A stretch of 64,000 nt of DNA, taken from Alphaproteobacteria bacterium. GTDB lineage: Bacteria > Pseudomonadota > Alphaproteobacteria > UBA2966. Shown here piece by piece: positions 1-64,000 of this stretch. The stretch covers positions 13,362-77,361 of the forward strand of contig JABIFY010000103.1 in the NCBI GenBank assembly GCA_018650465.1, given 5' to 3'. The stretch's first letter is position 1. Every line of letters starts with the position of its first letter. Both the position numbers and the translations under genes were made by a program. The notes below the pieces were generated by a model. It was not told the DNA's origin. It saw nothing but the letters and a program-made list of their open reading frames with translations, and did no database searches.

Positions 1-337
1 AGCCATTGAGGCTTCCGGCATTGACCGCATGGAAAGCCTGGCAGCTGGCATTGACCAGTTTGACCCCTTCAGCGACGAACACGACAACTTTGCCAATGCA
101 ATCCTGGCTGACTCTCATCAGCTGGCATTTGGTGATGATGGCCGTCTTGTCTTGCCTGAAGTTCTGCGCGATTACGCCTCGATCAGTGATCAGGCCGCCT
201 TTGTGGGTCGTGGCCCGACGTTCCAGATTTGGGAGCCCGGTGCTTTCCGTATTGTTCAGGAAGAAGCCCGCGCCAAGGCCCGAGAGCAGCGCAATGCCCT
301 GCGCCTCAAAAAACCCGAAGCAGAGGGCGATCAGTGA
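1..337 (+). CDS. mraZ: Transcriptional regulator MraZ, C-terminal part (5' end lies outside window)
   Basis: Open frame runs from window edge to TGA at 335-337; first gene of canonical dcw order immediately upstream of rsmH with TGATG stop/start overlap. Confidence 0.7.
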   Translation, partial: AIEASGIDRMESLAAGIDQFDPFSDEHDNFANAILADSHQLAFGDDGRLVLPEVLRDYASISDQAAFVGRGPTFQIWEPGAFRIVQEEARAKAREQRNALRLKKPEAEGDQ

Positions 338-1389
338 TGGCGCAGAAAAAGCGCGGCAACTCACCAACAACCGGGTCGTCAGCCGATCCGGGCACCCCGC
401 AATTACCGGATAACCGTGTCCACAGCCCCGTCTTGCTCTCTGAAGTCCTGAAATCCCTTGCACCCGCCGATGGCGAAGTGATTGTTGATGGCACCTTTGG
501 GGCCGGTGGTTATACCCGCGCCATACTGGACGCCGCCAATTGCAAAGCCTTTGGTATTGATCGCGACCCGGAAGCCATGGCGCGCGGCGCTGTGTTGAGT
601 ACGGAGTATCCTGACCGCCTGACCCTGCTGCAGGGACCCTTTTCAGAGATGGAAAGTCTGCTGGACGGTGTTGGTGTCGCCAAGGTGGCTGGTGTTGTAT
701 TGGACCTGGGTGTTTCCTCGCCGCAACTGGATCAGGCAGAGCGTGGCTTTTCCTTTCGCTTTGATGGCCCGCTCGATATGCGCATGAGTTCTGCCGGGCA
801 ATCAGCCGAGGATGTCGTTAATGCCTTTGGTCTGGATGAACTAACTGAAATCATTCGCAATTTTGGAGAAGAGCGCCACGCCCGCCGAGTGGCCAAGGCC
901 ATTGTTGCGGCCCGTGATGAAAAACCCATTACCCGCACCCTGCAGCTGGCCGATCTGGTTTCCGAGGCCATGCCGCCAATTCGTTATAAAAAAGGCCAGC
1001 CGGTCTCGCGCATTCACCCGGCCACCCGGACTTTTCAGGCCCTGCGTATTTTTGTTAACGATGAGATCGGTGAATTGCGTCGCGGCCTGCTGGCTGCCGA
1101 GCGTTTGCTGGGCGAAGGCGGGCGACTGGTCGTTGTGTCTTTTCATTCGCTGGAAGATCGTGAAGTCAAAAACTTCATGAAAGCACGTTCCGGCTTTGCA
1201 CCGCGTCCGCACCGGCACAGCCCGGCGGCCGAAATAACCGGCCCGGCGGCATCCTTTGAATTGCTAAAGCGTGGCGTGACCAAGCCAACCGATGAAGAAG
1301 CGCAAACCAATCCCCGTGCGCGTTCGGCGCGGTTGCGGGCAGCCCGTCGCACGTCGGCCCCTGTCTGGAATATGGAGGACGCCGCATGA
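337..1389 (+). CDS. rsmH: 16S rRNA (cytosine1402-N4)-methyltransferase RsmH (MraW)
   Basis: ORF 229..1389 trimmed to ATG 337 (overlaps mraZ stop); SAM-binding motif IVDGTFGAGGYTRAIL; dcw synteny. Confidence 0.9.
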   Translation: MAQKKRGNSPTTGSSADPGTPQLPDNRVHSPVLLSEVLKSLAPADGEVIVDGTFGAGGYTRAILDAANCKAFGIDRDPEAMARGAVLSTEYPDRLTLLQGPFSEMESLLDGVGVAKVAGVVLDLGVSSPQLDQAERGFSFRFDGPLDMRMSSAGQSAEDVVNAFGLDELTEIIRNFGEERHARRVAKAIVAARDEKPITRTLQLADLVSEAMPPIRYKKGQPVSRIHPATRTFQALRIFVNDEIGELRRGLLAAERLLGEGGRLVVVSFHSLEDREVKNFMKARSGFAPRPHRHSPAAEITGPAASFELLKRGVTKPTDEEAQTNPRARSARLRAARRTSAPVWNMEDAA

Positions 1390-1733
1390 GACGCACTCTC
1401 TCCGTTGCCGCCATCATTCTCACTGCCCTGATGTCCTATGGGCTTTATAATATGAAGTACGAGGTCCGCCGCCTGGAAAGTCGTCTTGCAGAACTACAGC
1501 AGACACTGACGTCCGGACGCCAGGCGGTCAAGGTTTTGCACGCCGAGTGGGCTTACCTTAACCGCCCGGCACGCTTGCAGGATCTCAGTGGCCGCCACCT
1601 TGATTTGCAGCCCGTCCAGGTTGGTCAATTGACCGGTCTGCATGAACTGCCGGTTCGCAGTGAAGAGCCTGGCCAAAAGTTAGCCCAAAAATCGGCGATG
1701 TTGTTGCCAACGGCGGGAGGCAAAACACAATGA
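1386..1733 (+). CDS. ftsL: Cell division protein FtsL (small bitopic membrane protein)
   Basis: 115-aa ORF with one N-terminal TM helix and coiled-coil, 4-nt overlaps with rsmH and ftsI; position between rsmH and ftsI. Confidence 0.7.
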   Translation: MRRTLSVAAIILTALMSYGLYNMKYEVRRLESRLAELQQTLTSGRQAVKVLHAEWAYLNRPARLQDLSGRHLDLQPVQVGQLTGLHELPVRSEEPGQKLAQKSAMLLPTAGGKTQ

Positions 1734-3466
1734 GTGTTTTTCGCCGCAAGCCCCGCGCCATCGCACCGGTCGCTGAAACCAAATTGCAGTGGTCCGATGA
1801 TGCCGAACAAATTCTTGAAAACGGTCGCAACCGTCTGGTTGTCGTTGGTGCCGTCTTCGCCCTCGCCTTTACCCTGGTCGGCGCGCGCCTGATTGATCTG
1901 GCGGTCCTGCAAGGTCATGACGCCAATCAGACAGCCCTGAACGACGAACAACGTCCCTCTGCCGAGCGGGCAGATATTCTGGATCGCAATGGCGTGGTGC
2001 TGGCCACGAACCTGATCACCGCATCCCTGTTCGCCGAGCCACGTCGGGTGCTGGATGCCGCTGACGCTGCCCGTAAAATTGTTCTGGCCTTGCCCGAACT
2101 GAATGAACAGGAAGTTGAGAAAAAACTTTCCGGTGGCCGGGCCTTTATCTGGCTCAAACGTCACCTGACACCCAAACAGCAACATGATGTGAACGCGCTT
2201 GGTGTGCCGGGCGTGGGCTTCCGCGATGATCGCAAGCGGGTTTATCCGCACGGTAATCTGGTTGCCCATGTGTTGGGCTATACCGGCATCGATAATGAAG
2301 GCCAGGCAGGTATCGAACTGCAATATGACGAGCAGCTTTCGACTGTGACACAAAAGGCCTCCGCGGCCACAAACGGTGATCCCTTGCGCCTCAGTGTTGA
2401 TGTTCGGGTACAGTTTGCCCTGCAACAGGAATTGTCCCGTGCCGTTGAGGAATTTTCAGCGCTTGGTGCCGCTGGTATCGTGCTGGATGCGGTTACTGGC
2501 GAAGTCCTGGCCATGGTTTCCTTACCCGATTTCGATCCCAATCAGGCCCGCACCGCGTCGTCCAACGCCATGTTCAACCGGGCGTCTCTGGGCGTCTATG
2601 AAATGGGCTCGACCTTCAAGGCTTTCACCACGGCCATGGCGCTGGATGCTGGCACGGTAAAGATCGGCGGCGGTTATGACGCCACAAAGCCTTTACGTGT
2701 TGCCCGCTTTACTATTCGCGACGATCACCCCAAAAAGCGTTGGTTGAGTGTACCGGAAATCTTCATCTATTCCTCCAACATCGGGGCCGCCAAAATGGCT
2801 GTCGATGTGGGTGCTGAACGTCAAAAGGAATTTTTGGGGCGTCTTGGTTTGCTGCAACGCGCCGCCCTGGAACTGCCCGAGGTTGGCAGGCCCATTTCGC
2901 CGTCCCGCTGGGGTGAGATCAGCACGATGACCGTGGCTTTCGGTCACGGCATTGCCGTCAGCCCCGTACAACTGACCAGTGCCATGGCAGCCATGGTGAA
3001 CGGTGGCATTCGCATTGATCCAACCCTGATGGCCAAACAACCCATGGACACGCCGCAAGGCACCCGCGTCATTAAAACCCGGACATCGTCCATCATGAAG
3101 CGCTTGATGCGCCTGAATGTAGAAGAAGGTACCGGCAGCAAGGCAAAGGCAGCCGGGTATCTGGTCGGTGGCAAGACAGGTACGGCGGAAAAGGCCGTGG
3201 CCGGTAGTTATCAGCGCAAGGCGTTGTTGTCTTCCTTCATTGGTGCCTTTCCCATGAATGATCCGCGCTACGTCGTGCTGGCGGTCATTGATGAGCCCAA
3301 GGGCACAAAAAAGTCATTTGGTTATGCAGGGGGTGGCTGGACGGCTGCCCCGGTATTTGGTCGCGTGGTTTCGAGAATAGGCCCACTGATGGGTGTGGCA
3401 CCTGTGGACGAAGAAAGTAAATCCGTTCGCAACGCCATGTTTATTCGCGTCAAGGCGGGGGGATAA
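1730..3466 (+). CDS. ftsI: Peptidoglycan D,D-transpeptidase FtsI (PBP3)
   Basis: 578 aa; STFK, SSN and KTGT penicillin-binding motifs; dcw synteny. Confidence 0.92.
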   Translation: MSVFRRKPRAIAPVAETKLQWSDDAEQILENGRNRLVVVGAVFALAFTLVGARLIDLAVLQGHDANQTALNDEQRPSAERADILDRNGVVLATNLITASLFAEPRRVLDAADAARKIVLALPELNEQEVEKKLSGGRAFIWLKRHLTPKQQHDVNALGVPGVGFRDDRKRVYPHGNLVAHVLGYTGIDNEGQAGIELQYDEQLSTVTQKASAATNGDPLRLSVDVRVQFALQQELSRAVEEFSALGAAGIVLDAVTGEVLAMVSLPDFDPNQARTASSNAMFNRASLGVYEMGSTFKAFTTAMALDAGTVKIGGGYDATKPLRVARFTIRDDHPKKRWLSVPEIFIYSSNIGAAKMAVDVGAERQKEFLGRLGLLQRAALELPEVGRPISPSRWGEISTMTVAFGHGIAVSPVQLTSAMAAMVNGGIRIDPTLMAKQPMDTPQGTRVIKTRTSSIMKRLMRLNVEEGTGSKAKAAGYLVGGKTGTAEKAVAGSYQRKALLSSFIGAFPMNDPRYVVLAVIDEPKGTKKSFGYAGGGWTAAPVFGRVVSRIGPLMGVAPVDEESKSVRNAMFIRVKAGG

Positions 3467-3470
3467 GACC

Positions 3471-4925
3471 TTGAAGCTATCTGACCTTACAAACATTGAA
3501 ACCAATGGCGCTATGTCAGCTGTCGATATCTGCGGCCTCACCGCCGACAGCCGGGCCGTGCGGCCTGGATTTCTGTTTGCTGCCATCGAAGGCACGCAAA
3601 TCGACGGGCGAAAATACATCCCCGATGCGGTCGGGCACGGCGCGGTCGCAGTGCTCGCACCACCGGGGACAACCACCGATGACCCGCATGTATCGTTGAT
3701 TGCCGACGTTAACCCCCGCCGCCGTCTTGCCTTGATGGCGGCGCGGTTCTTTGAAAAACAGCCGGAAACTATGGTGGCTGTCACGGGCACCAATGGCAAA
3801 ACCTCGGTCGCAAAATTTGTTGAACAAATCTGGCACCACCTTGGTCTCAAGGCTGGTAGCCTCGGCACCCTGGGCGTTCACGGCGATGGATATTGCGCAA
3901 AACTGGAACATACAACACCTGATCCGGTGACTTTGCACCGCCACTTGCGGGCCTTTGCGGACCATGAGATCAATCACGTGGCGCTGGAGGCTTCAAGCCA
4001 TGGCCTCGACCAGTTTCGTCTTGATGGCGTGCGTCTGAAAGCGGCTGCTTTTACCAACCTGTCGCACGATCATTTTGATTATCATGCCAGCGAGGAAGAC
4101 TATCTAGCAGCCAAATCGCGCCTGTTCAGTGAACTGTTGCCGGACGATGGCATTGCCGTACTGAATGCCGATTGTGAACATCAGGGCAAGCTGGTTGAGA
4201 TTGCCAAAGCCCGCGGCTTGAAGATTATTTCCTACGGCTTCCGGGGTTGGGATATCTGTATCAAACGTCGCCGCCCCAGTGGTGATGGCCAGACCCTTGA
4301 TCTGGATGTGCGGGGTAAAAGTTATCGTGTGCAGATGCCGGTAATCGGTGATTTTCAGGCCGAAAACGCGGCCTGTGCCTTGGGACTGGTTCTGGCCAGC
4401 GGCGCCGATCAGGATGCAGCCGTTGAGGCCCTGAACCACTTGCAAGGGGTCACTGGACGTATCGAAAAAGTTATTGACCATCCCAATGGCGCGCCGGTTT
4501 TTGTCGATTTTGCCCACACACCAGACGCTCTTGAAACGGTGCTCAAGGCCTTGAAGCCCCATGCCCGTGATCGCCTGATTGTGGTCTTTGGCTGTGGCGG
4601 CGACCGTGACGCACAAAAGCGCCGTGTGATGGGTGTGGTGGCCTGCCAGTTCGCTGACCTGGTCATTGTCACCGACGATAATCCACGTTTTGAAGATGCC
4701 GCCGCCATTCGTCACGAGGTCATGAATGGTTGCGACCGTGCCATCGAAGTTCGCGACCGGGCCGAAGCCATTCGCGCCGGTGTGGCCGGGCTGAACGAAG
4801 GTGATGTGTTGGTGATCGCTGGCAAGGGCCACGAAAGCGGCCAGATTATTCGCGACGAAGTGTTGCCCTTTAACGACGCAGAACAAGCGCGCATGGCCGT
4901 TACTGAAGTTGGAGGCAGTCACTGA
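3471..4925 (+). CDS. murE: UDP-N-acetylmuramoyl-L-alanyl-D-glutamate--2,6-diaminopimelate ligase MurE
   Basis: ORF 3393..4925 overlaps ftsI; likely TTG start at 3471 (MKLSDL...) 5 nt after ftsI stop; GTNGKTS P-loop; Mur ligase C-terminal domain. Confidence 0.88.
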   Translation: MKLSDLTNIETNGAMSAVDICGLTADSRAVRPGFLFAAIEGTQIDGRKYIPDAVGHGAVAVLAPPGTTTDDPHVSLIADVNPRRRLALMAARFFEKQPETMVAVTGTNGKTSVAKFVEQIWHHLGLKAGSLGTLGVHGDGYCAKLEHTTPDPVTLHRHLRAFADHEINHVALEASSHGLDQFRLDGVRLKAAAFTNLSHDHFDYHASEEDYLAAKSRLFSELLPDDGIAVLNADCEHQGKLVEIAKARGLKIISYGFRGWDICIKRRRPSGDGQTLDLDVRGKSYRVQMPVIGDFQAENAACALGLVLASGADQDAAVEALNHLQGVTGRIEKVIDHPNGAPVFVDFAHTPDALETVLKALKPHARDRLIVVFGCGGDRDAQKRRVMGVVACQFADLVIVTDDNPRFEDAAAIRHEVMNGCDRAIEVRDRAEAIRAGVAGLNEGDVLVIAGKGHESGQIIRDEVLPFNDAEQARMAVTEVGGSH

Positions 4926-6343
4926 TGCCAGCTGATTCCATCTGGACAAAGAACGAAGCCTGTGTCGCCACCGGTGGTCAATGCGAAATGAACTGGGTTG
5001 CCCAGGGTGTTTCCATCGACAGCCGTACGGTTGCCTGGGGCGATTTGTTCATTGCCCTGGTGGGTCCCAATATGGATGGTCACAAGTTTTTGGCCCAGGC
5101 CTTTAAACGCGGTGCCGTGGCCGCTGTTGTTTCGCAGATTCCGGAAGATGCCGATTCTTCCTGGCCTTTGCTGATGGTCGATGATACTCAAACCGCCCTT
5201 GAAGGGCTTGGTGTCTTTGCCCGCGACCGGGTCGGCGCCCATATCTGTGCCGTCACTGGCAGTGTCGGCAAGACCGGCACCAAGGAAGCCCTGCGTCAGA
5301 CCCTGGAACGCTCTGGCTCCACCCACGCCAGTGTTGCCAGTTACAACAATCTTTGGGGTGTGCCGTTGTCGCTGGCACGGATGCCGCGTGATGCGGCCTA
5401 TGCCATCTTTGAGATCGGCATGAACCATGCCGGAGAGATTTCTCCCCTCAGCCGTATGGTGCGCCCGCATGTGGTTATCGTCACAACGGTTGAAGCCACA
5501 CATCTTGAGTATTTTGACGGTGTCGAAGGCATCGCCGACGCCAAGGCCGAAGTCTTTGACGGCCTGGAGCCAGGTGGTGTCGCGATCCTGAACAAGGACA
5601 ACGACCAGTTTGATCGTCTGCAAAAGGCCGCTTTGAGTCACGGCGCCCGCGTGGTTTCCTTTGGCGAAAACACGATTGCAGATGTGCATCTGGATCGCCT
5701 CGCCCTGCATCCAAACTGTTCTTGTGTATCGGCCCATATTGGCGAGACACAGGCGACTTACAAAATCGGCATGCCGGGTCATCACTGGGCCACAAACAGC
5801 CTGGCTGTTTTGGCTGCCGTCGATGCCTTGGGCGCAGACATCGGCTTGGCCACCATGGCCCTGGCCGCGATGACCGCACCCGACGGACGCGGACGGCGTC
5901 ACCGTATCACGATGCCAAACGGGGCCTTTGACCTGATTGACGACAGCTATAATGCCTCGCCGGTTTCCATGCGCGCTGCCTTGCACGTTCTGGCCGGTGC
6001 CACGGTGCTGACCGGCGGGCGGCGTATCGCGGTGCTGGGCGAGATGAAAGAACTGGGGCCAACAGCTGCCCATATGCACACCGAACTGGCTGCTGATGTC
6101 GAGGCCGCAGAAATTGATCTGGTGATTACCTCGGGCGAGATGATGCAGGGCTTGCATGATGCTCTGCCAGGAAACATGCGCAGCGGCCATTGCGACAATT
6201 CGGTTGACGCTGCGGATAAGGCGGTTGATGCGATCCGGCCAGGTGACGTCATCCTGGTGAAGGGGTCGCTGGCCAGTGGTATGGCACGTGTTGTCGAAGG
6301 GTTGTTGGCGCTGGAAGCCGCACCCCGTGTTGTGAACGGGTAG
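4925..6343 (+). CDS. murF: UDP-N-acetylmuramoyl-tripeptide--D-alanyl-D-alanine ligase MurF
   Basis: ATG overlaps murE TGA (1 nt); [11 protein letters not shown]-loop; synteny. Confidence 0.9.
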
Positions 6344-6350
6344 GGCCGGT

Positions 6351-7436
6351 ATGTTTCTTTATCTATTTCAATATGCTGATCAGTTCCCGGTCCTGAACTT
6401 GTTCCGTTATCTGACTTTTCGGGCGGGTGGTGCAGTAATGACAGCCCTGTTGGTGGCTTTCGTCTTTGGCCCCATGGTGATCCGCTGGTTGAAATCAAAA
6501 CAAACCAACGGCCAGCCGATCCGGGATTGTGGACCCCAAAGCCACATCGTTAAAAAGCAGGGGACGCCAACCATGGGCGGCTTTCTGATCTTGCTGGCCC
6601 TGACGCTTGCAACCTTGTTGTGGGCTGATCTGAATAACCCTTACGTCTGGGCTGTGATGATGGTCACCCTGGGTTTCGGCGTTATTGGCTTTGCCGACGA
6701 CTATCAAAAAGTCACCCAGTCCAATCACCGCGGTGTGTCCGGCAAACTTAAACTGATGCTGGAAATTGCCGTCGCCGGTCTGGCCGCCTGGTGGATTTAT
6801 ACTGTAACACCGCAGCCGCTGTCCGGTGGCCTGGCTATTCCATTCCTCAAAGACCTGCTGGTGCCCCTGGGTTGGCTGGCAATACCGTTTGCCATTTTCG
6901 TCATGTTGGGCGCCTCCAATTCTGTCAACCTGACGGACGGCCTGGATGGTTTGGCCATTGTGCCGGTGATCATTGCCGCAGGCACGTTCGGCTTCATCGC
7001 TTACCTGGTTGGCAACTCGGTCTTCGCCAATTACCTGCAACTGCATGCCGTGCCCGGTGCTGGCGAGCTGGTGGTTATTTGCGGTGCCCTGGTGGGTGCC
7101 GGCCTCGGTTTTCTCTGGTTCAACGCGCCCCCGGCCATGATTTTCATGGGCGACACAGGCAGCCTGGCCCTGGGCGGAACCCTGGGTGCCATCAGTGTTG
7201 TTATCAAACATGAACTGGTGCTGGCCATTGTCGGTGGTTTGTTCGTTCTGGAAACAGTTTCGGTCATCGTTCAGGTCGCGTCTTTCAAACTGACCGGCAA
7301 GCGCGTCTTCCGCATGGCGCCGCTACACCACCATTTCGAGGAAAAGGGTTGGGCCGAAAGCACCGTCGTGATTCGCTTCTGGATTATCGCCGTCATCCTG
7401 GCCCTGGTCGGCCTGGCAACGTTGAAGTTGAGGTAG
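6351..7436 (+). CDS. mraY: Phospho-N-acetylmuramoyl-pentapeptide transferase MraY
   Basis: 361 aa, 10 TM, conserved [13 protein letters not shown] and HHHFE motifs. Confidence 0.93.
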
Positions 7437-7440
7437 GGGA

Positions 7441-8889
7441 ATGATCGAAGTCACCACCTTCGCCAATGCCCATGTGGCTGTTTTTGGACTGGGACGTTCC
7501 GGTCTGGCGACAGTGCATGCGCTGAAGGCAGGCGGGGCCGAGGTTTGCGCCTGGGACGACAGCCCGGAACGCCGTGACGAAGCTGCCGACGCAGGGATTG
7601 ATCTGGCTGATCTTTACAGTGCGGACTGGAAAAAAATGGCGGCCCTGATCCTCAGCCCTGGTGTGCCGCTAACTCACCCTGAGCCGCATTGGGTCGTGCG
7701 CATGGCGCGTGCCGAGGCTTGCGAAGTCATCGGCGATGTTGAACTTTTTGCCCGCGAAAAATTACCGAACCAGATTGCGGCCATTACCGGCACCAACGGC
7801 AAGTCTACCACCACGGCCTTGACCGGTCATGTGCTGGAAAGTTGCGGACGCCCAGTGGCGACCGGTGGTAATCTCGGCACCCCGGTTCTGGAATTGCCGC
7901 GCCTGCCCGATGGTGGCGTCTATGTCATCGAAATGTCGTCTTACCAAATTGATCTAACACCTTCACTTGACCCTGACGTGGCCGTCTTGCTGAACCTTAG
8001 CCCCGATCACATTGACCGGCATGGTGACATGGCGGGTTATATCGGTGTGAAAAGCGGCATGCTGGAGCGCCAGTCTGCAGATAAAACAGCTATCGTCGGC
8101 ATGGACGACAAGGATAGTGTCGGTATTTTTGACAAACTGAACAGCACTGGCCGCAAAAATATTGTGCCGGTTTCAGTGACGACACCGCCCAATGAACGCG
8201 CCCGACAGCAAGGTTATGTTGTTGAGGATGGAGTGATCTCCAGCCAATTAGACGGCAAGTCTGAAGCGCTGGTGGATCTCTTCGGTGCGGCTAATCTGAT
8301 CGGCGTTCACAATTGGCAAAATGCGGCAATGGCCCTGGCATCGGCGACGGCACTTGGCTGTCCGGTCTACGACGCCGCAGCGTCATTGCTCAGCTTTCCG
8401 GGTCTTGCCCATCGCATGGAATATGTGGGCCGCATTGGCAACATTCGCTTTATCAATGACAGCAAGGCGACCAACGCCGAAGCCACATCCCGCGCCCTTG
8501 CCTGTTTTGACCGCATCATCTGGATTGCAGGTGGGCGCCCCAAAGAAGGCGGTATCGAAGCCTTGCGCCCTGAATTCCATCGCATTGCCTATGCTTATCT
8601 TATTGGTGAAGCGGCTGGCGATTTTGCCCAAACCCTGGAAGGTGAAGTGCCTTTCACGATTGCCGAAACCCTTGATGAAGCAGTCGCGCTGGCCGCAGAA
8701 CGGGCGACGGAAGAAGCGGCCTGCCTGGGCGGGGACGCCATGCCGGATACGGCGGTGTTGTTGTCACCGGCAGCAGCCTCCTTTGATCAATTCGCAAATT
8801 TTGAACTTCGCGGCAACCGTTTTCGGGATTTGGTGGCGGGTCTGTCTTTGTTGCATCGTGACGAGATTGCAGTTGGGGGCCGGGTATGA
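7441..8889 (+). CDS. murD: UDP-N-acetylmuramoylalanine--D-glutamate ligase MurD
   Basis: 482 aa; GTNGKSTT P-loop; synteny. Confidence 0.92.
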   Translation: MIEVTTFANAHVAVFGLGRSGLATVHALKAGGAEVCAWDDSPERRDEAADAGIDLADLYSADWKKMAALILSPGVPLTHPEPHWVVRMARAEACEVIGDVELFAREKLPNQIAAITGTNGKSTTTALTGHVLESCGRPVATGGNLGTPVLELPRLPDGGVYVIEMSSYQIDLTPSLDPDVAVLLNLSPDHIDRHGDMAGYIGVKSGMLERQSADKTAIVGMDDKDSVGIFDKLNSTGRKNIVPVSVTTPPNERARQQGYVVEDGVISSQLDGKSEALVDLFGAANLIGVHNWQNAAMALASATALGCPVYDAAASLLSFPGLAHRMEYVGRIGNIRFINDSKATNAEATSRALACFDRIIWIAGGRPKEGGIEALRPEFHRIAYAYLIGEAAGDFAQTLEGEVPFTIAETLDEAVALAAERATEEAACLGGDAMPDTAVLLSPAAASFDQFANFELRGNRFRDLVAGLSLLHRDEIAVGGRV

Positions 8890-10010
8890 TTGGTCCCGCG
8901 CGCACAGATACTTCACTTGTCGGCCGCTGGTGGTGGACGGTTGATCGCTGGTCACTTGTCGCCCTCGGCGCTTTGCTGGCAGCAGGTGCCTTGTTGGTTA
9001 TGGCCGCTAGTCCGGCTGTGGCCGAACGCATTGGTCTGGATAGTTTTCACTTTGTCCGTCGCCAGGTTGTCTATCTTGTCCCGGCGATCGGTGTGATGAT
9101 TTTGGTCTCGCTATCGTCACCCTTGACTGTGCGTCGCCTGGCGACCATTGGCTTTGCCGTGACAATTGCGCTGATGATCCTGACCTTGCTGGTGGGCAAT
9201 GAAGTCAAAGGGGCGCAGCGCTGGTTATCTCTTGCCGGATTTGTCATCCAGCCCTCGGAATTTATCAAACCGTTCTTTGCAGTCGTGGCCGCCTGGATGT
9301 TTGCCGAGCAACAGCGTGGTGAAGGTTTTCCCGGCTATCTGGTTTCCACCTTGATGATGGCGGTTGTCTGCACCTTGCTGGTCATGCAGCCGGACTTTGG
9401 CATGACAGTTGTTGTTGCCGCCGTCTGGTTCACGCAATTCTTCATGGCTGGCATGCCCATGACCTGGATCATTGTTATGGGTTTTGCCGGGATCGCCGGT
9501 TTGGCCGCGGCCTATGCCTTATTGCCCCACGTGGCCAGCCGCATTGATCGTTTTCTTGATCCTTCCAGCGGCGACAGCTTCCAGGTTGATACAGCTCTGT
9601 CTGCTTTCCGCACCGGTGGTTTGACCGGACGGGGGCCCGGAGAAGGGACCGTCAAAGGTATTTTGCCCGACGCTCACACAGATTTTATTTTTGCCGTCGC
9701 CGGAGAAGAATTTGGCCTGATCGCTTGCCTGGTTCTGGTGGCCTTGTTTGCTTTTGTCGTCTTGCGTGGCTTCAGCCGCATGCTGATGGAACGTAACGCC
9801 TTTGTCATGCTGGCTGCCGCTGGCTTGCTGGTGCAGTTCGGCATTCAGGCCTTTGTAAACATGGGCGTAAATCTTCGTTTGCTGCCTGCCAAAGGCATGA
9901 CGCTACCCTTTGTCTCATACGGTGGCTCATCCTTGCTGGCGCTGGCCATCGGCATGGGCATGGTTCTGGCTCTGACCCGCAAACGTCCAGGTTCGGGGTT
10001 AGTTGGATGA
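8886..10010 (+). CDS. ftsW: Peptidoglycan glycosyltransferase FtsW (SEDS family)
   Basis: 374 aa polytopic membrane protein, 4-nt overlap with murD and murG; synteny. Confidence 0.9.
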   Translation: MIGPARTDTSLVGRWWWTVDRWSLVALGALLAAGALLVMAASPAVAERIGLDSFHFVRRQVVYLVPAIGVMILVSLSSPLTVRRLATIGFAVTIALMILTLLVGNEVKGAQRWLSLAGFVIQPSEFIKPFFAVVAAWMFAEQQRGEGFPGYLVSTLMMAVVCTLLVMQPDFGMTVVVAAVWFTQFFMAGMPMTWIIVMGFAGIAGLAAAYALLPHVASRIDRFLDPSSGDSFQVDTALSAFRTGGLTGRGPGEGTVKGILPDAHTDFIFAVAGEEFGLIACLVLVALFAFVVLRGFSRMLMERNAFVMLAAAGLLVQFGIQAFVNMGVNLRLLPAKGMTLPFVSYGGSSLLALAIGMGMVLALTRKRPGSGLVG

Positions 10011-11176
10011 CCTCAATCAATCAAACAGGTCCTGTGATTCTTGCCGCGGGTGGCACCGGTGGACACCTCTTTCCGGCAGAAGCCCTGGCGGGTGAACTGA
10101 TGGCGCGGGGTCGCGACGTCATGTTGGTGACGGATACGCGCGGTGATACTCACACGGCATCTGTCGATAGCCCCCTGGCCCGCATTGAACGCTTTGTTGT
10201 GCGGGCAGGCACCGTTTCAGGGCAGTCCGCTTTTGGTAAAATCAAGGGTTTGATCGAACTGGTTGCGGGGTTCTGGCAAGCCAGGGCTTTGCTGGCCCGA
10301 TTGCAGCCTTCAGTTGTTGTTGGCTTTGGTGGTTATCCATCCTTGCCCACCATGTTGGCCGCCACCCGACGCGGCACACCAGCCATCTTGCACGAACAAA
10401 ATGCCGTTCTGGGGCGGGTCAATCGCGTGCTGGCACCGCGTGTGAATGCTATTGCCGTGGCCTTTACCGATACGGCCAAACTGGAACCAGGTGATTTCGC
10501 CAAGGTCAAGGTCGTAGGTAATCCGGTGCGGGCCGCTGTGCGGGCAGTTCGCGGAAAACCCTATCCAGTACCTGAAGTCGGCGGCGCTTTTAATATTCTG
10601 GTATTGGGTGGCAGTCAGGGGGCAACCGTGTTGTCCGATGTTGTGCCCGTCGCCTTAAGCCAGTTGCCGGACGAGTTGAAACACCGCTTGCATATTACCC
10701 AGCAATGTCGGCCGGAAGATCTCGACCGGGTTCGCCAAATCTACGCCGAAGCCGGATTGCAAACCGACCTTGCAACATTTTTTGATGATGTGCCGGCCCG
10801 CCTGGCTGAAACCCATTTGATTGTGTCCCGCGCAGGCGCATCGACAGTAAGTGAAGCTGCCGTGGCCGGGCGTCCGGCCCTGTTGGTGCCTTATCCGCAC
10901 GCAACCGATGATCATCAAACCGGCAACGCAAAAGCCTTTGTGGAGCCAGGCGCTGGCTGGATGGCCCCACAGCAGTCTTTCACCAAACAATTTGTTGCCG
11001 ACACCATAACCGATCTGATGGCTCATCCTGAAAAATTGACAGATGCCGCCGCCAGTGCACTGAACGTTGGTCGGGCAGATTCTGCTCCACGTCTGGCTGA
11101 TCTGGTTGAAAGCCTGATCCGTGAAGGCAATGGCGCAAACGGTGGCAGTTCTTCACCTCAGGAGGAAGCCGCATGA
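10007..11176 (+). CDS. murG: UDP-GlcNAc:undecaprenyl-PP-MurNAc-pentapeptide GlcNAc transferase MurG
   Basis: 389 aa; N-terminal GGTGGHLFP motif; synteny. Confidence 0.92.
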
Positions 11177-12624
11177 GACAGCTACCTCTTGATATTGGTG
11201 TGATCCACTTCGTTGGTATCGGTGGCATCGGCATGAGCGGCATCGCCGAGGTTATGCATAACCTTGGTTATAAGGTTCAAGGCTCGGACCAGTCGGAAAG
11301 TGCCAATGTTTTGCGCCTGCGCGACAAGGGCATCAATGTGCTCATTGGCCATGAGGCAGAACACGTCGTGGACGCCCGTGTTGTGGTGATTTCCACGGCT
11401 GTGAAGTCGGACAATCCAGAAGTGCGGGCGGCACGCGAACGTTTAATTCCTGTTGTTCGCCGGGCAGAAATGCTGGCCGAACTGATGCGCCTGAAGTGGT
11501 GCATTGCCGTGGGCGGCACCCATGGCAAAACAACGACCACTTCCATGTTGGCAACTTTGCTGGATACAGCCGACTTTGACCCGACAGTGATCAATGGCGG
11601 CATCATCAACGCCTACGGCACCAATGCCCGTTTGGGCGATGGTGACTGGATGGTGGTAGAAGCTGACGAAAGCGACGGTACCTTTGTGCGCTTGCCAGCC
11701 GTCATTGCTGTGGTCACCAATATGGACCCCGAGCATCTTGATTTTTACGGTGATTTTGACACCGAGCGTAAAGCTTTTGAGGCCTTTGTCGAAAATGTGC
11801 CGTTCTATGGTGCCGCTGTCATGTGCATCGATCATCCGGAAGTCCAGTCCATGGTCGGGCGCATTTCTGACCGCCGCATTGTTACCTACGGCGAAAGCCC
11901 GCAGGCAGATATCCGGGCAATCAATGTAACTTATTCGACGGGCGGATCGAATTTTGATGTGGTCGAAACGGATCGCGCTACGGGCGATGTCGAAACCATT
12001 AGCGGATTGCGTTTGCCCATGCCGGGCATTCACAACGTCCTGAATTCTCTCGTGACCTTTTGCGTGGCCCGCGAAATGGGCATCGACAGTGAAGTTGTTC
12101 GCAAGGCCCTGGCCGGATTCGAAGGCGTCAAGCGCCGCTTTACCCGCACAGGCGAAGCCGGTGGTATTACGGTCATTGATGATTACGCCCACCACCCGGT
12201 TGAAATTTCTGCGGTGCTGGCTGCCGCCCGACATGCCTATGAAGGCAAGGTCATCGCTGTGGTGCAACCCCACCGCTATTCGCGTTTGCAGGATTTGTTC
12301 AGTGAATTCTGCAACTGCTTCAATGATGCCGACACTGTCATTGTTGCCAATGTATTTGCCGCAGGAGAAGAGCCTCGGACAGGCTTTGACCGGGATGGCT
12401 TGGCAGAAGGCCTGCGCAGCCATGGTCACCGCCGCGTCCTGGTCATGGATGATGCGCTGGAACTTGCTGCCCTCGCGGCATCAGAGGCGGAAGCCGGTGA
12501 TCTGGTGGTTTGTCTGGGGGCTGGCAACATTACCGCCTGGGCCAATGCTTTGCCGCAGGAACTGGAAGATTATCTCGGCCATCACCCACAAGCGAAACAA
12601 CCGTCAGGGGAGGGGGCCGCATGA
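11173..12624 (+). CDS. murC: UDP-N-acetylmuramate--L-alanine ligase MurC
   Basis: 483 aa; [12 protein letters not shown]-loop; synteny. Confidence 0.92.
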
Positions 12625-13583
12625 TGGCAGCACATTCCTTCCCGACCGGTCTTATGGAACGCCTGCCACAGGTTCGCGGGCGCTATAATGAAAACGTCTC
12701 GTTGGCCGATGTGACCTGGTTCCGTGTGGGCGGTGCCGCCGAAGTGGTCTTCCGCCCTGCCGACAAGGACGACCTGGTTCACTTTTTGCAAAACAAACCG
12801 GCTGATGTGCCTGTCATGATAATGGGTGTGGGCTCCAACCTTTTGATCCGCGACGGTGGTCTGCCCGGCGTCGTTATTCGTCTGGGACGTGGCTTCGCCG
12901 GGGTCACAACTGATGGCGATACGGTGATCGCAGGTGCCGGTGCCCTGGATGTGAATGTCTCCCTGACGGCGGCAGACGCGTCCATCGGCGGGCTGGAATT
13001 CCTCAGTGGTATTCCGGGCACAATCGGTGGGGCCTTGCGCATGAATGCCGGGGCCTATGGTGCCGAGATGTCGGATGTCCTGATCAAAGCAGAAGCCGTA
13101 ACGCCCGAAGGTGAGCTCAAAATACTTGATCTCGCCCAGATGAAATTCGCCTATCGTCATTGCGGAATTGATGCAAGCTGGTTGTTCCTGTCGGCGACCT
13201 TACAGGGCAAGGGCGGGCAAAAGTCAGAGATACTGACCCGCATCGACGACATCAAATCTGCTCGTGAAGACACACAGCCTGTGCGCACCCGCACCGGCGG
13301 TTCTACCTTCGCCAATCCGTCTGATACAGACCTGAAGGCCTGGCAATTGATTGATCGGGCAGGCTGTCGTGGTTTGATCCGTGGCGGGGCCATGGTGTCA
13401 GAAAAGCACTGCAACTTCCTGATCAATACAGGTGCTGCCAGTGCAACTGACCTGGAAGGCCTGGGGGAAGAAGTTCGACGTCGGGTCCTGGAAGAATTTG
13501 GTGTCACCCTGCATTGGGAAATTCGCCGGGTTGGTCTTCATGTCGATGGTCTTTCGGAAGTCAATGACGGGAGGATCTCATGA
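12621..13583 (+). CDS. murB: UDP-N-acetylenolpyruvoylglucosamine reductase MurB
   Basis: ORF 12510..13583 trimmed to ATG 12621 (ATGA overlap with murC stop); FAD-binding PCMH domain; synteny. Confidence 0.88.
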
Positions 13584-14494
13584 AAAAACACGTCGCCGTC
13601 TTGATGGGTGGTTGGTCCGCCGAGCGTGAGGTTTCACTTGTCAGCGGGGCCGCTGTTGTCGAGGCCTTGCAGGAAAAAGATTATCGCGTATCTGCAATTG
13701 ATGTGGGCCACACGGTGGCAACAACCCTGGCCGACATGAAGCCGGACGTCTGTTTCAATGCCTTGCATGGTCGCTTCGGTGAAGATGGCTGCATTCAGGG
13801 TGTGCTGGAAACACTGGGCATTCCCTACACACATTCTGGCGTGCTGGCTTCGGCCATGGCCATGGACAAGCCCTTGGCCAAAAAACTTTATGACACGGTC
13901 GGTCTGCCCTGCGTCGAAGGCGGTGTCTTTCACCGCGACCAAATCCTGGCCGGTGATGTGATGACAGCCCCCTATGTCATCAAGCCGTTGAATGAAGGCT
14001 CGTCCGTTGGTGTCAAGATTGTCACCGGCGACGAAAACGAGTTGCCTTTTCAGTCTGAAGCCTGGCACTACGGATCAGAAGTTCTCGTGGAACGTTATGT
14101 TCCAGGTCGCGAAGTCCAGGTTGCCGTGCTGGATAACAAGGCCCTGGGGGCCATTGAAATTCGCCCGACAAAACAATTCTACGATTATGAAGCCAAATAT
14201 TCCGATGGCTTCGCCGAACATCTGATGCCGGCTCCTATCGACAAGGCGGTCTATGACGACGTCATGCAAATGGCCGAGACCGCCCATAAGGTTCTGGGCT
14301 GTCGCGGTGTCACACGCACAGACTTCCGCTATGACGATACAGCTGGTGAGCCTGGTAAATTGTTTATCCTGGAAACCAATACCCAACCCGGCATGACGCC
14401 CCTGTCACTGACACCTGAAATTGCCGCCCATCGCGGCATGGATTTTGGTCAATTGGTTGACTGGCTTGTGAAGGATGCATCATGCCAGCGATAA
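13580..14494 (+). CDS. ddl: D-alanine--D-alanine ligase Ddl
   Basis: 304 aa ATP-grasp; 4-nt overlap with murB; synteny. Confidence 0.92.
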   Translation: MKKHVAVLMGGWSAEREVSLVSGAAVVEALQEKDYRVSAIDVGHTVATTLADMKPDVCFNALHGRFGEDGCIQGVLETLGIPYTHSGVLASAMAMDKPLAKKLYDTVGLPCVEGGVFHRDQILAGDVMTAPYVIKPLNEGSSVGVKIVTGDENELPFQSEAWHYGSEVLVERYVPGREVQVAVLDNKALGAIEIRPTKQFYDYEAKYSDGFAEHLMPAPIDKAVYDDVMQMAETAHKVLGCRGVTRTDFRYDDTAGEPGKLFILETNTQPGMTPLSLTPEIAAHRGMDFGQLVDWLVKDASCQR

Positions 14495-15387
14495 AAAAAC
14501 CTTTGACCGCACCAAAGCGGGCCAGAAAATCACCAGTGAAAAAGTCAGCTGCGAAATCAACAGCCCGCCGCGCACCACGTCCGTTTCGCCAGTGGCTCTA
14601 TCGCCGCCGCCGGACCCTGTCACAGGGTGTTGCGGTTTTGGGTATTTTGGCGGGCCTTGGCTGGACTGGCTATTGGTCAATGGAAAATGACGTGCCTGCG
14701 CGGACAATGACCATGCTGGGCCAAGCCGTCGATGACGCCTCACATGCCGCCGGTTTGACGGTGAACGAAGTTGTCGTTGTCGGTCGCCATCGCACCTCGC
14801 GCAAAGATATTTCCCGGGCCCTGGGTGTCAAACGGGACGACCCCATTTTGGCACTGGATATGACCGGCGCACTTGAACGTCTGGAGGCTTTGGGCTGGGT
14901 GGATAGTGCCGACATTACCCGCCGCTTGCCAGGGGACGTGCATGTGCATCTGGTGGAGCGCAAACCCTTCGCCCTGTGGCAGCGCAACAAACATCTGGTT
15001 CTGATTGATCGTGACGGTGTAGCCATCACCGACAAAAAGCTGGGTCGTTTTGCCAGTCTGCCAACGGTCGTCGGACGGGACGCTCCGACCCATGTCGCTG
15101 ATCTGTTTGATGTTCTGGCAACCGAGCCTGAATTGTTCTCTCGCGTATCGGCGGCCGTACGGATTGCCGGGCGGCGCTGGGATATTCGCCTCGCCAACGA
15201 CATCGTTATTCGCCTGCCGGAAGACGGTGCCGCGCAAGGTTGGCGTCGTCTTGCGGTTCTGCAACGTGAACACGCCATTCTGGGCCGTGACCTCGCCGCC
15301 ATTGATTTACGGCTTGAGGATCGGCTGATCGTTCGACTGGGGGCCAAGGCAGCAAAGCTGCGCCGGGCACCTGGCAACAATACCTGA
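14482..15387 (+). CDS. ftsQ: Cell division protein FtsQ (POTRA domain, basic N-terminal tail, one TM)
   Basis: 301 aa; Lys/Arg-rich cytoplasmic N-terminus, single TM, POTRA-like region; 13-nt overlap with ddl; synteny. Confidence 0.8.
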   Translation: MPAIKKPLTAPKRARKSPVKKSAAKSTARRAPRPFRQWLYRRRRTLSQGVAVLGILAGLGWTGYWSMENDVPARTMTMLGQAVDDASHAAGLTVNEVVVVGRHRTSRKDISRALGVKRDDPILALDMTGALERLEALGWVDSADITRRLPGDVHVHLVERKPFALWQRNKHLVLIDRDGVAITDKKLGRFASLPTVVGRDAPTHVADLFDVLATEPELFSRVSAAVRIAGRRWDIRLANDIVIRLPEDGAAQGWRRLAVLQREHAILGRDLAAIDLRLEDRLIVRLGAKAAKLRRAPGNNT

Positions 15388-15436
15388 GGGGGCAAGTAGA
15401 TGCGCAATATGCAAAAAGATAATCGGGGCAACTTTC

Positions 15437-16705
15437 ATGGCTAATGCGGCACGCAACAGCACCCAGGGTGCGCCATTGAAAAACGGTTTGGTCGCGGCTC
15501 TCGATGTGGGCACAACCAAAACGGTTTGTTTCATTGGGCGTGTGGTCGGGGAAAACAAGGCCCGTGTGGTCGGTATTGGCCACCAGGTTTCGCGCGGTCT
15601 CAGGGCCGGGTCCGTGGCGGATATGGAAGCCGTTGAAAGCTCAGTGCGGGCCGCCGTCGATGCCGCAGAGCGTATGGCAGGCGAGCCCATCCACACTGCC
15701 TTTGTTAATGTCTCCTGCGGTGACCCGGCGTCACATACGGTGGGCGTCGATATCCCTGTCACGGGCAACGAAATAGATGACGCTGACGTGCGCCGGGTGC
15801 TGGATCAAGGCACGGCCCGCAGCGACAATGGCGAACGCGAAGTTATCCACGCCATACCTGTCACCTACACGGTTGACGGAACCTCGGGCATTCGCGACCC
15901 GCGCGGCATGTACGGCACCCAGCTGGGTGTGAATATGCATATTGTGACGGCCTCCGCCGGTCCGGTGCGCAATTTACACAGCTGCATCAAGCGCGGCCAT
16001 CTGGATGTGGCAGGCACAGTGGTTTCAAGCTATGCCGCCGGTTTGGCGACGCTTGTGGAAGATGAAAAAGACCTCGGTGTGACCCTGATTGATATGGGCG
16101 GTGGCACCACGTCAGTGGCAGTTTTTTATGACGGCAGCCTGGTCTTTGCCGACGTTGTGCCGCTGGGCGGACAACATGTCACCAATGATATTGCCCGCGG
16201 TTTAGCCACGCCAACCGGACATGCGGAACGTATGAAAACCCTTTATGGCAGCGCCATTGCCGGGCCTGCCGATGATCAGGAATTGATTGACGTGCCGCAG
16301 GTTGGCGAATCCGATCAGGCCGAACCTAATCATGTGCCACGGTCTGCTCTGATTGGCATTATCAAGCCCCGCGTTGAGGAAACTCTCGAGCTGGTGCGCG
16401 ACCGTCTTGCCCTCTCGGGCTATGACCGGGTCGCTGGTCGCCGGGTTGTGCTGACGGGCGGTGCCAGTCAGTTGCAGGGCGTACTGGAGTTATCGCGCCG
16501 GGTCCTCGACAAACAGGTTCGCATCGGCAAACCGATCCGCATTCAGGGTCTGGCCGAAGCCACCGGGGGACCGGCATTCGCAACTTGTGCCGGACTATTA
16601 AGTTATGGCGTGCAAGGGCTGGGCAACCAGCTTGAGCACGGCCAGTCACCAACATCAGCAGGTGGCCTGAGCAAGTTTGGCCGCTGGCTGAAGGAAAATT
16701 TTTAG
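15437..16705 (+). CDS. ftsA: Cell division protein FtsA (actin-like ATPase)
   Basis: 422 aa; VDVGTTKT phosphate-1 motif; synteny. Confidence 0.92.
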   Translation: MANAARNSTQGAPLKNGLVAALDVGTTKTVCFIGRVVGENKARVVGIGHQVSRGLRAGSVADMEAVESSVRAAVDAAERMAGEPIHTAFVNVSCGDPASHTVGVDIPVTGNEIDDADVRRVLDQGTARSDNGEREVIHAIPVTYTVDGTSGIRDPRGMYGTQLGVNMHIVTASAGPVRNLHSCIKRGHLDVAGTVVSSYAAGLATLVEDEKDLGVTLIDMGGGTTSVAVFYDGSLVFADVVPLGGQHVTNDIARGLATPTGHAERMKTLYGSAIAGPADDQELIDVPQVGESDQAEPNHVPRSALIGIIKPRVEETLELVRDRLALSGYDRVAGRRVVLTGGASQLQGVLELSRRVLDKQVRIGKPIRIQGLAEATGGPAFATCAGLLSYGVQGLGNQLEHGQSPTSAGGLSKFGRWLKENF

Positions 16706-16834
16706 TAAGTGTAAACAAGACAATACGTCACCGGAACAACCGGTGCTTCGATAGACAAGGAAGAAAATGACTATGAACAAATCAAGATCCGAAAACATAT
16801 TTGGAATTGATTCAACCAGATCAAATGGAGGCCA

Positions 16835-18685
16835 ATGATGTCCTTAAATCTGACTATGCCTGAAAGAACTGAACTCAAGCCACGGATCACCGTTATCGGT
16901 GTTGGTGGTGCCGGCGGCAACGCTGTGAACAACATGATCGGCGCGCATCTCGAAGGCGTCGAATATGTCGTTGCCAATACTGATTCCCAAGCCCTGGGCT
17001 TGTCCATGACGGACCGGACCATTCAGCTGGGTGCGAACCTGACACAAGGCCTTGGTGCTGGTGCCCGTCCGGAAGTCGGTGGTGCCGCTGCCGTGGAAGC
17101 CATGGACGAAATCATGGACCACATCCAGGGCAGCCACATGGTCTTTATCACAGCCGGTATGGGCGGTGGTACAGGCACGGGTGCAGCACCTGTGATGGCT
17201 GAGGCCGCACGCAGCGCCGGTATGCTGACCGTTGGCGTGGTTACCAAGCCGTTCCATTTTGAAGGCTCCAACCGCATGAAGATCGCGGAAGCCGGAATTA
17301 AGGAACTGCAAAATCATGTCGATACCCTGATTATCATTCCCAACCAGAACCTGTTCCGCGTTGCCAATGAAAAGACCACTTTTGCTGATGCCTTCGAAAT
17401 GGCTGATGATGTGCTCTATTCCGGTGTTCGCGGGGTCACGGACCTGATGGTCATGCCTGGCCTGATCAACCTGGATTTTGCTGACGTTCGCGCCATTATG
17501 GGCGAAATGGGCAAAGCCATGATGGGCACCGGTGAAGCCGAAGGAGAAAAGCGTGCTCTGGAAGCCGCAGAAGCCGCCATCGCCAATCCTTTGTTGGATG
17601 ATGTATCCATGAAAGGGGCCCGCGCTGTCCTGATCAATATCACCAGTGGCATGGACACAACCCTGTATGAAATCGACGAAGCTACCAATCGCATTCGGGA
17701 CGAAGTCGACGTTGATGCCAACATCATCTTTGGCCAGACTTTCGACGAAGCTCTTGCTGGTCGCATGCGGGTATCCATTGTCGCCACCGGCATAGATGCC
17801 GATGGCCTTTCAATGCCATCGCCGAAATTGCAGGTTGTCGGCGGGGCCGATGCAACAGCCCGTGCCGGTTTTCCGGATACAACACGAACGACGACGGATA
17901 TGCCCGCCATGCCCGCATCAATGGCAACAAGTCCATCAGCAACATCTGCCCCCCCCATGGCCAATATGACATCCATGGCGGGATCTTATGGCGCAACCGC
18001 CGGGGCGCTTGCCCTGGATGTGAGCCAGCCTGAATTGGACATGCCGGAAATGACCCGGCCTGCTGTAGCGGAACCAGAAGTGGTTCAACCGGAATTGAAG
18101 ATAAGCCCTGTTGTTGAAGACAGTGTACCGGTGCAGCCGGAAGCATCTGTTGAAACACAGAACGTGGTGGAAACGCCGACCGCGGTGGAACGGGTAAACA
18201 ACGCTGAACAATTGGACGATCGTGCCGAAGCAGACACGCCGTTCATTGCTCGTCCGGCTTTGACACCAAAGGCATCGATGGAAACAGCGATGCAACCAGC
18301 CCCAAAACCGGATGCTTTTGCTGAAGCTGCCCTGACCAATGGCGCAACAGTTGAAAACAAGCCAAAGCCCCCAAGCCTGCTGGAACGCATGACCGGCACA
18401 GGTCGTGCGCGTCAAAAAGCCCGTGAAGCTGAAGCCCAGGCGCAAGCCCAGACCCAGGTTCAGGAGCCAAGCTTTGGCCGTAGAGACCAGCCTGAGCCGG
18501 TCACAAATCCGGTTCAGCACGTCGCTGAGACAGAGGAATGGTCGGAAACGCCTGCCAAACCAGAACTTGCCGCGCCAAAAGCGACTTCGGCCATGCCGGC
18601 GATTGACCCGGCTGACCGTTTGGCCCCGGCCGCAGGAGACGATTTGCTGGACATTCCGGCATTTCTGCGACGCCAGGCTAATTAG
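16835..18685 (+). CDS. ftsZ: Cell division GTPase FtsZ with ~270-aa disordered C-terminal linker
   Basis: 616 aa; [10 protein letters not shown] tubulin signature; GGAGG RBS before ATGATG; C-terminal conserved peptide [11 protein letters not shown]. Confidence 0.95.
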
Positions 18686-18712
18686 AGCTATTCCGGTTTA
18701 GACGGAATAGCT
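18686..18712 (+). terminator. Hairpin (10-bp stem AGCTATTCCG/CGGAATAGCT, 7-nt loop) immediately after ftsZ stop; weak U-tract
   Basis: Seen directly; followed by TCTGCTCTTGTT. Confidence 0.35.
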
Positions 18713-18813
18713 TCTGCTCTTGTTATCGTTGCCCACAGTGAGTTTGCGGCAGCGCAGCGTTTCCTCCTTCGTCGGAAACGCGCCAGGATCTGTTCGAAGG
18801 CATAGTCATACTT

Positions 18814-18848
18814 GGGGCAGCAGGAAGCTGCTGCCCCATTTTTTTTTA
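18814..18848 (+). terminator. Strong intrinsic terminator GGGGCAGCAG-GAAG-CTGCTGCCCC followed by A(T)10
   Basis: Perfect 10-bp GC-rich stem, 4-nt loop, 10-T run; ~130 nt downstream of ftsZ. Confidence 0.85.
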
Positions 18849-19030
18849 GAGCGTTTCCGGGTTTCAGGGAAACACTACGTTGCCATAAACCCAGGGTTTG
18901 AGAATTATTGACGAGGCTGGAGAGACCTTTTTTGAGACAAAATATTTTTAGTTAATCAATTGTTTTTAATAAATTTTTCAAGACCGCACTGAATGTTGCA
19001 AAACGGTAACAAATCGACATAAAGCGTGAT

Positions 19031-20176
19031 TTGTTGCAGAGCACAATAATTGCTAGAACCACTGCAACGACGCAGCCCGGAATCTATCATATCGGGCAAA
19101 GTGAATATTCAGTACCGGCAGGAGCGAGACCCATTAACTTCCAACACAAAATTGCAAATTCGGATGATCGTCCTGCCCTTGGCTCTGCTCGACCAGGTGC
19201 GAGTGAGTCCGCTCGACCAGATGCCAGTTTTCAGCAAACACTTCGTAACCGGATCAGCTGCACTGGTGTTGGATTGCACAGTGGCGTTGATGTCGCCATG
19301 ACGCTGATGCCCGCCGACCCGGACACGGGGATTGTTTTTCGGCGAACTGATGTCGATACCAGCCATCTCGACCGCGACATCGCCGAGATCCCGGCTTTGT
19401 GGAACCATGTATCCGGCACCATGCTGGGCACGACTTTGGTCAACGATCACGGTACGTCGGTTGCCACAGTAGAGCACCTGATGGCAGCTTTGGCTGGCTG
19501 TGGTGTCGACAATGCGATTGTTGAATTGAACGGTGGTGAAGTGCCGATCATGGATGGCTCAAGCGCGCCATTTGTTTTCCTGATTGAATGCGCCGGTATC
19601 TTTGAGCAAAACCAGGTGCGCCGCGCTATTCGTGTTCTGAAGCCGGTAACTGTTTCTGACAAGGGCCGCACCGTAACCTTGCGCCCGGCAGAACGTTTCA
19701 CCTTAAGTGTTGATATTGATTTTGACAGCCCGGTCGTGGCCCATCAAACATGTGAATTTGATGAGGCCAGCATGACCTTCAAGGATGAGCTTTGCCGCGC
19801 CCGGACCTTTGGTTTTTTGCATGAAGTCAGTGCCTTGCAGGACAAGGGCCTGGCCCGTGGCGGATCGCTCGATAATGCCGTTGTTGTTGACGGGGACCGG
19901 GTCATGAACGAAGACGGCCTGCGTTTTGCCGATGAATTTGCCCGCCATAAGGCGCTGGATGCAGTTGGTGATCTCTACCTCGCGGGCGGTCGTTTGCTGG
20001 CCCGTTATGAAGGCGAAAAGGCTGGTCATGAGATGAATAACCGGGTCTTGCGCGCCTTGTTTGCCGATGCCAGTGCCTGGGAATGGTGCGATGATATCCA
20101 GGCTGATGTTCGGGCCGGTGTGGAGGCATCCGGGCAAGAAGAATGGGTTGAGGAACGCGCCGTCGCCATGGCCTGA
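19031..20176 (+). CDS. lpxC: UDP-3-O-acyl-N-acetylglucosamine deacetylase LpxC (conserved core starts ~19229; N-terminal start unresolved)
   Basis: Conserved LpxC motifs (TVEHLMAALAG, HHEMNN-like C-term); only in-frame start codons upstream of the conserved core are TTG 19031/19034. Confidence 0.85.
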   Translation: MLQSTIIARTTATTQPGIYHIGQSEYSVPAGARPINFQHKIANSDDRPALGSARPGASESARPDASFQQTLRNRISCTGVGLHSGVDVAMTLMPADPDTGIVFRRTDVDTSHLDRDIAEIPALWNHVSGTMLGTTLVNDHGTSVATVEHLMAALAGCGVDNAIVELNGGEVPIMDGSSAPFVFLIECAGIFEQNQVRRAIRVLKPVTVSDKGRTVTLRPAERFTLSVDIDFDSPVVAHQTCEFDEASMTFKDELCRARTFGFLHEVSALQDKGLARGGSLDNAVVVDGDRVMNEDGLRFADEFARHKALDAVGDLYLAGGRLLARYEGEKAGHEMNNRVLRALFADASAWEWCDDIQADVRAGVEASGQEEWVEERAVAMA

Positions 20177-20347
20177 GGCCATTTGGACTATTCTTTGACA
20201 AAATCGACCTGAAATACCCCAAAATAGTCGGCAATTTTGATGCCTGTTGTGGTGGCCTTTGAACTGGCCGTGTTATAGTCCCGCATATTGGCCTGATGAC
20301 ACGGGACAAATTTAGGGATTTAGCCTTCAGGGAGTGCGGATTCGCAC

Positions 20348-21172
20348 ATGCGATCTAATCGGATATCCAGGTTTTTAACCGTTTCCATGACAACAGCTGT
20401 TTTGGCACTGTCGGCCTGTTCAAGTGACGACGGCCCTGACTATGTCGAACTGCCGGTTGACGTCTTGTACAATAATGCCGCGAACAATCTGACGGCGGGC
20501 GATTACAAACTGGCTGCGGCGGGTTTTGATGATGTGGAACGCCAGCATCCTTATTCTCCGTGGGCCACTCGTGCCCAGTTGATGGCGGCTTATGCCTATT
20601 ACCAGGACAACGAATATGATCAGGCGGTGATTGCTGCGGAACGTTTCGTGCAGCTTCATCCCGGCCACAAGGACACGCCCTACGCCTTTTATTTGGCGGC
20701 CATCAGCTATTATGAACAAATCATCGATGTGGGCCGGGACCAGCGGATCACCGAACTGGCACTCAGGGCCCTGAACGAAGTTGTGCGGCGCTACCCCAAA
20801 AGCGAATATGCCCGTGCGGCCCGTTTGAAAGTTGACCTGGCCCATAACCACCTTGCGGGACGGGAAATGGAAGTCGGGCGGTTCTATCAGGGTCGTAAAC
20901 AATATTCCGGCGCCATCAATCGCTTCCGCGTTGTGATTGAAAAGTACCAAACCACGTCCCATGTGCCCGAAGCCTTGCACAGGCTGGTGGAAACATATCT
21001 GGCCCTGGGTGTTGCGGAAGAAGCGCAGGCAACGGCTGCTGTCCTGGGGCATAACTTCCCGGGGAGTGAATGGTACCAATATTCTTATTTGCTGCTGGAA
21101 GGTCGCAACCTCAAACCCGAGGCCATCGACGATTCCTGGATCAGCCGCACCTGGACCAGCCTGTTCGAATAG
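20348..21172 (+). CDS. bamD: Outer membrane protein assembly factor BamD (lipoprotein, TPR-like)
   Basis: 274 aa; signal peptide with lipobox LSAC; TPR-like repeats; conserved position lpxC-bamD-recN. Confidence 0.85.
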   Translation: MRSNRISRFLTVSMTTAVLALSACSSDDGPDYVELPVDVLYNNAANNLTAGDYKLAAAGFDDVERQHPYSPWATRAQLMAAYAYYQDNEYDQAVIAAERFVQLHPGHKDTPYAFYLAAISYYEQIIDVGRDQRITELALRALNEVVRRYPKSEYARAARLKVDLAHNHLAGREMEVGRFYQGRKQYSGAINRFRVVIEKYQTTSHVPEALHRLVETYLALGVAEEAQATAAVLGHNFPGSEWYQYSYLLLEGRNLKPEAIDDSWISRTWTSLFE

Positions 21173-21176
21173 CGCC

Positions 21177-24957
<3,781 letters not shown>

Positions 24958-24975
24958 AGCTTTTCCGGCATCGCC

Positions 24976-25548
24976 CTACCGAACCTTGAACTCATAATCA
25001 AACCAGGTTCGATCTTGGTCGACCAGGTCATGCAAGGTTGTGCGAACAGAATATTTGCCTGGCTCAAGACCTGTAAAGGTGTAAGTCAAATTCATGTAGA
25101 AATCGAAAGTTGGTGCTCTGCTGTCGATCACCCAACTCTGGAATTTCTTCTGGCCGCCAAGTATCTTGCCACTGGAGTCCATCAGTTCGAAATCAGCCTC
25201 AAAGCCGAACTGCAAAATGTCACCCTCGTGATAGAAAGCGTATCCCATGGGTTCGGCATAAAGCAGTATCGGCTCGTCTACATTGTAAACGTTGTTTTTG
25301 CGAACTGTGAAATTTGCGAAGTTCGGGGCATCTTCAGTCACTGGGTCGAAATAGTGGACAGACAAAGGTGCTTCATTGCTGATCGCCATCATGGCACCGC
25401 GCAAGGCCCTTTGCACATTGATGAAGTCGCCTGCGCCATACTCTTGCTGAGCTTCTTTTACATACTGCCGGAAGTCCTCTGCCTGAGAAGTCGCCGGAGA
25501 TGCCAACAGGAAAAAACCAACCGCCGCTACCAATAAAGTCTTGTACAT
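24976..25548 (-). CDS. Hypothetical secreted/periplasmic protein (signal peptide, no recognised domain)
   Basis: 190 aa, N-terminal MYKTLLVAAVGFFLLASPATSQA signal peptide; convergent with ligA. Confidence 0.5.
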   Translation of the reverse strand: MYKTLLVAAVGFFLLASPATSQAEDFRQYVKEAQQEYGAGDFINVQRALRGAMMAISNEAPLSVHYFDPVTEDAPNFANFTVRKNNVYNVDEPILLYAEPMGYAFYHEGDILQFGFEADFELMDSSGKILGGQKKFQSWVIDSRAPTFDFYMNLTYTFTGLEPGKYSVRTTLHDLVDQDRTWFDYEFKVR

Positions 25549-25914
25549 AAATTTCCCCTCACGCGTCGCGCTGATTGAATATTGAAGTTGGATTTATTGT
25601 AATAACAGGGTATCCGCTTTGACAACCGCAAGTGTGCAATTTGTGAATTTGGCTTTGTTCGAGGCCTTCCGTGGTCTGGCCCTGATCAGCACTTAAAGTC
25701 ATTTCTGTGCAGGCTTCGAATACTGCCTAAATCATTGAATGCATAGCCAAATCCAGTAGGTATGCATTATTTGCAATGCTGCGGTGCAATATAACCATCC
25801 CTTAAATCATTGATATTGTTAGGGTGCAGTGCAATATTCTGCCCAACGAACATCACAACACGATTAACAGGCTCTGGAAGTAACAGGGTCGGGTTATGAC
25901 CCAGGAGAGTAAAA

Positions 25915-26232
25915 ATGAACACGCAACTTTTTCAAATCGCAGACGACGGCAAGCTCTATTATGAGCTCGGTGACGTCACCAAAATGGCTCAGCGCGAGCG
26001 CGCCTTGGCCTTTGCTGAGCTGTTGAAGTTAATCGGCAACAAAATTTCTGGTCTGAGCCAAAAATATGTCGCATGGAACAGCCGTCGCGAGGCAACTGCC
26101 CAGCTGATGAGCCTTGATGACCGTATGCTGGCCGACATCGGCATTGGCCGCGGTGATATCCAGTCTTCAATGGCTGGCCGTATGGTTCAAGATGTTGCCA
26201 ACAGCAACGACCAGGACCGCGACGCAGCCTGA
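25915..26232 (+). CDS. DUF1127 domain-containing small protein
   Basis: 105 aa; C-terminal LDDRMLADIGIGRGDI matches DUF1127 signature; AGGAG RBS. Confidence 0.6.
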   Translation: MNTQLFQIADDGKLYYELGDVTKMAQRERALAFAELLKLIGNKISGLSQKYVAWNSRREATAQLMSLDDRMLADIGIGRGDIQSSMAGRMVQDVANSNDQDRDAA

Positions 26233-26250
26233 ATTACGATACTCAAACAT

Positions 26251-26269
26251 CAGTGATCTTTGGTCACTG
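26251..26269 (+). terminator. Hairpin CAGTGA-tctttgg-TCACTG followed by GT-rich tract, 19 nt after DUF1127 gene stop
   Basis: Seen directly; weak. Confidence 0.3.
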
Positions 26270-26456
26270 GTGTTTGCTGGTGGGTTTCCGGAAGGGTTTT
26301 GCCCTTTTGATCTTTCGTCCTCCCCGATAAAAAGATCCCTGAGCAGGTTTATCCGTCAGGTGTGAAACCGCCAGCACACTTTCTCTCTCAGAGAAAAGTC
26401 AGGGCATCCTGGTTCTTTTGCTGGTTTCGAGAGCTTTTTCACGAAGTGAAATGGCT

Positions 26457-27431
26457 CTATCCGGCCAGAACCAGGATCGTCCATTCTTTCAGACATATCC
26501 GCTTTTCCAGACGAATGCCCTGGGCGGCATAGGCAGCCAGAACATAGCTTTCCTGGCGATCCAGTAGACCGGCCAGGACAACGCGCCCACCGGGCGCCAG
26601 GGATTTGCGGATATCCGGGGCCAGGCGTTTCAAGGGCCTGGCAAGGATATTGGCAAGGATCAGGTCATAGGGACCGCTGCCACGCAGCAGGGGGTGATCA
26701 AAGCCATCTCCGGCAACAAACTTTGTCAGGTCGGCCACGCGGTTCAGTTTGGCATAGTTATTGGCAAAATCTGCGGCAACCGGATCGATATCAATGCCCA
26801 CCACCGGCACCCGCCAGCGCTTGGCCGCGGCAAAAGACAAAATGCCTGAGCCTGCCCCCAGATCTGCAATTTTTTTAAAATTATGCCGCCGGGCCAGATC
26901 ATCCAGGGCCATCAGGCAGCCTTGTGTACTTTGATGATTGCCCGTGCCAAAGGCGCGTCCGGCGTCGATAATAATATCTATGGCCTGATGGCGCGGTACC
27001 ACTGGCTCATGCTGGCCATGTACATGGAAACGTCCAGCCCTCACTGGCGGATGACTGATCAAGGCGGCCTGCACCCAGTCAATACTCTCGACGGGTTCCA
27101 CAGTGATTTCAGGCAGATCAAATTCAAAGGCTGATGCCACCGGTGACAAGACGTCATTCAGGGCCGGGATACTCGGCTCGTCTGCACACAGGGCTTCAAT
27201 GCGCCACAAACGATCCGGTTTTTCTTCCGCATTGGGGTCCAGAGGCACGGTGGAGTAGGCTTCAATACCCGTGATCCAGTCGTCGGCTTCGTGACCGGGG
27301 GCACCCAGGGCTGGTCCCAGGATTTCTTCACAGGCATTCAAGGCGCGGGCTTGAACGGTCAGGCTGACGCGCCACAAACCCAGATCGTCGTCGCTGTCCT
27401 TGCTGAAATTCAGCAGCGATGTGTTACTCAT
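26457..27431 (-). CDS. prmA: Ribosomal protein L11 methyltransferase PrmA
   Basis: 324 aa; SAM-binding DLGAGSGILS motif; typical PrmA N-terminal domain. Confidence 0.85.
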   Translation of the reverse strand: MSNTSLLNFSKDSDDDLGLWRVSLTVQARALNACEEILGPALGAPGHEADDWITGIEAYSTVPLDPNAEEKPDRLWRIEALCADEPSIPALNDVLSPVASAFEFDLPEITVEPVESIDWVQAALISHPPVRAGRFHVHGQHEPVVPRHQAIDIIIDAGRAFGTGNHQSTQGCLMALDDLARRHNFKKIADLGAGSGILSFAAAKRWRVPVVGIDIDPVAADFANNYAKLNRVADLTKFVAGDGFDHPLLRGSGPYDLILANILARPLKRLAPDIRKSLAPGGRVVLAGLLDRQESYVLAAYAAQGIRLEKRICLKEWTILVLAG

Positions 27432-29728
27432 GCAGACTCCACAAACTGATCAATTACTTTTTTGGTACCGGCCTTGTCGAAGGAGATTTCCAGGCGATTG
27501 CCGGAAACGCTCAGGATAAGACCATAACCAAATTTCTGGTGAAAGACCCGCCCGCCCGGAGCAAAAGTTGACTCCGCACTATCTGTTTCCACGTGTTGCG
27601 CCTTGCCATCAATGACCATGCCATCATTATTTACACCGCGCCGGAACCGGCCTTTGCGCGCACCAAAGTCACCCGGAATATTGAAAGGGATAGCGGTGTC
27701 TTTGACTTCACTTTCATAGGCGTTTTCGCCACTGCCATAGACCCCCGCATCGGACAATACATCTATATGGTCTGGCGGCAGTTCATCAACAAAGCGGCTG
27801 GGCAGGTTTGCATTCCACTGGTTGAAGACCCGGCGATTGGCGGCGAAGGTTATGGTTGCCAGTTTGCGGGCGCGGGTTATGCCCACATGGGCAAGCCTGC
27901 GCTCTTCTTCCAGGGCCGTGGTGCCACCTTCATCCAGGGCACGTTGGTGGGGAAACAATCCTTCTTCCCAGCCAGGCAGGAACACAGCATCGAATTCCAG
28001 ACCTTTGGCCCCGTGCAGGGTCATCAGGGAAACCATTTCATCTGCCGAAGAATTTTCATTGTCCATCACAAGACTGACATGTTCCAGGTATTCGTCCAGA
28101 TTCTCAAATTCTTCCAGGGCGTGGATCAGTTCCTTCAGGTTCTCCAGACGGGTTGGCGCCTTGGGGTCTTTGTCGGCTTGCCACATGTCGGTATAGCCGC
28201 TTTCCTCCAGAATGGTTTCTACCAGATCGGGATGGGGCAGGTCAGCGCGGGTTTTGCGCCAGCGATCAAAGTTCTCCATCAGGGTCGCCAGACTGCGACG
28301 GGCCTGGGGGCGCAATTCATCTGTGGTGACGATTTCGGAAGCGGCCTGGGTTAGTGACATGCCGGCGTGGCGGGCATATTGCTGCACGGTTTGAAAAGCT
28401 TTGGTGCCCAGACTGCGCTTGGGCACGTTGAAAATACGTTCAAAAGCCAGATCATCGTCGGGCTGCACCAGAACCCTCAGGTAGGCATTGGCGTCGCGGA
28501 TTTCCTTGTTCTCGTAGAAGCGCTGGCCCCCGACGACCCGATAGGGCATGCCCAGCGACAAAAAACGCTCTTCAAATTCGCGGGTCTGGAAACTGGCGCG
28601 CACCAGAATGGCGATCTCATCCAGCGAGACCTTGCGGCTTTGCAGCAGCTCAATTTCTTCGGCCACGACGCGGGCTTCTTCGGCCCCGTCCCAGACGCCG
28701 CGCACGCGGACCTTTTCGCCCTCGTTGACTTGTGTCCACAAGGTCTTGCCCATGCGGCTTTCGTTTTTCGAAATAATGCCGGAGGCGGCGGCCAGAATAT
28801 GCGGGGTGGAGCGATAATTTTGCTCCAGGCGGATGACCTTTGCCCCTTCAAAATCCTTTTCAAAGCGCAATATATTGCCCACCTCAGCCCCGCGCCAGCC
28901 ATAGATGGACTGGTCGTCATCGCCGACGCAACAAATGTTGTGATGCTTCTGGGCCAACAGGCGCAGCCAGAGATATTGCGCCACGTTGGCGTCCTGATAC
29001 TCGTCGACCAGAATATATCGAAAGCGCTGCTGGTATTCGGCGAGGATATCACTGTGCTTGCGGAAGATAGTCAGACAATGCAGCAACAAATCGCCAAAAT
29101 CAGCGGCATTCAGCGCCACCAGGCGCTCCTGATAGGCCGCATACAATGCCTGCCCCTTGCCAAAGGCAAAATCCCCGGCGTCACTGGCTGTGACCCGGTC
29201 CGGTGTGTGGCCCTGGTCTTTCCAGCGGTCGATGATGGCGGCCAGATTACGGGCAGGGGCCTTTTTGTCATCAAGCCCCGCGGCCTCGATCACCTGTTTC
29301 ATCAGGCGGATCTGATCGTCCCGGTCCAGAATTGTGAAGTTGGGTTTCAGGCCCACCAGCTCGGCATGGCGTCGCAAAATGCGCACGCCCATGGCATGAA
29401 AAGTGCCCAGCCACAGGGATTCCACGGGTTGTTGCAGGGCGCTTTCCACCCGTTCCTTCATTTGCTTTGAGGCCTTGTTGGTAAAGGTCACGGCTAGCAC
29501 TTCATAGGGCCGCGCCCGGCCCGTGTGCAGGATGTGGGCCAGGCGCGTTGTCAGCACACGTGTCTTGCCCGTGCCCGCACCCGCCAACACCAGCACCGGC
29601 CCATCCACAGCCTCCACCGCCTCGCGCTGCACATCATTCAACCCGGCAAGATAAGGCGGCGGCCCGGCATCAGCGCCCCTCAAGGGTGTGGCAGGCTCAA
29701 AATCGGAAAGGTCAAAGGGATCGGACAT
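27428..29728 (-). CDS. uvrD: ATP-dependent DNA helicase UvrD/PcrA family (SF1)
   Basis: 766 aa; Walker A GAGTGKTRVL; helicase motifs throughout; 4-nt overlap with prmA start. Confidence 0.9.
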   Translation of the reverse strand: MSDPFDLSDFEPATPLRGADAGPPPYLAGLNDVQREAVEAVDGPVLVLAGAGTGKTRVLTTRLAHILHTGRARPYEVLAVTFTNKASKQMKERVESALQQPVESLWLGTFHAMGVRILRRHAELVGLKPNFTILDRDDQIRLMKQVIEAAGLDDKKAPARNLAAIIDRWKDQGHTPDRVTASDAGDFAFGKGQALYAAYQERLVALNAADFGDLLLHCLTIFRKHSDILAEYQQRFRYILVDEYQDANVAQYLWLRLLAQKHHNICCVGDDDQSIYGWRGAEVGNILRFEKDFEGAKVIRLEQNYRSTPHILAAASGIISKNESRMGKTLWTQVNEGEKVRVRGVWDGAEEARVVAEEIELLQSRKVSLDEIAILVRASFQTREFEERFLSLGMPYRVVGGQRFYENKEIRDANAYLRVLVQPDDDLAFERIFNVPKRSLGTKAFQTVQQYARHAGMSLTQAASEIVTTDELRPQARRSLATLMENFDRWRKTRADLPHPDLVETILEESGYTDMWQADKDPKAPTRLENLKELIHALEEFENLDEYLEHVSLVMDNENSSADEMVSLMTLHGAKGLEFDAVFLPGWEEGLFPHQRALDEGGTTALEEERRLAHVGITRARKLATITFAANRRVFNQWNANLPSRFVDELPPDHIDVLSDAGVYGSGENAYESEVKDTAIPFNIPGDFGARKGRFRRGVNNDGMVIDGKAQHVETDSAESTFAPGGRVFHQKFGYGLILSVSGNRLEISFDKAGTKKVIDQFVESA

Positions 29729-29835
29729 GTGTTGATTGGGGTATTTCTGGAATTGAGATTATTGGAGCTTGAAACCAGACGCAACGGTGCCTGTTTGACC
29801 GGAAACTACCCTATCCAATCGGCAATTCAAACTCT

Positions 29836-32800
29836 CTATTGCTTGAACAAACCCTTCAATAAGCCCTTCACAGCATCTTTTGCCTTCAAAGGCTGTTGCG
29901 GCTGTTGCTGGACAGGCTGCGCAGGCGGCTCGTTCGATGAGGGCTGTGGTTGTGTGGTGGGCTGTTGGTTGCCACCACTGGTTGGCAGCAACTGATCCAG
30001 ACCCTTGACCTTGTTACCGAGGAACTTGCGCACCAGGGTTTTGCCAACGCGGCTGGCCACATAGTTTTCCAGGTCACGGCTTTTGATATTGCGCCGGGGG
30101 TTATCCAGCGGGCCGCGCAGTTCCAGACCAATGGGCGGGGCTTTGGGGTGTTCGGTCAGGCGGAAGGTGGCGGCCATATCCAGGACCCAGCGCGGCAGGT
30201 CAATGACGGCGGTACCCGCACCGGCACCTGCTTCCAGGTCGGCCTTCAAATCATTGCTGCGAGCGACACCATTTTTGATGATGAAGTTGCCGCCGAGACT
30301 GGTGTAATTTGTCTGGCCACCGCTCATGGAGGACTGGATCAGATTTAGAAAATCGCGGGTCCGGTCCAGTTCAGTCATATTGGCACTCAGGCGTTTCAGG
30401 TCGACACCCTTGACGATACCGCTTTCCGAGGAAAATGACGTCGTGCCCGAGAGCCTGGAGACCATGTCGCGCTGGCTGTGGCCACGGGTGGCAAACTTGC
30501 CATCAATGCGCACAGTGCCGGTGGCGGCATCGATCTGGGCCGCTTCCATCAAGGCTTTTTTCAGGTTACCGCCGGTGACAGCCAGGGCCAGATCAACGGC
30601 AGGGACCTGATCATCCGCAACACGGGCCGACAGGGTTACCTCGCCATCGAATAATTTGCCGCGCAAAGGATCGATGCGCAGGACACCGTCTTTCAAAATG
30701 GCGGTCACACTGGGCTGCACAAACTGATAAGTGCCATAAATAATGCCAGGGGCCGTCAGGCTGATATTCATGTCGGCACTGCGCAAGGCACTGAGGTCAA
30801 TGGGGTCGGATGACCAGCGTTCAACGCCTTTGCCTGAAGAATTGCTGGCGGCACCCGAACCAGCGCCCCCGCCGTTCGAGCTTCGCGGCAAGAAAAGATC
30901 AACAAAGATTTCACTGGTCTGCAATTCGGCCGCAATGGACGGACGCTGTCCCGCAAAGGATGCGGCTGCCGTGCCCTTCAACGCGAGGGGGCCAAAATTA
31001 CCCTTCAAATTTTTAATGCCGATGGTTTGAGCATCACCGGAAAGGTCGGCCTGCAAGGTGAGGGCGCCAAAGTTTCGCCCCGCCGGGGTGTAATCAACGC
31101 CCAGGCCCCGCAAAAACCCGGTTGCACTGGGGTGCCCTGCGGACAGGGCGAGGGTAAAGCCGGGTCCGGCCAGCGGCTTCAGTTTGCCGGCCGCCGTAAT
31201 TCGGGATTTCCCTAAACCAACCTTCAGGTCCACGTTAACCACACTCAGATCACCAGCGATCTTGCCGGTCAGGCCAAGCGGGCCGTCTTCGCCGCCGGGG
31301 GCCAGGTGAAATGATGGATCAAATGTTTGCCACAAGGTGACGTAGCTTTTGTTACTGGCCTTGATACCAAGATCAAGGCGGGGGCCGGCACCATCCATGG
31401 CCACATTGCCCTTTAGCGCCGTTGAGGTGCGCGCTGCCAAAATTGTCAGGTCAACCGCAATGGCCTCGCCACTGCCTTTGATGTGACCTGCCGCATGAAA
31501 TTTGCCAAGTTTTGAGGCCGGAACTGGCAGCGTAATACCAACCAGGCGCGTCAGGCCCTGAACATTGTCTGCCTGTAGGTCAAGCCTGCCATCGACAACC
31601 GGTTTGCTATCCAGGCCGCTGGCCTTGCCCTGAAAGGCGAATTTGGCGCCGCCCAGATCGTCAGTGCGAATATTGCGCACGGTAAGTTCGCCGGCCATCA
31701 GCCCCACATCAATCAAGGCACCTTTGATGGAAACGCCATTGGCGGTGAACTTCTTGACGGCCAATTTCAAATTCGCATCAAAGCTGTTCAGCATTTCAGC
31801 CGCATCAGGCGGTAATCTGCCAAACTGCGGTGCCATCAAGGCACCGGTTGCTGCCTTGGGCTTTTCCGCTGTTGCCTGCTTTTTTTGGTAAACATCCAGG
31901 TTCAGCTGGTCGACTTCAAAATCCACACTGAAGGCAGGGCGCTTGCGAAAGGCATAGGCCGCACCGCCGGTCAGGTTTGTGGAATCCAGACGCAGATCGA
32001 TGCCATAGACTTCAGCCAGTTTTGGTGTGGCCCGCACCGTGGCTGACAAGGAAGAAGAGCGCAGGCGATCCGACGGCACACTGGAGATATCGGCACCAAC
32101 CCAGTCGAGAAAGCCACGTAGATTATCAGCTGAGGCCCGCACAGCCCCTTCAAATTGCGGCAGATTGTTTTTGGCCTGAATATTACCAACCAGATCAACA
32201 TTTGCCCCGCCCGGCAAATGGGCGGCGATCTTTTCAATATTCACGATGCTCTTGGAAATGGATGCGACGGCTTCGACCTGGCGAATGGCGCTGCCTTTCC
32301 AGGTAATACCACTGACGGTCAGGGCTGCGGTGCCTGAAACGTCAGACGGAATGGCAAAGGCGGCGGCATCTTTTGTTGTCGCCGTCGCTGCAGTATTGGC
32401 TGAAGATGGTTTTTCCGGTGCAGATTGCAGCCAGGTATCCATGTTCACCCGGTTGACGTCCAGGGCCAGATCAATGTTCAGGGCATTAGCAAAATCAACC
32501 GAGATCGCACCCGCCGCCGTTGTTTCGCCAATTTTGGTGACGATATTGTTGAAAGCGGCAGATTTGGCGCTGGCCTCCAGATCGCCGTTGAGGGACAGCT
32601 TTTGCTTGAGCGCTGGCAATTCCGGTATTTCAGAGCCGATAACCGGCTTCAGGGCCTGGATCAGGGTCAGGGCATCAGGGGCGGCGACTGCCAGCTTGCC
32701 CTTCAGGGTACCATCCGCACTGGCCTGGCTCAGGCTGCCTTTGAAGGACAGGGTGCCGGCCCCATTGGCCAGACCCAGGGCCAGATTGAGCGGTAGGGGC

Positions 32801-33432
32801 CCACCGGTATTCAGGGCACCTGTTGTGAGATCAAATGTTGTTGTCAGTTTGCGGGCCGTCAGGCGACCGGTTGCCTTGAAGGGGCCTTGCAAGGATCCAG
32901 CAGACAGTTTGGCGCTTAAACCTTCGACGGTTTGATTTGTCCCGGATTTGGCATCGATATAGCTGAGTTTGGCATCTTCGATGACCAGGCTATCGAGGCT
33001 GAGGTCAGTACTGCCTTCGCTGTCGCTGCTACTGCTGCTGCCGCCGGTACTAAAATCGTAATTAGCCTTGCCGTCGGCACTGACTTCAATGGAAATTACC
33101 GGCTTCGAGACCCGGACGCGCTTGATCTGGATTTCACCGCTTAACAAGGGGATCAGGGCAACGTCGACTTCCAGCTTGCCGATTGTGACCATCTCGGGTG
33201 CCGATGCACCCTTCATGTTGGCCAGGCGTAATCGACTGACTTGCAAGGCTGGTGTGGGCAGGATCGTAAAGCCGATGTCACCGTCAATGGCCAACCGCCG
33301 ACCTGTGGCTTCCTGCGCCCTGGCTGTGATTTCAGATTTGTAGTCGTTCCAGTTAATAAAGCCAGGGACCACCAGGGCCGCCCCAAGTGCCAGGATAACC
33401 AGACCAACGACGATAAATAACGCCTTTTTCAC
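29836..33432 (-). CDS. AsmA-family outer-membrane biogenesis protein (giant, 1198 aa) with Pro/Gln-rich C-terminal tail
   Basis: GTG start with AAAGAGG RBS; N-terminal TM anchor and AsmA-like N-domain; C-terminal QPQPSSNEPPAQPVQQQPQQP low-complexity tail. Confidence 0.8.
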   Translation of the reverse strand: MKKALFIVVGLVILALGAALVVPGFINWNDYKSEITARAQEATGRRLAIDGDIGFTILPTPALQVSRLRLANMKGASAPEMVTIGKLEVDVALIPLLSGEIQIKRVRVSKPVISIEVSADGKANYDFSTGGSSSSSDSEGSTDLSLDSLVIEDAKLSYIDAKSGTNQTVEGLSAKLSAGSLQGPFKATGRLTARKLTTTFDLTTGALNTGGPLPLNLALGLANGAGTLSFKGSLSQASADGTLKGKLAVAAPDALTLIQALKPVIGSEIPELPALKQKLSLNGDLEASAKSAAFNNIVTKIGETTAAGAISVDFANALNIDLALDVNRVNMDTWLQSAPEKPSSANTAATATTKDAAAFAIPSDVSGTAALTVSGITWKGSAIRQVEAVASISKSIVNIEKIAAHLPGGANVDLVGNIQAKNNLPQFEGAVRASADNLRGFLDWVGADISSVPSDRLRSSSLSATVRATPKLAEVYGIDLRLDSTNLTGGAAYAFRKRPAFSVDFEVDQLNLDVYQKKQATAEKPKAATGALMAPQFGRLPPDAAEMLNSFDANLKLAVKKFTANGVSIKGALIDVGLMAGELTVRNIRTDDLGGAKFAFQGKASGLDSKPVVDGRLDLQADNVQGLTRLVGITLPVPASKLGKFHAAGHIKGSGEAIAVDLTILAARTSTALKGNVAMDGAGPRLDLGIKASNKSYVTLWQTFDPSFHLAPGGEDGPLGLTGKIAGDLSVVNVDLKVGLGKSRITAAGKLKPLAGPGFTLALSAGHPSATGFLRGLGVDYTPAGRNFGALTLQADLSGDAQTIGIKNLKGNFGPLALKGTAAASFAGQRPSIAAELQTSEIFVDLFLPRSSNGGGAGSGAASNSSGKGVERWSSDPIDLSALRSADMNISLTAPGIIYGTYQFVQPSVTAILKDGVLRIDPLRGKLFDGEVTLSARVADDQVPAVDLALAVTGGNLKKALMEAAQIDAATGTVRIDGKFATRGHSQRDMVSRLSGTTSFSSESGIVKGVDLKRLSANMTELDRTRDFLNLIQSSMSGGQTNYTSLGGNFIIKNGVARSNDLKADLEAGAGAGTAVIDLPRWVLDMAATFRLTEHPKAPPIGLELRGPLDNPRRNIKSRDLENYVASRVGKTLVRKFLGNKVKGLDQLLPTSGGNQQPTTQPQPSSNEPPAQPVQQQPQQPLKAKDAVKGLLKGLFKQ

Positions 33433-33542
33433 AGCAGCCTCTTTAAGTATTCTAATCAGGTGTGCAGCATAGCCTGAATCAGGCCGCTATAAAAACGCCC
33501 GATGGTAATTCATCTGGCGAACAGGATAAGTTGATCAATGCC

Positions 33543-33740
33543 ATGACCGAAATCACCAACCTGAACAAATTCCGCAAAGGCAAAAAGCGCGCCGACAAAC
33601 AACGCCAAGCCGCAGAAAACCGCGTCTCACATGGCCGCACGAAAGTTGAAAAAGCACTGGATCAGACAGAAAAACAGGGTGAGGCCAGCAAGCTGGATGG
33701 CCACAAACTGGATCAACCAGGTCCTAATTCATCGAAATGA
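33543..33740 (+). CDS. DUF4169 family small basic protein
   Basis: 65 aa from ATG 33543 (ORF 33462..33740); NLNKFRKGKKRADKQRQAAENRVSHGRTKVEKAL matches DUF4169 pattern; 17-nt convergent overlap with next gene. Confidence 0.5.
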   Translation: MTEITNLNKFRKGKKRADKQRQAAENRVSHGRTKVEKALDQTEKQGEASKLDGHKLDQPGPNSSK

Positions 33741-35133
33741 TTTTGCCGGGGTTCATGATGTTGTCGGGGTCCAGGGTCTTTTTGATGGCGCGCATGACGG
33801 CGATGCCTTCGCCGTGTTCGCGTTCCATATAGGCAATTTTTCCGAGACCCACGCCGTGTTCACCGGTGCAGGTGCCGTCCATGGCCAGGGCACGGTCGAT
33901 CAGGCGACCGTTTAGTTTTTGGGCTTCGGCCATTTCTTCCGGCTTGTCGGGGTCAATGATGAAGCACAGGTGGAAATTTCCGTCACCCACATGACCGACC
34001 AAAGGCGCTGGCATCGAGGCGGTTTCAAGATCTTTTTTGGTCTCGTGGATGCACTCAGCGAGACGGGAGATCGGCACGCAAACATCTGTGGCCCACAGTA
34101 CACAGCCCGGTCGCAAGGCCCCGCAGGAATGGGCGGCATCATGACGGGCCTGCCACAGTTTGCTGCGGTCTTCTGTGCTGGTGGCAAACTGGAAGTCGCC
34201 GCCGCCATTTTCCGAGGCCATGTCCTGGACCATCTCGGCCTGTTCCTTGACGGCATGGTCCGAGCCATGGAATTCGAGGAAGAGGGTTGATTTGACGGGG
34301 TAATCAAGACCGGAATATTTGTTGATGGCATCCATCTGCACATCATCCAGCAATTCGATGCGGGCCATGGGAATACCGATCTGGATGGTTTGAATAACAG
34401 TATCGACAGCCCCTTCCAGAGTATCAAAGGTGCAAACTGCTGCCGATATGGCTTCCGGAATACCATACAGGCGCAAGGTCACTTCGGTAATAATACCCAA
34501 GGTACCTTCCGAGCCAACCATCAAGCGGGTCAGGTCATAACCGGCGGAAGATTTGCGTGCACGCCTGGCCGTGCGCACGATACGACCATCCGCCATCACC
34601 ACGGTCAGGGACAATACATTTTCCCGCATGGTGCCATAACGCACGGCATTGGTGCCCGACGCCCGGGTGGCCGTCATGCCGCCCAACGATGCATCAGCAC
34701 CTGGGTCGACAGGGAAAAACAGGCCCATGTCCCGCAGGTGTTCGTTCAGTTGTTTGCGGGTCACACCGGGTTGCAGGGTGACGTCCATATCTTCCTGGCC
34801 TACCCGCAAGATTTCATTCATGTTGCTGACGTCAACGCAAATCCCGCCGTGCACGGCTGCGATGTGACCTTCCAGCGACGTGCCGGTGCCAAAGGCGATG
34901 ATCGGTGTTTTATTGCGGGCACAAATGCGCACGATGGCCGCGACTTCTTCTGTACTTTCAGCGAAGGCAACAGCGTCCGGGGCTTGCATTGGGTGATGCG
35001 ACAAATCCTTGCCGTGATGTTCGCGTACGGCCATAGCCGTCGACAAGCGATCGCCGATCAAGCCCTGGATTTCTTCGATGGTGGCAGCAACGCCAGAGGA
35101 TACGCTTTGCACAGACATTATATGTTCAGCCAT
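33724..35133 (-). CDS. FAD-binding oxidoreductase (FAD-linked oxidase, D-2-hydroxyacid/D-lactate dehydrogenase-like)
   Basis: PCMH-type FAD-binding domain plus C-terminal FAD-oxidase domain; ORF 33724..35190 begins with TTG; ATG 35133 or 35118 more likely. Confidence 0.8.
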   Translation of the reverse strand: MAEHIMSVQSVSSGVAATIEEIQGLIGDRLSTAMAVREHHGKDLSHHPMQAPDAVAFAESTEEVAAIVRICARNKTPIIAFGTGTSLEGHIAAVHGGICVDVSNMNEILRVGQEDMDVTLQPGVTRKQLNEHLRDMGLFFPVDPGADASLGGMTATRASGTNAVRYGTMRENVLSLTVVMADGRIVRTARRARKSSAGYDLTRLMVGSEGTLGIITEVTLRLYGIPEAISAAVCTFDTLEGAVDTVIQTIQIGIPMARIELLDDVQMDAINKYSGLDYPVKSTLFLEFHGSDHAVKEQAEMVQDMASENGGGDFQFATSTEDRSKLWQARHDAAHSCGALRPGCVLWATDVCVPISRLAECIHETKKDLETASMPAPLVGHVGDGNFHLCFIIDPDKPEEMAEAQKLNGRLIDRALAMDGTCTGEHGVGLGKIAYMEREHGEGIAVMRAIKKTLDPDNIMNPGKIISMN

Positions 35134-35296
35134 TTTGTGTGGAATTCCAGACAGGAAGGTAGACCTCAGGGGGCGGGTCGGCAAGTGCAATCGGCTTTTG
35201 CGCGGTCCGGGCGATGTGCGTTTGAGGCTCGAAACCTCAGGCTAAAAGTGATATTGAAATTGCCAGCAAGTTCCTGAATTCAGAAAGGCCTTCGAT

Positions 35297-35605
35297 ATGA
35301 TCTGTGAAATCGTCCGCTTTGCGGTCAAACCCGGTACAACCCGCGAAGATGTCCTGGCGGATGCCCGAACTGTGGCCGAACGCTGGCAGGGCGAGACGGA
35401 ACTCGTGCGAAAGCACTTTCTGTTTGATGGCGATCAAGACGTCCGCGGCGTTTATTTCTGGCACAGCCGGGAAGCAGCGGATGCGGCGCACAACGACGTG
35501 TGGCGGCAACGGTGTAAGGATGTACACGGCAGCACCCCCATCATCGAATATTTCGATACGGTCATGATTGTCGACAACACAGATGGCAGTGTAACCGAGT
35601 ACTGA
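35297..35605 (+). CDS. Small ferredoxin-fold protein, putative YdhR/ABM-type monooxygenase-like
   Basis: 102 aa; size and alternating pattern reminiscent of ABM/YdhR fold; weak assignment. Confidence 0.4.
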   Translation: MICEIVRFAVKPGTTREDVLADARTVAERWQGETELVRKHFLFDGDQDVRGVYFWHSREAADAAHNDVWRQRCKDVHGSTPIIEYFDTVMIVDNTDGSVTEY

Positions 35606-35642
35606 AGCGGCGCTTGCAGATATCGACCTGCCGTCCCTGAGA

Positions 35643-36641
35643 CTATGTCAGGCGCTCACGCCCGTGCGGTTCGGAAAAATCTATCTCCGGGCCAGCGGGG
35701 ATGATGCCCAGGGGATTTCGTAATTCACTTTTGGAATAATAGCCTTGTTTGTAGATGTCGTGGCGCACGGTTTCAGCAATACCAGGAGTTTGATAAAGAT
35801 CGCGGGCATAGGGCCAGAGGTTGGCATAATCCGCAATGCGCCGGATATTACATTTAAAGGCCCCTACATAGGCCACATCAAATCGCGCCAGAGTCGGGAA
35901 TAATCGCCAGTCAGCTTCTGTCTGTTGGTCGCCCATTAGATAACGTCGAACCGCCAGGCGGTCATCCAACATATCCAGGGTGTCGAACAAGGCCGTTACG
36001 GCTTCGTCATAGGCGGCCTGGCTGCGGGCAAAACCGGTCCGATAAACGCCGTTATTGATGGTGTTGTATATGCGTTCATTCAAAGCGTCGATCTCGTCGC
36101 GTTGTGCCGCCGGATAATAATCGGTCTTGTCGTCTGTGAATGCATCGAAAGCAGAATTCAGCATGCGAATGATTTCGGCGCTCTCGTTACTGACCATGGT
36201 CTGGCGCTGTATGTCCCACAAAACCGGTACGGTGACGCGCCCGGTATAGTCGGGCTGGGCCTGGGTATAGATTTCATGCAAGGCTGACTTGCCGAACAAA
36301 TCATCTTTAAAGAAGGCATCGTCAGCGTCAAACACCCAGCCCTGGTCCGAGCGCCGTGGGCGGACATATGAAATTGAAATGACATCCTGCAACTGCTTCA
36401 GAATACGAAAAATCAGGGCCCGGTGCGCCCAGGGGCAATTCAACGCGACGTACAGATGATACCGGCCCGCCTCGGCCTTGAAACCACCCTCACCAGACGG
36501 GCCTGGCTCCCCATCAGGCGTGACCCAGTGTCGAATGACAGATTCCGCCCGGACAAAAGCCCCGGACTTGTCCGTATTAGTGGCTTCTGCCGCAGCCATT
36601 TGCGCATCATCCAGCCACACACCGTCGATCAGTTTCCCCAT
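35643..36641 (-). CDS. yqjG: Glutathionyl-hydroquinone reductase (Xi-class GST, YqjG/ECM4 family)
   Basis: 332 aa; near-colinear with E. coli YqjG including CPWAHR active-site motif and GRVTVPVLWD. Confidence 0.88.
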   Translation of the reverse strand: MGKLIDGVWLDDAQMAAAEATNTDKSGAFVRAESVIRHWVTPDGEPGPSGEGGFKAEAGRYHLYVALNCPWAHRALIFRILKQLQDVISISYVRPRRSDQGWVFDADDAFFKDDLFGKSALHEIYTQAQPDYTGRVTVPVLWDIQRQTMVSNESAEIIRMLNSAFDAFTDDKTDYYPAAQRDEIDALNERIYNTINNGVYRTGFARSQAAYDEAVTALFDTLDMLDDRLAVRRYLMGDQQTEADWRLFPTLARFDVAYVGAFKCNIRRIADYANLWPYARDLYQTPGIAETVRHDIYKQGYYSKSELRNPLGIIPAGPEIDFSEPHGRERLT

Positions 36642-36643
36642 TG

Positions 36644-37327
36644 TTACGAACCCTTATTTTGAAGCACAAAACTGGCCACGCTAAAATACCTGGTCGGGTA
36701 GGTCAGTTTTACCAGCACGCCGTCTTTGTCATACCAGAAATGGCCCGTGCGTTTCTTGCGCACAAAGCGATAATGCGTGGTCGGGATCAGTTGGCCATTG
36801 TGCTGAATTAGTTCTTCGCCGATACGGTCAATGGGGATGTCATTGGTGTTGCCGGTCAGGGTACTGATGATGGTGCCGCTAATTGCGGCGTCTTCGCACC
36901 ACAGCAGTTCGGTCAGGCGCGTGCCCTTGTGGTTATTGAGGCCGTCACCAGACTGAACCTCGTGATGGTCGCCGACCTGTTTCATGGTAATGGCAAAATC
37001 ATCACCATTGTCGCTGGTTTGGGCCGTCAGGGATTTCAGGCGATCCCCGGACCAGACTTCAACGGAAGAATGTTTGAAACGATAGGCCGGGATCAACAGC
37101 ACCCGGACGAGGATTTTCATGGAGACCTGAACGGTGGCCTGATCCTTGTTTTGATTGAAAGCCAGTTCCAGGCCGCCGACATTATCGTCGTCATTAAAGA
37201 TCGTGTAATTGAGTGTCTCGGAGGGCAGGGGGCAAATTTCGGCGACGGCGGCAGTTCCGGCTGACATGATCAGCAGGCACGTCGCGGTGGCAATCATCTG
37301 TCTGACCATGCCCTTGCTCATTCTCAT
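36644..37327 (-). CDS. Hypothetical secreted protein (signal peptide; unknown family)
   Basis: ORF 36644..37579 trimmed to ATG 37327 preceded by AGGAG; signal peptide MVRQMIATATCLLIMSAGTAAVAE; 2-nt spacing to yqjG start. Confidence 0.5.
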   Translation of the reverse strand: MRMSKGMVRQMIATATCLLIMSAGTAAVAEICPLPSETLNYTIFNDDDNVGGLELAFNQNKDQATVQVSMKILVRVLLIPAYRFKHSSVEVWSGDRLKSLTAQTSDNGDDFAITMKQVGDHHEVQSGDGLNNHKGTRLTELLWCEDAAISGTIISTLTGNTNDIPIDRIGEELIQHNGQLIPTTHYRFVRKKRTGHFWYDKDGVLVKLTYPTRYFSVASFVLQNKGS

Positions 37328-37340
37328 GCAGAACCGGCTC

Positions 37341-38210
37341 CTATGGCATGAAATCAAAGGCAAAGGCGTCACCCTTTGCCCGCACCCGTGTGGCATAGGG
37401 AATGCCAAAATGTTGTGGCAGTAATAAGGCATTGTGCTCACAGCAGTGCTCAAGCAAGCCTCTACGGGTGGCGCGGGCCTGGTCCGGGTCCTGGCAAAAA
37501 GCGCTGTTCCAGTCGGGAAAAGCCCCCTGAATGGCGGAATGCATGGCGTCGCCAATGAACAATCCGTTTTCACCGGCATTGCTGAGTCTCATGGCAACAT
37601 GGCCCGGTGTATGGCCGGGGGCCGGGGTGATGGTCAGGTGATCACCAATGCCATGATCACCGCTGACCAACTCGCTCAAACCTGCATCCACGACCGGCAT
37701 GATGCGATTGAGGAACGCACCATTGTTGTCCTCCGCATTTTCTGACGCCGCCGCGTTATCGAATTCGGTCTTCGAAATCACATAGCGCGCATTGGGAAAG
37801 GTTGGCACGTGACGTCCGTCCACCAGCCTGGTGTGCCAGCCCACATGATCGGAATGCAGATGAGTACACAAGACATAATCAATTTCTTCCGGCTGTACCC
37901 CGGCTGCGGCCAGATTTTCCAGATAGGGAAACTGCTGCATATGATAGGCGGGCAGACCCGGCATGTGAGTGTGGTCACCAACGCAAGTATCGATCAGAAT
38001 GGTATGCTGCGCCGTGCGCACCAGCCAGCTGTGCATGCTGACCACCAGTCGCCCCGATTGTGGATCGAAATGATTGGGCGCAAACCAGTCCATATGTGGC
38101 GCTACCAAATCAGGATCATAGTCCGGTAAAAACTTGAAGGGATCAAAAACCGGGTGCAGGCTTTCCTCGATCCTGGTTACGCTGATGTCACCAAAGTGGA
38201 ATGTTGTCAC
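37341..38210 (-). CDS. MBL-fold metallo-hydrolase (lactonase-like)
   Basis: 289 aa; HLHSDHVGW (HxHxDH) zinc motif; GTG start. Confidence 0.8.
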   Translation of the reverse strand: MTTFHFGDISVTRIEESLHPVFDPFKFLPDYDPDLVAPHMDWFAPNHFDPQSGRLVVSMHSWLVRTAQHTILIDTCVGDHTHMPGLPAYHMQQFPYLENLAAAGVQPEEIDYVLCTHLHSDHVGWHTRLVDGRHVPTFPNARYVISKTEFDNAAASENAEDNNGAFLNRIMPVVDAGLSELVSGDHGIGDHLTITPAPGHTPGHVAMRLSNAGENGLFIGDAMHSAIQGAFPDWNSAFCQDPDQARATRRGLLEHCCEHNALLLPQHFGIPYATRVRAKGDAFAFDFMP

Positions 38211-38423
38211 GTCTTATGCTCCCCGTTTGCGCTTCTCGTTTTTGTGGCGCAATTTCATATCAAATCAGGACGATGATCAATATATGCCGGGCTTTTCATT
38301 TGGGCTCTTTTTATCATGTCTGACTATCATCTCTGGCGGACGTTGCTTTCCGTTGCTTTTTTTAATCAATGGAATTCTAATGAAGCACCTTTGTGATTTT
38401 CGAACTGTATCTGGAAACGCCTC

Positions 38424-39719
38424 ATGGATGTTGGACACCCCTTACTTGACCCGAAGCGGCTGGCCGCTTTGGCGACCTATGAGGTCATGGACACGTTGCC
38501 TGATTTTGAACAGGACTGTTTGACTGAAATCGCAGCACAAATCAGTGGCTATCCGGTCGCTCTGATCAGCCTGATGGACGAGCACCGACAGTGGTTCAAA
38601 TCAAATTATGGCCTGACGGGCATGACAGAATGTCCGGCGGAAGTGTCTGTCTGTTCAGCGACGGTGTGTGCCAATGATATTATGTATGTGCCGGATTTAA
38701 CATTGGATGACCGGTTCAAAGACCTGCCAATTGTTATCGGGGAACCTAATCTTCAATCTTATTGCGGCATGCCCCTGATTAACAATGATGGATATGTGCT
38801 GGGCACTTTATGTATCGTGGACTTTCAGCCCCATGAACTTGACGTGTCACAACGCGAAGCCATTCGGCGATTGGCGCAGCAATCAATGGCCATGCTGGAA
38901 ATGCGGCGCAATGTGATTTCCTTGCAGGGGAAGGTCAAGGAACTGCAAGAGGCGAAAACCATCTCTGATGAAGAGCGGGACAAATCGGAGGCCTATCTGG
39001 ATAATATTTTTCCAAAGCTTATTGCCCATGAACTGAAAACAAAGGGCCGGGTTGAACCCAAATACCTGGATATGGCCACAGTCGTCTTTGCCGACTTTGT
39101 TGATTTCAGCCAGTTGACGGACGGCATGGAACCGGCGCGGTTAATTGAACAATTGAATCTGAATTTTGCCCGCTTTGATCAAATCGCTACTGAAAACCGG
39201 GTGGTCACTCTGAGGACGGTCGGGGATGGTTATTTGTGCGCTGCAGGATTGCCTGAAAATAACGCCACCCACGCCGTTGATGCCTGCCTGGCCGCACTGC
39301 AAATGCAACAATTTGTTGCCGCAAGCAATAAACAACGCACGATACTCAGGTTGAAGCCATGGCAGCAGAGGATCGGTATCAATACCGGGCCTTTGGTTGC
39401 GGGAATCGTCGGCACCACCCGGTTGACCTATGATGTCTGGGGAACCTCAGTTAATACAGCTGCCCGGCTTGAGCAATCCTGCGAGCCGGATCGGATAAAT
39501 ATTTCAGGCAGTACGGTTTATCAAATTCGGGACTTGTTTGAGGTTGAGCCCCGGGGTCACATCGAGATCAAAAACCTGGGCGCAATTGACATGTTTTATT
39601 TAAACAGAATTTTGCCTGAATTTTCTGCAGACGAAAATGGTTGTCTGCCCAATGACATTTTTTGGCAGAAGTTCAACGAAGGGCGTACTGCTATGACGAA
39701 TTCGCCAGCTGCCAAATAA
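38424..39719 (+). CDS. GAF sensor domain - coiled coil - class III adenylate/guanylate cyclase
   Basis: 431 aa; N-terminal GAF; C-terminal CYCc with VVFADFVDFS...TVGDGYL...GIVGTTRLTYDVWGTSVNTAARLE. Confidence 0.82.
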   Translation: MDVGHPLLDPKRLAALATYEVMDTLPDFEQDCLTEIAAQISGYPVALISLMDEHRQWFKSNYGLTGMTECPAEVSVCSATVCANDIMYVPDLTLDDRFKDLPIVIGEPNLQSYCGMPLINNDGYVLGTLCIVDFQPHELDVSQREAIRRLAQQSMAMLEMRRNVISLQGKVKELQEAKTISDEERDKSEAYLDNIFPKLIAHELKTKGRVEPKYLDMATVVFADFVDFSQLTDGMEPARLIEQLNLNFARFDQIATENRVVTLRTVGDGYLCAAGLPENNATHAVDACLAALQMQQFVAASNKQRTILRLKPWQQRIGINTGPLVAGIVGTTRLTYDVWGTSVNTAARLEQSCEPDRINISGSTVYQIRDLFEVEPRGHIEIKNLGAIDMFYLNRILPEFSADENGCLPNDIFWQKFNEGRTAMTNSPAAK

Positions 39720-39766
39720 TCAAAGGCTAAACAGGCAGTATCACCCATCCGTTCAAGGAATATTCA

Positions 39767-40267
39767 TTGTCAAATTCTGGCTTGATAACAGCTGAGTCGC
39801 TTCCCGACATTCATCAGGCAACCGTTCTGCCAGAATGGATCGACTATAACGGCCATATGAATGTGGCCTATTATGTGCTGGCCTTTGACCATGCGACGGA
39901 CGGCATGCTGGATAATATGGGGCTGGGCCAGCAACATGTAGAGAAAAATAGCAGCTCGTTTTTTGTTGTCGAAGCGCATGTGAATTATCTGGCCGAAGTG
40001 GTGGAAGGCGCACCTTTGCGCTTTACCGTCCAGATGCTGGATCACGACGACAAGCGCCTGCATTTTTTCACCCGCATGTATCACCGCGACGAAGGTTTCC
40101 TTGCCGCCACCAGCGAATGGCTGGGTGTGCATATTGATCTGGAAAAACGCCGGTCATCGACCATGCCAGTGGAGGCTATGGCTCGCCTCGCAGAAATGAA
40201 AGCCGATCACAGCGCTATCCCCTGGCCGGAACAGGCCGGACGCAAGATGGAAATCAGGCGCAAATAA
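39767..40267 (+). CDS. Hotdog-fold acyl-CoA thioesterase (4HBT/YbgC-like)
   Basis: 166 aa; thioesterase-superfamily pattern; 1-nt TAATG overlap with next ORF. Confidence 0.7.
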   Translation: MSNSGLITAESLPDIHQATVLPEWIDYNGHMNVAYYVLAFDHATDGMLDNMGLGQQHVEKNSSSFFVVEAHVNYLAEVVEGAPLRFTVQMLDHDDKRLHFFTRMYHRDEGFLAATSEWLGVHIDLEKRRSSTMPVEAMARLAEMKADHSAIPWPEQAGRKMEIRRK

Positions 40268-40704
40268 TGAACATGATTTCCGGTTTCGCCTTTGTTGCCG
40301 GTGAATCGGAAGAAGAACGGCGCGCCAAAAACACAATTTTTCTGGTTGCCGGATCTTGCTGTTTTTTTGGCGTGATCTGGTCCGCTATGTATTATTGGAT
40401 TTTTGGCTGGGGTCTGACGGCGGCTTTGCCGCTTGGTTATGCCATCCTGGTTGGGGCGTCCATCTCTGCCTCCCACGCGTCCCGCAACATTTCCTGGGCC
40501 ATCTACGCCCAGATCATCTGCATCATCTATATTACAGCCTTCATCCAGTGGAGCATCGGCGGACTGTTTGACTCAGGGTTTGTCATGGCCTGGGCCCTGC
40601 TGGGTCCCATCGGCGCATTGGTATTTTTTCCTCGGGCCAAGTCGATAATCTGGTTTGTTCTCTATTTGATAAACGTCGTGATTACTCTCGTTTTTGATGA
40701 CTAA
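40267..40704 (+). CDS. Polytopic membrane domain (5 TM) = N-terminal part of a membrane-anchored adenylate cyclase, terminated by in-frame TAA 40702-40704
   Basis: 145 aa, five hydrophobic helices; same reading frame as downstream cyclase ORF; see findings. Confidence 0.55.
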   Translation: MNMISGFAFVAGESEEERRAKNTIFLVAGSCCFFGVIWSAMYYWIFGWGLTAALPLGYAILVGASISASHASRNISWAIYAQIICIIYITAFIQWSIGGLFDSGFVMAWALLGPIGALVFFPRAKSIIWFVLYLINVVITLVFDD

Positions 40705-40707
40705 TTT

Positions 40708-41460
40708 GTGGCGCATGGTTACGACGTCAGTGAGGCCGTTCAAACGTTGTTCTTCTTCATGAACATGAGTATTTCATCCTTTGTGATTTTCCTGTTTGCC
40801 GGATATTTTGTTGCCAATGCCGCCAGCGAACGACAGCGGGCGGATGCCCTGCTGTTGAATACACTGCCAAAAGAAGTCGTGCCGGTTCTGAAGTCGGGGC
40901 AGGAGACGATTGCGGATTATTTTGAGACATCAACGATTATGTTTTGCGACATGGTTGGCTCAACGCCAATGTTTGAGGACATGAAACCGGCGGAAGTTGT
41001 CGACTGGCTGAACGAAGTTTTTACCATGTTCGACAAACTGACTGAAAAGTACGGGCTAGAGAAAATTCGCACCATCGGGGACAATTATATGGTTGCTGCC
41101 GGTGTGCCAACGCCGAGACCTGATCATGCGACGGCGATGGCTTCATTGGCGCTGGAGATGTTGCAGGGGCTGAACGATATTCCCGCCAGAGCCGGCAAAA
41201 GTATGGCGTTTCGTTTTGGTATTAACTCTGGTCCCGTTGTTGCGGGCATCATTGGCAAAACAAAATTTCAATATGACATTTGGGGCGATACCGTGAATGT
41301 TGCCAGCCGCATGGAATCTCATGGTGAAGCCGGCAATGTTCATATTTCGGCCGCGACACACGATTTGATCAAAGATGAATTCGATTGCCTTTATCGCGGC
41401 AAGACACCTATCAAGGGCAAGGATGACATGGATACCTGGTATATTGTCGGGCCAAAATAA
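40708..41460 (+). CDS. Class III adenylate/guanylate cyclase catalytic domain with one N-terminal TM helix (GTG start 3 nt after the TAA)
   Basis: 250 aa; MFCDMVGST...RTIGDNYMVAAG...GIIGKTKFQYDIWGDTVNVASRMES cyclase motifs. Confidence 0.7.
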   Translation: MAHGYDVSEAVQTLFFFMNMSISSFVIFLFAGYFVANAASERQRADALLLNTLPKEVVPVLKSGQETIADYFETSTIMFCDMVGSTPMFEDMKPAEVVDWLNEVFTMFDKLTEKYGLEKIRTIGDNYMVAAGVPTPRPDHATAMASLALEMLQGLNDIPARAGKSMAFRFGINSGPVVAGIIGKTKFQYDIWGDTVNVASRMESHGEAGNVHISAATHDLIKDEFDCLYRGKTPIKGKDDMDTWYIVGPK

Positions 41461-41468
41461 GCCCCGAT

Positions 41469-42086
41469 TTACGAAATCATAAAGACATCGTAACGCGTTG
41501 ATTTGCCGGTGATCTGATGAGATGGCGCCGCAATGTCTGCCATGGGGTCGGCTCGCAGGGGCCATTTCAGAACCACGCGTTTTGTTGCAGCTATCAAGGC
41601 TACGCGCATCAAGTCAACAGAATCTTCATCCGTGCCGACGATCTCGCGGATCAGGCGCATCTCACTTTTAACGAGGGCGGATTTTTTGCGCGGTGGGTGC
41701 ATAGGGTCCACCAGCACAACGTCCGGTGACAAATCCGGCAACAGGTCTTTAGCATCGCCCAGCAACAAGGTCATGCGGCCGATGGCGTCGGCGATCTCGC
41801 CACCCGTAGCCTGGGCCCGAGCCATGCCGTCACCCAGCAATTCATGCATTTTGGCAGAGCGTTCAATCAGCGTGACTTCGGCCCCCAGTGACGCCAGCAA
41901 AAATGCATCCCGCCCCAGACCTGCCGTGGCATCGACAATGGAGGGCGACACACCACCTTTCATGCCCACGGCCTTGGGTAAAGCCTGGCCGCGTCCACCG
42001 CCATATCTGAAGCGATGGCCAACCGCACCGCCGACAAAGTCAACGACAAGGTTTTGAGGGTCGGATGTCGTCGCTTTACCTGCCAT
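41469..42086 (-). CDS. rsmJ: 16S rRNA (guanine1516-N2)-methyltransferase RsmJ-like (N-terminally short)
   Basis: 205 aa; VDFVGGA...GGGRG...IVDATAGLGRDAFLLAS colinear with E. coli RsmJ from ~residue 50. Confidence 0.72.
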   Translation of the reverse strand: MAGKATTSDPQNLVVDFVGGAVGHRFRYGGGRGQALPKAVGMKGGVSPSIVDATAGLGRDAFLLASLGAEVTLIERSAKMHELLGDGMARAQATGGEIADAIGRMTLLLGDAKDLLPDLSPDVVLVDPMHPPRKKSALVKSEMRLIREIVGTDEDSVDLMRVALIAATKRVVLKWPLRADPMADIAAPSHQITGKSTRYDVFMIS

Positions 42087-42095
42087 ATAGTGAGT

Positions 42096-43067
42096 TTACC
42101 CGGTGGTATGCCCGCTGTCTTTGTCATAGTCCGGAATATGTCGGGTACGATGGTGGTAATCATCCTCGCCCTGGACCAGACGATGGTAGGACGTGTTGAA
42201 GACGCTGTAGGCACCGCAGCGACTGCAATCCACATCATTGCCATAACAGCAGAAAGTTCGTTCAAAATTGCCGCCATCCCCCATATATAACGGCAGGGTC
42301 GCCAACATCAGACAGTGTTCGCCCTTTTCGCCTGTGTAATCCAGACAGCGGTCCGAATACATCAGTTCCAGGGCACCGACATTAGCCTTGATCAGTGTCG
42401 GGTGCCTTTCCTTGAGGGCAATCACCCGTTTGATCACCGGGTCGCGGTCCTTCAGGTCATCCCAGGCAAGACCAGTATCGTCATTTGTGCAGGGCACATA
42501 GAAAGTGAAAGCAATGCCGTCGATGGGCCAGTCCTTGACCTCTTCAACAAAATCTTCCAGGCCTTGATCATTTTGTGCCGTCAGCACCATCTGCAACATA
42601 ACCGTGGTACCGTCTGTACGGTCGCGCGCCTGCACGGCAGCCTTTACTTTTTTAAATACCCCCTTGCCGCGAATCGGGTCGTTCAGGTCTTCCGGGCCGT
42701 CCAGCGAGACTGTGACCAGGCCGCCCGGTAAAACCGGAATGCCGTAGGTCGCATTGGTCACGATGGCGGGCATTTCAAACAGTTTGGTGGCTTCCATCAC
42801 CAGGTCTTTGCGGATCATCGGCTCGCCACCCATAAACAGCATGGATTTGATGTTGTGCTTGTCCCGCAAGGCCTCAAGGTGGCGCAACATGGTTTCATCA
42901 TTCATCTTGTCGTGGGCGTCATTGGGGTTGTCTGACCGGAAGACAAAGCAATGAGAGCACTGCAGATTACAGACATTTGTCACATTTACCAAAGCGGTTG
43001 GGTAGTCCCCGTCGCCAAAATCAGTGGGGTCTCTCAGGACATTTTCCATTATGGATTTTGCAGTCAT
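42096..43067 (-). CDS. Radical SAM protein, HpnH-like family (CxxxCxxC plus C-terminal Cys cluster)
   Basis: ORF 42096..43211 trimmed to ATG 43067 with AAGGA RBS; CNLQCSHCF; SLDGPEDLNDPIRGKGVF and C-terminal CSRCGAYSVF resemble HpnH-type radical SAM enzymes; 9 nt upstream of rsmJ. Confidence 0.7.
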   Translation of the reverse strand: MTAKSIMENVLRDPTDFGDGDYPTALVNVTNVCNLQCSHCFVFRSDNPNDAHDKMNDETMLRHLEALRDKHNIKSMLFMGGEPMIRKDLVMEATKLFEMPAIVTNATYGIPVLPGGLVTVSLDGPEDLNDPIRGKGVFKKVKAAVQARDRTDGTTVMLQMVLTAQNDQGLEDFVEEVKDWPIDGIAFTFYVPCTNDDTGLAWDDLKDRDPVIKRVIALKERHPTLIKANVGALELMYSDRCLDYTGEKGEHCLMLATLPLYMGDGGNFERTFCCYGNDVDCSRCGAYSVFNTSYHRLVQGEDDYHHRTRHIPDYDKDSGHTTG

Positions 43068-43201
43068 GGTCGGGGGTCCTTTTGGCGGGCGGGTGGGAAT
43101 AAAAGTTGCCGGTAGATAATTTTGACCCGTTCGTGGCTGCAATACAAATGAAATCAGACAAGCACTTGGACCTGACCACCTTTTGGCGTTAACGTTCAGG
43201 C

Positions 43202-43711
43202 ATGAAAACATTTTTGCAGATGCCTCTGTTTATATTGATTGTAATGATCGTTGGATTTTCTGGACAATCAGCGCAAGCTGCCTGCACCGATCCGGCGCGC
43301 CCAGAGGTCGAGTGGCGACGATGTTATTTTGACGAACGTAATTTCAAGGGCGTCAATTTAACCGGGGCCAAGCTGCGTGATGCACGGTTTATTCGGGCGG
43401 ACCTGTCTGGTTCGAACCTTACAAAAGTGGATGCCCGCCGGGCCAAGTTCATTTCAGCCCAGATCAACGGTGTTACCTTTGACGGTGGACGCCTGACCGA
43501 GGCGGATTTCACCAAAGCTAATTTGCAAAAGTCGTCCTTCATTAAAGCTGATCTGCGTCGTGCGCGTCTCAATCGTGCCAACTTGCGCGGGGCCAATCTT
43601 ACAGGGGCCAAGCTCAAAGGCGCGGATTTGCTGAACGCGGACCTTTCTGGTGCCACCTGGAGTGACGGCAAAACGATCTGCGCCGAGGGTTCCCTCGGCA
43701 TTTGCAACTAA
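43202..43711 (+). CDS. Secreted pentapeptide-repeat protein
   Basis: 169 aa; signal peptide; tandem A(D/N)LxG pentapeptide repeats. Confidence 0.78.
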   Translation: MKTFLQMPLFILIVMIVGFSGQSAQAACTDPARPEVEWRRCYFDERNFKGVNLTGAKLRDARFIRADLSGSNLTKVDARRAKFISAQINGVTFDGGRLTEADFTKANLQKSSFIKADLRRARLNRANLRGANLTGAKLKGADLLNADLSGATWSDGKTICAEGSLGICN

Positions 43712-43732
43712 TCCAACGACGATGAAGCACCC

Positions 43733-45511
43733 ATGAAGCTCACAGGTCGCCCGGCACGTTTGTTGGTGCGATTGCGCAAACTGACGCGCAATGACCAGAT
43801 CATCCTCAGCCTTTTGGCCGTTGTCGCCGGTGCCGCTGTGGCCTATGGCAGTCTTGGTTTTCGCTGGCTGATCGGCGTTGTGCAGCATCTGTTTTTCAGT
43901 GACCCGCAAGAAGAACTTTTATCCATCGCCATTCTCTTGCCCTGGTGGCAAATATTATTGGCCCCGGCTGTTGGTGGCTTGGTAATCGGCTTGTTCCTGA
44001 AATATATAATGCCGGGCGGTCGACCCCTGGGCGTGGCCCATGTTATCGAAGTTGGTGCCTTGCGCGGCGGGCGCATGTCCCTGAACCAGGCCCTTGGCGC
44101 GGCGTTTGTCTCAGCCGCATCTATCGGCGTTGGCGGCAGTGCCGGGCGCGAAGGGCCCATGGTACATTTTGGCGCGGCCTTGTCATCCTATATTGCCCGG
44201 CGCTTTCACCTGACGCCCTCCATCACGCTGACCCTGTTGGGCTGTGGTGTGGCCAGCGGCGTGGCGGCGTCCTTTAATGCCCCCATCGCTGGCGTGTTTT
44301 TCGCGTTAGAGGTCGTCATCGGCCACTATGCCCTGCATGCCTTTTCCCCGATTGTCATTGCTTCGGTGGTCGGCACCATTGTCTCGCGGGCGCATCTTGG
44401 CGACACACCGGCCTTTGTTGTCTTGCAACATGCGCCGGTCAATATTGCCGAATACCCCGCCTTTATTTTGCTGGGATTCAGCTGTGCCATAATCGCCATT
44501 TTGTTTCTGCGGGCCATCGTGCTGGCAGACGAAGGCTTTTCACGCTCGCCCCTGCCCGTGTGGTTAAGACCGGCGGTAGGTGGCTTGATGGTCGGGGCCA
44601 TTGCTCTTTACTTTCCCCATGTCCTGGGTGTTGGTTATCAGGCCACGGACATGGCCCTGAACGGCACCTTCGGCTTATGGATGCTGCTGGGCCTGGTTGT
44701 TGCAAAAACCGTGGCGACCTCGCTGACCATCGGGGCCGGATTTGGTGGCGGTGTTTTCAGCCCGGCGCTTTTTGTTGGCGCCATGACCGGTGGGGCCTTT
44801 GGCATTATTGCAGGATCGGTATTCCCGGACCTGTCATCGGGTGTTGGCCTTTATGCCATGGTCGGCATGGGGGCGGTGGCCGCACCGGTATTGGGCGCAC
44901 CTATTTCCACGATCCTCATTGTGTTTGAATTAACCGGCGACTATTCCATGACCATCGCCGCCATGATTGCCGTGTCCGTGGCCAGCGTCACCACCCAGCA
45001 AGTCTTCGGCGGCAAGTCATTTTTCAACTGGCAACTGGATAAACGCGGCCTTGACCTCGGCGGTGGCCGCGCCCGCCAGGTGCTGGCCGCGCGCCATGCG
45101 GAAGATGTCATGGCCGACGACTTCCACATCGTCGGCGAACACATCACCATGGACCTCATTCGCCAGACTTTGCGCGATTCAACGGATGACCATATCTTTG
45201 TGGTTGACGGGAACAACCGCCTCACTGGCTCCCTCAGTTTTACAGACATCAAGGATATCGCTTTTGAATCCGGCCTTGATCACCTGATCAACGCTCGCGA
45301 CGCCGCCCGCCCACACCCCGTCTATGTCGACCGCCAGGAAAGCCTGGAAAAGGTCTTGAACATCATGGATGCCTCCGGCCTGTTGTACGTGCCTGTCGTT
45401 GATACGATCGAAAATATGCGCGTCGTCGGCTTGGTACATCACCGCCGCGTGCTGACGGAGTACAACAAAGCCCTGCTCGACATGCATGCGGAGGAACACG
45501 GCGAGAAGTGA
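43733..45511 (+). CDS. ClC family voltage-gated chloride channel/transporter with C-terminal CBS pair
   Basis: 592 aa; GSAGREGP and GGVFSP selectivity motifs; two CBS domains. Confidence 0.88.
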   Translation: MKLTGRPARLLVRLRKLTRNDQIILSLLAVVAGAAVAYGSLGFRWLIGVVQHLFFSDPQEELLSIAILLPWWQILLAPAVGGLVIGLFLKYIMPGGRPLGVAHVIEVGALRGGRMSLNQALGAAFVSAASIGVGGSAGREGPMVHFGAALSSYIARRFHLTPSITLTLLGCGVASGVAASFNAPIAGVFFALEVVIGHYALHAFSPIVIASVVGTIVSRAHLGDTPAFVVLQHAPVNIAEYPAFILLGFSCAIIAILFLRAIVLADEGFSRSPLPVWLRPAVGGLMVGAIALYFPHVLGVGYQATDMALNGTFGLWMLLGLVVAKTVATSLTIGAGFGGGVFSPALFVGAMTGGAFGIIAGSVFPDLSSGVGLYAMVGMGAVAAPVLGAPISTILIVFELTGDYSMTIAAMIAVSVASVTTQQVFGGKSFFNWQLDKRGLDLGGGRARQVLAARHAEDVMADDFHIVGEHITMDLIRQTLRDSTDDHIFVVDGNNRLTGSLSFTDIKDIAFESGLDHLINARDAARPHPVYVDRQESLEKVLNIMDASGLLYVPVVDTIENMRVVGLVHHRRVLTEYNKALLDMHAEEHGEK

Positions 45512-45522
45512 GTGCGGCAATC

Positions 45523-46077
45523 TTAACTATTCTTGAGAAGCGTGTAGTGGCTTTGAACCAACCCTGATCCAAAAGTCCGCGAACTTTGCAATTGAAGGTC
45601 AATATCCTGGTCGATCTCGCCGAACAGCCTTATGCCACTTCCGATGAGTATGGGAATGTGCGAGATCGTTATATCTTCGACAAGACCCTCTCGGATAAAG
45701 GATTGCACGATTTTCCCGCCATCAACATAAGCGCGCTTCCAACCTTCACGGTTCAATGACGACATGATGTCTTTGGGACCAAGGCGCGTCAGTTTAACGC
45801 TGTCCATCAAATCTGCCGGGATGTCTTTTTCAGACATGGACCCGCTCATCACGATAACGGGTTTTTTGTACGGCCAGTCATCGAATCCAATGACCGTTTT
45901 GAAGGATCCACTGCCCATGACCAGGCCGTCAATATTCTCCATGAAAGTGTCGTAACCGTGGTCTTCTCCCCCGGTTTTCTGCTTCATGAGCCAATCCAGG
46001 GCATGGTCAAGTCGCGCGACAAAACCATCCAGGCTGGCTGCCATAAAGACGTGTCCAGTTGTCATCTCAAACTCCAA
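45523..46077 (-). CDS. Dihydrofolate reductase family protein (RibD C-terminal-like)
   Basis: 184 aa; HVFMAASLDGF...LVMGSGSF...YVDGG pattern. Confidence 0.7.
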   Translation of the reverse strand: MEFEMTTGHVFMAASLDGFVARLDHALDWLMKQKTGGEDHGYDTFMENIDGLVMGSGSFKTVIGFDDWPYKKPVIVMSGSMSEKDIPADLMDSVKLTRLGPKDIMSSLNREGWKRAYVDGGKIVQSFIREGLVEDITISHIPILIGSGIRLFGEIDQDIDLQLQSSRTFGSGLVQSHYTLLKNS

Positions 46078-46155
46078 TCATCGCAGACTTCAAGATGTAT
46101 CATTTATTAGGTAATGTGTCTCCAAATCTACAAACAGGCGTGAGGCGAAACGTTC

Positions 46156-46908
46156 ATGGCGGTTAGCAAAAAAGACCAGATCAGAGCCTTGCTGAAAAGT
46201 ATTGAAACAGGTGATCCTGAACCGATCGCGGTCGTTAATGAAGCGAAGTACATTCAGCACAATCCACAAACCCAGGAGGGAAGCGAAGGCTTGGCGGCCC
46301 TCTTTAAGCGGTTGTCAAAGACATCACCACGGGTGAATGTTGTACGGGCCTTCGAGGATGGAGACTTCTTTTTTGGCCATACCGAATACGATTTTGCCAG
46401 CCGGAAAATTGGCTTTGAAGTTTTCCGGTTTGAAGATGGCCAGGCTGTGGAGCATTGGGACAATATTCAGGAACGCCAGGATCCGAACCCATCCGGCCGA
46501 AGCATGGTAGACGGGCCAACCGAGGCGGTTGATCATGAACTGACGACAAGCAATCGCGCTGTGGTTCGTTCGTTCGTTGAAACAGTGCTTGTTGAAGGCC
46601 AAATTGAGCGAATCACGGAATTTGTGAATGAAGGTGATTACGCCGAGCACAATCCAGGGCTAGGCGATGGTGTCACGGCGCTTAAAACCGCTTTGCAAGG
46701 CGACGGCCAGATCGATTACAACCAGGTCCACCGTGTTCTGGCCGAAGGAAATTTCGTTCTTTCCCTTAGTGAAGGCCGGTCCAAAGGCATGCATTCGGCT
46801 TTCTATGATCTGTTTCGCATCGAAGGCGGCAAGATTGTGGAGCACTGGGATACCACCGAAAAGATCGCGCCCCCTGAGATGTGGAAAAACAATAACGGCA
46901 AGTTTTGA
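46156..46908 (+). CDS. Tandem NTF2-like/SnoaL-like (ester cyclase) domain protein
   Basis: 250 aa; two repeats each with ...HNP...(V/I)EHWD(N/T). Confidence 0.55.
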   Translation: MAVSKKDQIRALLKSIETGDPEPIAVVNEAKYIQHNPQTQEGSEGLAALFKRLSKTSPRVNVVRAFEDGDFFFGHTEYDFASRKIGFEVFRFEDGQAVEHWDNIQERQDPNPSGRSMVDGPTEAVDHELTTSNRAVVRSFVETVLVEGQIERITEFVNEGDYAEHNPGLGDGVTALKTALQGDGQIDYNQVHRVLAEGNFVLSLSEGRSKGMHSAFYDLFRIEGGKIVEHWDTTEKIAPPEMWKNNNGKF

Positions 46909-46997
46909 TCTATTCGCTCAAACAGACCAATGGCCTGTCGATCGACTTTTCAGGCTGAACCAAAAACGGTAACTTTCATTTTCTCGTCGCTAATTTA

Positions 46998-47014
46998 TTT
47001 GACACGCTGTCAAA
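46998..47014 (+). promoter_or_regulatory. Perfect palindrome TTTGACA-cgc-TGTCAAA, candidate TetR operator overlapping a TTGACA -35-like hexamer
   Basis: Seen directly 16 nt upstream of tetR start. Confidence 0.5.
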
Positions 47015-47029
47015 CACGCGTTACTTTAC

Positions 47030-47650
47030 ATGATGTCAAGTAAAAATACACCAACCCGAACAAAAATCCTTCAGGCCTCGCTGGAACTTCTGGAAGCCGG
47101 TCAGGGGGCTGAAGTCCGGATGTCCGATATCGCCAAACGGGCGGGCATTTCCCGCCAGGCGCTGTATCTTCATTTTGCCACGCGCACAGAATTGCTGGTG
47201 GAAACCACCTTGTTTGTGGATGACCTGAAGGGGGCTGACAAACGCCTCGCACCAAGCCGCGCGGCAAAGACCGGCATTGAACGGCTTGAGGCGTTCGTGG
47301 AAGCATGGGGGGGCTACATGCCGGAAATCTACGGGGTCGGCAGGCCAATGATGGCCATGATGGATACGGATGAAGAGGCCGCCAAAGCCTGGAACCAGCG
47401 CATGTGGGATGTTCGGGAAGGCTGCGAAGCGGCCATCAAAGCCCTGAAAGCCGATCAAACCCTGTCGCCGGTTTATTCGGTCAATCAGGCCACTGATCTG
47501 TTGTGGACTCTGCTTTCCGTTCGCAGCTGGGAACAGCTCACCCAACAGTGTGGTTGGTCGCAAAAAAAATATATCAAGAGCATGAAAACCCTGGCGCACA
47601 ATACCTTTGTGGTCGCCGGGACGAACTTGTCACAAGGAAAATCAAAATGA
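47030..47650 (+). CDS. TetR/AcrR family transcriptional regulator
   Basis: 206 aa; N-terminal HTH RMSDIAKRAGISRQALYLHF. Confidence 0.85.
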   Translation: MMSSKNTPTRTKILQASLELLEAGQGAEVRMSDIAKRAGISRQALYLHFATRTELLVETTLFVDDLKGADKRLAPSRAAKTGIERLEAFVEAWGGYMPEIYGVGRPMMAMMDTDEEAAKAWNQRMWDVREGCEAAIKALKADQTLSPVYSVNQATDLLWTLLSVRSWEQLTQQCGWSQKKYIKSMKTLAHNTFVVAGTNLSQGKSK

Positions 47651-48198
47651 TTTGGCTGGGAATTATCCTGTTTTTCGGGCTTCACATCATGCCGTCTGTG
47701 CTCAATGTGCGCGCCAATTTGATCGCTCGAATGGGCGAAAAACCCTACAAAGGGGTCTATGCCTTGTTGTCCCTGGCCGGGATCGTTCTGATGGCCATGG
47801 GCTATGGCAACGTGGACTATGTTGAACTGTGGCCAACCCCAACCGGGGCCAACCATCTGGCGATGGCGGTCATGCCCTTTGTTTGCATTCTATGGGTGTC
47901 CGCCGAAATGAAAGGCCACATTCGCAAAAAGACCAGACACCCCATGTTGCTGGGCATGGTGCTGTGGGGCGTGGTGCACTTGATCAACAACGGCGATCTG
48001 GCTTCAGTTTCATTGTTCGGCGCGTTCTTGCTCTATTCCCTGTTCGCCATTGTTTCGGCCAACCGGCGCGGCAAAATTCCGTCTTACGAGGTCACCGGCG
48101 GCAGCCACGATGCCAAGGCCGTGGTAATCGGTATTGTGATGTTCGCCGCCATACTTTGGGGCCACGAATTCCTGTTCGGCGTCGCTCCCGGTTTTTGA
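47647..48198 (+). CDS. nnrU: NnrU family membrane protein
   Basis: ORF 47503..48198 trimmed to ATG 47647 (ATGA overlap with tetR stop); 183 aa, 5-6 TM. Confidence 0.68.
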   Translation: MIWLGIILFFGLHIMPSVLNVRANLIARMGEKPYKGVYALLSLAGIVLMAMGYGNVDYVELWPTPTGANHLAMAVMPFVCILWVSAEMKGHIRKKTRHPMLLGMVLWGVVHLINNGDLASVSLFGAFLLYSLFAIVSANRRGKIPSYEVTGGSHDAKAVVIGIVMFAAILWGHEFLFGVAPGF

Positions 48199-48269
48199 AC
48201 CCTGAAGTTGTCGTTGGGAGGCTTGATTAAGGTCAATAGGCTTCTCTGCAATTCAAGTATTCTATCCGT

Positions 48270-49010
48270 TTGAATTGTGGTCTCACGAAAGTAAGCTTTT
48301 CAGTGGTTTTGCGGAAACATATCCAGGGCTTTTTTCAGGTTCAAACATCGACCGTTAGTCTTGTTGAACGTTTGATATCTGTTGTCGGCGGTTTTGTCGG
48401 CATTTTTTGCGTCATGATGATCAGTTCCATTTTCATGGACGGAGTTTCCGCTGTGTTCGTCGTGGCCTCTATGGGCGCGTCGGCTGTGTTACTTTTCGCC
48501 GTGCCACACAGTACATTTTCCCAGCCCTGGCCTTTGTTGGCAGGCCATCTAGTGTCCGCAGTGATCGGCGTGGCTTGCGCAAAATTCGTGCCCGAACCAA
48601 TGATTGCGGCGCCAATGGCGGTTGCCATGGCAATCGGTCTCATGCATTTCCTTGGATGCATTCATCCGCCGGGCGGTGCAACGGCGCTGGTGGCCGTTAT
48701 CGGCGGTGACGCGATCAGGTCGATGGGTTTTGAGTTTGTGCTGTATCCCGTTTTGATCAATGCCGTGATCATCCTGGCCGTTGCGGTGGTGTTCAATTTC
48801 CCGCTAGCCTGGCGGCGATACCCGGCCAGCCGCACAACCAAGCCAGCCGCGTCGATAAGTCCGGCAGATACCTATTCCGATATCACCCATGCCGATTTTG
48901 TTGCCGCCCTTGCCAAAATAGATTCGGTCATCGACGTCTCGGAACACGACCTCGTGGAAATCTATGATCTTGTCACCAAAAGCAAACTTGAACGCAAATC
49001 TCACGAATGA
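48270..49010 (+). CDS. HPP family membrane protein (start uncertain, TTG 48270 or downstream GTG)
   Basis: HPPGGATAL motif and 4-5 TM helices; C-terminal soluble extension. Confidence 0.68.
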   Translation: MNCGLTKVSFSVVLRKHIQGFFQVQTSTVSLVERLISVVGGFVGIFCVMMISSIFMDGVSAVFVVASMGASAVLLFAVPHSTFSQPWPLLAGHLVSAVIGVACAKFVPEPMIAAPMAVAMAIGLMHFLGCIHPPGGATALVAVIGGDAIRSMGFEFVLYPVLINAVIILAVAVVFNFPLAWRRYPASRTTKPAASISPADTYSDITHADFVAALAKIDSVIDVSEHDLVEIYDLVTKSKLERKSHE

Positions 49011-49029
49011 TGCTCTCGCTATTCCGGGC

Positions 49030-49404
49030 CTATTTTTCCGGTAGGGGTCCAAAGAAGCCGATGACGCGGATGACAAGACCTGCCTGGTCGGTTTCCGTGA
49101 CGTCAAAACCCGGCACGATCAGCGCGCCATTTTGATGGATCGCCCAGTGATAGCGATGGAAACCATGTTGTGAATCAACGCCGCTTGTCCGGATGTACTG
49201 TGCTCCCGGCAGCCTGGCTTGTACCTCAAGCACATTCTTCTCAAAACCATCAATGCCGGTGACATCAATTGACGGATCAACAAACCGGACGCTGTTTGTC
49301 AGGGCCAGTTCGAGATGTCCGCGCACCAACGACGCATCGCCCTCGTTCCAGGCGGCGAGCATATGATCCAAACTAACCGGGTAATCCGACATCGGCTCCT
49401 CCAA
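49030..49404 (-). CDS. NTF2-like/SnoaL-like small protein
   Basis: 124 aa; weak fold-level similarity only. Confidence 0.45.
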   Translation of the reverse strand: MEEPMSDYPVSLDHMLAAWNEGDASLVRGHLELALTNSVRFVDPSIDVTGIDGFEKNVLEVQARLPGAQYIRTSGVDSQHGFHRYHWAIHQNGALIVPGFDVTETDQAGLVIRVIGFFGPLPEK

Positions 49405-49410
49405 CAGTAA

Positions 49411-49977
49411 TTATTCAGGCGCGTCTTTTCCTGTGATGAATTCGTAAGACCCCCGCACGAGCTGAAAAACCGTCTCCATTTCAGCCATCGTCCTCGGCGT
49501 ATAAATCATCACGAAGCCCTCCCACCCCGGCCGTGTCTTGGCCCAGGGGTGCGCAATGGCCCAACCCGCCTCCACGGCACGGGCGGCAAGGCCAGGCGAC
49601 AGGGAGATATGAAGGCTGCCGTCCGGATGTATATGCCCAAACTCCCGCCCCTTGACGATGACCTCCGGGTGGGCCGTGGGGATGCTTTCATCCAGCCAGA
49701 ACCCTAAGGCACCGGCCATCGAGACAATAGTATCACGGATCGACACCCCCGGCATGTCCTCAACCCGGCGCAACAACGCCGCCGAAACCTCCGGCACCGC
49801 CTCAACCCCCACCTGGATATGCGGCACATGTTTCGAAGTATAAGGCGCGGGGCCGGATCGGACGGGCAGGGTGTCGGATGCCGCAAAAGCTGGGAATGAT
49901 GCCAGAATGGTCGCGCCGAGCATGATCAACATGCCGGCCAGCAAAAACCTGCCTGTGGTCCTAAAATTCATTTTCAT
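49411..49977 (-). CDS. Hypothetical secreted protein (signal peptide; conserved EFGHIHPDGSLH segment)
   Basis: ORF 49411..50061 trimmed to ATG 49977; signal peptide FLLAGMLIMLGATILASFPAFAAS. Confidence 0.5.
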   Translation of the reverse strand: MKMNFRTTGRFLLAGMLIMLGATILASFPAFAASDTLPVRSGPAPYTSKHVPHIQVGVEAVPEVSAALLRRVEDMPGVSIRDTIVSMAGALGFWLDESIPTAHPEVIVKGREFGHIHPDGSLHISLSPGLAARAVEAGWAIAHPWAKTRPGWEGFVMIYTPRTMAEMETVFQLVRGSYEFITGKDAPE

Positions 49978-50215
49978 GACTTCACTCACTGAATTGTCCG
50001 TTTTGACCATGATGATGGTTTTCAAATTCCTCTGCCCTGGCAAACATGGGAACAGCTTCATTTCATTTGTACCGAAATCAAAAAAATTTGAACCTGGCGA
50101 TTATCTTGTGTTTGTTTCGAATTGATGGAAAACCCTCCTCTATTAATCTCTTCCAATTCGCGTTATTCTATTGATACAACGGGTCTTTTTACTATCGACC
50201 GGAAAGGACAGAAAA

Positions 50216-51841
50216 TTGCAATCACCTCTTGATGCATCAGCAAATACTGTCGCTGAACTATTTTCAAAATCAACATTCGTAATTCCTCAATATCAACGTG
50301 AGTATTCATGGCGGGCTGATGAGGTCGAAGATTTTTGGACGGATCTCCAGAACACCTTGGATTTAGATAATTATTTTCTAGGATTGATAATTCTTACTGA
50401 TGACAACGGCGAGAAGCATGTTGTTGATGGACAGCAGCGTATCGTAACGCTCACATTGTTAGCCAATGCAATCTATCATGAAGCAATCGCTCGTAATCGA
50501 AAAGCGTTGGCAGATAGAATTTGGGCGGATTTTTTAAGATCAATCGATTATGAGACGGACGACATAAACCCTCGAGTTGTATTAGCAGATCAGACAGATA
50601 ATGATACTTTTCAGCAGATAATAGAGACGGGGGAAGTACCTGAAAACATAAAAGACACAGAATCGGTCTCTTATCTAATTGCCAATTCATATAAGGTGCT
50701 GAAAGAATTCTTGGCCTCGGACCTCAAGTCCGACCCTTTCAAAAGACTAGGCAAGTGGACGGAGTTTTTAACAAATCGAGTCTATTTTGCCGTTTTTGTG
50801 CACCCTGACGCAGCTACTGCATATAAGGTCTTCGAAATTATCAATACTCGAGGGCGTGGACTAACAACGGCAGATCTTCTCAAGAACTACGTTCTTGGCC
50901 AAACCCCCAAAATGCAGCGGGACGAAATCTACAAACGTTGGCGTGATATGGCAAAATCCTTCACTGTTGAAGGCTCAAGCAACGTATTTGTTCAGTTTAT
51001 TAGACACGCAGTGACCGTCGGAAGTGGACACATTCTCCCACAAGAATTATTTGGATTCCTTGCTCAGCGGCAGCGGTATTCAAGGAAATCACCGCCAGTC
51101 CCACTGGCCTTGGTCGACACATTAGAGGGTTTTCACTCTCTTTATTTGCAAATGATTGACCCAACAATATCGGGCCCAGCAGAAGGTTATGCTCTAAGGG
51201 TCTTCGAAGCCTTAAATGAAATTGGCGTTATCGCGGTTCGGCCTATTTTGTTGGCGCTTAATGGACAACAAGAAAATGAAAAAGGTTGTGATTATATCCT
51301 TCGTTTGGTTGTCAGAAGAATTGTTGTTGGAAGCCTGGGTACAGGTAATATCGAACGGCGGTTTTCTGAGGCGGCTCGCGATGTCCACGAAACCGGCAAT
51401 TGGACGGTGCTACAAGATAGTTTGGATGACTTGAATCCGTCTCGCGATGATTTCGTCAATCGCTTGTCAAGCAGGACGATCAACAAAGCCACATTAACGT
51501 TTCTCCGCCGGTCAATTCTTCAAGGTTCGGTAACTCCAGAACCGCAGGGCACTTTACATCTGATATGGCCCAGAAATACAGATAGTTGGGACGGAATGGA
51601 CGTTGAGACCGACTTGAAATGGGTATCCACAGTTGGTAATACGATTTTATCTGATTTGCATAAGCGGCCGAAAGAAGCCTCAATCGATTTCCAAAATTTC
51701 AAATACAGTCTTCTAGAAAATGGGGTCGATAATGAGTGGGCTGAGCAGATCAATCAAAGAGATGACTGGACAGCTGTCGAAATTCAAAAATTGGGCGAAG
51801 AGCTTGCTGAATCTGCAGGAGACCTTTGGTATGGCGGGTAG
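50216..51841 (+). CDS. DUF262 (ParB-like nuclease/NTPase) + DUF1524 (His-Me finger) fusion protein, GmrSD/BrxU-like putative restriction/defense enzyme
   Basis: QYQREYSW and VVDGQQRIVTL DUF262 motifs; C-terminal LHLIWP...VGNTIL...N...F..K DUF1524-like; TTG start 50216 with AAGGA RBS (alternative TTG 50171); low GC. Confidence 0.78.
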   Translation: MQSPLDASANTVAELFSKSTFVIPQYQREYSWRADEVEDFWTDLQNTLDLDNYFLGLIILTDDNGEKHVVDGQQRIVTLTLLANAIYHEAIARNRKALADRIWADFLRSIDYETDDINPRVVLADQTDNDTFQQIIETGEVPENIKDTESVSYLIANSYKVLKEFLASDLKSDPFKRLGKWTEFLTNRVYFAVFVHPDAATAYKVFEIINTRGRGLTTADLLKNYVLGQTPKMQRDEIYKRWRDMAKSFTVEGSSNVFVQFIRHAVTVGSGHILPQELFGFLAQRQRYSRKSPPVPLALVDTLEGFHSLYLQMIDPTISGPAEGYALRVFEALNEIGVIAVRPILLALNGQQENEKGCDYILRLVVRRIVVGSLGTGNIERRFSEAARDVHETGNWTVLQDSLDDLNPSRDDFVNRLSSRTINKATLTFLRRSILQGSVTPEPQGTLHLIWPRNTDSWDGMDVETDLKWVSTVGNTILSDLHKRPKEASIDFQNFKYSLLENGVDNEWAEQINQRDDWTAVEIQKLGEELAESAGDLWYGG

Positions 51842-52661
51842 TCCTGACGCCGACTTAGACGACGGATCCGATTTCACACGACTAATAAAAGTGCTTAACC
51901 GTGAGGAAAACATAGATGCGCTTTCGCCGTTGATCGCTGCGATTGGCGACGAGGCTGAAGAAATTGAATTTTCCAATACAGCTATTGGTATCGATACGAA
52001 TATCTTACTGAAGTTATCGAAAAGAAAAGAAGCTGAGGATGTTTTCGACTATTTGGGATCAAACCATCAGCCTCCATTGATACTACCAGGCCAAGCTGTT
52101 CAAGAATTTTGGAATAACCAGCTTAACGCGATCCAAACTCGAGCCGATAAGCTTGCTAGAAAATTTGAAGATTTCTCAGATGAACTGGATAAATTTGGCG
52201 AAGATTTTGGAGACTTTGCGCCAGTGATTAAAGAGAAATTGAATGTTTTCTCAGCGGAACATGGTCACATTTTTGATAAAGCGACAATTCACAAAACACT
52301 TAAGCTATTGGAAGTCTTAAAAGAAAAATCGTCAGTGCCATTTGTGCCTAGAAGCGCATTCAAGGAAATCGTAGAAATAAGGTTTAGCACCAAAACGCCA
52401 CCGGGATTTAAAGATGACGGAGACGGGGATTTTTTTATTTGGGCTGATTTCCTCTATGGCTTGAAGGCAGCACAATCAGAAGGAACGAATTTCACTCGGG
52501 CCGTTCTCGTAACTGATGACAAGAAACCTGATTGGAGCCGAAAGGGAAGGGCACATCCAATTCTTGTTTCGGAGGCACAGGCCTATTTAGGTGTGCCATT
52601 TGAGTTATGGTCGCAAGACAAACTAATAGCTGAAGTGGAAAAGTCCACGTCGAGTGAATAA
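51831..52661 (+). CDS. PIN-like domain protein (DUF4935-like), partner of the DUF262/DUF1524 gene
   Basis: ORF 51720..52661 trimmed to ATG 51831 (11-nt overlap with upstream gene); GIDTNILLKL and VLVTDDKK acidic PIN motifs flanking a helical insert; low GC. Confidence 0.62.
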   Translation: MAGSPDADLDDGSDFTRLIKVLNREENIDALSPLIAAIGDEAEEIEFSNTAIGIDTNILLKLSKRKEAEDVFDYLGSNHQPPLILPGQAVQEFWNNQLNAIQTRADKLARKFEDFSDELDKFGEDFGDFAPVIKEKLNVFSAEHGHIFDKATIHKTLKLLEVLKEKSSVPFVPRSAFKEIVEIRFSTKTPPGFKDDGDGDFFIWADFLYGLKAAQSEGTNFTRAVLVTDDKKPDWSRKGRAHPILVSEAQAYLGVPFELWSQDKLIAEVEKSTSSE

Positions 52662-52903
52662 CCCTTGACTAGTCTTATATTTATTCTTGGACAGGGCGAA
52701 ACCGAATGCAATTTCCTTTCCCCATTGTTTTCAAAATGTGTCCATGAACAAAACAAGGACCTAGCAGAATACACAGAATCTTTGAATTAGTTGGTTGTAG
52801 GGACACGATTCTTTTTCGAAGTGGAAAAAGTCATGTCCCCGTAATTCTGTGTAAAGGAACAGCAAAGACGTGGGTACTCGGGTCAAGCCCGAGCATGACG
52901 GGG

Positions 52904-53113
52904 TTATTGCTGTTCCAAAACCGTCTTCAAGACATAAACCCGGATAGCACTCGACAGATTTCCGTCGCGGGCCTCGTCGATTTGGGCGACGAGGTCGTTG
53001 AGGGCGCGGCCTTGTGATTTGGCGATCTGGCGCAGGGCGTTCCAGAATTCGTCTTCCAGGGTGACGCTGGTTTGGTGGCCGGCGATGTCGAGGGAATGTT
53101 TTTTCAGGGCCAT
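52904..53113 (-). CDS. Ribbon-helix-helix domain protein (RHH_4 family) commonly linked to class I fumarase
   Basis: 69 aa; HSLDIAGHQTSVTLEDEFWNALRQIA...NLSSAIRVYVL matches RHH_4 pattern; immediately downstream of fumA. Confidence 0.7.
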   Translation of the reverse strand: MALKKHSLDIAGHQTSVTLEDEFWNALRQIAKSQGRALNDLVAQIDEARDGNLSSAIRVYVLKTVLEQQ

Positions 53114-53134
53114 TGGAGATCAGGCGTCCCTAAA

Positions 53135-54763
53135 TCAAAGATCAATAAAGAAATCATTGCCTTTGTCATCGACGATGATGAAGGCCGGGAAATCTTTGAC
53201 TTCGATTTTCCAGATGGCTTCCATGCCCAGTTCCGGGTATTCCAGCACTTCGACTTTGGTGATGCAGTTTTGTGCCAGGATCGCGGCCTCGCCGCCGATG
53301 GAGCCGAGGTAAAATCCGCCGTATTTTTTGCAGGCTTCGCGCACTTGTGGGCTGCGGTTGCCCTTGGCCAGCATGACCATGGAGCCGCCCGCGGCCTGGA
53401 ACTGGTCGACGTAACTGTCCATGCGGCCCGCGGTGGTGGGGCCAAACGATCCGGACGCCATGCCGTCGGGGGTTTTGGCGGGACCGGCGTAATAGATCGG
53501 GTGGTCCTTCATATATTGCGGCAGGCCTTCGCCGGCATCCAGGCGTTCTTTCAGCTTGGCGTGGGCGATGTCGCGGCCCACGATCAGGGTGCCGGTTAAC
53601 GACAGGCGCGTCTTGATGGGGTGTTTTGTCAGCTCGGCCCGGATGGCGTCCATGGGTTGGCCGAGGTCGATTTCGACGACGTCGCCGCCCAGGCTTTTGT
53701 CTTCGACTTCCGGCAGATATTTGGCCGGGTTGGTTTCCAGCTGTTCAATGAAGACGCCCTCGGCTGTGATCTTGCCCTTGATCTGGCGATCAGCCGAGCA
53801 CGACACACCGATACCGATGGGACAGGACGCACCGTGCCGGGGCAGGCGCACCACGCGCACATCGTGGCAGAAATATTTGCCGCCGAACTGTGCACCGATG
53901 CCGTTGGACTGGCTTAGTTTCAGAACGGTTTCTTCCATCTCCAGATCGCGAAAGGCACGGCCCAGTTTGTTGCCACTGGTGGGCAGGGCATCAAGGTATT
54001 TTGTGCTGGCGAGCTTGACGGTCTTCAGGTTCATCTCGGCCGATGTGCCACCGATGACAATGCTGAGGTGATAGGGCGGGCAAGCCGAGGTGCCGAGGGT
54101 CTTGATTTTTTCGTCGATGAAACTTTTCAGACTTTCCGGGTTCAGCACGGCTTTGGTTTGCTGGAACAAAAAAGTTTTATTGGCCGAGCCACCACCCTTG
54201 GCGATGAACAGGAATTTGTATTCATCCCCTGGTGTGGCGTAAAGATCGACCTGGGCTGGCAGGTTGTTGCCGGTATTGACCTCTTCATACATATCCAGCG
54301 GCGCCACCTGGCTGTAGCGCAGGTTGGTGTTCAAATAGGTATTGGCGATGCCCTGGCTCAGGTCTTCTTCGTCCGACCCGTCGGTCCAGACATACTGGCC
54401 CTTTTTACCCATGACGATGGCGGTGCCGGTATCCTGGCAACTGGGCAAGGCCATGCCTGCCGAGACGTTGGCGTTTTTCAATAATTCCAGGGCGACATAT
54501 TTGTCATTGTCCGAGGCTTCGTCGTCTTCCAGGATCAGCGCCAGTTGCGCAAGATGGCCTGGGCGAAACAGATGCTGGATATCCCGCATGGCTGTTTCCG
54601 CCAGCAGCGACATGGCCCGGGGCGCGATCTTCAGAACCTTTTGGCCGTCGACGTCGATGGTGCTGACGTGATCATCTGTCAGTTTGCGCCACGGTGTATC
54701 TTCCGCGCCGAGCGGGAAGATTTCCTGAAAGTCGATTTTGGAATTTTCATTTGAATCGGACAC
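53135..54763 (-). CDS. fumA: Class I (Fe-S) fumarate hydratase FumA
   Basis: 542 aa near-colinear with E. coli FumA ([28 protein letters not shown] motifs). Confidence 0.93.
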
Positions 54764-54803
54764 GGTTCTGTTCCTGTTGTGTGAGGCTAATTAATATATT
54801 TAC

Positions 54804-54893
54804 GTCACCCCGCAGTTGATGCGGGGTCTACGCCTAAGGATAGAGGTATCCCTCACATTGTAAGCATGGATCCCGCATCAAGTGCGGGATGAC
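54804..54893. repeat. REP-like double-hairpin intergenic element, copy 1 (ACCCCGCA-gttga-TGCGGGGT ... ctacgcct ... ATCCCGCA-tcaag-TGCGGGAT-gac)
   Basis: Seen directly; same architecture and near-identical hairpin at 57962..58048. Confidence 0.7.
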
Positions 54894-54986
54894 GGAGCGC
54901 GAAGGGGATGGTTCAGTCATGAACGTCTCGTTTGAAATCAACGGGCGAATTCAACGGGCGAAATCTTCAGGTGTTAACCCGGAATT

Positions 54987-55523
54987 TTATTTCTTGCGAA
55001 AATGGTCGAGTTCGACAACGTCGGCAGAAACGAGGGCGGAGTCTTCATCAGGCTCGCTCATGTGCGACGCGTTATCGTCCTGGCCTGAGGACCCGTCAAA
55101 TTCCACGGACATGCCCGGGGTCGTCATGTTGGCATCTTCCATCTCGCCGTCTTCGACCGTTTTGAACTGCAAACCAAACTGCACACTGGGATCAGCAAAG
55201 CCGGTGATCGCCATCCATGGCACGTTGAGGAATTCGCGATTGTTGTTGAAACTGAGCATCACCGAAAAGCCGATATCGGTAATTTCCAGGTCCCAGAATT
55301 CATGCTGCAAAACGATGGTGATTTCTTCCGGATACCGGGCCCGCAAACTGTCGGGCATGATGACGCCGGGAAAACCCGAGAGGAAAGAAATATAAAAATG
55401 ATGCTCACCAGGCAGGCCATTTTCAGCCACACGTTCCAACGATTCGCGCACGACACCTTTCAGCGCCTGTTCGACGATCTCGTTATAGTTCATGTAGTCC
55501 GTGGATGTTGTGTCGTCAGTCAT
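54987..55523 (-). CDS. sspB: ClpXP adaptor SspB (stringent starvation protein B, alpha-proteobacterial type)
   Basis: 178 aa; conserved HHFYISF...EFWDL core, acidic C-terminal tail ending in basic ClpX-binding-like peptide. Confidence 0.8.
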   Translation of the reverse strand: MTDDTTSTDYMNYNEIVEQALKGVVRESLERVAENGLPGEHHFYISFLSGFPGVIMPDSLRARYPEEITIVLQHEFWDLEITDIGFSVMLSFNNNREFLNVPWMAITGFADPSVQFGLQFKTVEDGEMEDANMTTPGMSVEFDGSSGQDDNASHMSEPDEDSALVSADVVELDHFRKK

Positions 55524-55699
55524 GGAAACCCGATTGCGCGCCAGAGTGAATTAAAGCGATTTAAAGAAGCGTTGTCGAAGAAATGCCATATTAAAGAGCG
55601 GGGCGCTTGAGTCGACTCCGAATCTGTCAAAAAGGCGCAAAAAGAGGCGTCAAATGGACGTAGAACAGGCGCGGTTTGGGGGCTGAATGTCTTCCGAAT

Positions 55700-56075
55700 G
55701 CTTGGCAAATGCTACTTGATTGTTCGGCAAATGCCACATAATAACGAGGAAAGTGAGGGGCTTCTGTTGCCAGGTGCCCCTCGAACCCCGTGGACTCAGC
55801 TGTTAAGCTGCGACCGCAAATGCTTGACGATTGTCATTTGCATTTGTAGTGATTGACCCGGTAACGGCGGAATCATGCCGAACGAAAAATATACTTTTAC
55901 TGTGCACGTCGATCCTGTTTCGCCCCCATCAAATATAGATTCCAGAATTTAAATTACTGTTTGAATCCAACAGTTTGAATCTATATGTGGTGGAGGCGCC
56001 GGGTACCGCCCCCGGGTCCGCAACACCTATTCTGTAGACCGTTTATCGCCATAGTCGGTTGCCCGACGCCTTCTA
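55700..56075 (-). ncRNA. ssrA: Two-piece (circularly permuted) tmRNA gene ssrA: acceptor piece ending ...CGCCTCCACCA at 55988, 60-nt excised hairpin segment, coding piece starting GGGGGCG at 55927 with tag ORF 55841-55803 (ANDNRQAFAVAA-TAA); outer ends approximate (+/-30 nt)
   Basis: Tag reading frame GCA AAT GAC AAT CGT CAA GCA TTT GCG GTC GCA GCT TAA on minus strand; 5' GGGGGCG pairs with CGCCTCC (G3:U70) followed by ACCA; permuted order typical of alphaproteobacteria. Confidence 0.72.
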
Positions 56076-56266
56076 TATAGGGATTTTTGGCGGAAAATGG
56101 AAGGGAATTAGCGGGGTTCAGATTTCGCATTATTCCAATGAAAAACGAAACCGCGTTAATTTCAATAAATCCCGATTTAGACACAACATGTAGTGGCCAT
56201 GCCGGTACCGGCCCGCTATATTGTCCCTCCTTTCTGGATGATTTTTGTGCTGATACGAGGGTTCCC

Positions 56267-57223
56267 ATGGGTCTCAATTCCGAACAACTGGCTGAAATTG
56301 AAGAACAAAGGGCGCAATCTGTGCCCACCAGGCGGGCCGTCTCGCCGGGTATGGAAGAAATCCTTTATGAAGCCATTCCCATACTGGATCACGGCTTTGT
56401 TCGGGTCGTCGATTACATGGGTGATGACGCCGCCATCGTACAGGCAGCGCGGGTTTCCTATGGTCGCGGCACAAAAACCCTGAACAGCGACGCAGGCCTG
56501 GTAAACTATTTGTTGCGTCATCGCCACACCACGCCGTTCGAAATGTGTGAAGTTAAATACCACATCAAATTGCCGATCTTTGTGGCCCGACAGTGGATCC
56601 GCCATCGCACCGCAAACGTCAACGAATACTCGGCTCGCTATTCAATTTTGGATAACGAATTTTACATGCCGGCCAAGGAACACCTCGCAGCACAGTCCAC
56701 GGTAAACCACCAAGGCCGAGGCGATGTGCTGAGCGGTAAGGATTCCGACCGGGTCATGGATTTACTGCGCGAAGACTCTGAGCGGGCCTATGCTGGATAC
56801 GCCGATATGCTGAATGAAGATGCGGATGGTAATCCGGTCGATGACAGCCGCCAGGGCCTCGCGCGTGAGCTCGCCCGCATGAACTTGTCGCTGAATTTTT
56901 ATACCCAGTGGTACTGGAAAACCGACCTGCATAATCTGCTGCATTTCCTGAGTTTACGGGCCGACAGTCACGCGCAATATGAAATCCGGGTCTATGCTGA
57001 AGCCATGCTGGAGACCGTCAAAAAATGGGTGCCTGCGACTTATGGCGCGTTCATGGACTATCGCGTCGGCGGCACCAATATTTCCAAAAAAGGCATGGGT
57101 GTCGTCAAACGCCTGCTGGCGGGGGAACAGGTCGACCAGAAAGAAAGCGGTATGTCAGCCCGCGAATGGCGTGAACTGATGGAAACTCTGGAACGCCCGG
57201 AACACCAGAAAAACGAGAGCTGA
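56267..57223 (+). CDS. thyX: FAD-dependent thymidylate synthase ThyX
   Basis: ORF 56087..57223 trimmed to ATG 56267 (GAGGG RBS); ThyX motif RHRTTPFE...[19 protein letters not shown]. Confidence 0.9.
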
Positions 57224-57231
57224 AGCCAAAA

Positions 57232-57936
57232 ATGAGCACACATATCGGCGCCAAACCCGGCGAAATCGCTGAGACCGTTCTGCTGCCGGGTGATCCCTTG
57301 CGGGCAAAATGGATCGCCGAAACTTTCCTCGAGGATGCCGTGCAATATTCAGATGTGCGCAATATGTTTGGTTATACCGGCAGCTATAATGGCAGCCGTG
57401 TGTCTGTGCAGGGAACTGGTATGGGCATGCCCTCTTGCGCCATTTATGTGCACGAATTGTTGGAAGAATACGGGGCCAAAACCCTTGTGCGCATTGGCTC
57501 TTGCGGGGCTCTGACCAAGGAAGTCGATATTCACGAACTGATCATTGCTGTCTCGTCGTCAACAGATTCCGCCATCAATAAATCTATCTTTGGGGATACG
57601 TCCTACGCCCCCACAGCGGACTTCGCGCTGACCCGCCACATCGCCGACACTGCCGACAAGATGGATCTAAAATATCACGCAGGTCCCATCGTAAGCGGTG
57701 ATGCCTTTTATCGGCCCATGGAGGGCCACCTTGATATCCTGGCCGACCACGGCGCCTTGGGTGTGGAAATGGAAAGCGCTGTTCTGTTTCGTATCGCCGC
57801 CAAATTCAAGGCCCGCGCCGCCTGCATCCTCAGCGTCTCCGACCATTTGATTACAGGCGAAGACCTGTCCTCGGAAGAACGACAGACCGGCTTCACTAAC
57901 ATGGCGAAACTGGCCCTGGAGAGTGTGACAGGATAA
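57232..57936 (+). CDS. deoD: Purine nucleoside phosphorylase DeoD-type
   Basis: 234 aa near-colinear with E. coli DeoD (LLPGDPLRAKWIAETFLEDA, GSCGAL). Confidence 0.9.
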   Translation: MSTHIGAKPGEIAETVLLPGDPLRAKWIAETFLEDAVQYSDVRNMFGYTGSYNGSRVSVQGTGMGMPSCAIYVHELLEEYGAKTLVRIGSCGALTKEVDIHELIIAVSSSTDSAINKSIFGDTSYAPTADFALTRHIADTADKMDLKYHAGPIVSGDAFYRPMEGHLDILADHGALGVEMESAVLFRIAAKFKARAACILSVSDHLITGEDLSSEERQTGFTNMAKLALESVTG

Positions 57937-57961
57937 GCGGGAGCTACTAACGCACTTCATC

Positions 57962-58048
57962 ATGCCGGACTTGATCCGGCATCTACGCCTTTGCCCAAGG
58001 GAGTGCTTTTATTCTGAAGCGTGGACCCCGCATCAAGTGCGGGGTGAC
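57962..58048. repeat. REP-like double-hairpin intergenic element, copy 2 (ATGCCGGA-cttga-TCCGGCAT ... ctacgcct ... ACCCCGCA-tcaag-TGCGGGGT-gac)
   Basis: Seen directly; shares ctacgcct core, 34-nt spacer and TCAAG-loop hairpin with copy 1. Confidence 0.7.
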
Positions 58049-58079
58049 AACGAAATGAAAAACAGAACTCCCAATTTCC

Positions 58080-59201
58080 TTACGAAATAACGATCTTCGG
58101 TGCGGCGGCTGCCGTGGCGGCGTTGGCTTCTTCAATTTTGACCGCGACCTTTTTGGCAATTTCGATGAAGGCCTTGCTGACGGCGTGATCGGGCTCCTTG
58201 GCTGTTAAAGGCGTGCCGGTATCTGACGTTTCACGCAAGTAAGGATCGATGGGGATTTCACCAAGGAAGTCGATGTTCTGGCGCTCAGCTTCGGCCTTGG
58301 CTCCGCCGTGACCGAAGATGTCCGTGCGGTCGCCACAATGTGGACAGACAAAATAGCTCATGTTTTCGATGATGCCGAGGGTGGGCACATTGACCTTGTC
58401 AAACATGGCGATGCCTTTGCGGGCGTCGGCCAGGGCCACATCCTGTGGGGTCGAGACAACAACGGCACCGGTTAACGGCACGCGCTGGGCCATGGTCAGT
58501 TGGGCATCACCGGTACCTGGCGGCAGATCGCAAACCAACACATCAAGATCGCCCCATTTGACGTCACGCATCAATTGCTCCAGCGCGCTCATGACCATAG
58601 GGCCACGCCAGATCATCGGCGTATCCTCAGGTACCAGAAAACCCATGGAGATCACTTCAATGCCATAATTGGACAAGGGCATCATGTATTTGCCGTCCGG
58701 GCTGTGTGGTGTACCACCAATACCCATCATGCGAGGCAGGGACGGACCGTAAACGTCCGCATCCATCAGGCCAACCTTCAGACCGGTTGCCGCCAGGCCG
58801 AGAGCCAGGTTGACCGAGACAGTAGATTTGCCGACGCCACCCTTGCCGGATGCGACGGCGATGACTGATTTGACGCCTGGGATTTCCATATCCGAAGCAC
58901 CGCCGCCGCCCTGAGGCGCTGATTGCTGCGCCTGGGGGGCCGAAGCCTCATGGGAATGAGCGGTCAATACTGCGGTGACCGACAAAACGCCCGGCAGGTC
59001 ATAAACCATATCCTCACAGGATTTGCGCACGGGTTCCATGGCTTCGCCTTGCGATGGATCGACCTCAAGTGAAAAGCCTACATGGCCTTCCTTGACCTGC
59101 AAACCCTGGATCAGGCCCAGTTCAAGGACGCTTTTTCCCGTGTCGAGAACCTTGATTTCACTGAGTGCTTCGACGACCTGTTGTTCAGTAACCGTGGACA
59201 T
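58080..59201 (-). CDS. apbC: Fe-S cluster carrier ATPase Mrp/ApbC (NBP35 family) with N-terminal DUF59
   Basis: 373 aa; GKGGVGKSTVSVNLA Walker A; CPHC motif; N-terminal MIP18/DUF59. Confidence 0.9.
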   Translation of the reverse strand: MSTVTEQQVVEALSEIKVLDTGKSVLELGLIQGLQVKEGHVGFSLEVDPSQGEAMEPVRKSCEDMVYDLPGVLSVTAVLTAHSHEASAPQAQQSAPQGGGGASDMEIPGVKSVIAVASGKGGVGKSTVSVNLALGLAATGLKVGLMDADVYGPSLPRMMGIGGTPHSPDGKYMMPLSNYGIEVISMGFLVPEDTPMIWRGPMVMSALEQLMRDVKWGDLDVLVCDLPPGTGDAQLTMAQRVPLTGAVVVSTPQDVALADARKGIAMFDKVNVPTLGIIENMSYFVCPHCGDRTDIFGHGGAKAEAERQNIDFLGEIPIDPYLRETSDTGTPLTAKEPDHAVSKAFIEIAKKVAVKIEEANAATAAAAPKIVIS

Positions 59202-59481
59202 GCTTGAAATTCTCCGCTTTTATAACGATATGTCTGATGTTGGACGGCCAGATACAAGACAAATGTCCGGTAGATATTCTGGCTGCCGACCTTATTGTGT
59301 TTCACGAGCTGCGTTGCACGTTGCGACCAGCTGTCATATAACCCGCGAGACGATGAATTCAAAGCTTTCTTAGATGTTTCTAATATAAGAATGTTTAGAG
59401 GGGCGAACGGGGAAGCAGGTTAATCAATCGGGCCTTCAATCATGGAGCCGGTTTGAACCGTATAAAAGGGACTTTATTAAG

Positions 59482-60582
59482 ATGCCATGGAGTAACAAGG
59501 GCGGCGGCTGGCAAGGCGGCGGCGGTGGAGACGGCGATGGTGGGGGCCCCTGGGGCCAGGGCGGCGGTGGACAACAGCCACCTGACCTGGAAGAAATATT
59601 GCGTCGTGGCCAGGATAACCTGAAAAAATTCATGCCAGGCGGTGGCGGCAGCGGCAAGATCGTTGTGTTGATCGGACTGGTGCTGGTTGCCTTGTGGGCC
59701 TCAAGCGGTATTTACAAGGTTGGCGCCGACGAACAGGGCGTTGTCATGCGCTTTGGTGAATATGACGGTCTGCCCAAGCCACCAGGCTTGCACTATCACT
59801 TGCCGTCACCAATTGAAACGGCTTTGACACCAAAGGTCACGCGGATCAATCGCATTGACGTCGGCTATCGCACGTCGGGTGATACCGGGCGCACGACGGC
59901 TCGGCGCGATGTATCAGAAGAAAGCCTGATGTTGACCGGTGATGAAAACATCGTTGACATCGACTTTGCGGTTTTTTGGCGCATCAAGGACGCCGGACAG
60001 TATTTGTTTAATATCGACAATCCGGAAGCCACGGTGAAAGCCACGGCGGAAAGTGCCATGCGTGAAATCATCGGCAAGACAAACATTGCCGCCGCTTTTG
60101 CCGAAGGTCGTCAGAAAATTGAACAGTCGACTCTGGAATTGTTGCAAAAGGTTCTGGACGGCTATTCCTCTGGCATCCAGGTAACGGAAGTTAAACTTCA
60201 GAAGGTTGATCCGCCGGCAGCTGTTATCGATTCATTCCGGGATGTGCAGCGCGCCAAGGCTGATGCCGAGCGTCTGCGCAACGAAGCCGAAGGTTATTCC
60301 AACGATATCCTTCCGCGTGCCCGTGGTGAAGCCGAGCAGATGATCCAGGAAGCCAGTGCCTATAAAGCTGAAGTCGTGGCCCGCGCAGAAGGTGACGCCA
60401 ACCGTTTTCTGGCTGTGTACAATGAATTTGTTCAGGCAAAAGACATAACAACAAAGCGTCTGTATCTGGAAACAATGGAAGAGGTTCTGCGTGGTATGAC
60501 CAAGATTGTCATTGACGGGAAAGGCGGACAGGGCGTTGTGCCTTATTTACCGCTGCCGGAACTGAAGAAGAGGAGCCAATAG
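59482..60582 (+). CDS. hflK: FtsH protease modulator HflK (band-7/SPFH) with Gly-rich N-terminus
   Basis: 366 aa; SPFH domain; N-terminal GGGWQGGGGGDGDGGGPWGQGGGG. Confidence 0.9.
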   Translation: MPWSNKGGGWQGGGGGDGDGGGPWGQGGGGQQPPDLEEILRRGQDNLKKFMPGGGGSGKIVVLIGLVLVALWASSGIYKVGADEQGVVMRFGEYDGLPKPPGLHYHLPSPIETALTPKVTRINRIDVGYRTSGDTGRTTARRDVSEESLMLTGDENIVDIDFAVFWRIKDAGQYLFNIDNPEATVKATAESAMREIIGKTNIAAAFAEGRQKIEQSTLELLQKVLDGYSSGIQVTEVKLQKVDPPAAVIDSFRDVQRAKADAERLRNEAEGYSNDILPRARGEAEQMIQEASAYKAEVVARAEGDANRFLAVYNEFVQAKDITTKRLYLETMEEVLRGMTKIVIDGKGGQGVVPYLPLPELKKRSQ

Positions 60583-60583
60583 C

Positions 60584-61465
60584 ATGAACACTCGTTTTCT
60601 CGGTATAGTTGGCTTCCTGATTCTAATTTTGGGATTCCTTGCTTTCAGTTCTGTTTACACCGTTCATCAAACTCAACAGGCTTTGGTTCTGCAGTTTGGT
60701 AAGCCGGTGACTGTGGAAGCTACACCCGGACTAAAATTCAAGATTCCGTTTGTTCAAAATGTTGAACTTCTTGAGAACCGGATTTTGTCTTTCGATGCGC
60801 CCGCGGAAGAAATTATTGCCTCGGATCAAAAGCGTCTCGTTGTGGACAGTTTTATTCGCTACAAGATTTCCGATGCGCTGGAATTCTATAAATCTGTGTC
60901 TTCCGTTAACATTGCCCGGTCGCGTCTTTCCACCATCTTGACGTCAAGTCTGCGTCGGGTATTGGGTGGCGTTCCCCTGGCGAATGTTCTGACGGGCGAG
61001 CGCGCTGAATTGATGGAGCAAATCCGCGATTCAGTGAACAGCGAATCCCGGAGCCTTGGTATTGATGTGGTTGACGTTCGGATCAAACGTGCTGATTTGC
61101 CGGAGGCCAACAGTGCACCGGTTTATGCGCGTATGAATACCGAACGTGAGCGTGAAGCGCGGGAATACCGTGCCCAGGGTGCGGAAGTCTCACAGCGGAT
61201 TAAAGCCATCGCTGATCGTGAACGCACCATCATTATTGCTGAAGCACAAAAGCAGTCACAGATTCTGCGCGGTGATGGCGATGCCTTGTCCGTAAAGGTT
61301 TCGGCTGAAGCCTTTGGCAAGGACGTTGAATTCTATACTTTCTATCGCTCTATGCAGGCCTACCGGAATGTATTGGGCAACGGTGATACGACCATGGTGC
61401 TGTCACCTGATTCGGAATTCTTCCGTTTCTTTGGCAACATTATGGGTAAGCGTCCGGGGCAATAG
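60584..61465 (+). CDS. hflC: FtsH protease modulator HflC (band-7/SPFH)
   Basis: 293 aa; SPFH domain; 1-nt spacing after hflK. Confidence 0.9.
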   Translation: MNTRFLGIVGFLILILGFLAFSSVYTVHQTQQALVLQFGKPVTVEATPGLKFKIPFVQNVELLENRILSFDAPAEEIIASDQKRLVVDSFIRYKISDALEFYKSVSSVNIARSRLSTILTSSLRRVLGGVPLANVLTGERAELMEQIRDSVNSESRSLGIDVVDVRIKRADLPEANSAPVYARMNTEREREAREYRAQGAEVSQRIKAIADRERTIIIAEAQKQSQILRGDGDALSVKVSAEAFGKDVEFYTFYRSMQAYRNVLGNGDTTMVLSPDSEFFRFFGNIMGKRPGQ

Positions 61466-61510
61466 ATACGCCTTGACGAACTTGTCTTTACGTTTGATTC
61501 GAGGGCGGCA

Positions 61511-61696
61511 ATGAATGATTTCATCGCCGCCCTCGGTCTCGTTCTGGTGATCGAGGGCATTGTTTTTGCCCTGTTCCCGGAAGGACTGAAGCGCAAATTA
61601 ATCGCAGCTCTTGAGATGCCGTCGACAACTTTGCGGGTCTTTGGCCTTGTCGCTGCTGTTGCAGGTCTGGCAGTGGTTTGGATGGTCCGCGGATAG
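61511..61696 (+). CDS. DUF2065 small membrane protein
   Basis: 61 aa, two TM; conserved position between hflC and degP. Confidence 0.6.
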   Translation: MNDFIAALGLVLVIEGIVFALFPEGLKRKLIAALEMPSTTLRVFGLVAAVAGLAVVWMVRG

Positions 61697-61837
61697 GGAA
61701 GTCGTTGGTGTTCAAGTAATTGTGTTACAAACCAGGCAAAACTTCCTTATTTGCTTCGCGAAAAGCCTTATTATTACCATATTCAGCGCTATGATGAGGA
61801 TTAGAAATTATCCTTTTCGATACAGGAGATCACACCC

Positions 61838-63385
61838 GTGAAGGAATTCGTTATCCCCGCTCGCACCAACAAAGCACGCGCCGCCGTTGCTGAAAAGCAC
61901 TCAGGCCAAACGACAAAATTCTGGTTTTTAACTGCCTTGGCTGTTCTTGTTGTCTTCAGCTTCATGTCTGTAGCAAATGCAAGGGGGGCACCGGACAGTT
62001 TTGCGGACTTGGCGGAACGTCTGTTGCCGGCGGTCGTTAATATTTCGACCACCCAGGTTGTGCAGCAGCGTCAGCAACAAAAACGCGACGTGCCCATGCC
62101 ACAGTTTCCGCCGGGATCACCCTTTGAAGATTTTTTCAAAGATTTCTTTGATCGTCAGGAACGGGGCGACGGAAAGGGTGAAGAAGGCAAGCCGCGCTCA
62201 CGCAAGGCAACATCATTGGGGTCGGGCTTTATTATTGATCCGTCCGGTATCGTCATCACCAACAATCACGTGATCGCGGAAGCGGACGAGATCCATGTCA
62301 TTCTGACGGACGGAACGCGCCTCGAAGCCAAGCTGGTTGGCACAGACCCGAAAACGGATATCGCTGTCCTGCAGGTCAAAACGGACAAGGAATTGCCATA
62401 TGTAAAATTTGGCGTTTCAAAAAAGGCCCGTGTCGGTGACTGGGTGATGGCCATTGGCAACCCCTTTGGCTTGGGTGGCAGTGTGACGGCAGGCATTATT
62501 TCGGCCCGGTCGCGCAACATCAGCGCTGGCCCTTATGATGATTTCATCCAAACCGATGCCTCCATTAACCGGGGCAATTCAGGCGGACCGCTGTTCGACA
62601 TGGCGGGCGATGTTATTGGCATCAACACCGCAATATTTTCACCCACCGGTGGCAGTGTTGGCATTGGTTTTTCCGTGCCGTCTGACATGGCCAAAGCCGT
62701 CGTCAGCCAATTGCGCGAATTTGGCCGCACCCGACGCGGCTGGCTGGGTGTACGGATCCAGCCCGTGTCAGACGAAATCGCTGAAAGCCTCGGTTTGAAA
62801 ACAGCCAAGGGGGCGTTGGTTGCCGGTGTCTTTGATGATGGCCCGGCTCGTGAAGCAGGGATCGAGCCTGGCGATGTCATTCTCACGTTCGATGGCAAGA
62901 AAGTACCTCACGTCCGACAGTTGCCAAGAATTGTTGCAGAAACAGTTATCGGTAAAGATATTGAAGTTGAAGTTTGGCGCAAAGGTAAAACCGTCCACCT
63001 TCAGGTCCAGGTTGGAGAATTAAAAGAAGACAAGGTGGCGTCCGTAAAGCCCGTCCAAAACCAGGAAAAAACGATCACCAGTACGGTTGATGCCCTTGGT
63101 ATGACCTTGTCGGCGATCACTGATGATCTGCGCAAGCGTTATGAAGTTCAGGCCGACGTTGCAGGTGTTGTTGTCGTCAAGGTTGAGACCAATTCTGCAG
63201 CCGCTGAAAAAGGCATTCGTCCCGGAGATGTAATTGTTGAAGTCAGTCAGGAAGAGGTTTCCAGTCCCGACGAAGTGGTCAACAAGGTTACAGCTGTACA
63301 GGAATCGAAACGAAAATCAGTTTTGCTTTTGTTGCAGCGGGCCGAGGATTTACGCTTTGTCGCACTAATATTGAAGGAAAGCTGA
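61838..63385 (+). CDS. degP: Periplasmic serine endoprotease DegP/HtrA (Do family; trypsin domain + 2 PDZ)
   Basis: 515 aa; GTG start with AGGAG RBS; catalytic GNSGGPL; two PDZ domains. Confidence 0.9.
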   Translation: MKEFVIPARTNKARAAVAEKHSGQTTKFWFLTALAVLVVFSFMSVANARGAPDSFADLAERLLPAVVNISTTQVVQQRQQQKRDVPMPQFPPGSPFEDFFKDFFDRQERGDGKGEEGKPRSRKATSLGSGFIIDPSGIVITNNHVIAEADEIHVILTDGTRLEAKLVGTDPKTDIAVLQVKTDKELPYVKFGVSKKARVGDWVMAIGNPFGLGGSVTAGIISARSRNISAGPYDDFIQTDASINRGNSGGPLFDMAGDVIGINTAIFSPTGGSVGIGFSVPSDMAKAVVSQLREFGRTRRGWLGVRIQPVSDEIAESLGLKTAKGALVAGVFDDGPAREAGIEPGDVILTFDGKKVPHVRQLPRIVAETVIGKDIEVEVWRKGKTVHLQVQVGELKEDKVASVKPVQNQEKTITSTVDALGMTLSAITDDLRKRYEVQADVAGVVVVKVETNSAAAEKGIRPGDVIVEVSQEEVSSPDEVVNKVTAVQESKRKSVLLLLQRAEDLRFVALILKES

Positions 63386-63415
63386 TACTTGTTCCATTAG
63401 CTGGAATTGCTTTAA

Positions 63416-63446
63416 ACGGCGGGGGTTTTTCCCCGCCGTTTTTTTT
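63416..63446 (+). terminator. Intrinsic terminator ACGGCGGGGG-ttttt-CCCCGCCGT followed by T8
   Basis: Seen directly 30 nt after degP stop. Confidence 0.85.
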
Positions 63447-63623
63447 GTGTTCACGGGGAATGATTTTGCTGGTCAAAAGGCGCTGACTCCCTAAAATAGG
63501 CACTCAAGTACCGGTTTAAGTCCAATGGCTCGGCCCACAATTGTGGGATTGGGCCTGACAAAAGAGATGCCGGTTGCCTCTCTATCATGTGAGGTAAATT
63601 TAATAGTTCAGGGAGATTTCTTA

Positions 63624-64000
63624 ATGAGCGACACCATCAAGTATCAGCTACCCGAAGATCAAATTCCCAAGACATGGTATAATATCGCGGCTGACCTCAA
63701 GGTCCCACAAAGTCCGGTTCTGCATCCCGGTACCGGGCAGCCAATTGGCCCCGAAGACCTGGCCCCCTTGTTTCCTATGGCCCTCATTGGCCAGGAAGTC
63801 AGCCAGGAACGCGAAATCGAAATTCCCGATCCCGTACGCGACGTCTACAAACAATGGCGCTGCACACCCTTGTTTCGCGCCCGCCGTCTTGAACAGGCCC
63901 TGGATACGCCTGCGAAGATTTATTACAAGTATGAAGGTGTCAGTCCGGCCGGTAGCCATAAACCCAATACAGCCGTGGCCCAGGCCTTTTACAACAAGGA
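63624..64000 (+). CDS. TrpB-like PLP-dependent enzyme (tryptophan synthase beta-like, TrpB2-type), N-terminal part; continues beyond window
   Basis: ATG 63624 with GGGAG RBS; open to window end; [20 protein letters not shown] resembles the PLP-lysine region of TrpB-like enzymes. Confidence 0.55.

Follow-up and report, generated by a model that had tools for sequence, protein, structure and literature searches.

GmrSD-like proteins such as GmrSD, BrxU, SspE, DndI and HEC-06 are treated as self-contained enzymes that combine a sensor with a nuclease. In GmrSD, BrxU, SspE and DndI the C-terminal His-Me finger is an active nuclease or nickase, and the N541A exchange in DndI led to greatly reduced nicking and the loss of phage protection. 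HEC-06 is a stand-alone, single-gene protein with a defence-essential EHxxP motif, whose anti-phage protection requires both DGQQR and E471/H472 (Payne et al., bioRxiv 10.1101/2024.01.29.577857). That functions can be split in this family has precedents in GrwAB and TgvAB from Vibrio cholerae, the latter called a similar two-gene GmrSD-like system in the GrwAB paper, as both genes are needed in these operons (PMC12137116, PMC11411939). The partner in GrwAB is a second DUF262 protein, and the DUF1524 domain of GrwA is active with H431, N521 and N530 being essential (PMC12137116); in both HEC-06 and GrwA, one exchange at a canonical His-Me position is enough to remove nuclease activity or defence or to lower them strongly (10.1101/2024.01.29.577857; PMC12137116). 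In Menshen (NsnABC), NsnA is a DUF262 protein without active DUF1524 and has been proposed as the sensor, whereas NsnC contains a PIN-like domain; the system requires the ABC-type ATPase NsnB, and its PIN-like domains lack catalytic activity and occur as fusions with further effector domains (PMC12065111). PIN effectors are also found in HEC-03, paired with an ABC ATPase (bioRxiv 10.1101/2024.01.29.577857), and the PIN protein PcrIIC1 has been solved in complex with Cas9 (PDB 8wmm).

The window analysed here, by which we mean the whole stretch of 64,000 nucleotides, harbours a two-gene islet that probably represents a two-component, as yet undescribed variant of this known phage-defence family. 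Its features are:

50000..52900, no strand: two-gene islet of ~2.9 kb with low GC, ORF1 and ORF2 being its sole genes
50216..51841, + strand: ORF1, 541-aa GmrSD-like, HEC-06-related protein with DUF262 NTPase, helical linker and degenerate His-Me finger
50249..50893, + strand: DUF262/ParB-like NTPase domain of ORF1 (Pfam PF03235, envelope aa 12-226, 2.3e-37)
50426-50440, + strand: D71-G-Q-Q-R75 motif of ORF1
51548..51682, + strand: degenerate His-Me finger of ORF1 (aa 445-489), L447-H448-L449-I-W-P452 ... G474-N475 ... K483-R484-P-K
51831..51841, + strand: overlap of 11 nt between ORF1 stop and ORF2 start, read from the sequence; translational coupling
51831..52661, + strand: ORF2, 276-aa PIN_8 nuclease with a three-helix insert and putative catalytic D55, E92, D200 and D230 (plus D234)

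An earlier sequence-only reading had placed both genes at these positions with the same overlap, and these, together with the motifs it quoted, are all present: QYQREYSW (aa 24-31), VVDGQQRIVTL (aa 69-79), LHLIWPRN (aa 447-454) and VGNTILSDLHKRPKEASIDFQNFK in ORF1, and GIDTNILLKL (aa 53-62) and AVLVTDDKK in ORF2. The ORF1 frame is open from TTG 50171, but a start at TTG 50216 is supported by the consensus of the homologues (MQTPLNAS...) and by a database protein of 541 aa with identical sequence (P0121). ORF1 ends with TAG at 51839-51841, and an AGGAG at 51817-51821 lies 9 nt 5' of the ORF2 start codon (ATG 51831; end of the stop codon at 52661). A consensus promoter is absent from the 50062-50215 spacer.

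Both QREYSW and DGQQR of ORF1 are located within the DUF262 domain, where Q27, R28, E29, Y30, W32 and V69-R75 are invariant and F/Y-E-x-I-N-T-R-G is conserved among 46 homologues. DGQQR is retained in all 34 full-length representatives of the ORF1 clade (sampled at 50% identity), and ORF1 was positive in the DUF262 test of the GmrSD family (QR, DGQQR and FxxxN motifs). Pfam GmrSD_C/DUF1524 (PF07510) gave no match to ORF1 even at E ≤ 1, nor to its Rhizobium orthologue, and four ORF1 relatives without a PIN partner match this model at 1e-24 to 1e-29. From the DUF262+DUF1524 fusion proposed earlier, the DUF262 domain and an overall GmrSD-like fold could be confirmed, but not a Pfam DUF1524 match; judged by its sequence, ORF1 is no bona fide DUF262+DUF1524 nuclease, as the DUF1524 signature is gone. 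Neither ORF1 nor ORF2 was matched in NCBIfam. All four PADLOC HEC-06 models matched ORF1 over its full length, with PDLC04157 being the best (4.5e-79, 264 bits), so that annotation pipelines may well name it HEC-06. The ORF1 clade reached 222-264 bits with these models, in comparison to 570-800 bits for four out of a set of six canonical relatives; the remaining two scored best, with ~640 bits, against an Orf5 model. As 264 bits is far below the range of 570-800 bits, ORF1 belongs to a sister clade of HEC-06 and is not a core member. Both share full-length homology, the layout of DUF262, linker and C-terminal domain, a length of ~540-560 aa and the DGQQR motif, whereas the ORF1 clade shows H-L/F instead of the EHxxP motif, has no metal-binding Asn and no Pfam GmrSD_C match, and carries a PIN_8 gene downstream in all 22 loci examined. 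Menshen, Dazbog and PD-T4-2, which are further DUF262 systems, were ruled out, as PADLOC gave no match to ORF2, the best ORF1 matches are all to HEC-06, Orf5 and SspE, and no ATPase gene is present.

Alignment of the ORF1 profile with 37 canonical relatives by hhalign (Prob 100, E 1e-70, 524 columns) set the canonical E473-H474 opposite H448-L449 of ORF1, and the canonical N509, equivalent to DndI N541, opposite a gap adjoining R484, with GN alone surviving from the canonical His-Me residues. HMMER comparison with DndI (9jfl) led to the identical register. Position 449 is F, L, Y or W in 113 of 121 close ORF1 homologues, with F being the most frequent in place of the Leu of ORF1, Arg is found at 484 in 28/34 clade representatives, and none of the 34 has an acidic residue plus His dyad at the motif; the test for the catalytic (D/E)-H ... 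N ... N signature of the GmrSD family was negative for ORF1. The sequence-only reading, which had described LH in place of D/E-H, was therefore one residue out: His stands at the acidic position and Leu/Phe at that of the catalytic His, and a reading in which Leu replaces D/E with His being kept was ruled out by MAFFT, HMMER and hhalign, all setting His448 opposite the acidic residue. That the motif is changed was correct, but it is more than varied (E to H, H to L/F, Asn lost), and the nuclease active site of ORF1 has probably been lost while its NTPase motifs stayed intact. G474-N475 is conserved in the clade, with GN475 being invariant, E464 and E507 are nearly invariant, and His448 is kept in about two-thirds of the clade, which makes a non-canonical active site of ORF1 possible. 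ORF1 could then still be an active, non-canonical type IV nuclease with the PIN protein as obligatory accessory (second nuclease, specificity factor or anti-anti-defence factor), and besides these residues the conservation of the whole GmrSD fold and the requirement for both proteins in GrwAB and TgvAB would agree with this. Nevertheless, we regard it as unlikely, since the catalytic His position is occupied by Leu/Phe and the metal-binding Asn position by a gap/Arg, His448 itself is replaced (Q/K/S/Y/I/V/E) in 11 of the 34 representatives, and single mutations at the canonical positions already cripple HEC-06, DndI and GrwA.

ORF2 matched Pfam PIN_8 (PF18476) with 65.9 bits (E 6.4e-18; gathering cut-off 26.1), and its database homologues are already annotated with PF18476. 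With DUF4935/PIN_12 (PF16289), the family named in the sequence-only reading, it stayed just below the threshold (31.6 bits, cut-off 32), indicating that ORF2 is related to this family but is better described as PIN_8; its PIN-like nature as such was borne out by the PIN_8 match, the fold and the conserved acidic residues. A fold search confirmed the PIN fold (Rossmann-like alpha/beta/alpha) with many VapCs among the structural neighbours. D55 lies at the end of beta1 and D230 after the AVLVT strand. D55, E92, D200, D230 and D234 are invariant in 16 PIN partners of 25-51% identity, suggesting a PIN site under selection with an intact predicted four-acid active site. Additionally, ORF2 has an insert of ~65 aa forming three helices (aa ~104-166) and an N-terminal extension of ~48 aa. 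A PDB sequence search based on the ORF2 profile returned nothing but spurious coiled-coil matches, which stemmed from the helical insert, and none of the PADLOC models matched ORF2. The PIN fold and acidic active site resemble those of VapC-type toxins, HEC-03B and PcrIIC1; unlike these, ORF2 is a Pfam PIN_8 protein with helical insert, N-terminal extension and a GmrSD-like partner. Unlike in Menshen, its acidic residues are kept, it is unmatched in PADLOC, and the islet contains no ATPase gene. In comparison to GrwAB/TgvAB, ORF2 is a PIN_8 protein without DUF262, and ORF1 as the sole DUF262 protein appears to have a dead His-Me site. From GmrSD, BrxU, SspE and DndI the pair differs in that ORF1 has other residues at the catalytic positions and is genetically linked to a separate PIN nuclease.

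Both genes were found adjacent in 22 of 22 independent loci from Alpha-, Beta- and Gammaproteobacteria as well as Actinomycetota, mostly with overlapping reading frames, and the pair is kept even with ORF1 homologues of only 32-36% identity, the lowest in the set being 32%. Analysis of 14 junctions revealed overlaps of 8-17 nt in ten and gaps of 1-10 nt in four cases. Pairwise identities of the ORF1 and ORF2 proteins co-vary (r=0.93), and homologues of each number in the hundreds. Among plasmids, the three records with an ORF2 homologue are the same three that encode an ORF1 homologue of at least 42% identity, whereas 11 other full-length ORF1 relatives (≤25.5% identity) occur without PIN_8. 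Full-length canonical relatives that carry the E-H motif have no PIN partner; the ORFs that follow the Listeria and Natrinema relatives on the same strand had no Pfam match, giving no sign of a cryptic PIN protein in canonical relatives, and that from Listeria had no PADLOC match either. The pairing is far beyond chance and the linkage obligate, in agreement with the dedicated, translationally coupled pair that had been proposed from the window.

Tight translational coupling with a putative inhibitor gene upstream is also expected for a toxin-antitoxin or addiction module, in which ORF1 would hold a VapC-like RNase in check and the islet would be stabilised, or the cell killed on infection, with no sensing of modification. 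Among type II toxins the PIN domain is the most common, VapCs are among the structural neighbours of ORF2, and the pair is found on plasmids and mobile elements. The arrangement differs, however, from the VapBC layout of a ~70-100 aa DNA-binding antitoxin and a ~130-aa PIN protein: upstream lies the gene for an NTPase of 541 aa whose catalytic motifs are strictly conserved, and not one for a small, labile DNA-binding protein, and the PIN protein is, at 276 aa, about twice the size of VapC and has a helical insert and an extra N-terminal region. Moreover, in two loci (L012 and L014) the ORF1 homologue is split but the PIN frame is still open, and an active toxin freed in this way would not be easily tolerated. 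The toxin/antitoxin-like alternative, already mentioned in the sequence-only reading, gained no specific support and appears rather improbable to us.

The islet shows a GC content of 0.38-0.47 vs 0.52-0.62 on either side and is flanked by housekeeping genes (a luciferase-domain protein, RHH_4 and a class I fumarate hydratase). When its flanks were searched for direct repeats, tRNA and integrase genes, none were found; around the islet only short chance repeats and no att-like repeats were detected, and the only tRNA-like gene was a tmRNA 3 kb off with housekeeping genes between, so that no integration mechanism can be assigned. No dnd or ssp modification genes are located near the pair in the window. 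Elsewhere, the pair adjoins a DpnII R-M system on pTi6.2 and, on a plasmid from Rhodococcus, genes for a DNA methyltransferase and a helicase together with an IS3 element. Hachiman (HamA/HamB) matches were obtained among the flanking genes of related loci and, judged by size, correspond to the two genes that follow the pair in a Pseudomonas locus (L006). In Roseovarius the pair is cargo of an integrase/Prim-Pol/GP3_package element, and in Stutzerimonas it lies at the edge of a Zot/CoatB prophage. ORF1 also matched the prophage family phrog_21165 at 7e-139. In INPHARED and IMG/VR no ORF2 homologue and only distant, canonical phage relatives of ORF1 were detected; carriage by sequenced virions is thus not shown, despite the adjoining prophage and satellite-like elements. 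The expected setting in defence islands was observed in part, with R-M, Hachiman or mobile neighbours at some loci and a solitary islet amid housekeeping genes, outside defence islands, in the window and several others. Taken together, these settings agree with a mobile or defence role. That the pair is merely horizontally mobile and serves DNA repair, partition or RNA processing, as its housekeeping neighbours and the occurrence of ParB-like and PIN domains in housekeeping proteins might suggest, is very improbable given the patchy spread across phyla, the composition of the islet being atypical for the host, the R-M, Hachiman and integrase/prophage contexts, and the closest characterised relatives all being defence proteins.

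Our preferred reading, to which we assign a probability of roughly 60%, is that the cassette is a two-component module against phages or mobile elements, derived from single-protein GmrSD/HEC-06 type IV enzymes, with ORF1 as sensor and the PIN protein as effector. ORF1 would keep the ParB-like DUF262 NTPase and the GmrSD fold, minus the catalytic His and metal ligands, and as these are missing it is most likely an NTP-driven sensor or regulator of nucleic acids and not a nuclease. ORF2, co-translated from the overlapping frame, would be the predicted PIN nuclease supplying cleavage of DNA or RNA in trans. The trigger may be foreign DNA, possibly base-modified, upon recognition of which ORF1 presumably recruits or licenses ORF2, perhaps through physical interaction. 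More speculatively, and with considerable doubt from our side, the GmrSD scaffold could have turned into a pure sensor that depends on NTP, recognises foreign and possibly hypermodified DNA, and activates a PIN RNase acting in trans. If true, sensing of DNA modification would lead to an abortive-infection or RNA-targeting output and not to restriction of the invader DNA, a mode of action undescribed for the GmrSD family.

A pair of the ORF1-ORF2 type was not described in the literature we found, which covered few papers from subscription journals, so that this absence is no proof. The earlier statement that the pair is not a named system is consistent with this and with the lack of a PADLOC model for ORF2, but has to be modified as ORF1 alone matches the HEC-06 models. 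With a label such as 'HEC-06' or 'DUF262 domain-containing protein', neither the obligatory partner nor the apparently dead active site would be noticed. In the ORF1 clade the sensor half seems to be retained, the nuclease inactivated and a separate PIN effector substituted. The pair may therefore represent a natural separation-of-function system, suited to learn what DUF262 plus linker senses and how activation is passed on. With hundreds of clusters (90% identity) in public sequence data and a wide spread over Proteobacteria and Actinomycetota, it also joins the candidate two-gene defence modules.

Both genes were found where the sequence-only reading had placed them, and every motif quoted there could be retrieved:

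50216-51841, + strand: ORF1, 541-aa GmrSD-like protein; start TTG 50216, stop TAG 51839-51841 (start backed by the database protein P0121 and by a consensus of homologues, stop read from the sequence)
51831-52661, + strand: ORF2, 276-aa PIN_8 protein; start ATG 51831, end 52661 (read from the sequence)

The longest ORF1 reading frame begins earlier, at TTG 50171; the start at TTG 50216 is backed by the identical 541-aa P0121 and by the consensus MQTPLNAS... of homologues. From the ORF2 ATG and the ORF1 stop, the two genes therefore overlap by 11 nt, and AGGAG lies upstream of this ATG at 51817-51821.

ORF1 had been described as a DUF262/DUF1524 nuclease. Pfam analysis confirmed the DUF262 part (GmrSD_N, aa 12-226, 2.3e-37), and no Pfam match to GmrSD_C/DUF1524 was obtained even at E<=1. 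Over its full length ORF1 matched PADLOC models of HEC-06 (best 4.5e-79, 264 bits), followed by 'Orf5' and SspE models, indicating that the entire GmrSD-like fold is kept, with both helical linker and C-terminal domain present. An hhalign comparison of 46 close ORF1 homologues with 37 canonical relatives from a 50%-identity representative library (PIN-less full-length GmrSD-like proteins of the HEC-06/Orf5 type with an intact E-H motif) led to a probability of 100%, an E value of 1.2e-70 and 524 aligned columns. In this alignment the canonical L, E473, H474 (the catalytic His), I, P477 and G499-N500 correspond to ORF1 L447, H448, L449 (Phe in most homologues), I450, P452 and G474-N475, respectively, and the invariant N509 falls into a gap beside K483-R484. 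The identical register resulted from HMMER against DndI (PDB 9JFL) and from MAFFT, so that the earlier assignment of LH in place of D/E-H was one residue off. By alignment, His takes the place of the acidic metal ligand and Leu/Phe that of the general-base His, and the helix Asn has no counterpart. This Asn is the equivalent of DndI N541, and in N541A nicking is greatly reduced and phage protection gone. That ORF1 is an atypical yet active nuclease, with the PIN protein as an accessory, is unlikely, as residues equivalent to those replaced or lost are essential in HEC-06 (E471, H472; bioRxiv 10.1101/2024.01.29.577857) and GrwA (H431, N521, N530; PMC12137116). Among 34 full-length 50%-identity representatives of the ORF1 clade, none carries the acid-His dyad at the His-Me motif; 11 have even His448 replaced, 28 show Arg at position 484, and all 34 retain DGQQR. 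Such a pattern suggests that NTPase and scaffold have been kept and the nuclease site abandoned. An E-H dyad is also missing from another set of remote ORF1 relatives (~30% identity; P0291, P0303, P0312, P0316, P0326, P0327, P0329, P0344, P0367-P0369 and P0384), which has a different signature (e.g. VPVVPRR, LPIVPRR, VRVAPRR) and no helix Asn, suggesting that a further GmrSD-like lineage lost its His-Me site independently.

ORF2 matched Pfam PIN_8 (6.4e-18; 65.9 bits, cut-off 26.1), and neither NCBIfam nor the PADLOC models gave a match. The PIN core is supplemented by a three-helix insert (aa ~104-166) and an N-terminal extension of ~48 residues. Across 55 close homologues, E92, D200 and D234 show no variation and D55 is retained in 90% or more; among 16 partners taken from the loci (25-51% identity to ORF2), D55, E92, D195, D200, D206, D230, D234 and E248 are invariant throughout. 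The placement of D55 (end of beta-1) and D230 (just after the AVLVT strand) fits a PIN catalytic centre. Of the former description as PIN-like (DUF4935-like), the PIN assignment is borne out by the Pfam match and these acidic residues, and the PIN_12/DUF4935 score fell marginally below its threshold.

The suspected pairing recurs across genera, with homologues of both genes adjacent at 22 independent loci, a total that counts four with ORF1 homologues of only 32-36% identity. The others include loci in Bradyrhizobium; at eight genome loci including Pseudomonas, Kaistia, an Acidimicrobiaceae bacterium and Gordonia; on Rhizobium rhododendri pTi6.2 and a Rhodococcus plasmid and in Nonomuraea; and in Roseovarius, Stutzerimonas, a Dongiaceae bacterium and two further assemblies. 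Each ORF2 homologue placeable in a genome has a same-strand ORF1 homologue directly upstream, with the sole exception of L010 (6001-6525, Bradyrhizobium MAG), a lone 3' PIN fragment without ORF1, and a PIN_8 gene immediately follows even the four distant ORF1 homologues. The genes overlap by 8-17 nt at 10 of 14 junctions and are 1-10 nt apart at the other four. Between loci, the pairwise identities of ORF1 and of ORF2 homologues rise and fall together (r = 0.93, 14 loci), consistent with inheritance as a unit, and among the best 120 matches for each protein 38 agree exactly in the size of the longest contig. At L012 (4343-5960, Alphaproteobacteria MAG) and L014 (8001-9616, Rhodococcus DMF-1 plasmid), two separate ORFs take the place of an intact ORF1 homologue, and the PIN frame has stayed open; together with L010 these show signs of decay of some copies. 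The open PIN frames argue mildly against ORF1 as a simple antitoxin, and a toxin-antitoxin-like module appears quite improbable.

Among PLSDB plasmids, an ORF2 homologue occurs in three records, and these same three are the only ones to carry an ORF1 homologue at >=42% identity; PIN_8 was not found with the eleven remaining full-length ORF1 relatives (<=25.5% identity). Four tested PIN-less plasmid relatives showed Pfam GmrSD_C (1e-24 to 1e-29) and the canonical EH...GN...N motif. When six canonical relatives were scanned with PADLOC, four reached 570-800 bits against HEC-06 models and two ~640 bits against an Orf5 model (~255-280 against HEC-06), compared with HEC-06 scores of 264 bits for ORF1 and 222 bits for its homologue P0280; the PIN-linked proteins are therefore a sister clade of HEC-06 proper rather than core members. 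Uncharacterised same-strand ORFs follow canonical PIN-less relatives of the HEC-06/Orf5 type in Listeria (L018, 5205-6032, 275 aa; no match in Pfam or PADLOC) and Natrinema (L016, 5282-6439, 385 aa; no match in Pfam).

In the window, GC content is 0.38-0.47 over 50000-52900 and 0.52-0.62 to either side. The neighbours (a luciferase-domain protein, an RHH_4 protein, class I fumarate hydratase, SspB, tmRNA, ThyX and purine nucleoside phosphorylase) and the remaining content (dcw cell-division cluster, NAD-dependent DNA ligase, UvrD-type helicase) identify the pair as a solitary two-gene islet in the core genome; a search around it for att-like repeats, an integrase or a neighbouring tRNA was negative. 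The two-piece (permuted) alphaproteobacterial tmRNA gene (55712-56106, - strand, tag peptide ANDNRQAFAVAA) adjoins sspB (54987-55523) ~3 kb from the islet and, not being adjacent to it, is not evidently an integration site. The UvrD/Rep-type housekeeping helicase (26460-33432 region and others) cross-matches many PADLOC GajB models (best 9e-111) and an RTasHel model. Gabija requires a GajA partner, and GajA was absent among 25 of the 50 PADLOC families matched in the window; the GajB match is likely a false positive for automated defence annotation.

Elsewhere, informative surroundings are mobile or defence-related. On pTi6.2 a DpnII-type R-M system lies upstream and an AAA ATPase downstream; the Rhodococcus plasmid carries a CHAT protein, a DNA methyltransferase, a helicase and an IS3 element nearby; and in Pseudomonas (L006) the two genes 3' of the pair were assigned by size to Hachiman (HamA/HamB) matches from pooled flanking genes of related loci. 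In Roseovarius the pair occupies the cargo position of an integrase/HTH_17/Prim-Pol/GP3_package element, and in Stutzerimonas it sits at the edge of a Zot/CoatB filamentous prophage. Three alphaproteobacterial genomes, unrelated to one another, have it directly 3' of guaA (GMP synthase; L001 2587-4257, L004 2773-4320, L025 1669-3216), which suggests a recurrent insertion hot spot. ORF1 matched prophage family phrog_21165 (7e-139), and searches of sequenced phage genomes and IMG/VR contigs turned up no copy of the pair. At several loci, including the one in the window, the pair is a plain islet among housekeeping genes and does not lie inside a defence island. A non-defence role seems very remote.

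We favour, with a probability of about 0.6, a module for defence against phages or other mobile DNA, in which ORF1 would act as an NTP-driven sensor and regulator after loss of its nuclease function and ORF2 as the effector nuclease, supplied in stoichiometric amounts via translational coupling and presumably in physical contact with ORF1. The PIN substrate may be DNA (restriction-like) or RNA (abortive infection-like); modified DNA, by analogy with GmrSD, BrxU and HEC-06, is a tentative candidate for the trigger. HEC-06, the closest known family, is a validated single-gene GmrSD-like defence with an essential EH motif (bioRxiv 10.1101/2024.01.29.577857), and the ORF1 clade lacks both of these features. 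From GmrSD sensu stricto, ORF1 differs by the missing Pfam DUF1524 match and catalytic residues, with the fold kept. GrwAB/TgvAB likewise split the GmrSD-like family over two genes; in these systems a second DUF262 protein serves as partner and one DUF1524 stays active (PMC12137116), whereas here the partner is PIN_8 and ORF1 is without the DUF1524 catalytic residues. In Menshen, too, a DUF262 sensor works with a PIN-like protein; this system additionally requires an ABC ATPase, and the PIN-like domains in it are inactive and joined to other effectors as fused modules (PMC12065111). In line with the sequence-only reading, which knew no named system of this kind, a literature search of incomplete coverage, by which absence is not proven, gave no description of a DUF262/dead-HNH and PIN_8 pair. 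The pair is a clear, widespread and testable effector replacement within a well-studied defence family, and it would represent a new principle only if the PIN output were RNA-directed abortive infection.

What the first reader, a model, noticed from the sequence alone, without database searches (positions are those of the whole stretch)
55700..56075. Two-piece (circularly permuted) tmRNA gene in the 740-nt thyX-sspB spacer, tag ANDNRQAFAVAA
Seen on the minus strand: a tag reading frame GCA AAT GAC AAT CGT CAA GCA TTT GCG GTC GCA GCT TAA (plus coordinates 55841-55803) encodes ANDNRQAFAVAA, an alphaproteobacterial-type proteolysis tag ending in AVAA. Upstream of it, GGGGGCGAAACAGGATCGACG (5' end at 55927) resembles the 5' acceptor strand and following region of tmRNA. 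Further upstream, ...CCGGG-GGCGGTA-CCCGG-CGCCTCC-ACCA ends at 55988. GGGGGCG pairs with CGCCTCC and includes a G3:U70 wobble, which is the alanine identity element. Between the CCA end and the GGGG start lies a 60-nt segment (55928-55987) built from nested palindromes (ATATAGATTC...GAATCTATAT; ACTGTT...AACAGT).

Established: alphaproteobacterial ssrA genes are circularly permuted, with the acceptor piece first, then an excised loop, then the coding piece, giving a two-piece tmRNA.

Notable: the T-loop here would be GGCGGTA rather than the canonical TTCGANT. The 115-aa ORF 55981..56328 predicted in this spacer is almost certainly not a gene.
Basis: partly seen in the sequence, partly recalled or inferred. 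Interest (0 to 1): 0.6.

Follow-up and report, generated by a model that had tools for sequence, protein, structure and literature searches.

The report
Ordinary two-piece tmRNA gene (ssrA)

Summary
Confirmed and ordinary. ARAGORN calls one permuted tmRNA at 55712..56080 (-) with tag ANDNRQAFAVAA*. Rfam RF01849 alpha_tmRNA matches its full model at 258 bits against a gathering score of 50. In 42 alphaproteobacterial tmRNA genes my structure is 90.7% paired versus 42-50% for slid controls. 30 of 59 pairs change on both sides and G3·U70 is invariant. Close relatives keep the mature pieces nearly identical while the intervening loop and flanks diverge. One relative has only synonymous tag-codon changes.

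Corrections:
- The T-loop GGCGGUA is the family consensus, so it is not notable.
- The 60-nt intervening segment lies within the 9-166 nt range of relatives.
- The coding piece is about 178 nt, not about 210. This lineage lacks one hairpin after the stop codon.

The flanks are SspB and ThyX, as stated. The 115-aa ORF is spurious.

Side observation: ssrA lies 300 nt or less upstream of sspB, on the same strand, in 56 of 80 alphaproteobacterial loci. Low interest; already known kind.

The parts
56075..56103 (-). Probable ssrA promoter: CTTCCA (56103-56098), 17-nt spacer, CTATAT (56080-56075). Transcription is inferred to start near 56069.
   Evidence: The block is conserved in L001 and L081, while the 6 nt between the -10 box and the first hairpin diverge. 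The -10 CTATAT is part of the RF01849 consensus and is conserved across 42 relatives. The resemblance to the alphaproteobacterial sigma-70 consensus CTTGAC-N17-CTATAT is from my own knowledge. It was not detected by the E. coli-type scan. The function is inferred.
55988..56069 (-). Acceptor piece, about 82 nt. It comprises the 5' hairpin GUCGG-GCAA-CCGAC (56067-56054), the 5' strands of connector helix P2 (56050-56019), the T arm (56015-55999, loop GGCGGUA), the acceptor 3' strand CGCCUCC (55998-55992, U70 = 55994), discriminator A (55991) and CCA (55990-55988).
   Evidence: Rfam alignment; ARAGORN 3' tRNA domain. Covariation: 5' hairpin 98% paired with 4 of 5 pairs changed on both sides; T arm invariant; acceptor stem 99%. 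Only 1 substitution against L001, L081 and L082. The 5' end is inferred from the promoter position and was not mapped.
55928..55987 (-). Intervening segment, 60 nt, absent from the mature RNA. Its outer stem AUAUAGAUUC/GAAUCUAUAU stacks on the acceptor stem, and an inner hairpin ACUGUU...AACAGU lies within it.
   Evidence: folds. The outer stem is kept with a compensatory U-A to C-G change in L001, L081 and L082, while the interior is replaced in each lineage. Length range in relatives is 9-166 nt. Excision itself is inferred from the family (PMC3985003, PMC11915505).
55750..55927 (-). Coding piece, about 178 nt. It comprises the acceptor 5' strand GGGGGCG (55927-55921, G3 = 55925), the P2 3' strands (55908-55881), pseudoknot PK1 (55880-55854), the tag frame (55841-55803), the stop-codon hairpin CAGCU-UAAC-AGCUG (55810-55797) and pseudoknot PK2 (55788-55755).
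   Evidence: Rfam; ARAGORN 5' tRNA domain and resume consensus. P2 85-99.5% paired; PK1 stems 94-95%; PK2 stems 97-98%, with G·U to C-G in 18 sequences and G-C to A-U in 14. The stop-codon hairpin could not be tested because the alignment register is poor there (33%). The 3' end is placed where conservation with L001, L081 and L082 stops, about 55747-55752, and was not mapped.
55803..55841 (-). Tag reading frame: resume codon GCA (55841-55839) through TAA (55805-55803), encoding ANDNRQAFAVAA.
   Evidence: The tag is identical in L001 and L081. L082 has two synonymous changes (GCA to GCC, GTC to GTT) and the same peptide.
54987..55523 (-). sspB, the adaptor for ssrA-tagged proteins, downstream on the same strand. 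A promoter-like block, GTCGAC (55616-55611), 17-nt spacer, TAATAT (55593-55588), lies in the gap.
   Evidence: PF04386, 140 bits. Linkage to ssrA is seen in 56 of 80 loci. The promoter-like block is conserved in L001, L081 and L082; its function is inferred.
56267..57223 (+). thyX, transcribed divergently from ssrA. It is a neighbour and not part of the tmRNA system.
   Evidence: PF02511, 190 bits. Promoter-like TGGCCA-17-TATATT at 56194-56222, conserved in L001.
55981..56328 (-). Spurious 115-aa ORF. It overlaps the acceptor piece, both promoters and the antisense of the thyX start.
   Evidence: No Pfam match. L001 has no ORF of 60 aa or more at the equivalent place. The alignment has 9- and 11-nt indels there. 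Gene callers did not call it in six public assemblies that share the identical spacer.

Best explanation
This is the functional chromosomal ssrA gene of an uncultured marine alphaproteobacterium, in the circularly permuted form typical of the class.

Inferred mechanism:
1. One precursor is transcribed from CTTCCA-N17-CTATAT, starting near 56069.
2. The precursor folds so that the acceptor 3' strand (ending in ACCA) and the acceptor 5' strand (GGGGGCG) pair across a 60-nt hairpin loop.
3. tRNA-processing enzymes remove that loop: RNase P at the 5' side of G1 (55927), and a 3' end-maturation activity after the CCA at 55988.
4. This leaves an acceptor piece of about 82 nt and a coding piece of about 178 nt. 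They are held together by the 7-bp acceptor stem and about 18 bp of connector helix P2.
5. AlaRS charges the CCA end with alanine, using the G3:U70 identity element.
6. With SmpB, the RNA enters stalled ribosomes. Translation resumes at GCA (55841) and appends ANDNRQAFAVAA.
7. SspB, encoded just downstream, and ClpXP then direct the tagged protein to degradation.

Shown here: the sequence, the fold, its covariation, and the conservation pattern. Inferred from the family: transcription, processing, charging and tagging.
For: - Detectors: ARAGORN permuted tmRNA. RF01849 at 258.2 bits (gathering score 50) with the full model matched, and RF04321 at 149.4 bits.
- Covariation: 59 pairs in 11 helices are 90.7% paired in 42 sequences, against 41.7-50.4% for slid controls. 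30 pairs change on both sides, 0 of 500 shuffles reach the observed values, and G3·U70 is present in 42 of 42.
- Conservation pattern: the mature pieces have 1 and 4 differences from L001, all compatible with the structure, while the intervening loop, the transcription-start region and the 3' flank diverge.
- Tag: in L082 only synonymous changes occur.
- Population: the spacer is 100% identical in six independent assemblies.
- Context: housekeeping genes with synteny conserved in L001 and L083-L088. No viral contig carries this tag.
- Precursor core fold: z = -4.9.
- Family properties come from PMC3985003 and PMC11915505.
Against: There is no expression or processing data. The ends of both pieces are inferred from conservation, not mapped. 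smpB and a possible second ssrA elsewhere in the genome were not examined, because only 64 kb is available. The stop-codon hairpin could not be tested by covariation. One P2 pair is a C-U mismatch (flagged).
Confidence: 0.97

Rival explanations
1. It is a decayed or redundant ssrA copy, and the working gene lies elsewhere in the genome.
For: Only 64 kb of the genome could be examined. Compared with the RF01849 consensus, this copy lacks a hairpin after the stop codon.
Against: The full model is matched and every testable helix is intact. The missing hairpin is also absent in other lineages (L001, L025, L061, L065), so it is a natural variant and not decay. The mature segments are under strong purifying selection relative to the loop and flanks, and tag changes are synonymous only. 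The gene sits at the position upstream of sspB that 56 of 80 alphaproteobacterial loci share.
Confidence: 0.02
2. It is a tmRNA carried by a phage or genomic island, like the two-piece tmRNAs seen in marine phages.
For: Two-piece tmRNAs do occur in marine phages (PMC9004378).
Against: The flanks are fumarase, sspB, thyX and a purine nucleoside phosphorylase-family gene (PNP), in the same order in relatives. No viral contig encodes this tag. No integrase or direct repeat of the gene end was seen nearby, although I did not search for these systematically.
Confidence: 0.01
3. The spacer encodes the 115-aa protein (55981..56328, minus strand), and the RNA signals are incidental.
For: An open frame of 115 codons with a GTG start exists.
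Against: There is no family match. The frame is not conserved in L001. It was not called in six assemblies with the identical sequence. It overlaps a 258-bit RNA match and the antisense of the thyX start.
Confidence: 0.01

Closest known systems
Alphaproteobacterial two-piece tmRNA (Rfam RF01849 alpha_tmRNA; prototype Caulobacter crescentus ssrA, Keiler, Shapiro & Williams 2000)
   Same: The gene order is permuted in the same way: acceptor piece, intervening segment, coding piece. It has the 7-bp acceptor stem with G3:U70, the T-loop GGC(G/A)GUA, connector helix P2, PK1 before the resume codon, a tag of the form ANDN...AA, and a terminal pseudoknot PK2 (PMC3985003).
   Different: It lacks the hairpin between the stop codon and PK2 that the RF01849 consensus and most relatives have. 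The tag sequence ANDNRQAFAVAA is not in ARAGORN's built-in list ('Tag not identified'). The intervening segment is AT-rich and 60 nt, against a median of 31 nt. These are ordinary within-family differences.
Merged permuted tmRNA family (Rfam RF04321 tmRNA_permuted; Alphaproteobacteria, Betaproteobacteria and Cyanobacteria)
   Same: The tRNA-like domain and tag region match at 149.4 bits against a gathering score of 47.
   Different: RF04321 models only the shared tRNA-domain pairs (PMC11915505). The alpha-specific model fits much better.
Standard one-piece tmRNA (Rfam tmRNA; E. coli ssrA)
   Same: The function and core elements are the same: a tRNA-like domain charged with alanine, a resume codon, a tag ending in AA, and a stop codon in a hairpin loop.
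   Different: The gene is circularly permuted, the mature RNA is in two pieces, there are two pseudoknots rather than four, and the T-loop is not the tRNA-type UUCGAAU.

Membership tests
Alphaproteobacterial two-piece tmRNA (RF01849) | Covariance-model score at or above the curated gathering score | tested here: met
   258.2 bits against 50, E = 6.4e-74, model positions 1-355 of 355, not truncated.
Alphaproteobacterial two-piece tmRNA (RF01849) | Circularly permuted gene order: T arm and acceptor 3' strand with CCA, then an intervening segment, then the acceptor 5' strand and tag frame | tested here: met
   ARAGORN reports 'Permuted', with the 3' tRNA domain upstream of the 5' tRNA domain. CCA is at 55990-55988, G1 at 55927 and the tag at 55841-55803.
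Alphaproteobacterial two-piece tmRNA (RF01849) | 7-bp acceptor stem with a G3:U70 wobble (alanine identity) and a discriminator A | tested here: met
   GGGGGCG pairs with CGCCUCC, with G55925 opposite U55994 and A55991 as discriminator. G·U is invariant in 42 of 42 relatives.
Alphaproteobacterial two-piece tmRNA (RF01849) | T arm with the family's T-loop | tested here: met
   CCGGG-GGCGGUA-CCCGG equals the model consensus. The stem is invariant and all 42 sequences have a GGC(G/A)G(U/C)(A/G) loop, nearly all GGC(G/A)GUA.
Alphaproteobacterial two-piece tmRNA (RF01849) | Connector helix P2 formed between the two pieces | tested here: met
   18 pairs in three segments are 85-99.5% paired across 42 sequences, and 13 of them change on both sides. 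The window has one C-U mismatch.
Alphaproteobacterial two-piece tmRNA (RF01849) | Pseudoknot PK1 just upstream of the resume codon and pseudoknot PK2 after the tag | tested here: met
   PK1 stems are 94% and 95% paired; PK2 stems are 97.6% and 96.7% paired, with compensatory changes. The PK1 plus PK2 architecture is as described in PMC3985003.
Alphaproteobacterial two-piece tmRNA (RF01849) | Short tag frame starting at an alanine resume codon and ending in hydrophobic ...AA plus a stop codon | tested here: met
   GCA...GCT TAA encodes ANDNRQAFAVAA*. Relatives share ANDN...(L/V/A)AA. Changes in L082 are synonymous only.
Alphaproteobacterial two-piece tmRNA (RF01849) | The precursor is actually cut into two stable RNAs, charged with alanine, and used in trans-translation with SmpB | not testable with these tools
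   No transcript or biochemical data are available. This is inferred from the family (PMC3985003, PMC11915505).
Alphaproteobacterial two-piece tmRNA (RF01849) | smpB is present in the same genome | not tested
   Only the 64-kb window and short loci were available, and I did not search the window's ORFs for SmpB.
SspB adaptor (Pfam PF04386), for the downstream gene | Profile match above the gathering score over the full domain | tested here: met
   140 bits against 27, residues 16-170 on profile positions 2-155 of 156. Binding to this tag was not tested.

The most novel reading that the evidence does not exclude
In many Alphaproteobacteria, ssrA and sspB may form one transcription unit. The tmRNA gene sits directly upstream of its adaptor gene on the same strand, with gaps as short as 15-47 nt and usually no terminator-like hairpin. 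If so, sspB mRNA would be made by read-through of the tmRNA precursor, or from a promoter inside ssrA, and released by the same processing that matures the tmRNA. That would couple the supply of tag and adaptor. In this window's lineage the gap is about 225 nt and holds a conserved promoter-like block, so the coupling may be looser here.
Probability: 0.25. Interest if true: 0.35.

Novelty: already known. Interest (0 to 1): 0.1.

Why it matters
It matters mainly for annotation. The spacer should be labelled ssrA (two-piece tmRNA) and the overlapping 115-aa ORF dropped. The locus adds nothing new to tmRNA biology.

It does give a clean example of how an excised spacer evolves: the outer stem is kept and the interior replaced. 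It also shows a naturally shortened coding piece with one hairpin fewer. The one point that might repay follow-up is the widespread ssrA-sspB tandem arrangement, which suggests co-regulation of the tagging RNA and its proteolytic adaptor.

Tried and rejected
- **Is the T-loop GGCGGUA unusual?** Rejected. It is the RF01849 consensus, and all 42 relatives have a GGC(G/A)G(U/C)(A/G) loop, nearly all GGC(G/A)GUA.
- **Is the 60-nt intervening segment unusual, or does it hold another element?** Rejected. Relatives range from 9 to 166 nt. Within the segment there is no Rfam hit above gathering score and no tRNA.
- **Is the tmRNA phage-borne?** No viral contig carries the tag, and the context is housekeeping genes.
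- **E. coli-type promoter and terminator scan of the spacer.** It returned only the thyX-side promoter and no terminator. The ssrA and sspB promoters were therefore inferred from conservation instead.
- **Covariation test of the stop-codon hairpin.** It failed because MAFFT does not keep its register across relatives (33% paired). This is inconclusive, not negative.
- **Primary papers.** I tried to read Keiler 2000, Sharkady & Williams 2004 and Lessner 2007. None is held, so I used reviews (PMC3985003, PMC11915505) and marked the rest as my own knowledge.
- **Literature on ssrA-sspB linkage.** The searches found nothing. That does not prove novelty.

Full report
**Observation.**
- T arm: CCGGG-GGCGGTA-CCCGG at 56015-55999.
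- Acceptor 3' strand: CGCCTCC at 55998-55992, then discriminator A at 55991 and CCA at 55990-55988.
- Intervening segment: 60 nt, 55987-55928.
- Acceptor 5' strand: GGGGGCG at 55927-55921.
- Tag frame: GCA...GCT TAA at 55841-55803, encoding ANDNRQAFAVAA.

G3 (55925) lies opposite U70 (55994). The palindromes in the intervening segment are real. That segment folds at -13 kcal/mol with z = -2.9. With the T arm and acceptor stem included, the precursor core folds as one coaxial stack at -40.8 kcal/mol with z = -4.9. Pfam confirms the flanking genes as SspB (PF04386, 140 bits) and ThyX (PF02511, 190 bits).

**Identity.** ARAGORN finds exactly one tRNA-like gene in the 64-kb window. It is a permuted tmRNA at 55712..56080 (-) with tag ANDNRQAFAVAA*. 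Rfam gives RF01849 alpha_tmRNA at 258.2 bits against a gathering score of 50, E = 6e-74, with model positions 1-355 fully matched at 55752..56106. The merged permuted model RF04321 scores 149.4 bits.

**Relatives.** I used the SspB protein to fetch 80 loci from one-genome-per-species bacterial genomes.
- The closest is an Alphaproteobacteria MAG from a marine series (L001, 85% SspB identity). All other hits are at or below about 60%, so the lineage is thinly sampled at species level.
- The exact SspB protein nevertheless occurs in about 70 blocks of public assemblies. The whole 744-nt spacer query is 100% identical in six of these, including three NCBI MAGs. The organism is therefore a recurrent environmental population.
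- A degenerate search for the tag's coding sequence found two more metagenomic relatives (L081, L082) and no viral contig.

**Structure test.** I aligned 42 alphaproteobacterial tmRNA genes and projected onto them a structure written from the window. The structure comprised the 5' hairpin, three P2 segments, the T arm, the acceptor stem, both PK1 stems, the stop-codon hairpin and both PK2 stems.
- 90.7% of cells form standard pairs, against 41.7-50.4% when partners are slid by 1-3 columns.
- 30 of 59 pairs change on both sides, and no shuffle out of 500 reaches any observed measure.
- The G3·U70 wobble is present in 42 of 42 sequences, and the T stem is invariant.
- PK1 stem 2 switches A-U to G-C in 17 sequences. 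PK2 stem 1 switches G·U to C-G in 18.
- Only the stop-codon hairpin (CAGCU-UAAC-AGCUG, 55810-55797) could not be assessed, because the alignment loses register there (33% paired).
- The architecture of a coding piece with PK1 and PK2 around the tag, plus an acceptor piece, is the one described for two-piece tmRNA (PMC3985003).

**Boundaries from conservation.** I compared the window with L001, L081 and L082.
- The acceptor piece from the 5' hairpin to CCA has one substitution.
- The coding piece from G1 to ...CACUUUCCU has four differences from L001. All are structure-compatible, for example G·U to G-C in P2 and G-C to G·U in PK1.
- By contrast, three stretches have diverged or been replaced: the 6 nt between the -10 box and the first hairpin, the interior of the intervening segment, and everything after about 55747.
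- From this I place the transcription start near 56069 and the coding-piece 3' end near 55750. ARAGORN's end at 55712 overshoots.
- The inferred pieces are about 82 nt and about 178 nt.
- The intervening segment keeps only its outer stem, with a compensatory U-A to C-G change. That fits a spacer whose only job is to hold the two acceptor strands together until it is cut out.
- L082 has two substitutions in the tag codons, both synonymous. This is evidence that the frame is translated.

1. The T-loop GGCGGUA is the RF01849 consensus, and all 42 relatives have a GGC(G/A)G(U/C)(A/G) loop, nearly all GGC(G/A)GUA. It differs from tRNA but is normal for this family.
2. The intervening segment ranges from 9 to 166 nt in 63 relatives, with a median of 31. 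The tmRNA database paper reports far longer ones (PMC11915505). Sixty nucleotides is unremarkable.
3. The coding piece is shorter than the Caulobacter-based expectation. This lineage, like L025, L061 and L065, lacks the hairpin that the model has at positions of about 270-315, between the stop codon and PK2.

**The 115-aa ORF (55981..56328, -).** It is not a gene.
- It has no family match.
- L001 has no ORF of 60 aa or more at the equivalent position.
- The alignment there has 9- and 11-nt indels.
- Gene callers skipped it in six assemblies that share the identical spacer.
- It runs through the acceptor piece, two promoters and the antisense of the thyX start.

**Mechanism (inferred from the family).**
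1. A precursor is made from a promoter that reads CTTCCA-N17-CTATAT (56103-56075). This resembles the alphaproteobacterial sigma-70 consensus (own knowledge). It is conserved in L001 and L081, and its -10 box is conserved across the 42 relatives.
2. The precursor folds, and RNase P cuts 5' of G55927.
3. A 3'-end activity trims to CCA at 55988. PMC3985003 says this is 'probably' tRNase Z.
4. The two pieces stay paired through the acceptor stem and P2.
5. AlaRS charges the RNA by way of G3:U70.
6. With SmpB, the RNA rescues stalled ribosomes and appends ANDNRQAFAVAA.
7. The SspB encoded next door, together with ClpXP, then degrades the tagged product.

None of these steps was observed here.

**Rivals.**
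- *Decayed or redundant copy.* This is unlikely given the full-length model match, the purifying selection and the conserved genomic position. A second copy elsewhere cannot be excluded from 64 kb.
- *Phage or island origin.* This is unlikely given the housekeeping synteny and no viral hit.

**Side observation.** ssrA lies within 2.5 kb upstream of sspB in 63 of 80 loci. In 56 of these the gap is 300 nt or less, on the same strand. Some gaps are only 15-47 nt, and only 12 of the 56 contain anything terminator-like in a crude scan. I found no description of this linkage in the papers I could search, but the key paper (Lessner et al. 2007) is not held. In the window's own lineage a conserved GTCGAC-N17-TAATAT block (55616-55588) suggests that sspB has its own promoter.

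**Verdict.** The finding is correct and well observed, but the object is a routine member of a well-described family that standard annotation tools detect. Interest is low.

Noticed in passing
window 54987-55927 (-); loci L001-L080: ssrA sits directly upstream of sspB on the same strand in 56 of 80 alphaproteobacterial loci (gap 300 nt or less, some only 15-47 nt). Few of these gaps hold a terminator-like hairpin. This suggests a conserved tag-plus-adaptor unit and possibly co-transcription. I did not find it described in the papers I could search.
   Followed up: partly
L002:2007-2485, L003:2010-2472, L021:2016-2486: Three Rhodospirillaceae-like MAGs have 149-166-nt tmRNA intervening segments that share a long conserved hairpin. 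It has 49 predicted pairs, 13 of them with compensatory change among just three sequences. No Rfam family matches it.
   Followed up: partly
L032:1987-2349, L044:2051-2429: Two relatives encode 22-residue tags with a duplicated ANDN motif (ANDNVAFVAANDNAVVAVRAAA and ANDNVALVAANDNNVVAVRAAA). That is about twice the usual tag length.
   Followed up: no
L006, L008, L014, L019, L047 (acceptor 3' ends, alignment A2 columns 101-110): Several relatives do not encode the terminal CCA (CCACTCA or CCACCC instead of CCACCA), so CCA would have to be added after transcription there. The window does encode CCA.
   Followed up: no
window 55747-55802 (-), compared with RF01849 model positions about 270-315: The window, L001, L081, L082, L025, L061 and L065 lack the hairpin that most alphaproteobacterial tmRNAs have between the stop codon and the last pseudoknot. 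This gives a coding piece about 30-45 nt shorter.
   Followed up: partly
window 56194-56266 (+): The region upstream of thyX has a promoter-like TGGCCA-17-TATATT. Its leader contains CCCTCC, which could pair with the Shine-Dalgarno GAGGG. Both motifs are conserved in L001, so this may be a translational control hairpin.
   Followed up: no
window 55588-55616 (-): A conserved GTCGAC-N17-TAATAT block lies between the tmRNA 3' end and sspB, and it is shared with L001, L081 and L082. It is a likely independent sspB promoter.
   Followed up: partly
L083:5417-6537 and L084-L086 (downstream of fumarase; equivalent to window about 51900-53100): Public gene calls place a small ribbon-helix-helix protein (PF13467) next to a PIN-domain protein (PF18476/PF16289) just beyond the fumarase gene. 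This may be a toxin-antitoxin-like pair.
   Followed up: no
window 1730-18685 (+): A long run of same-strand ORFs looks, by layout, like a dcw (mur/fts) cell-division cluster. That is consistent with ordinary chromosomal context. I did not check it with family searches.
   Followed up: no
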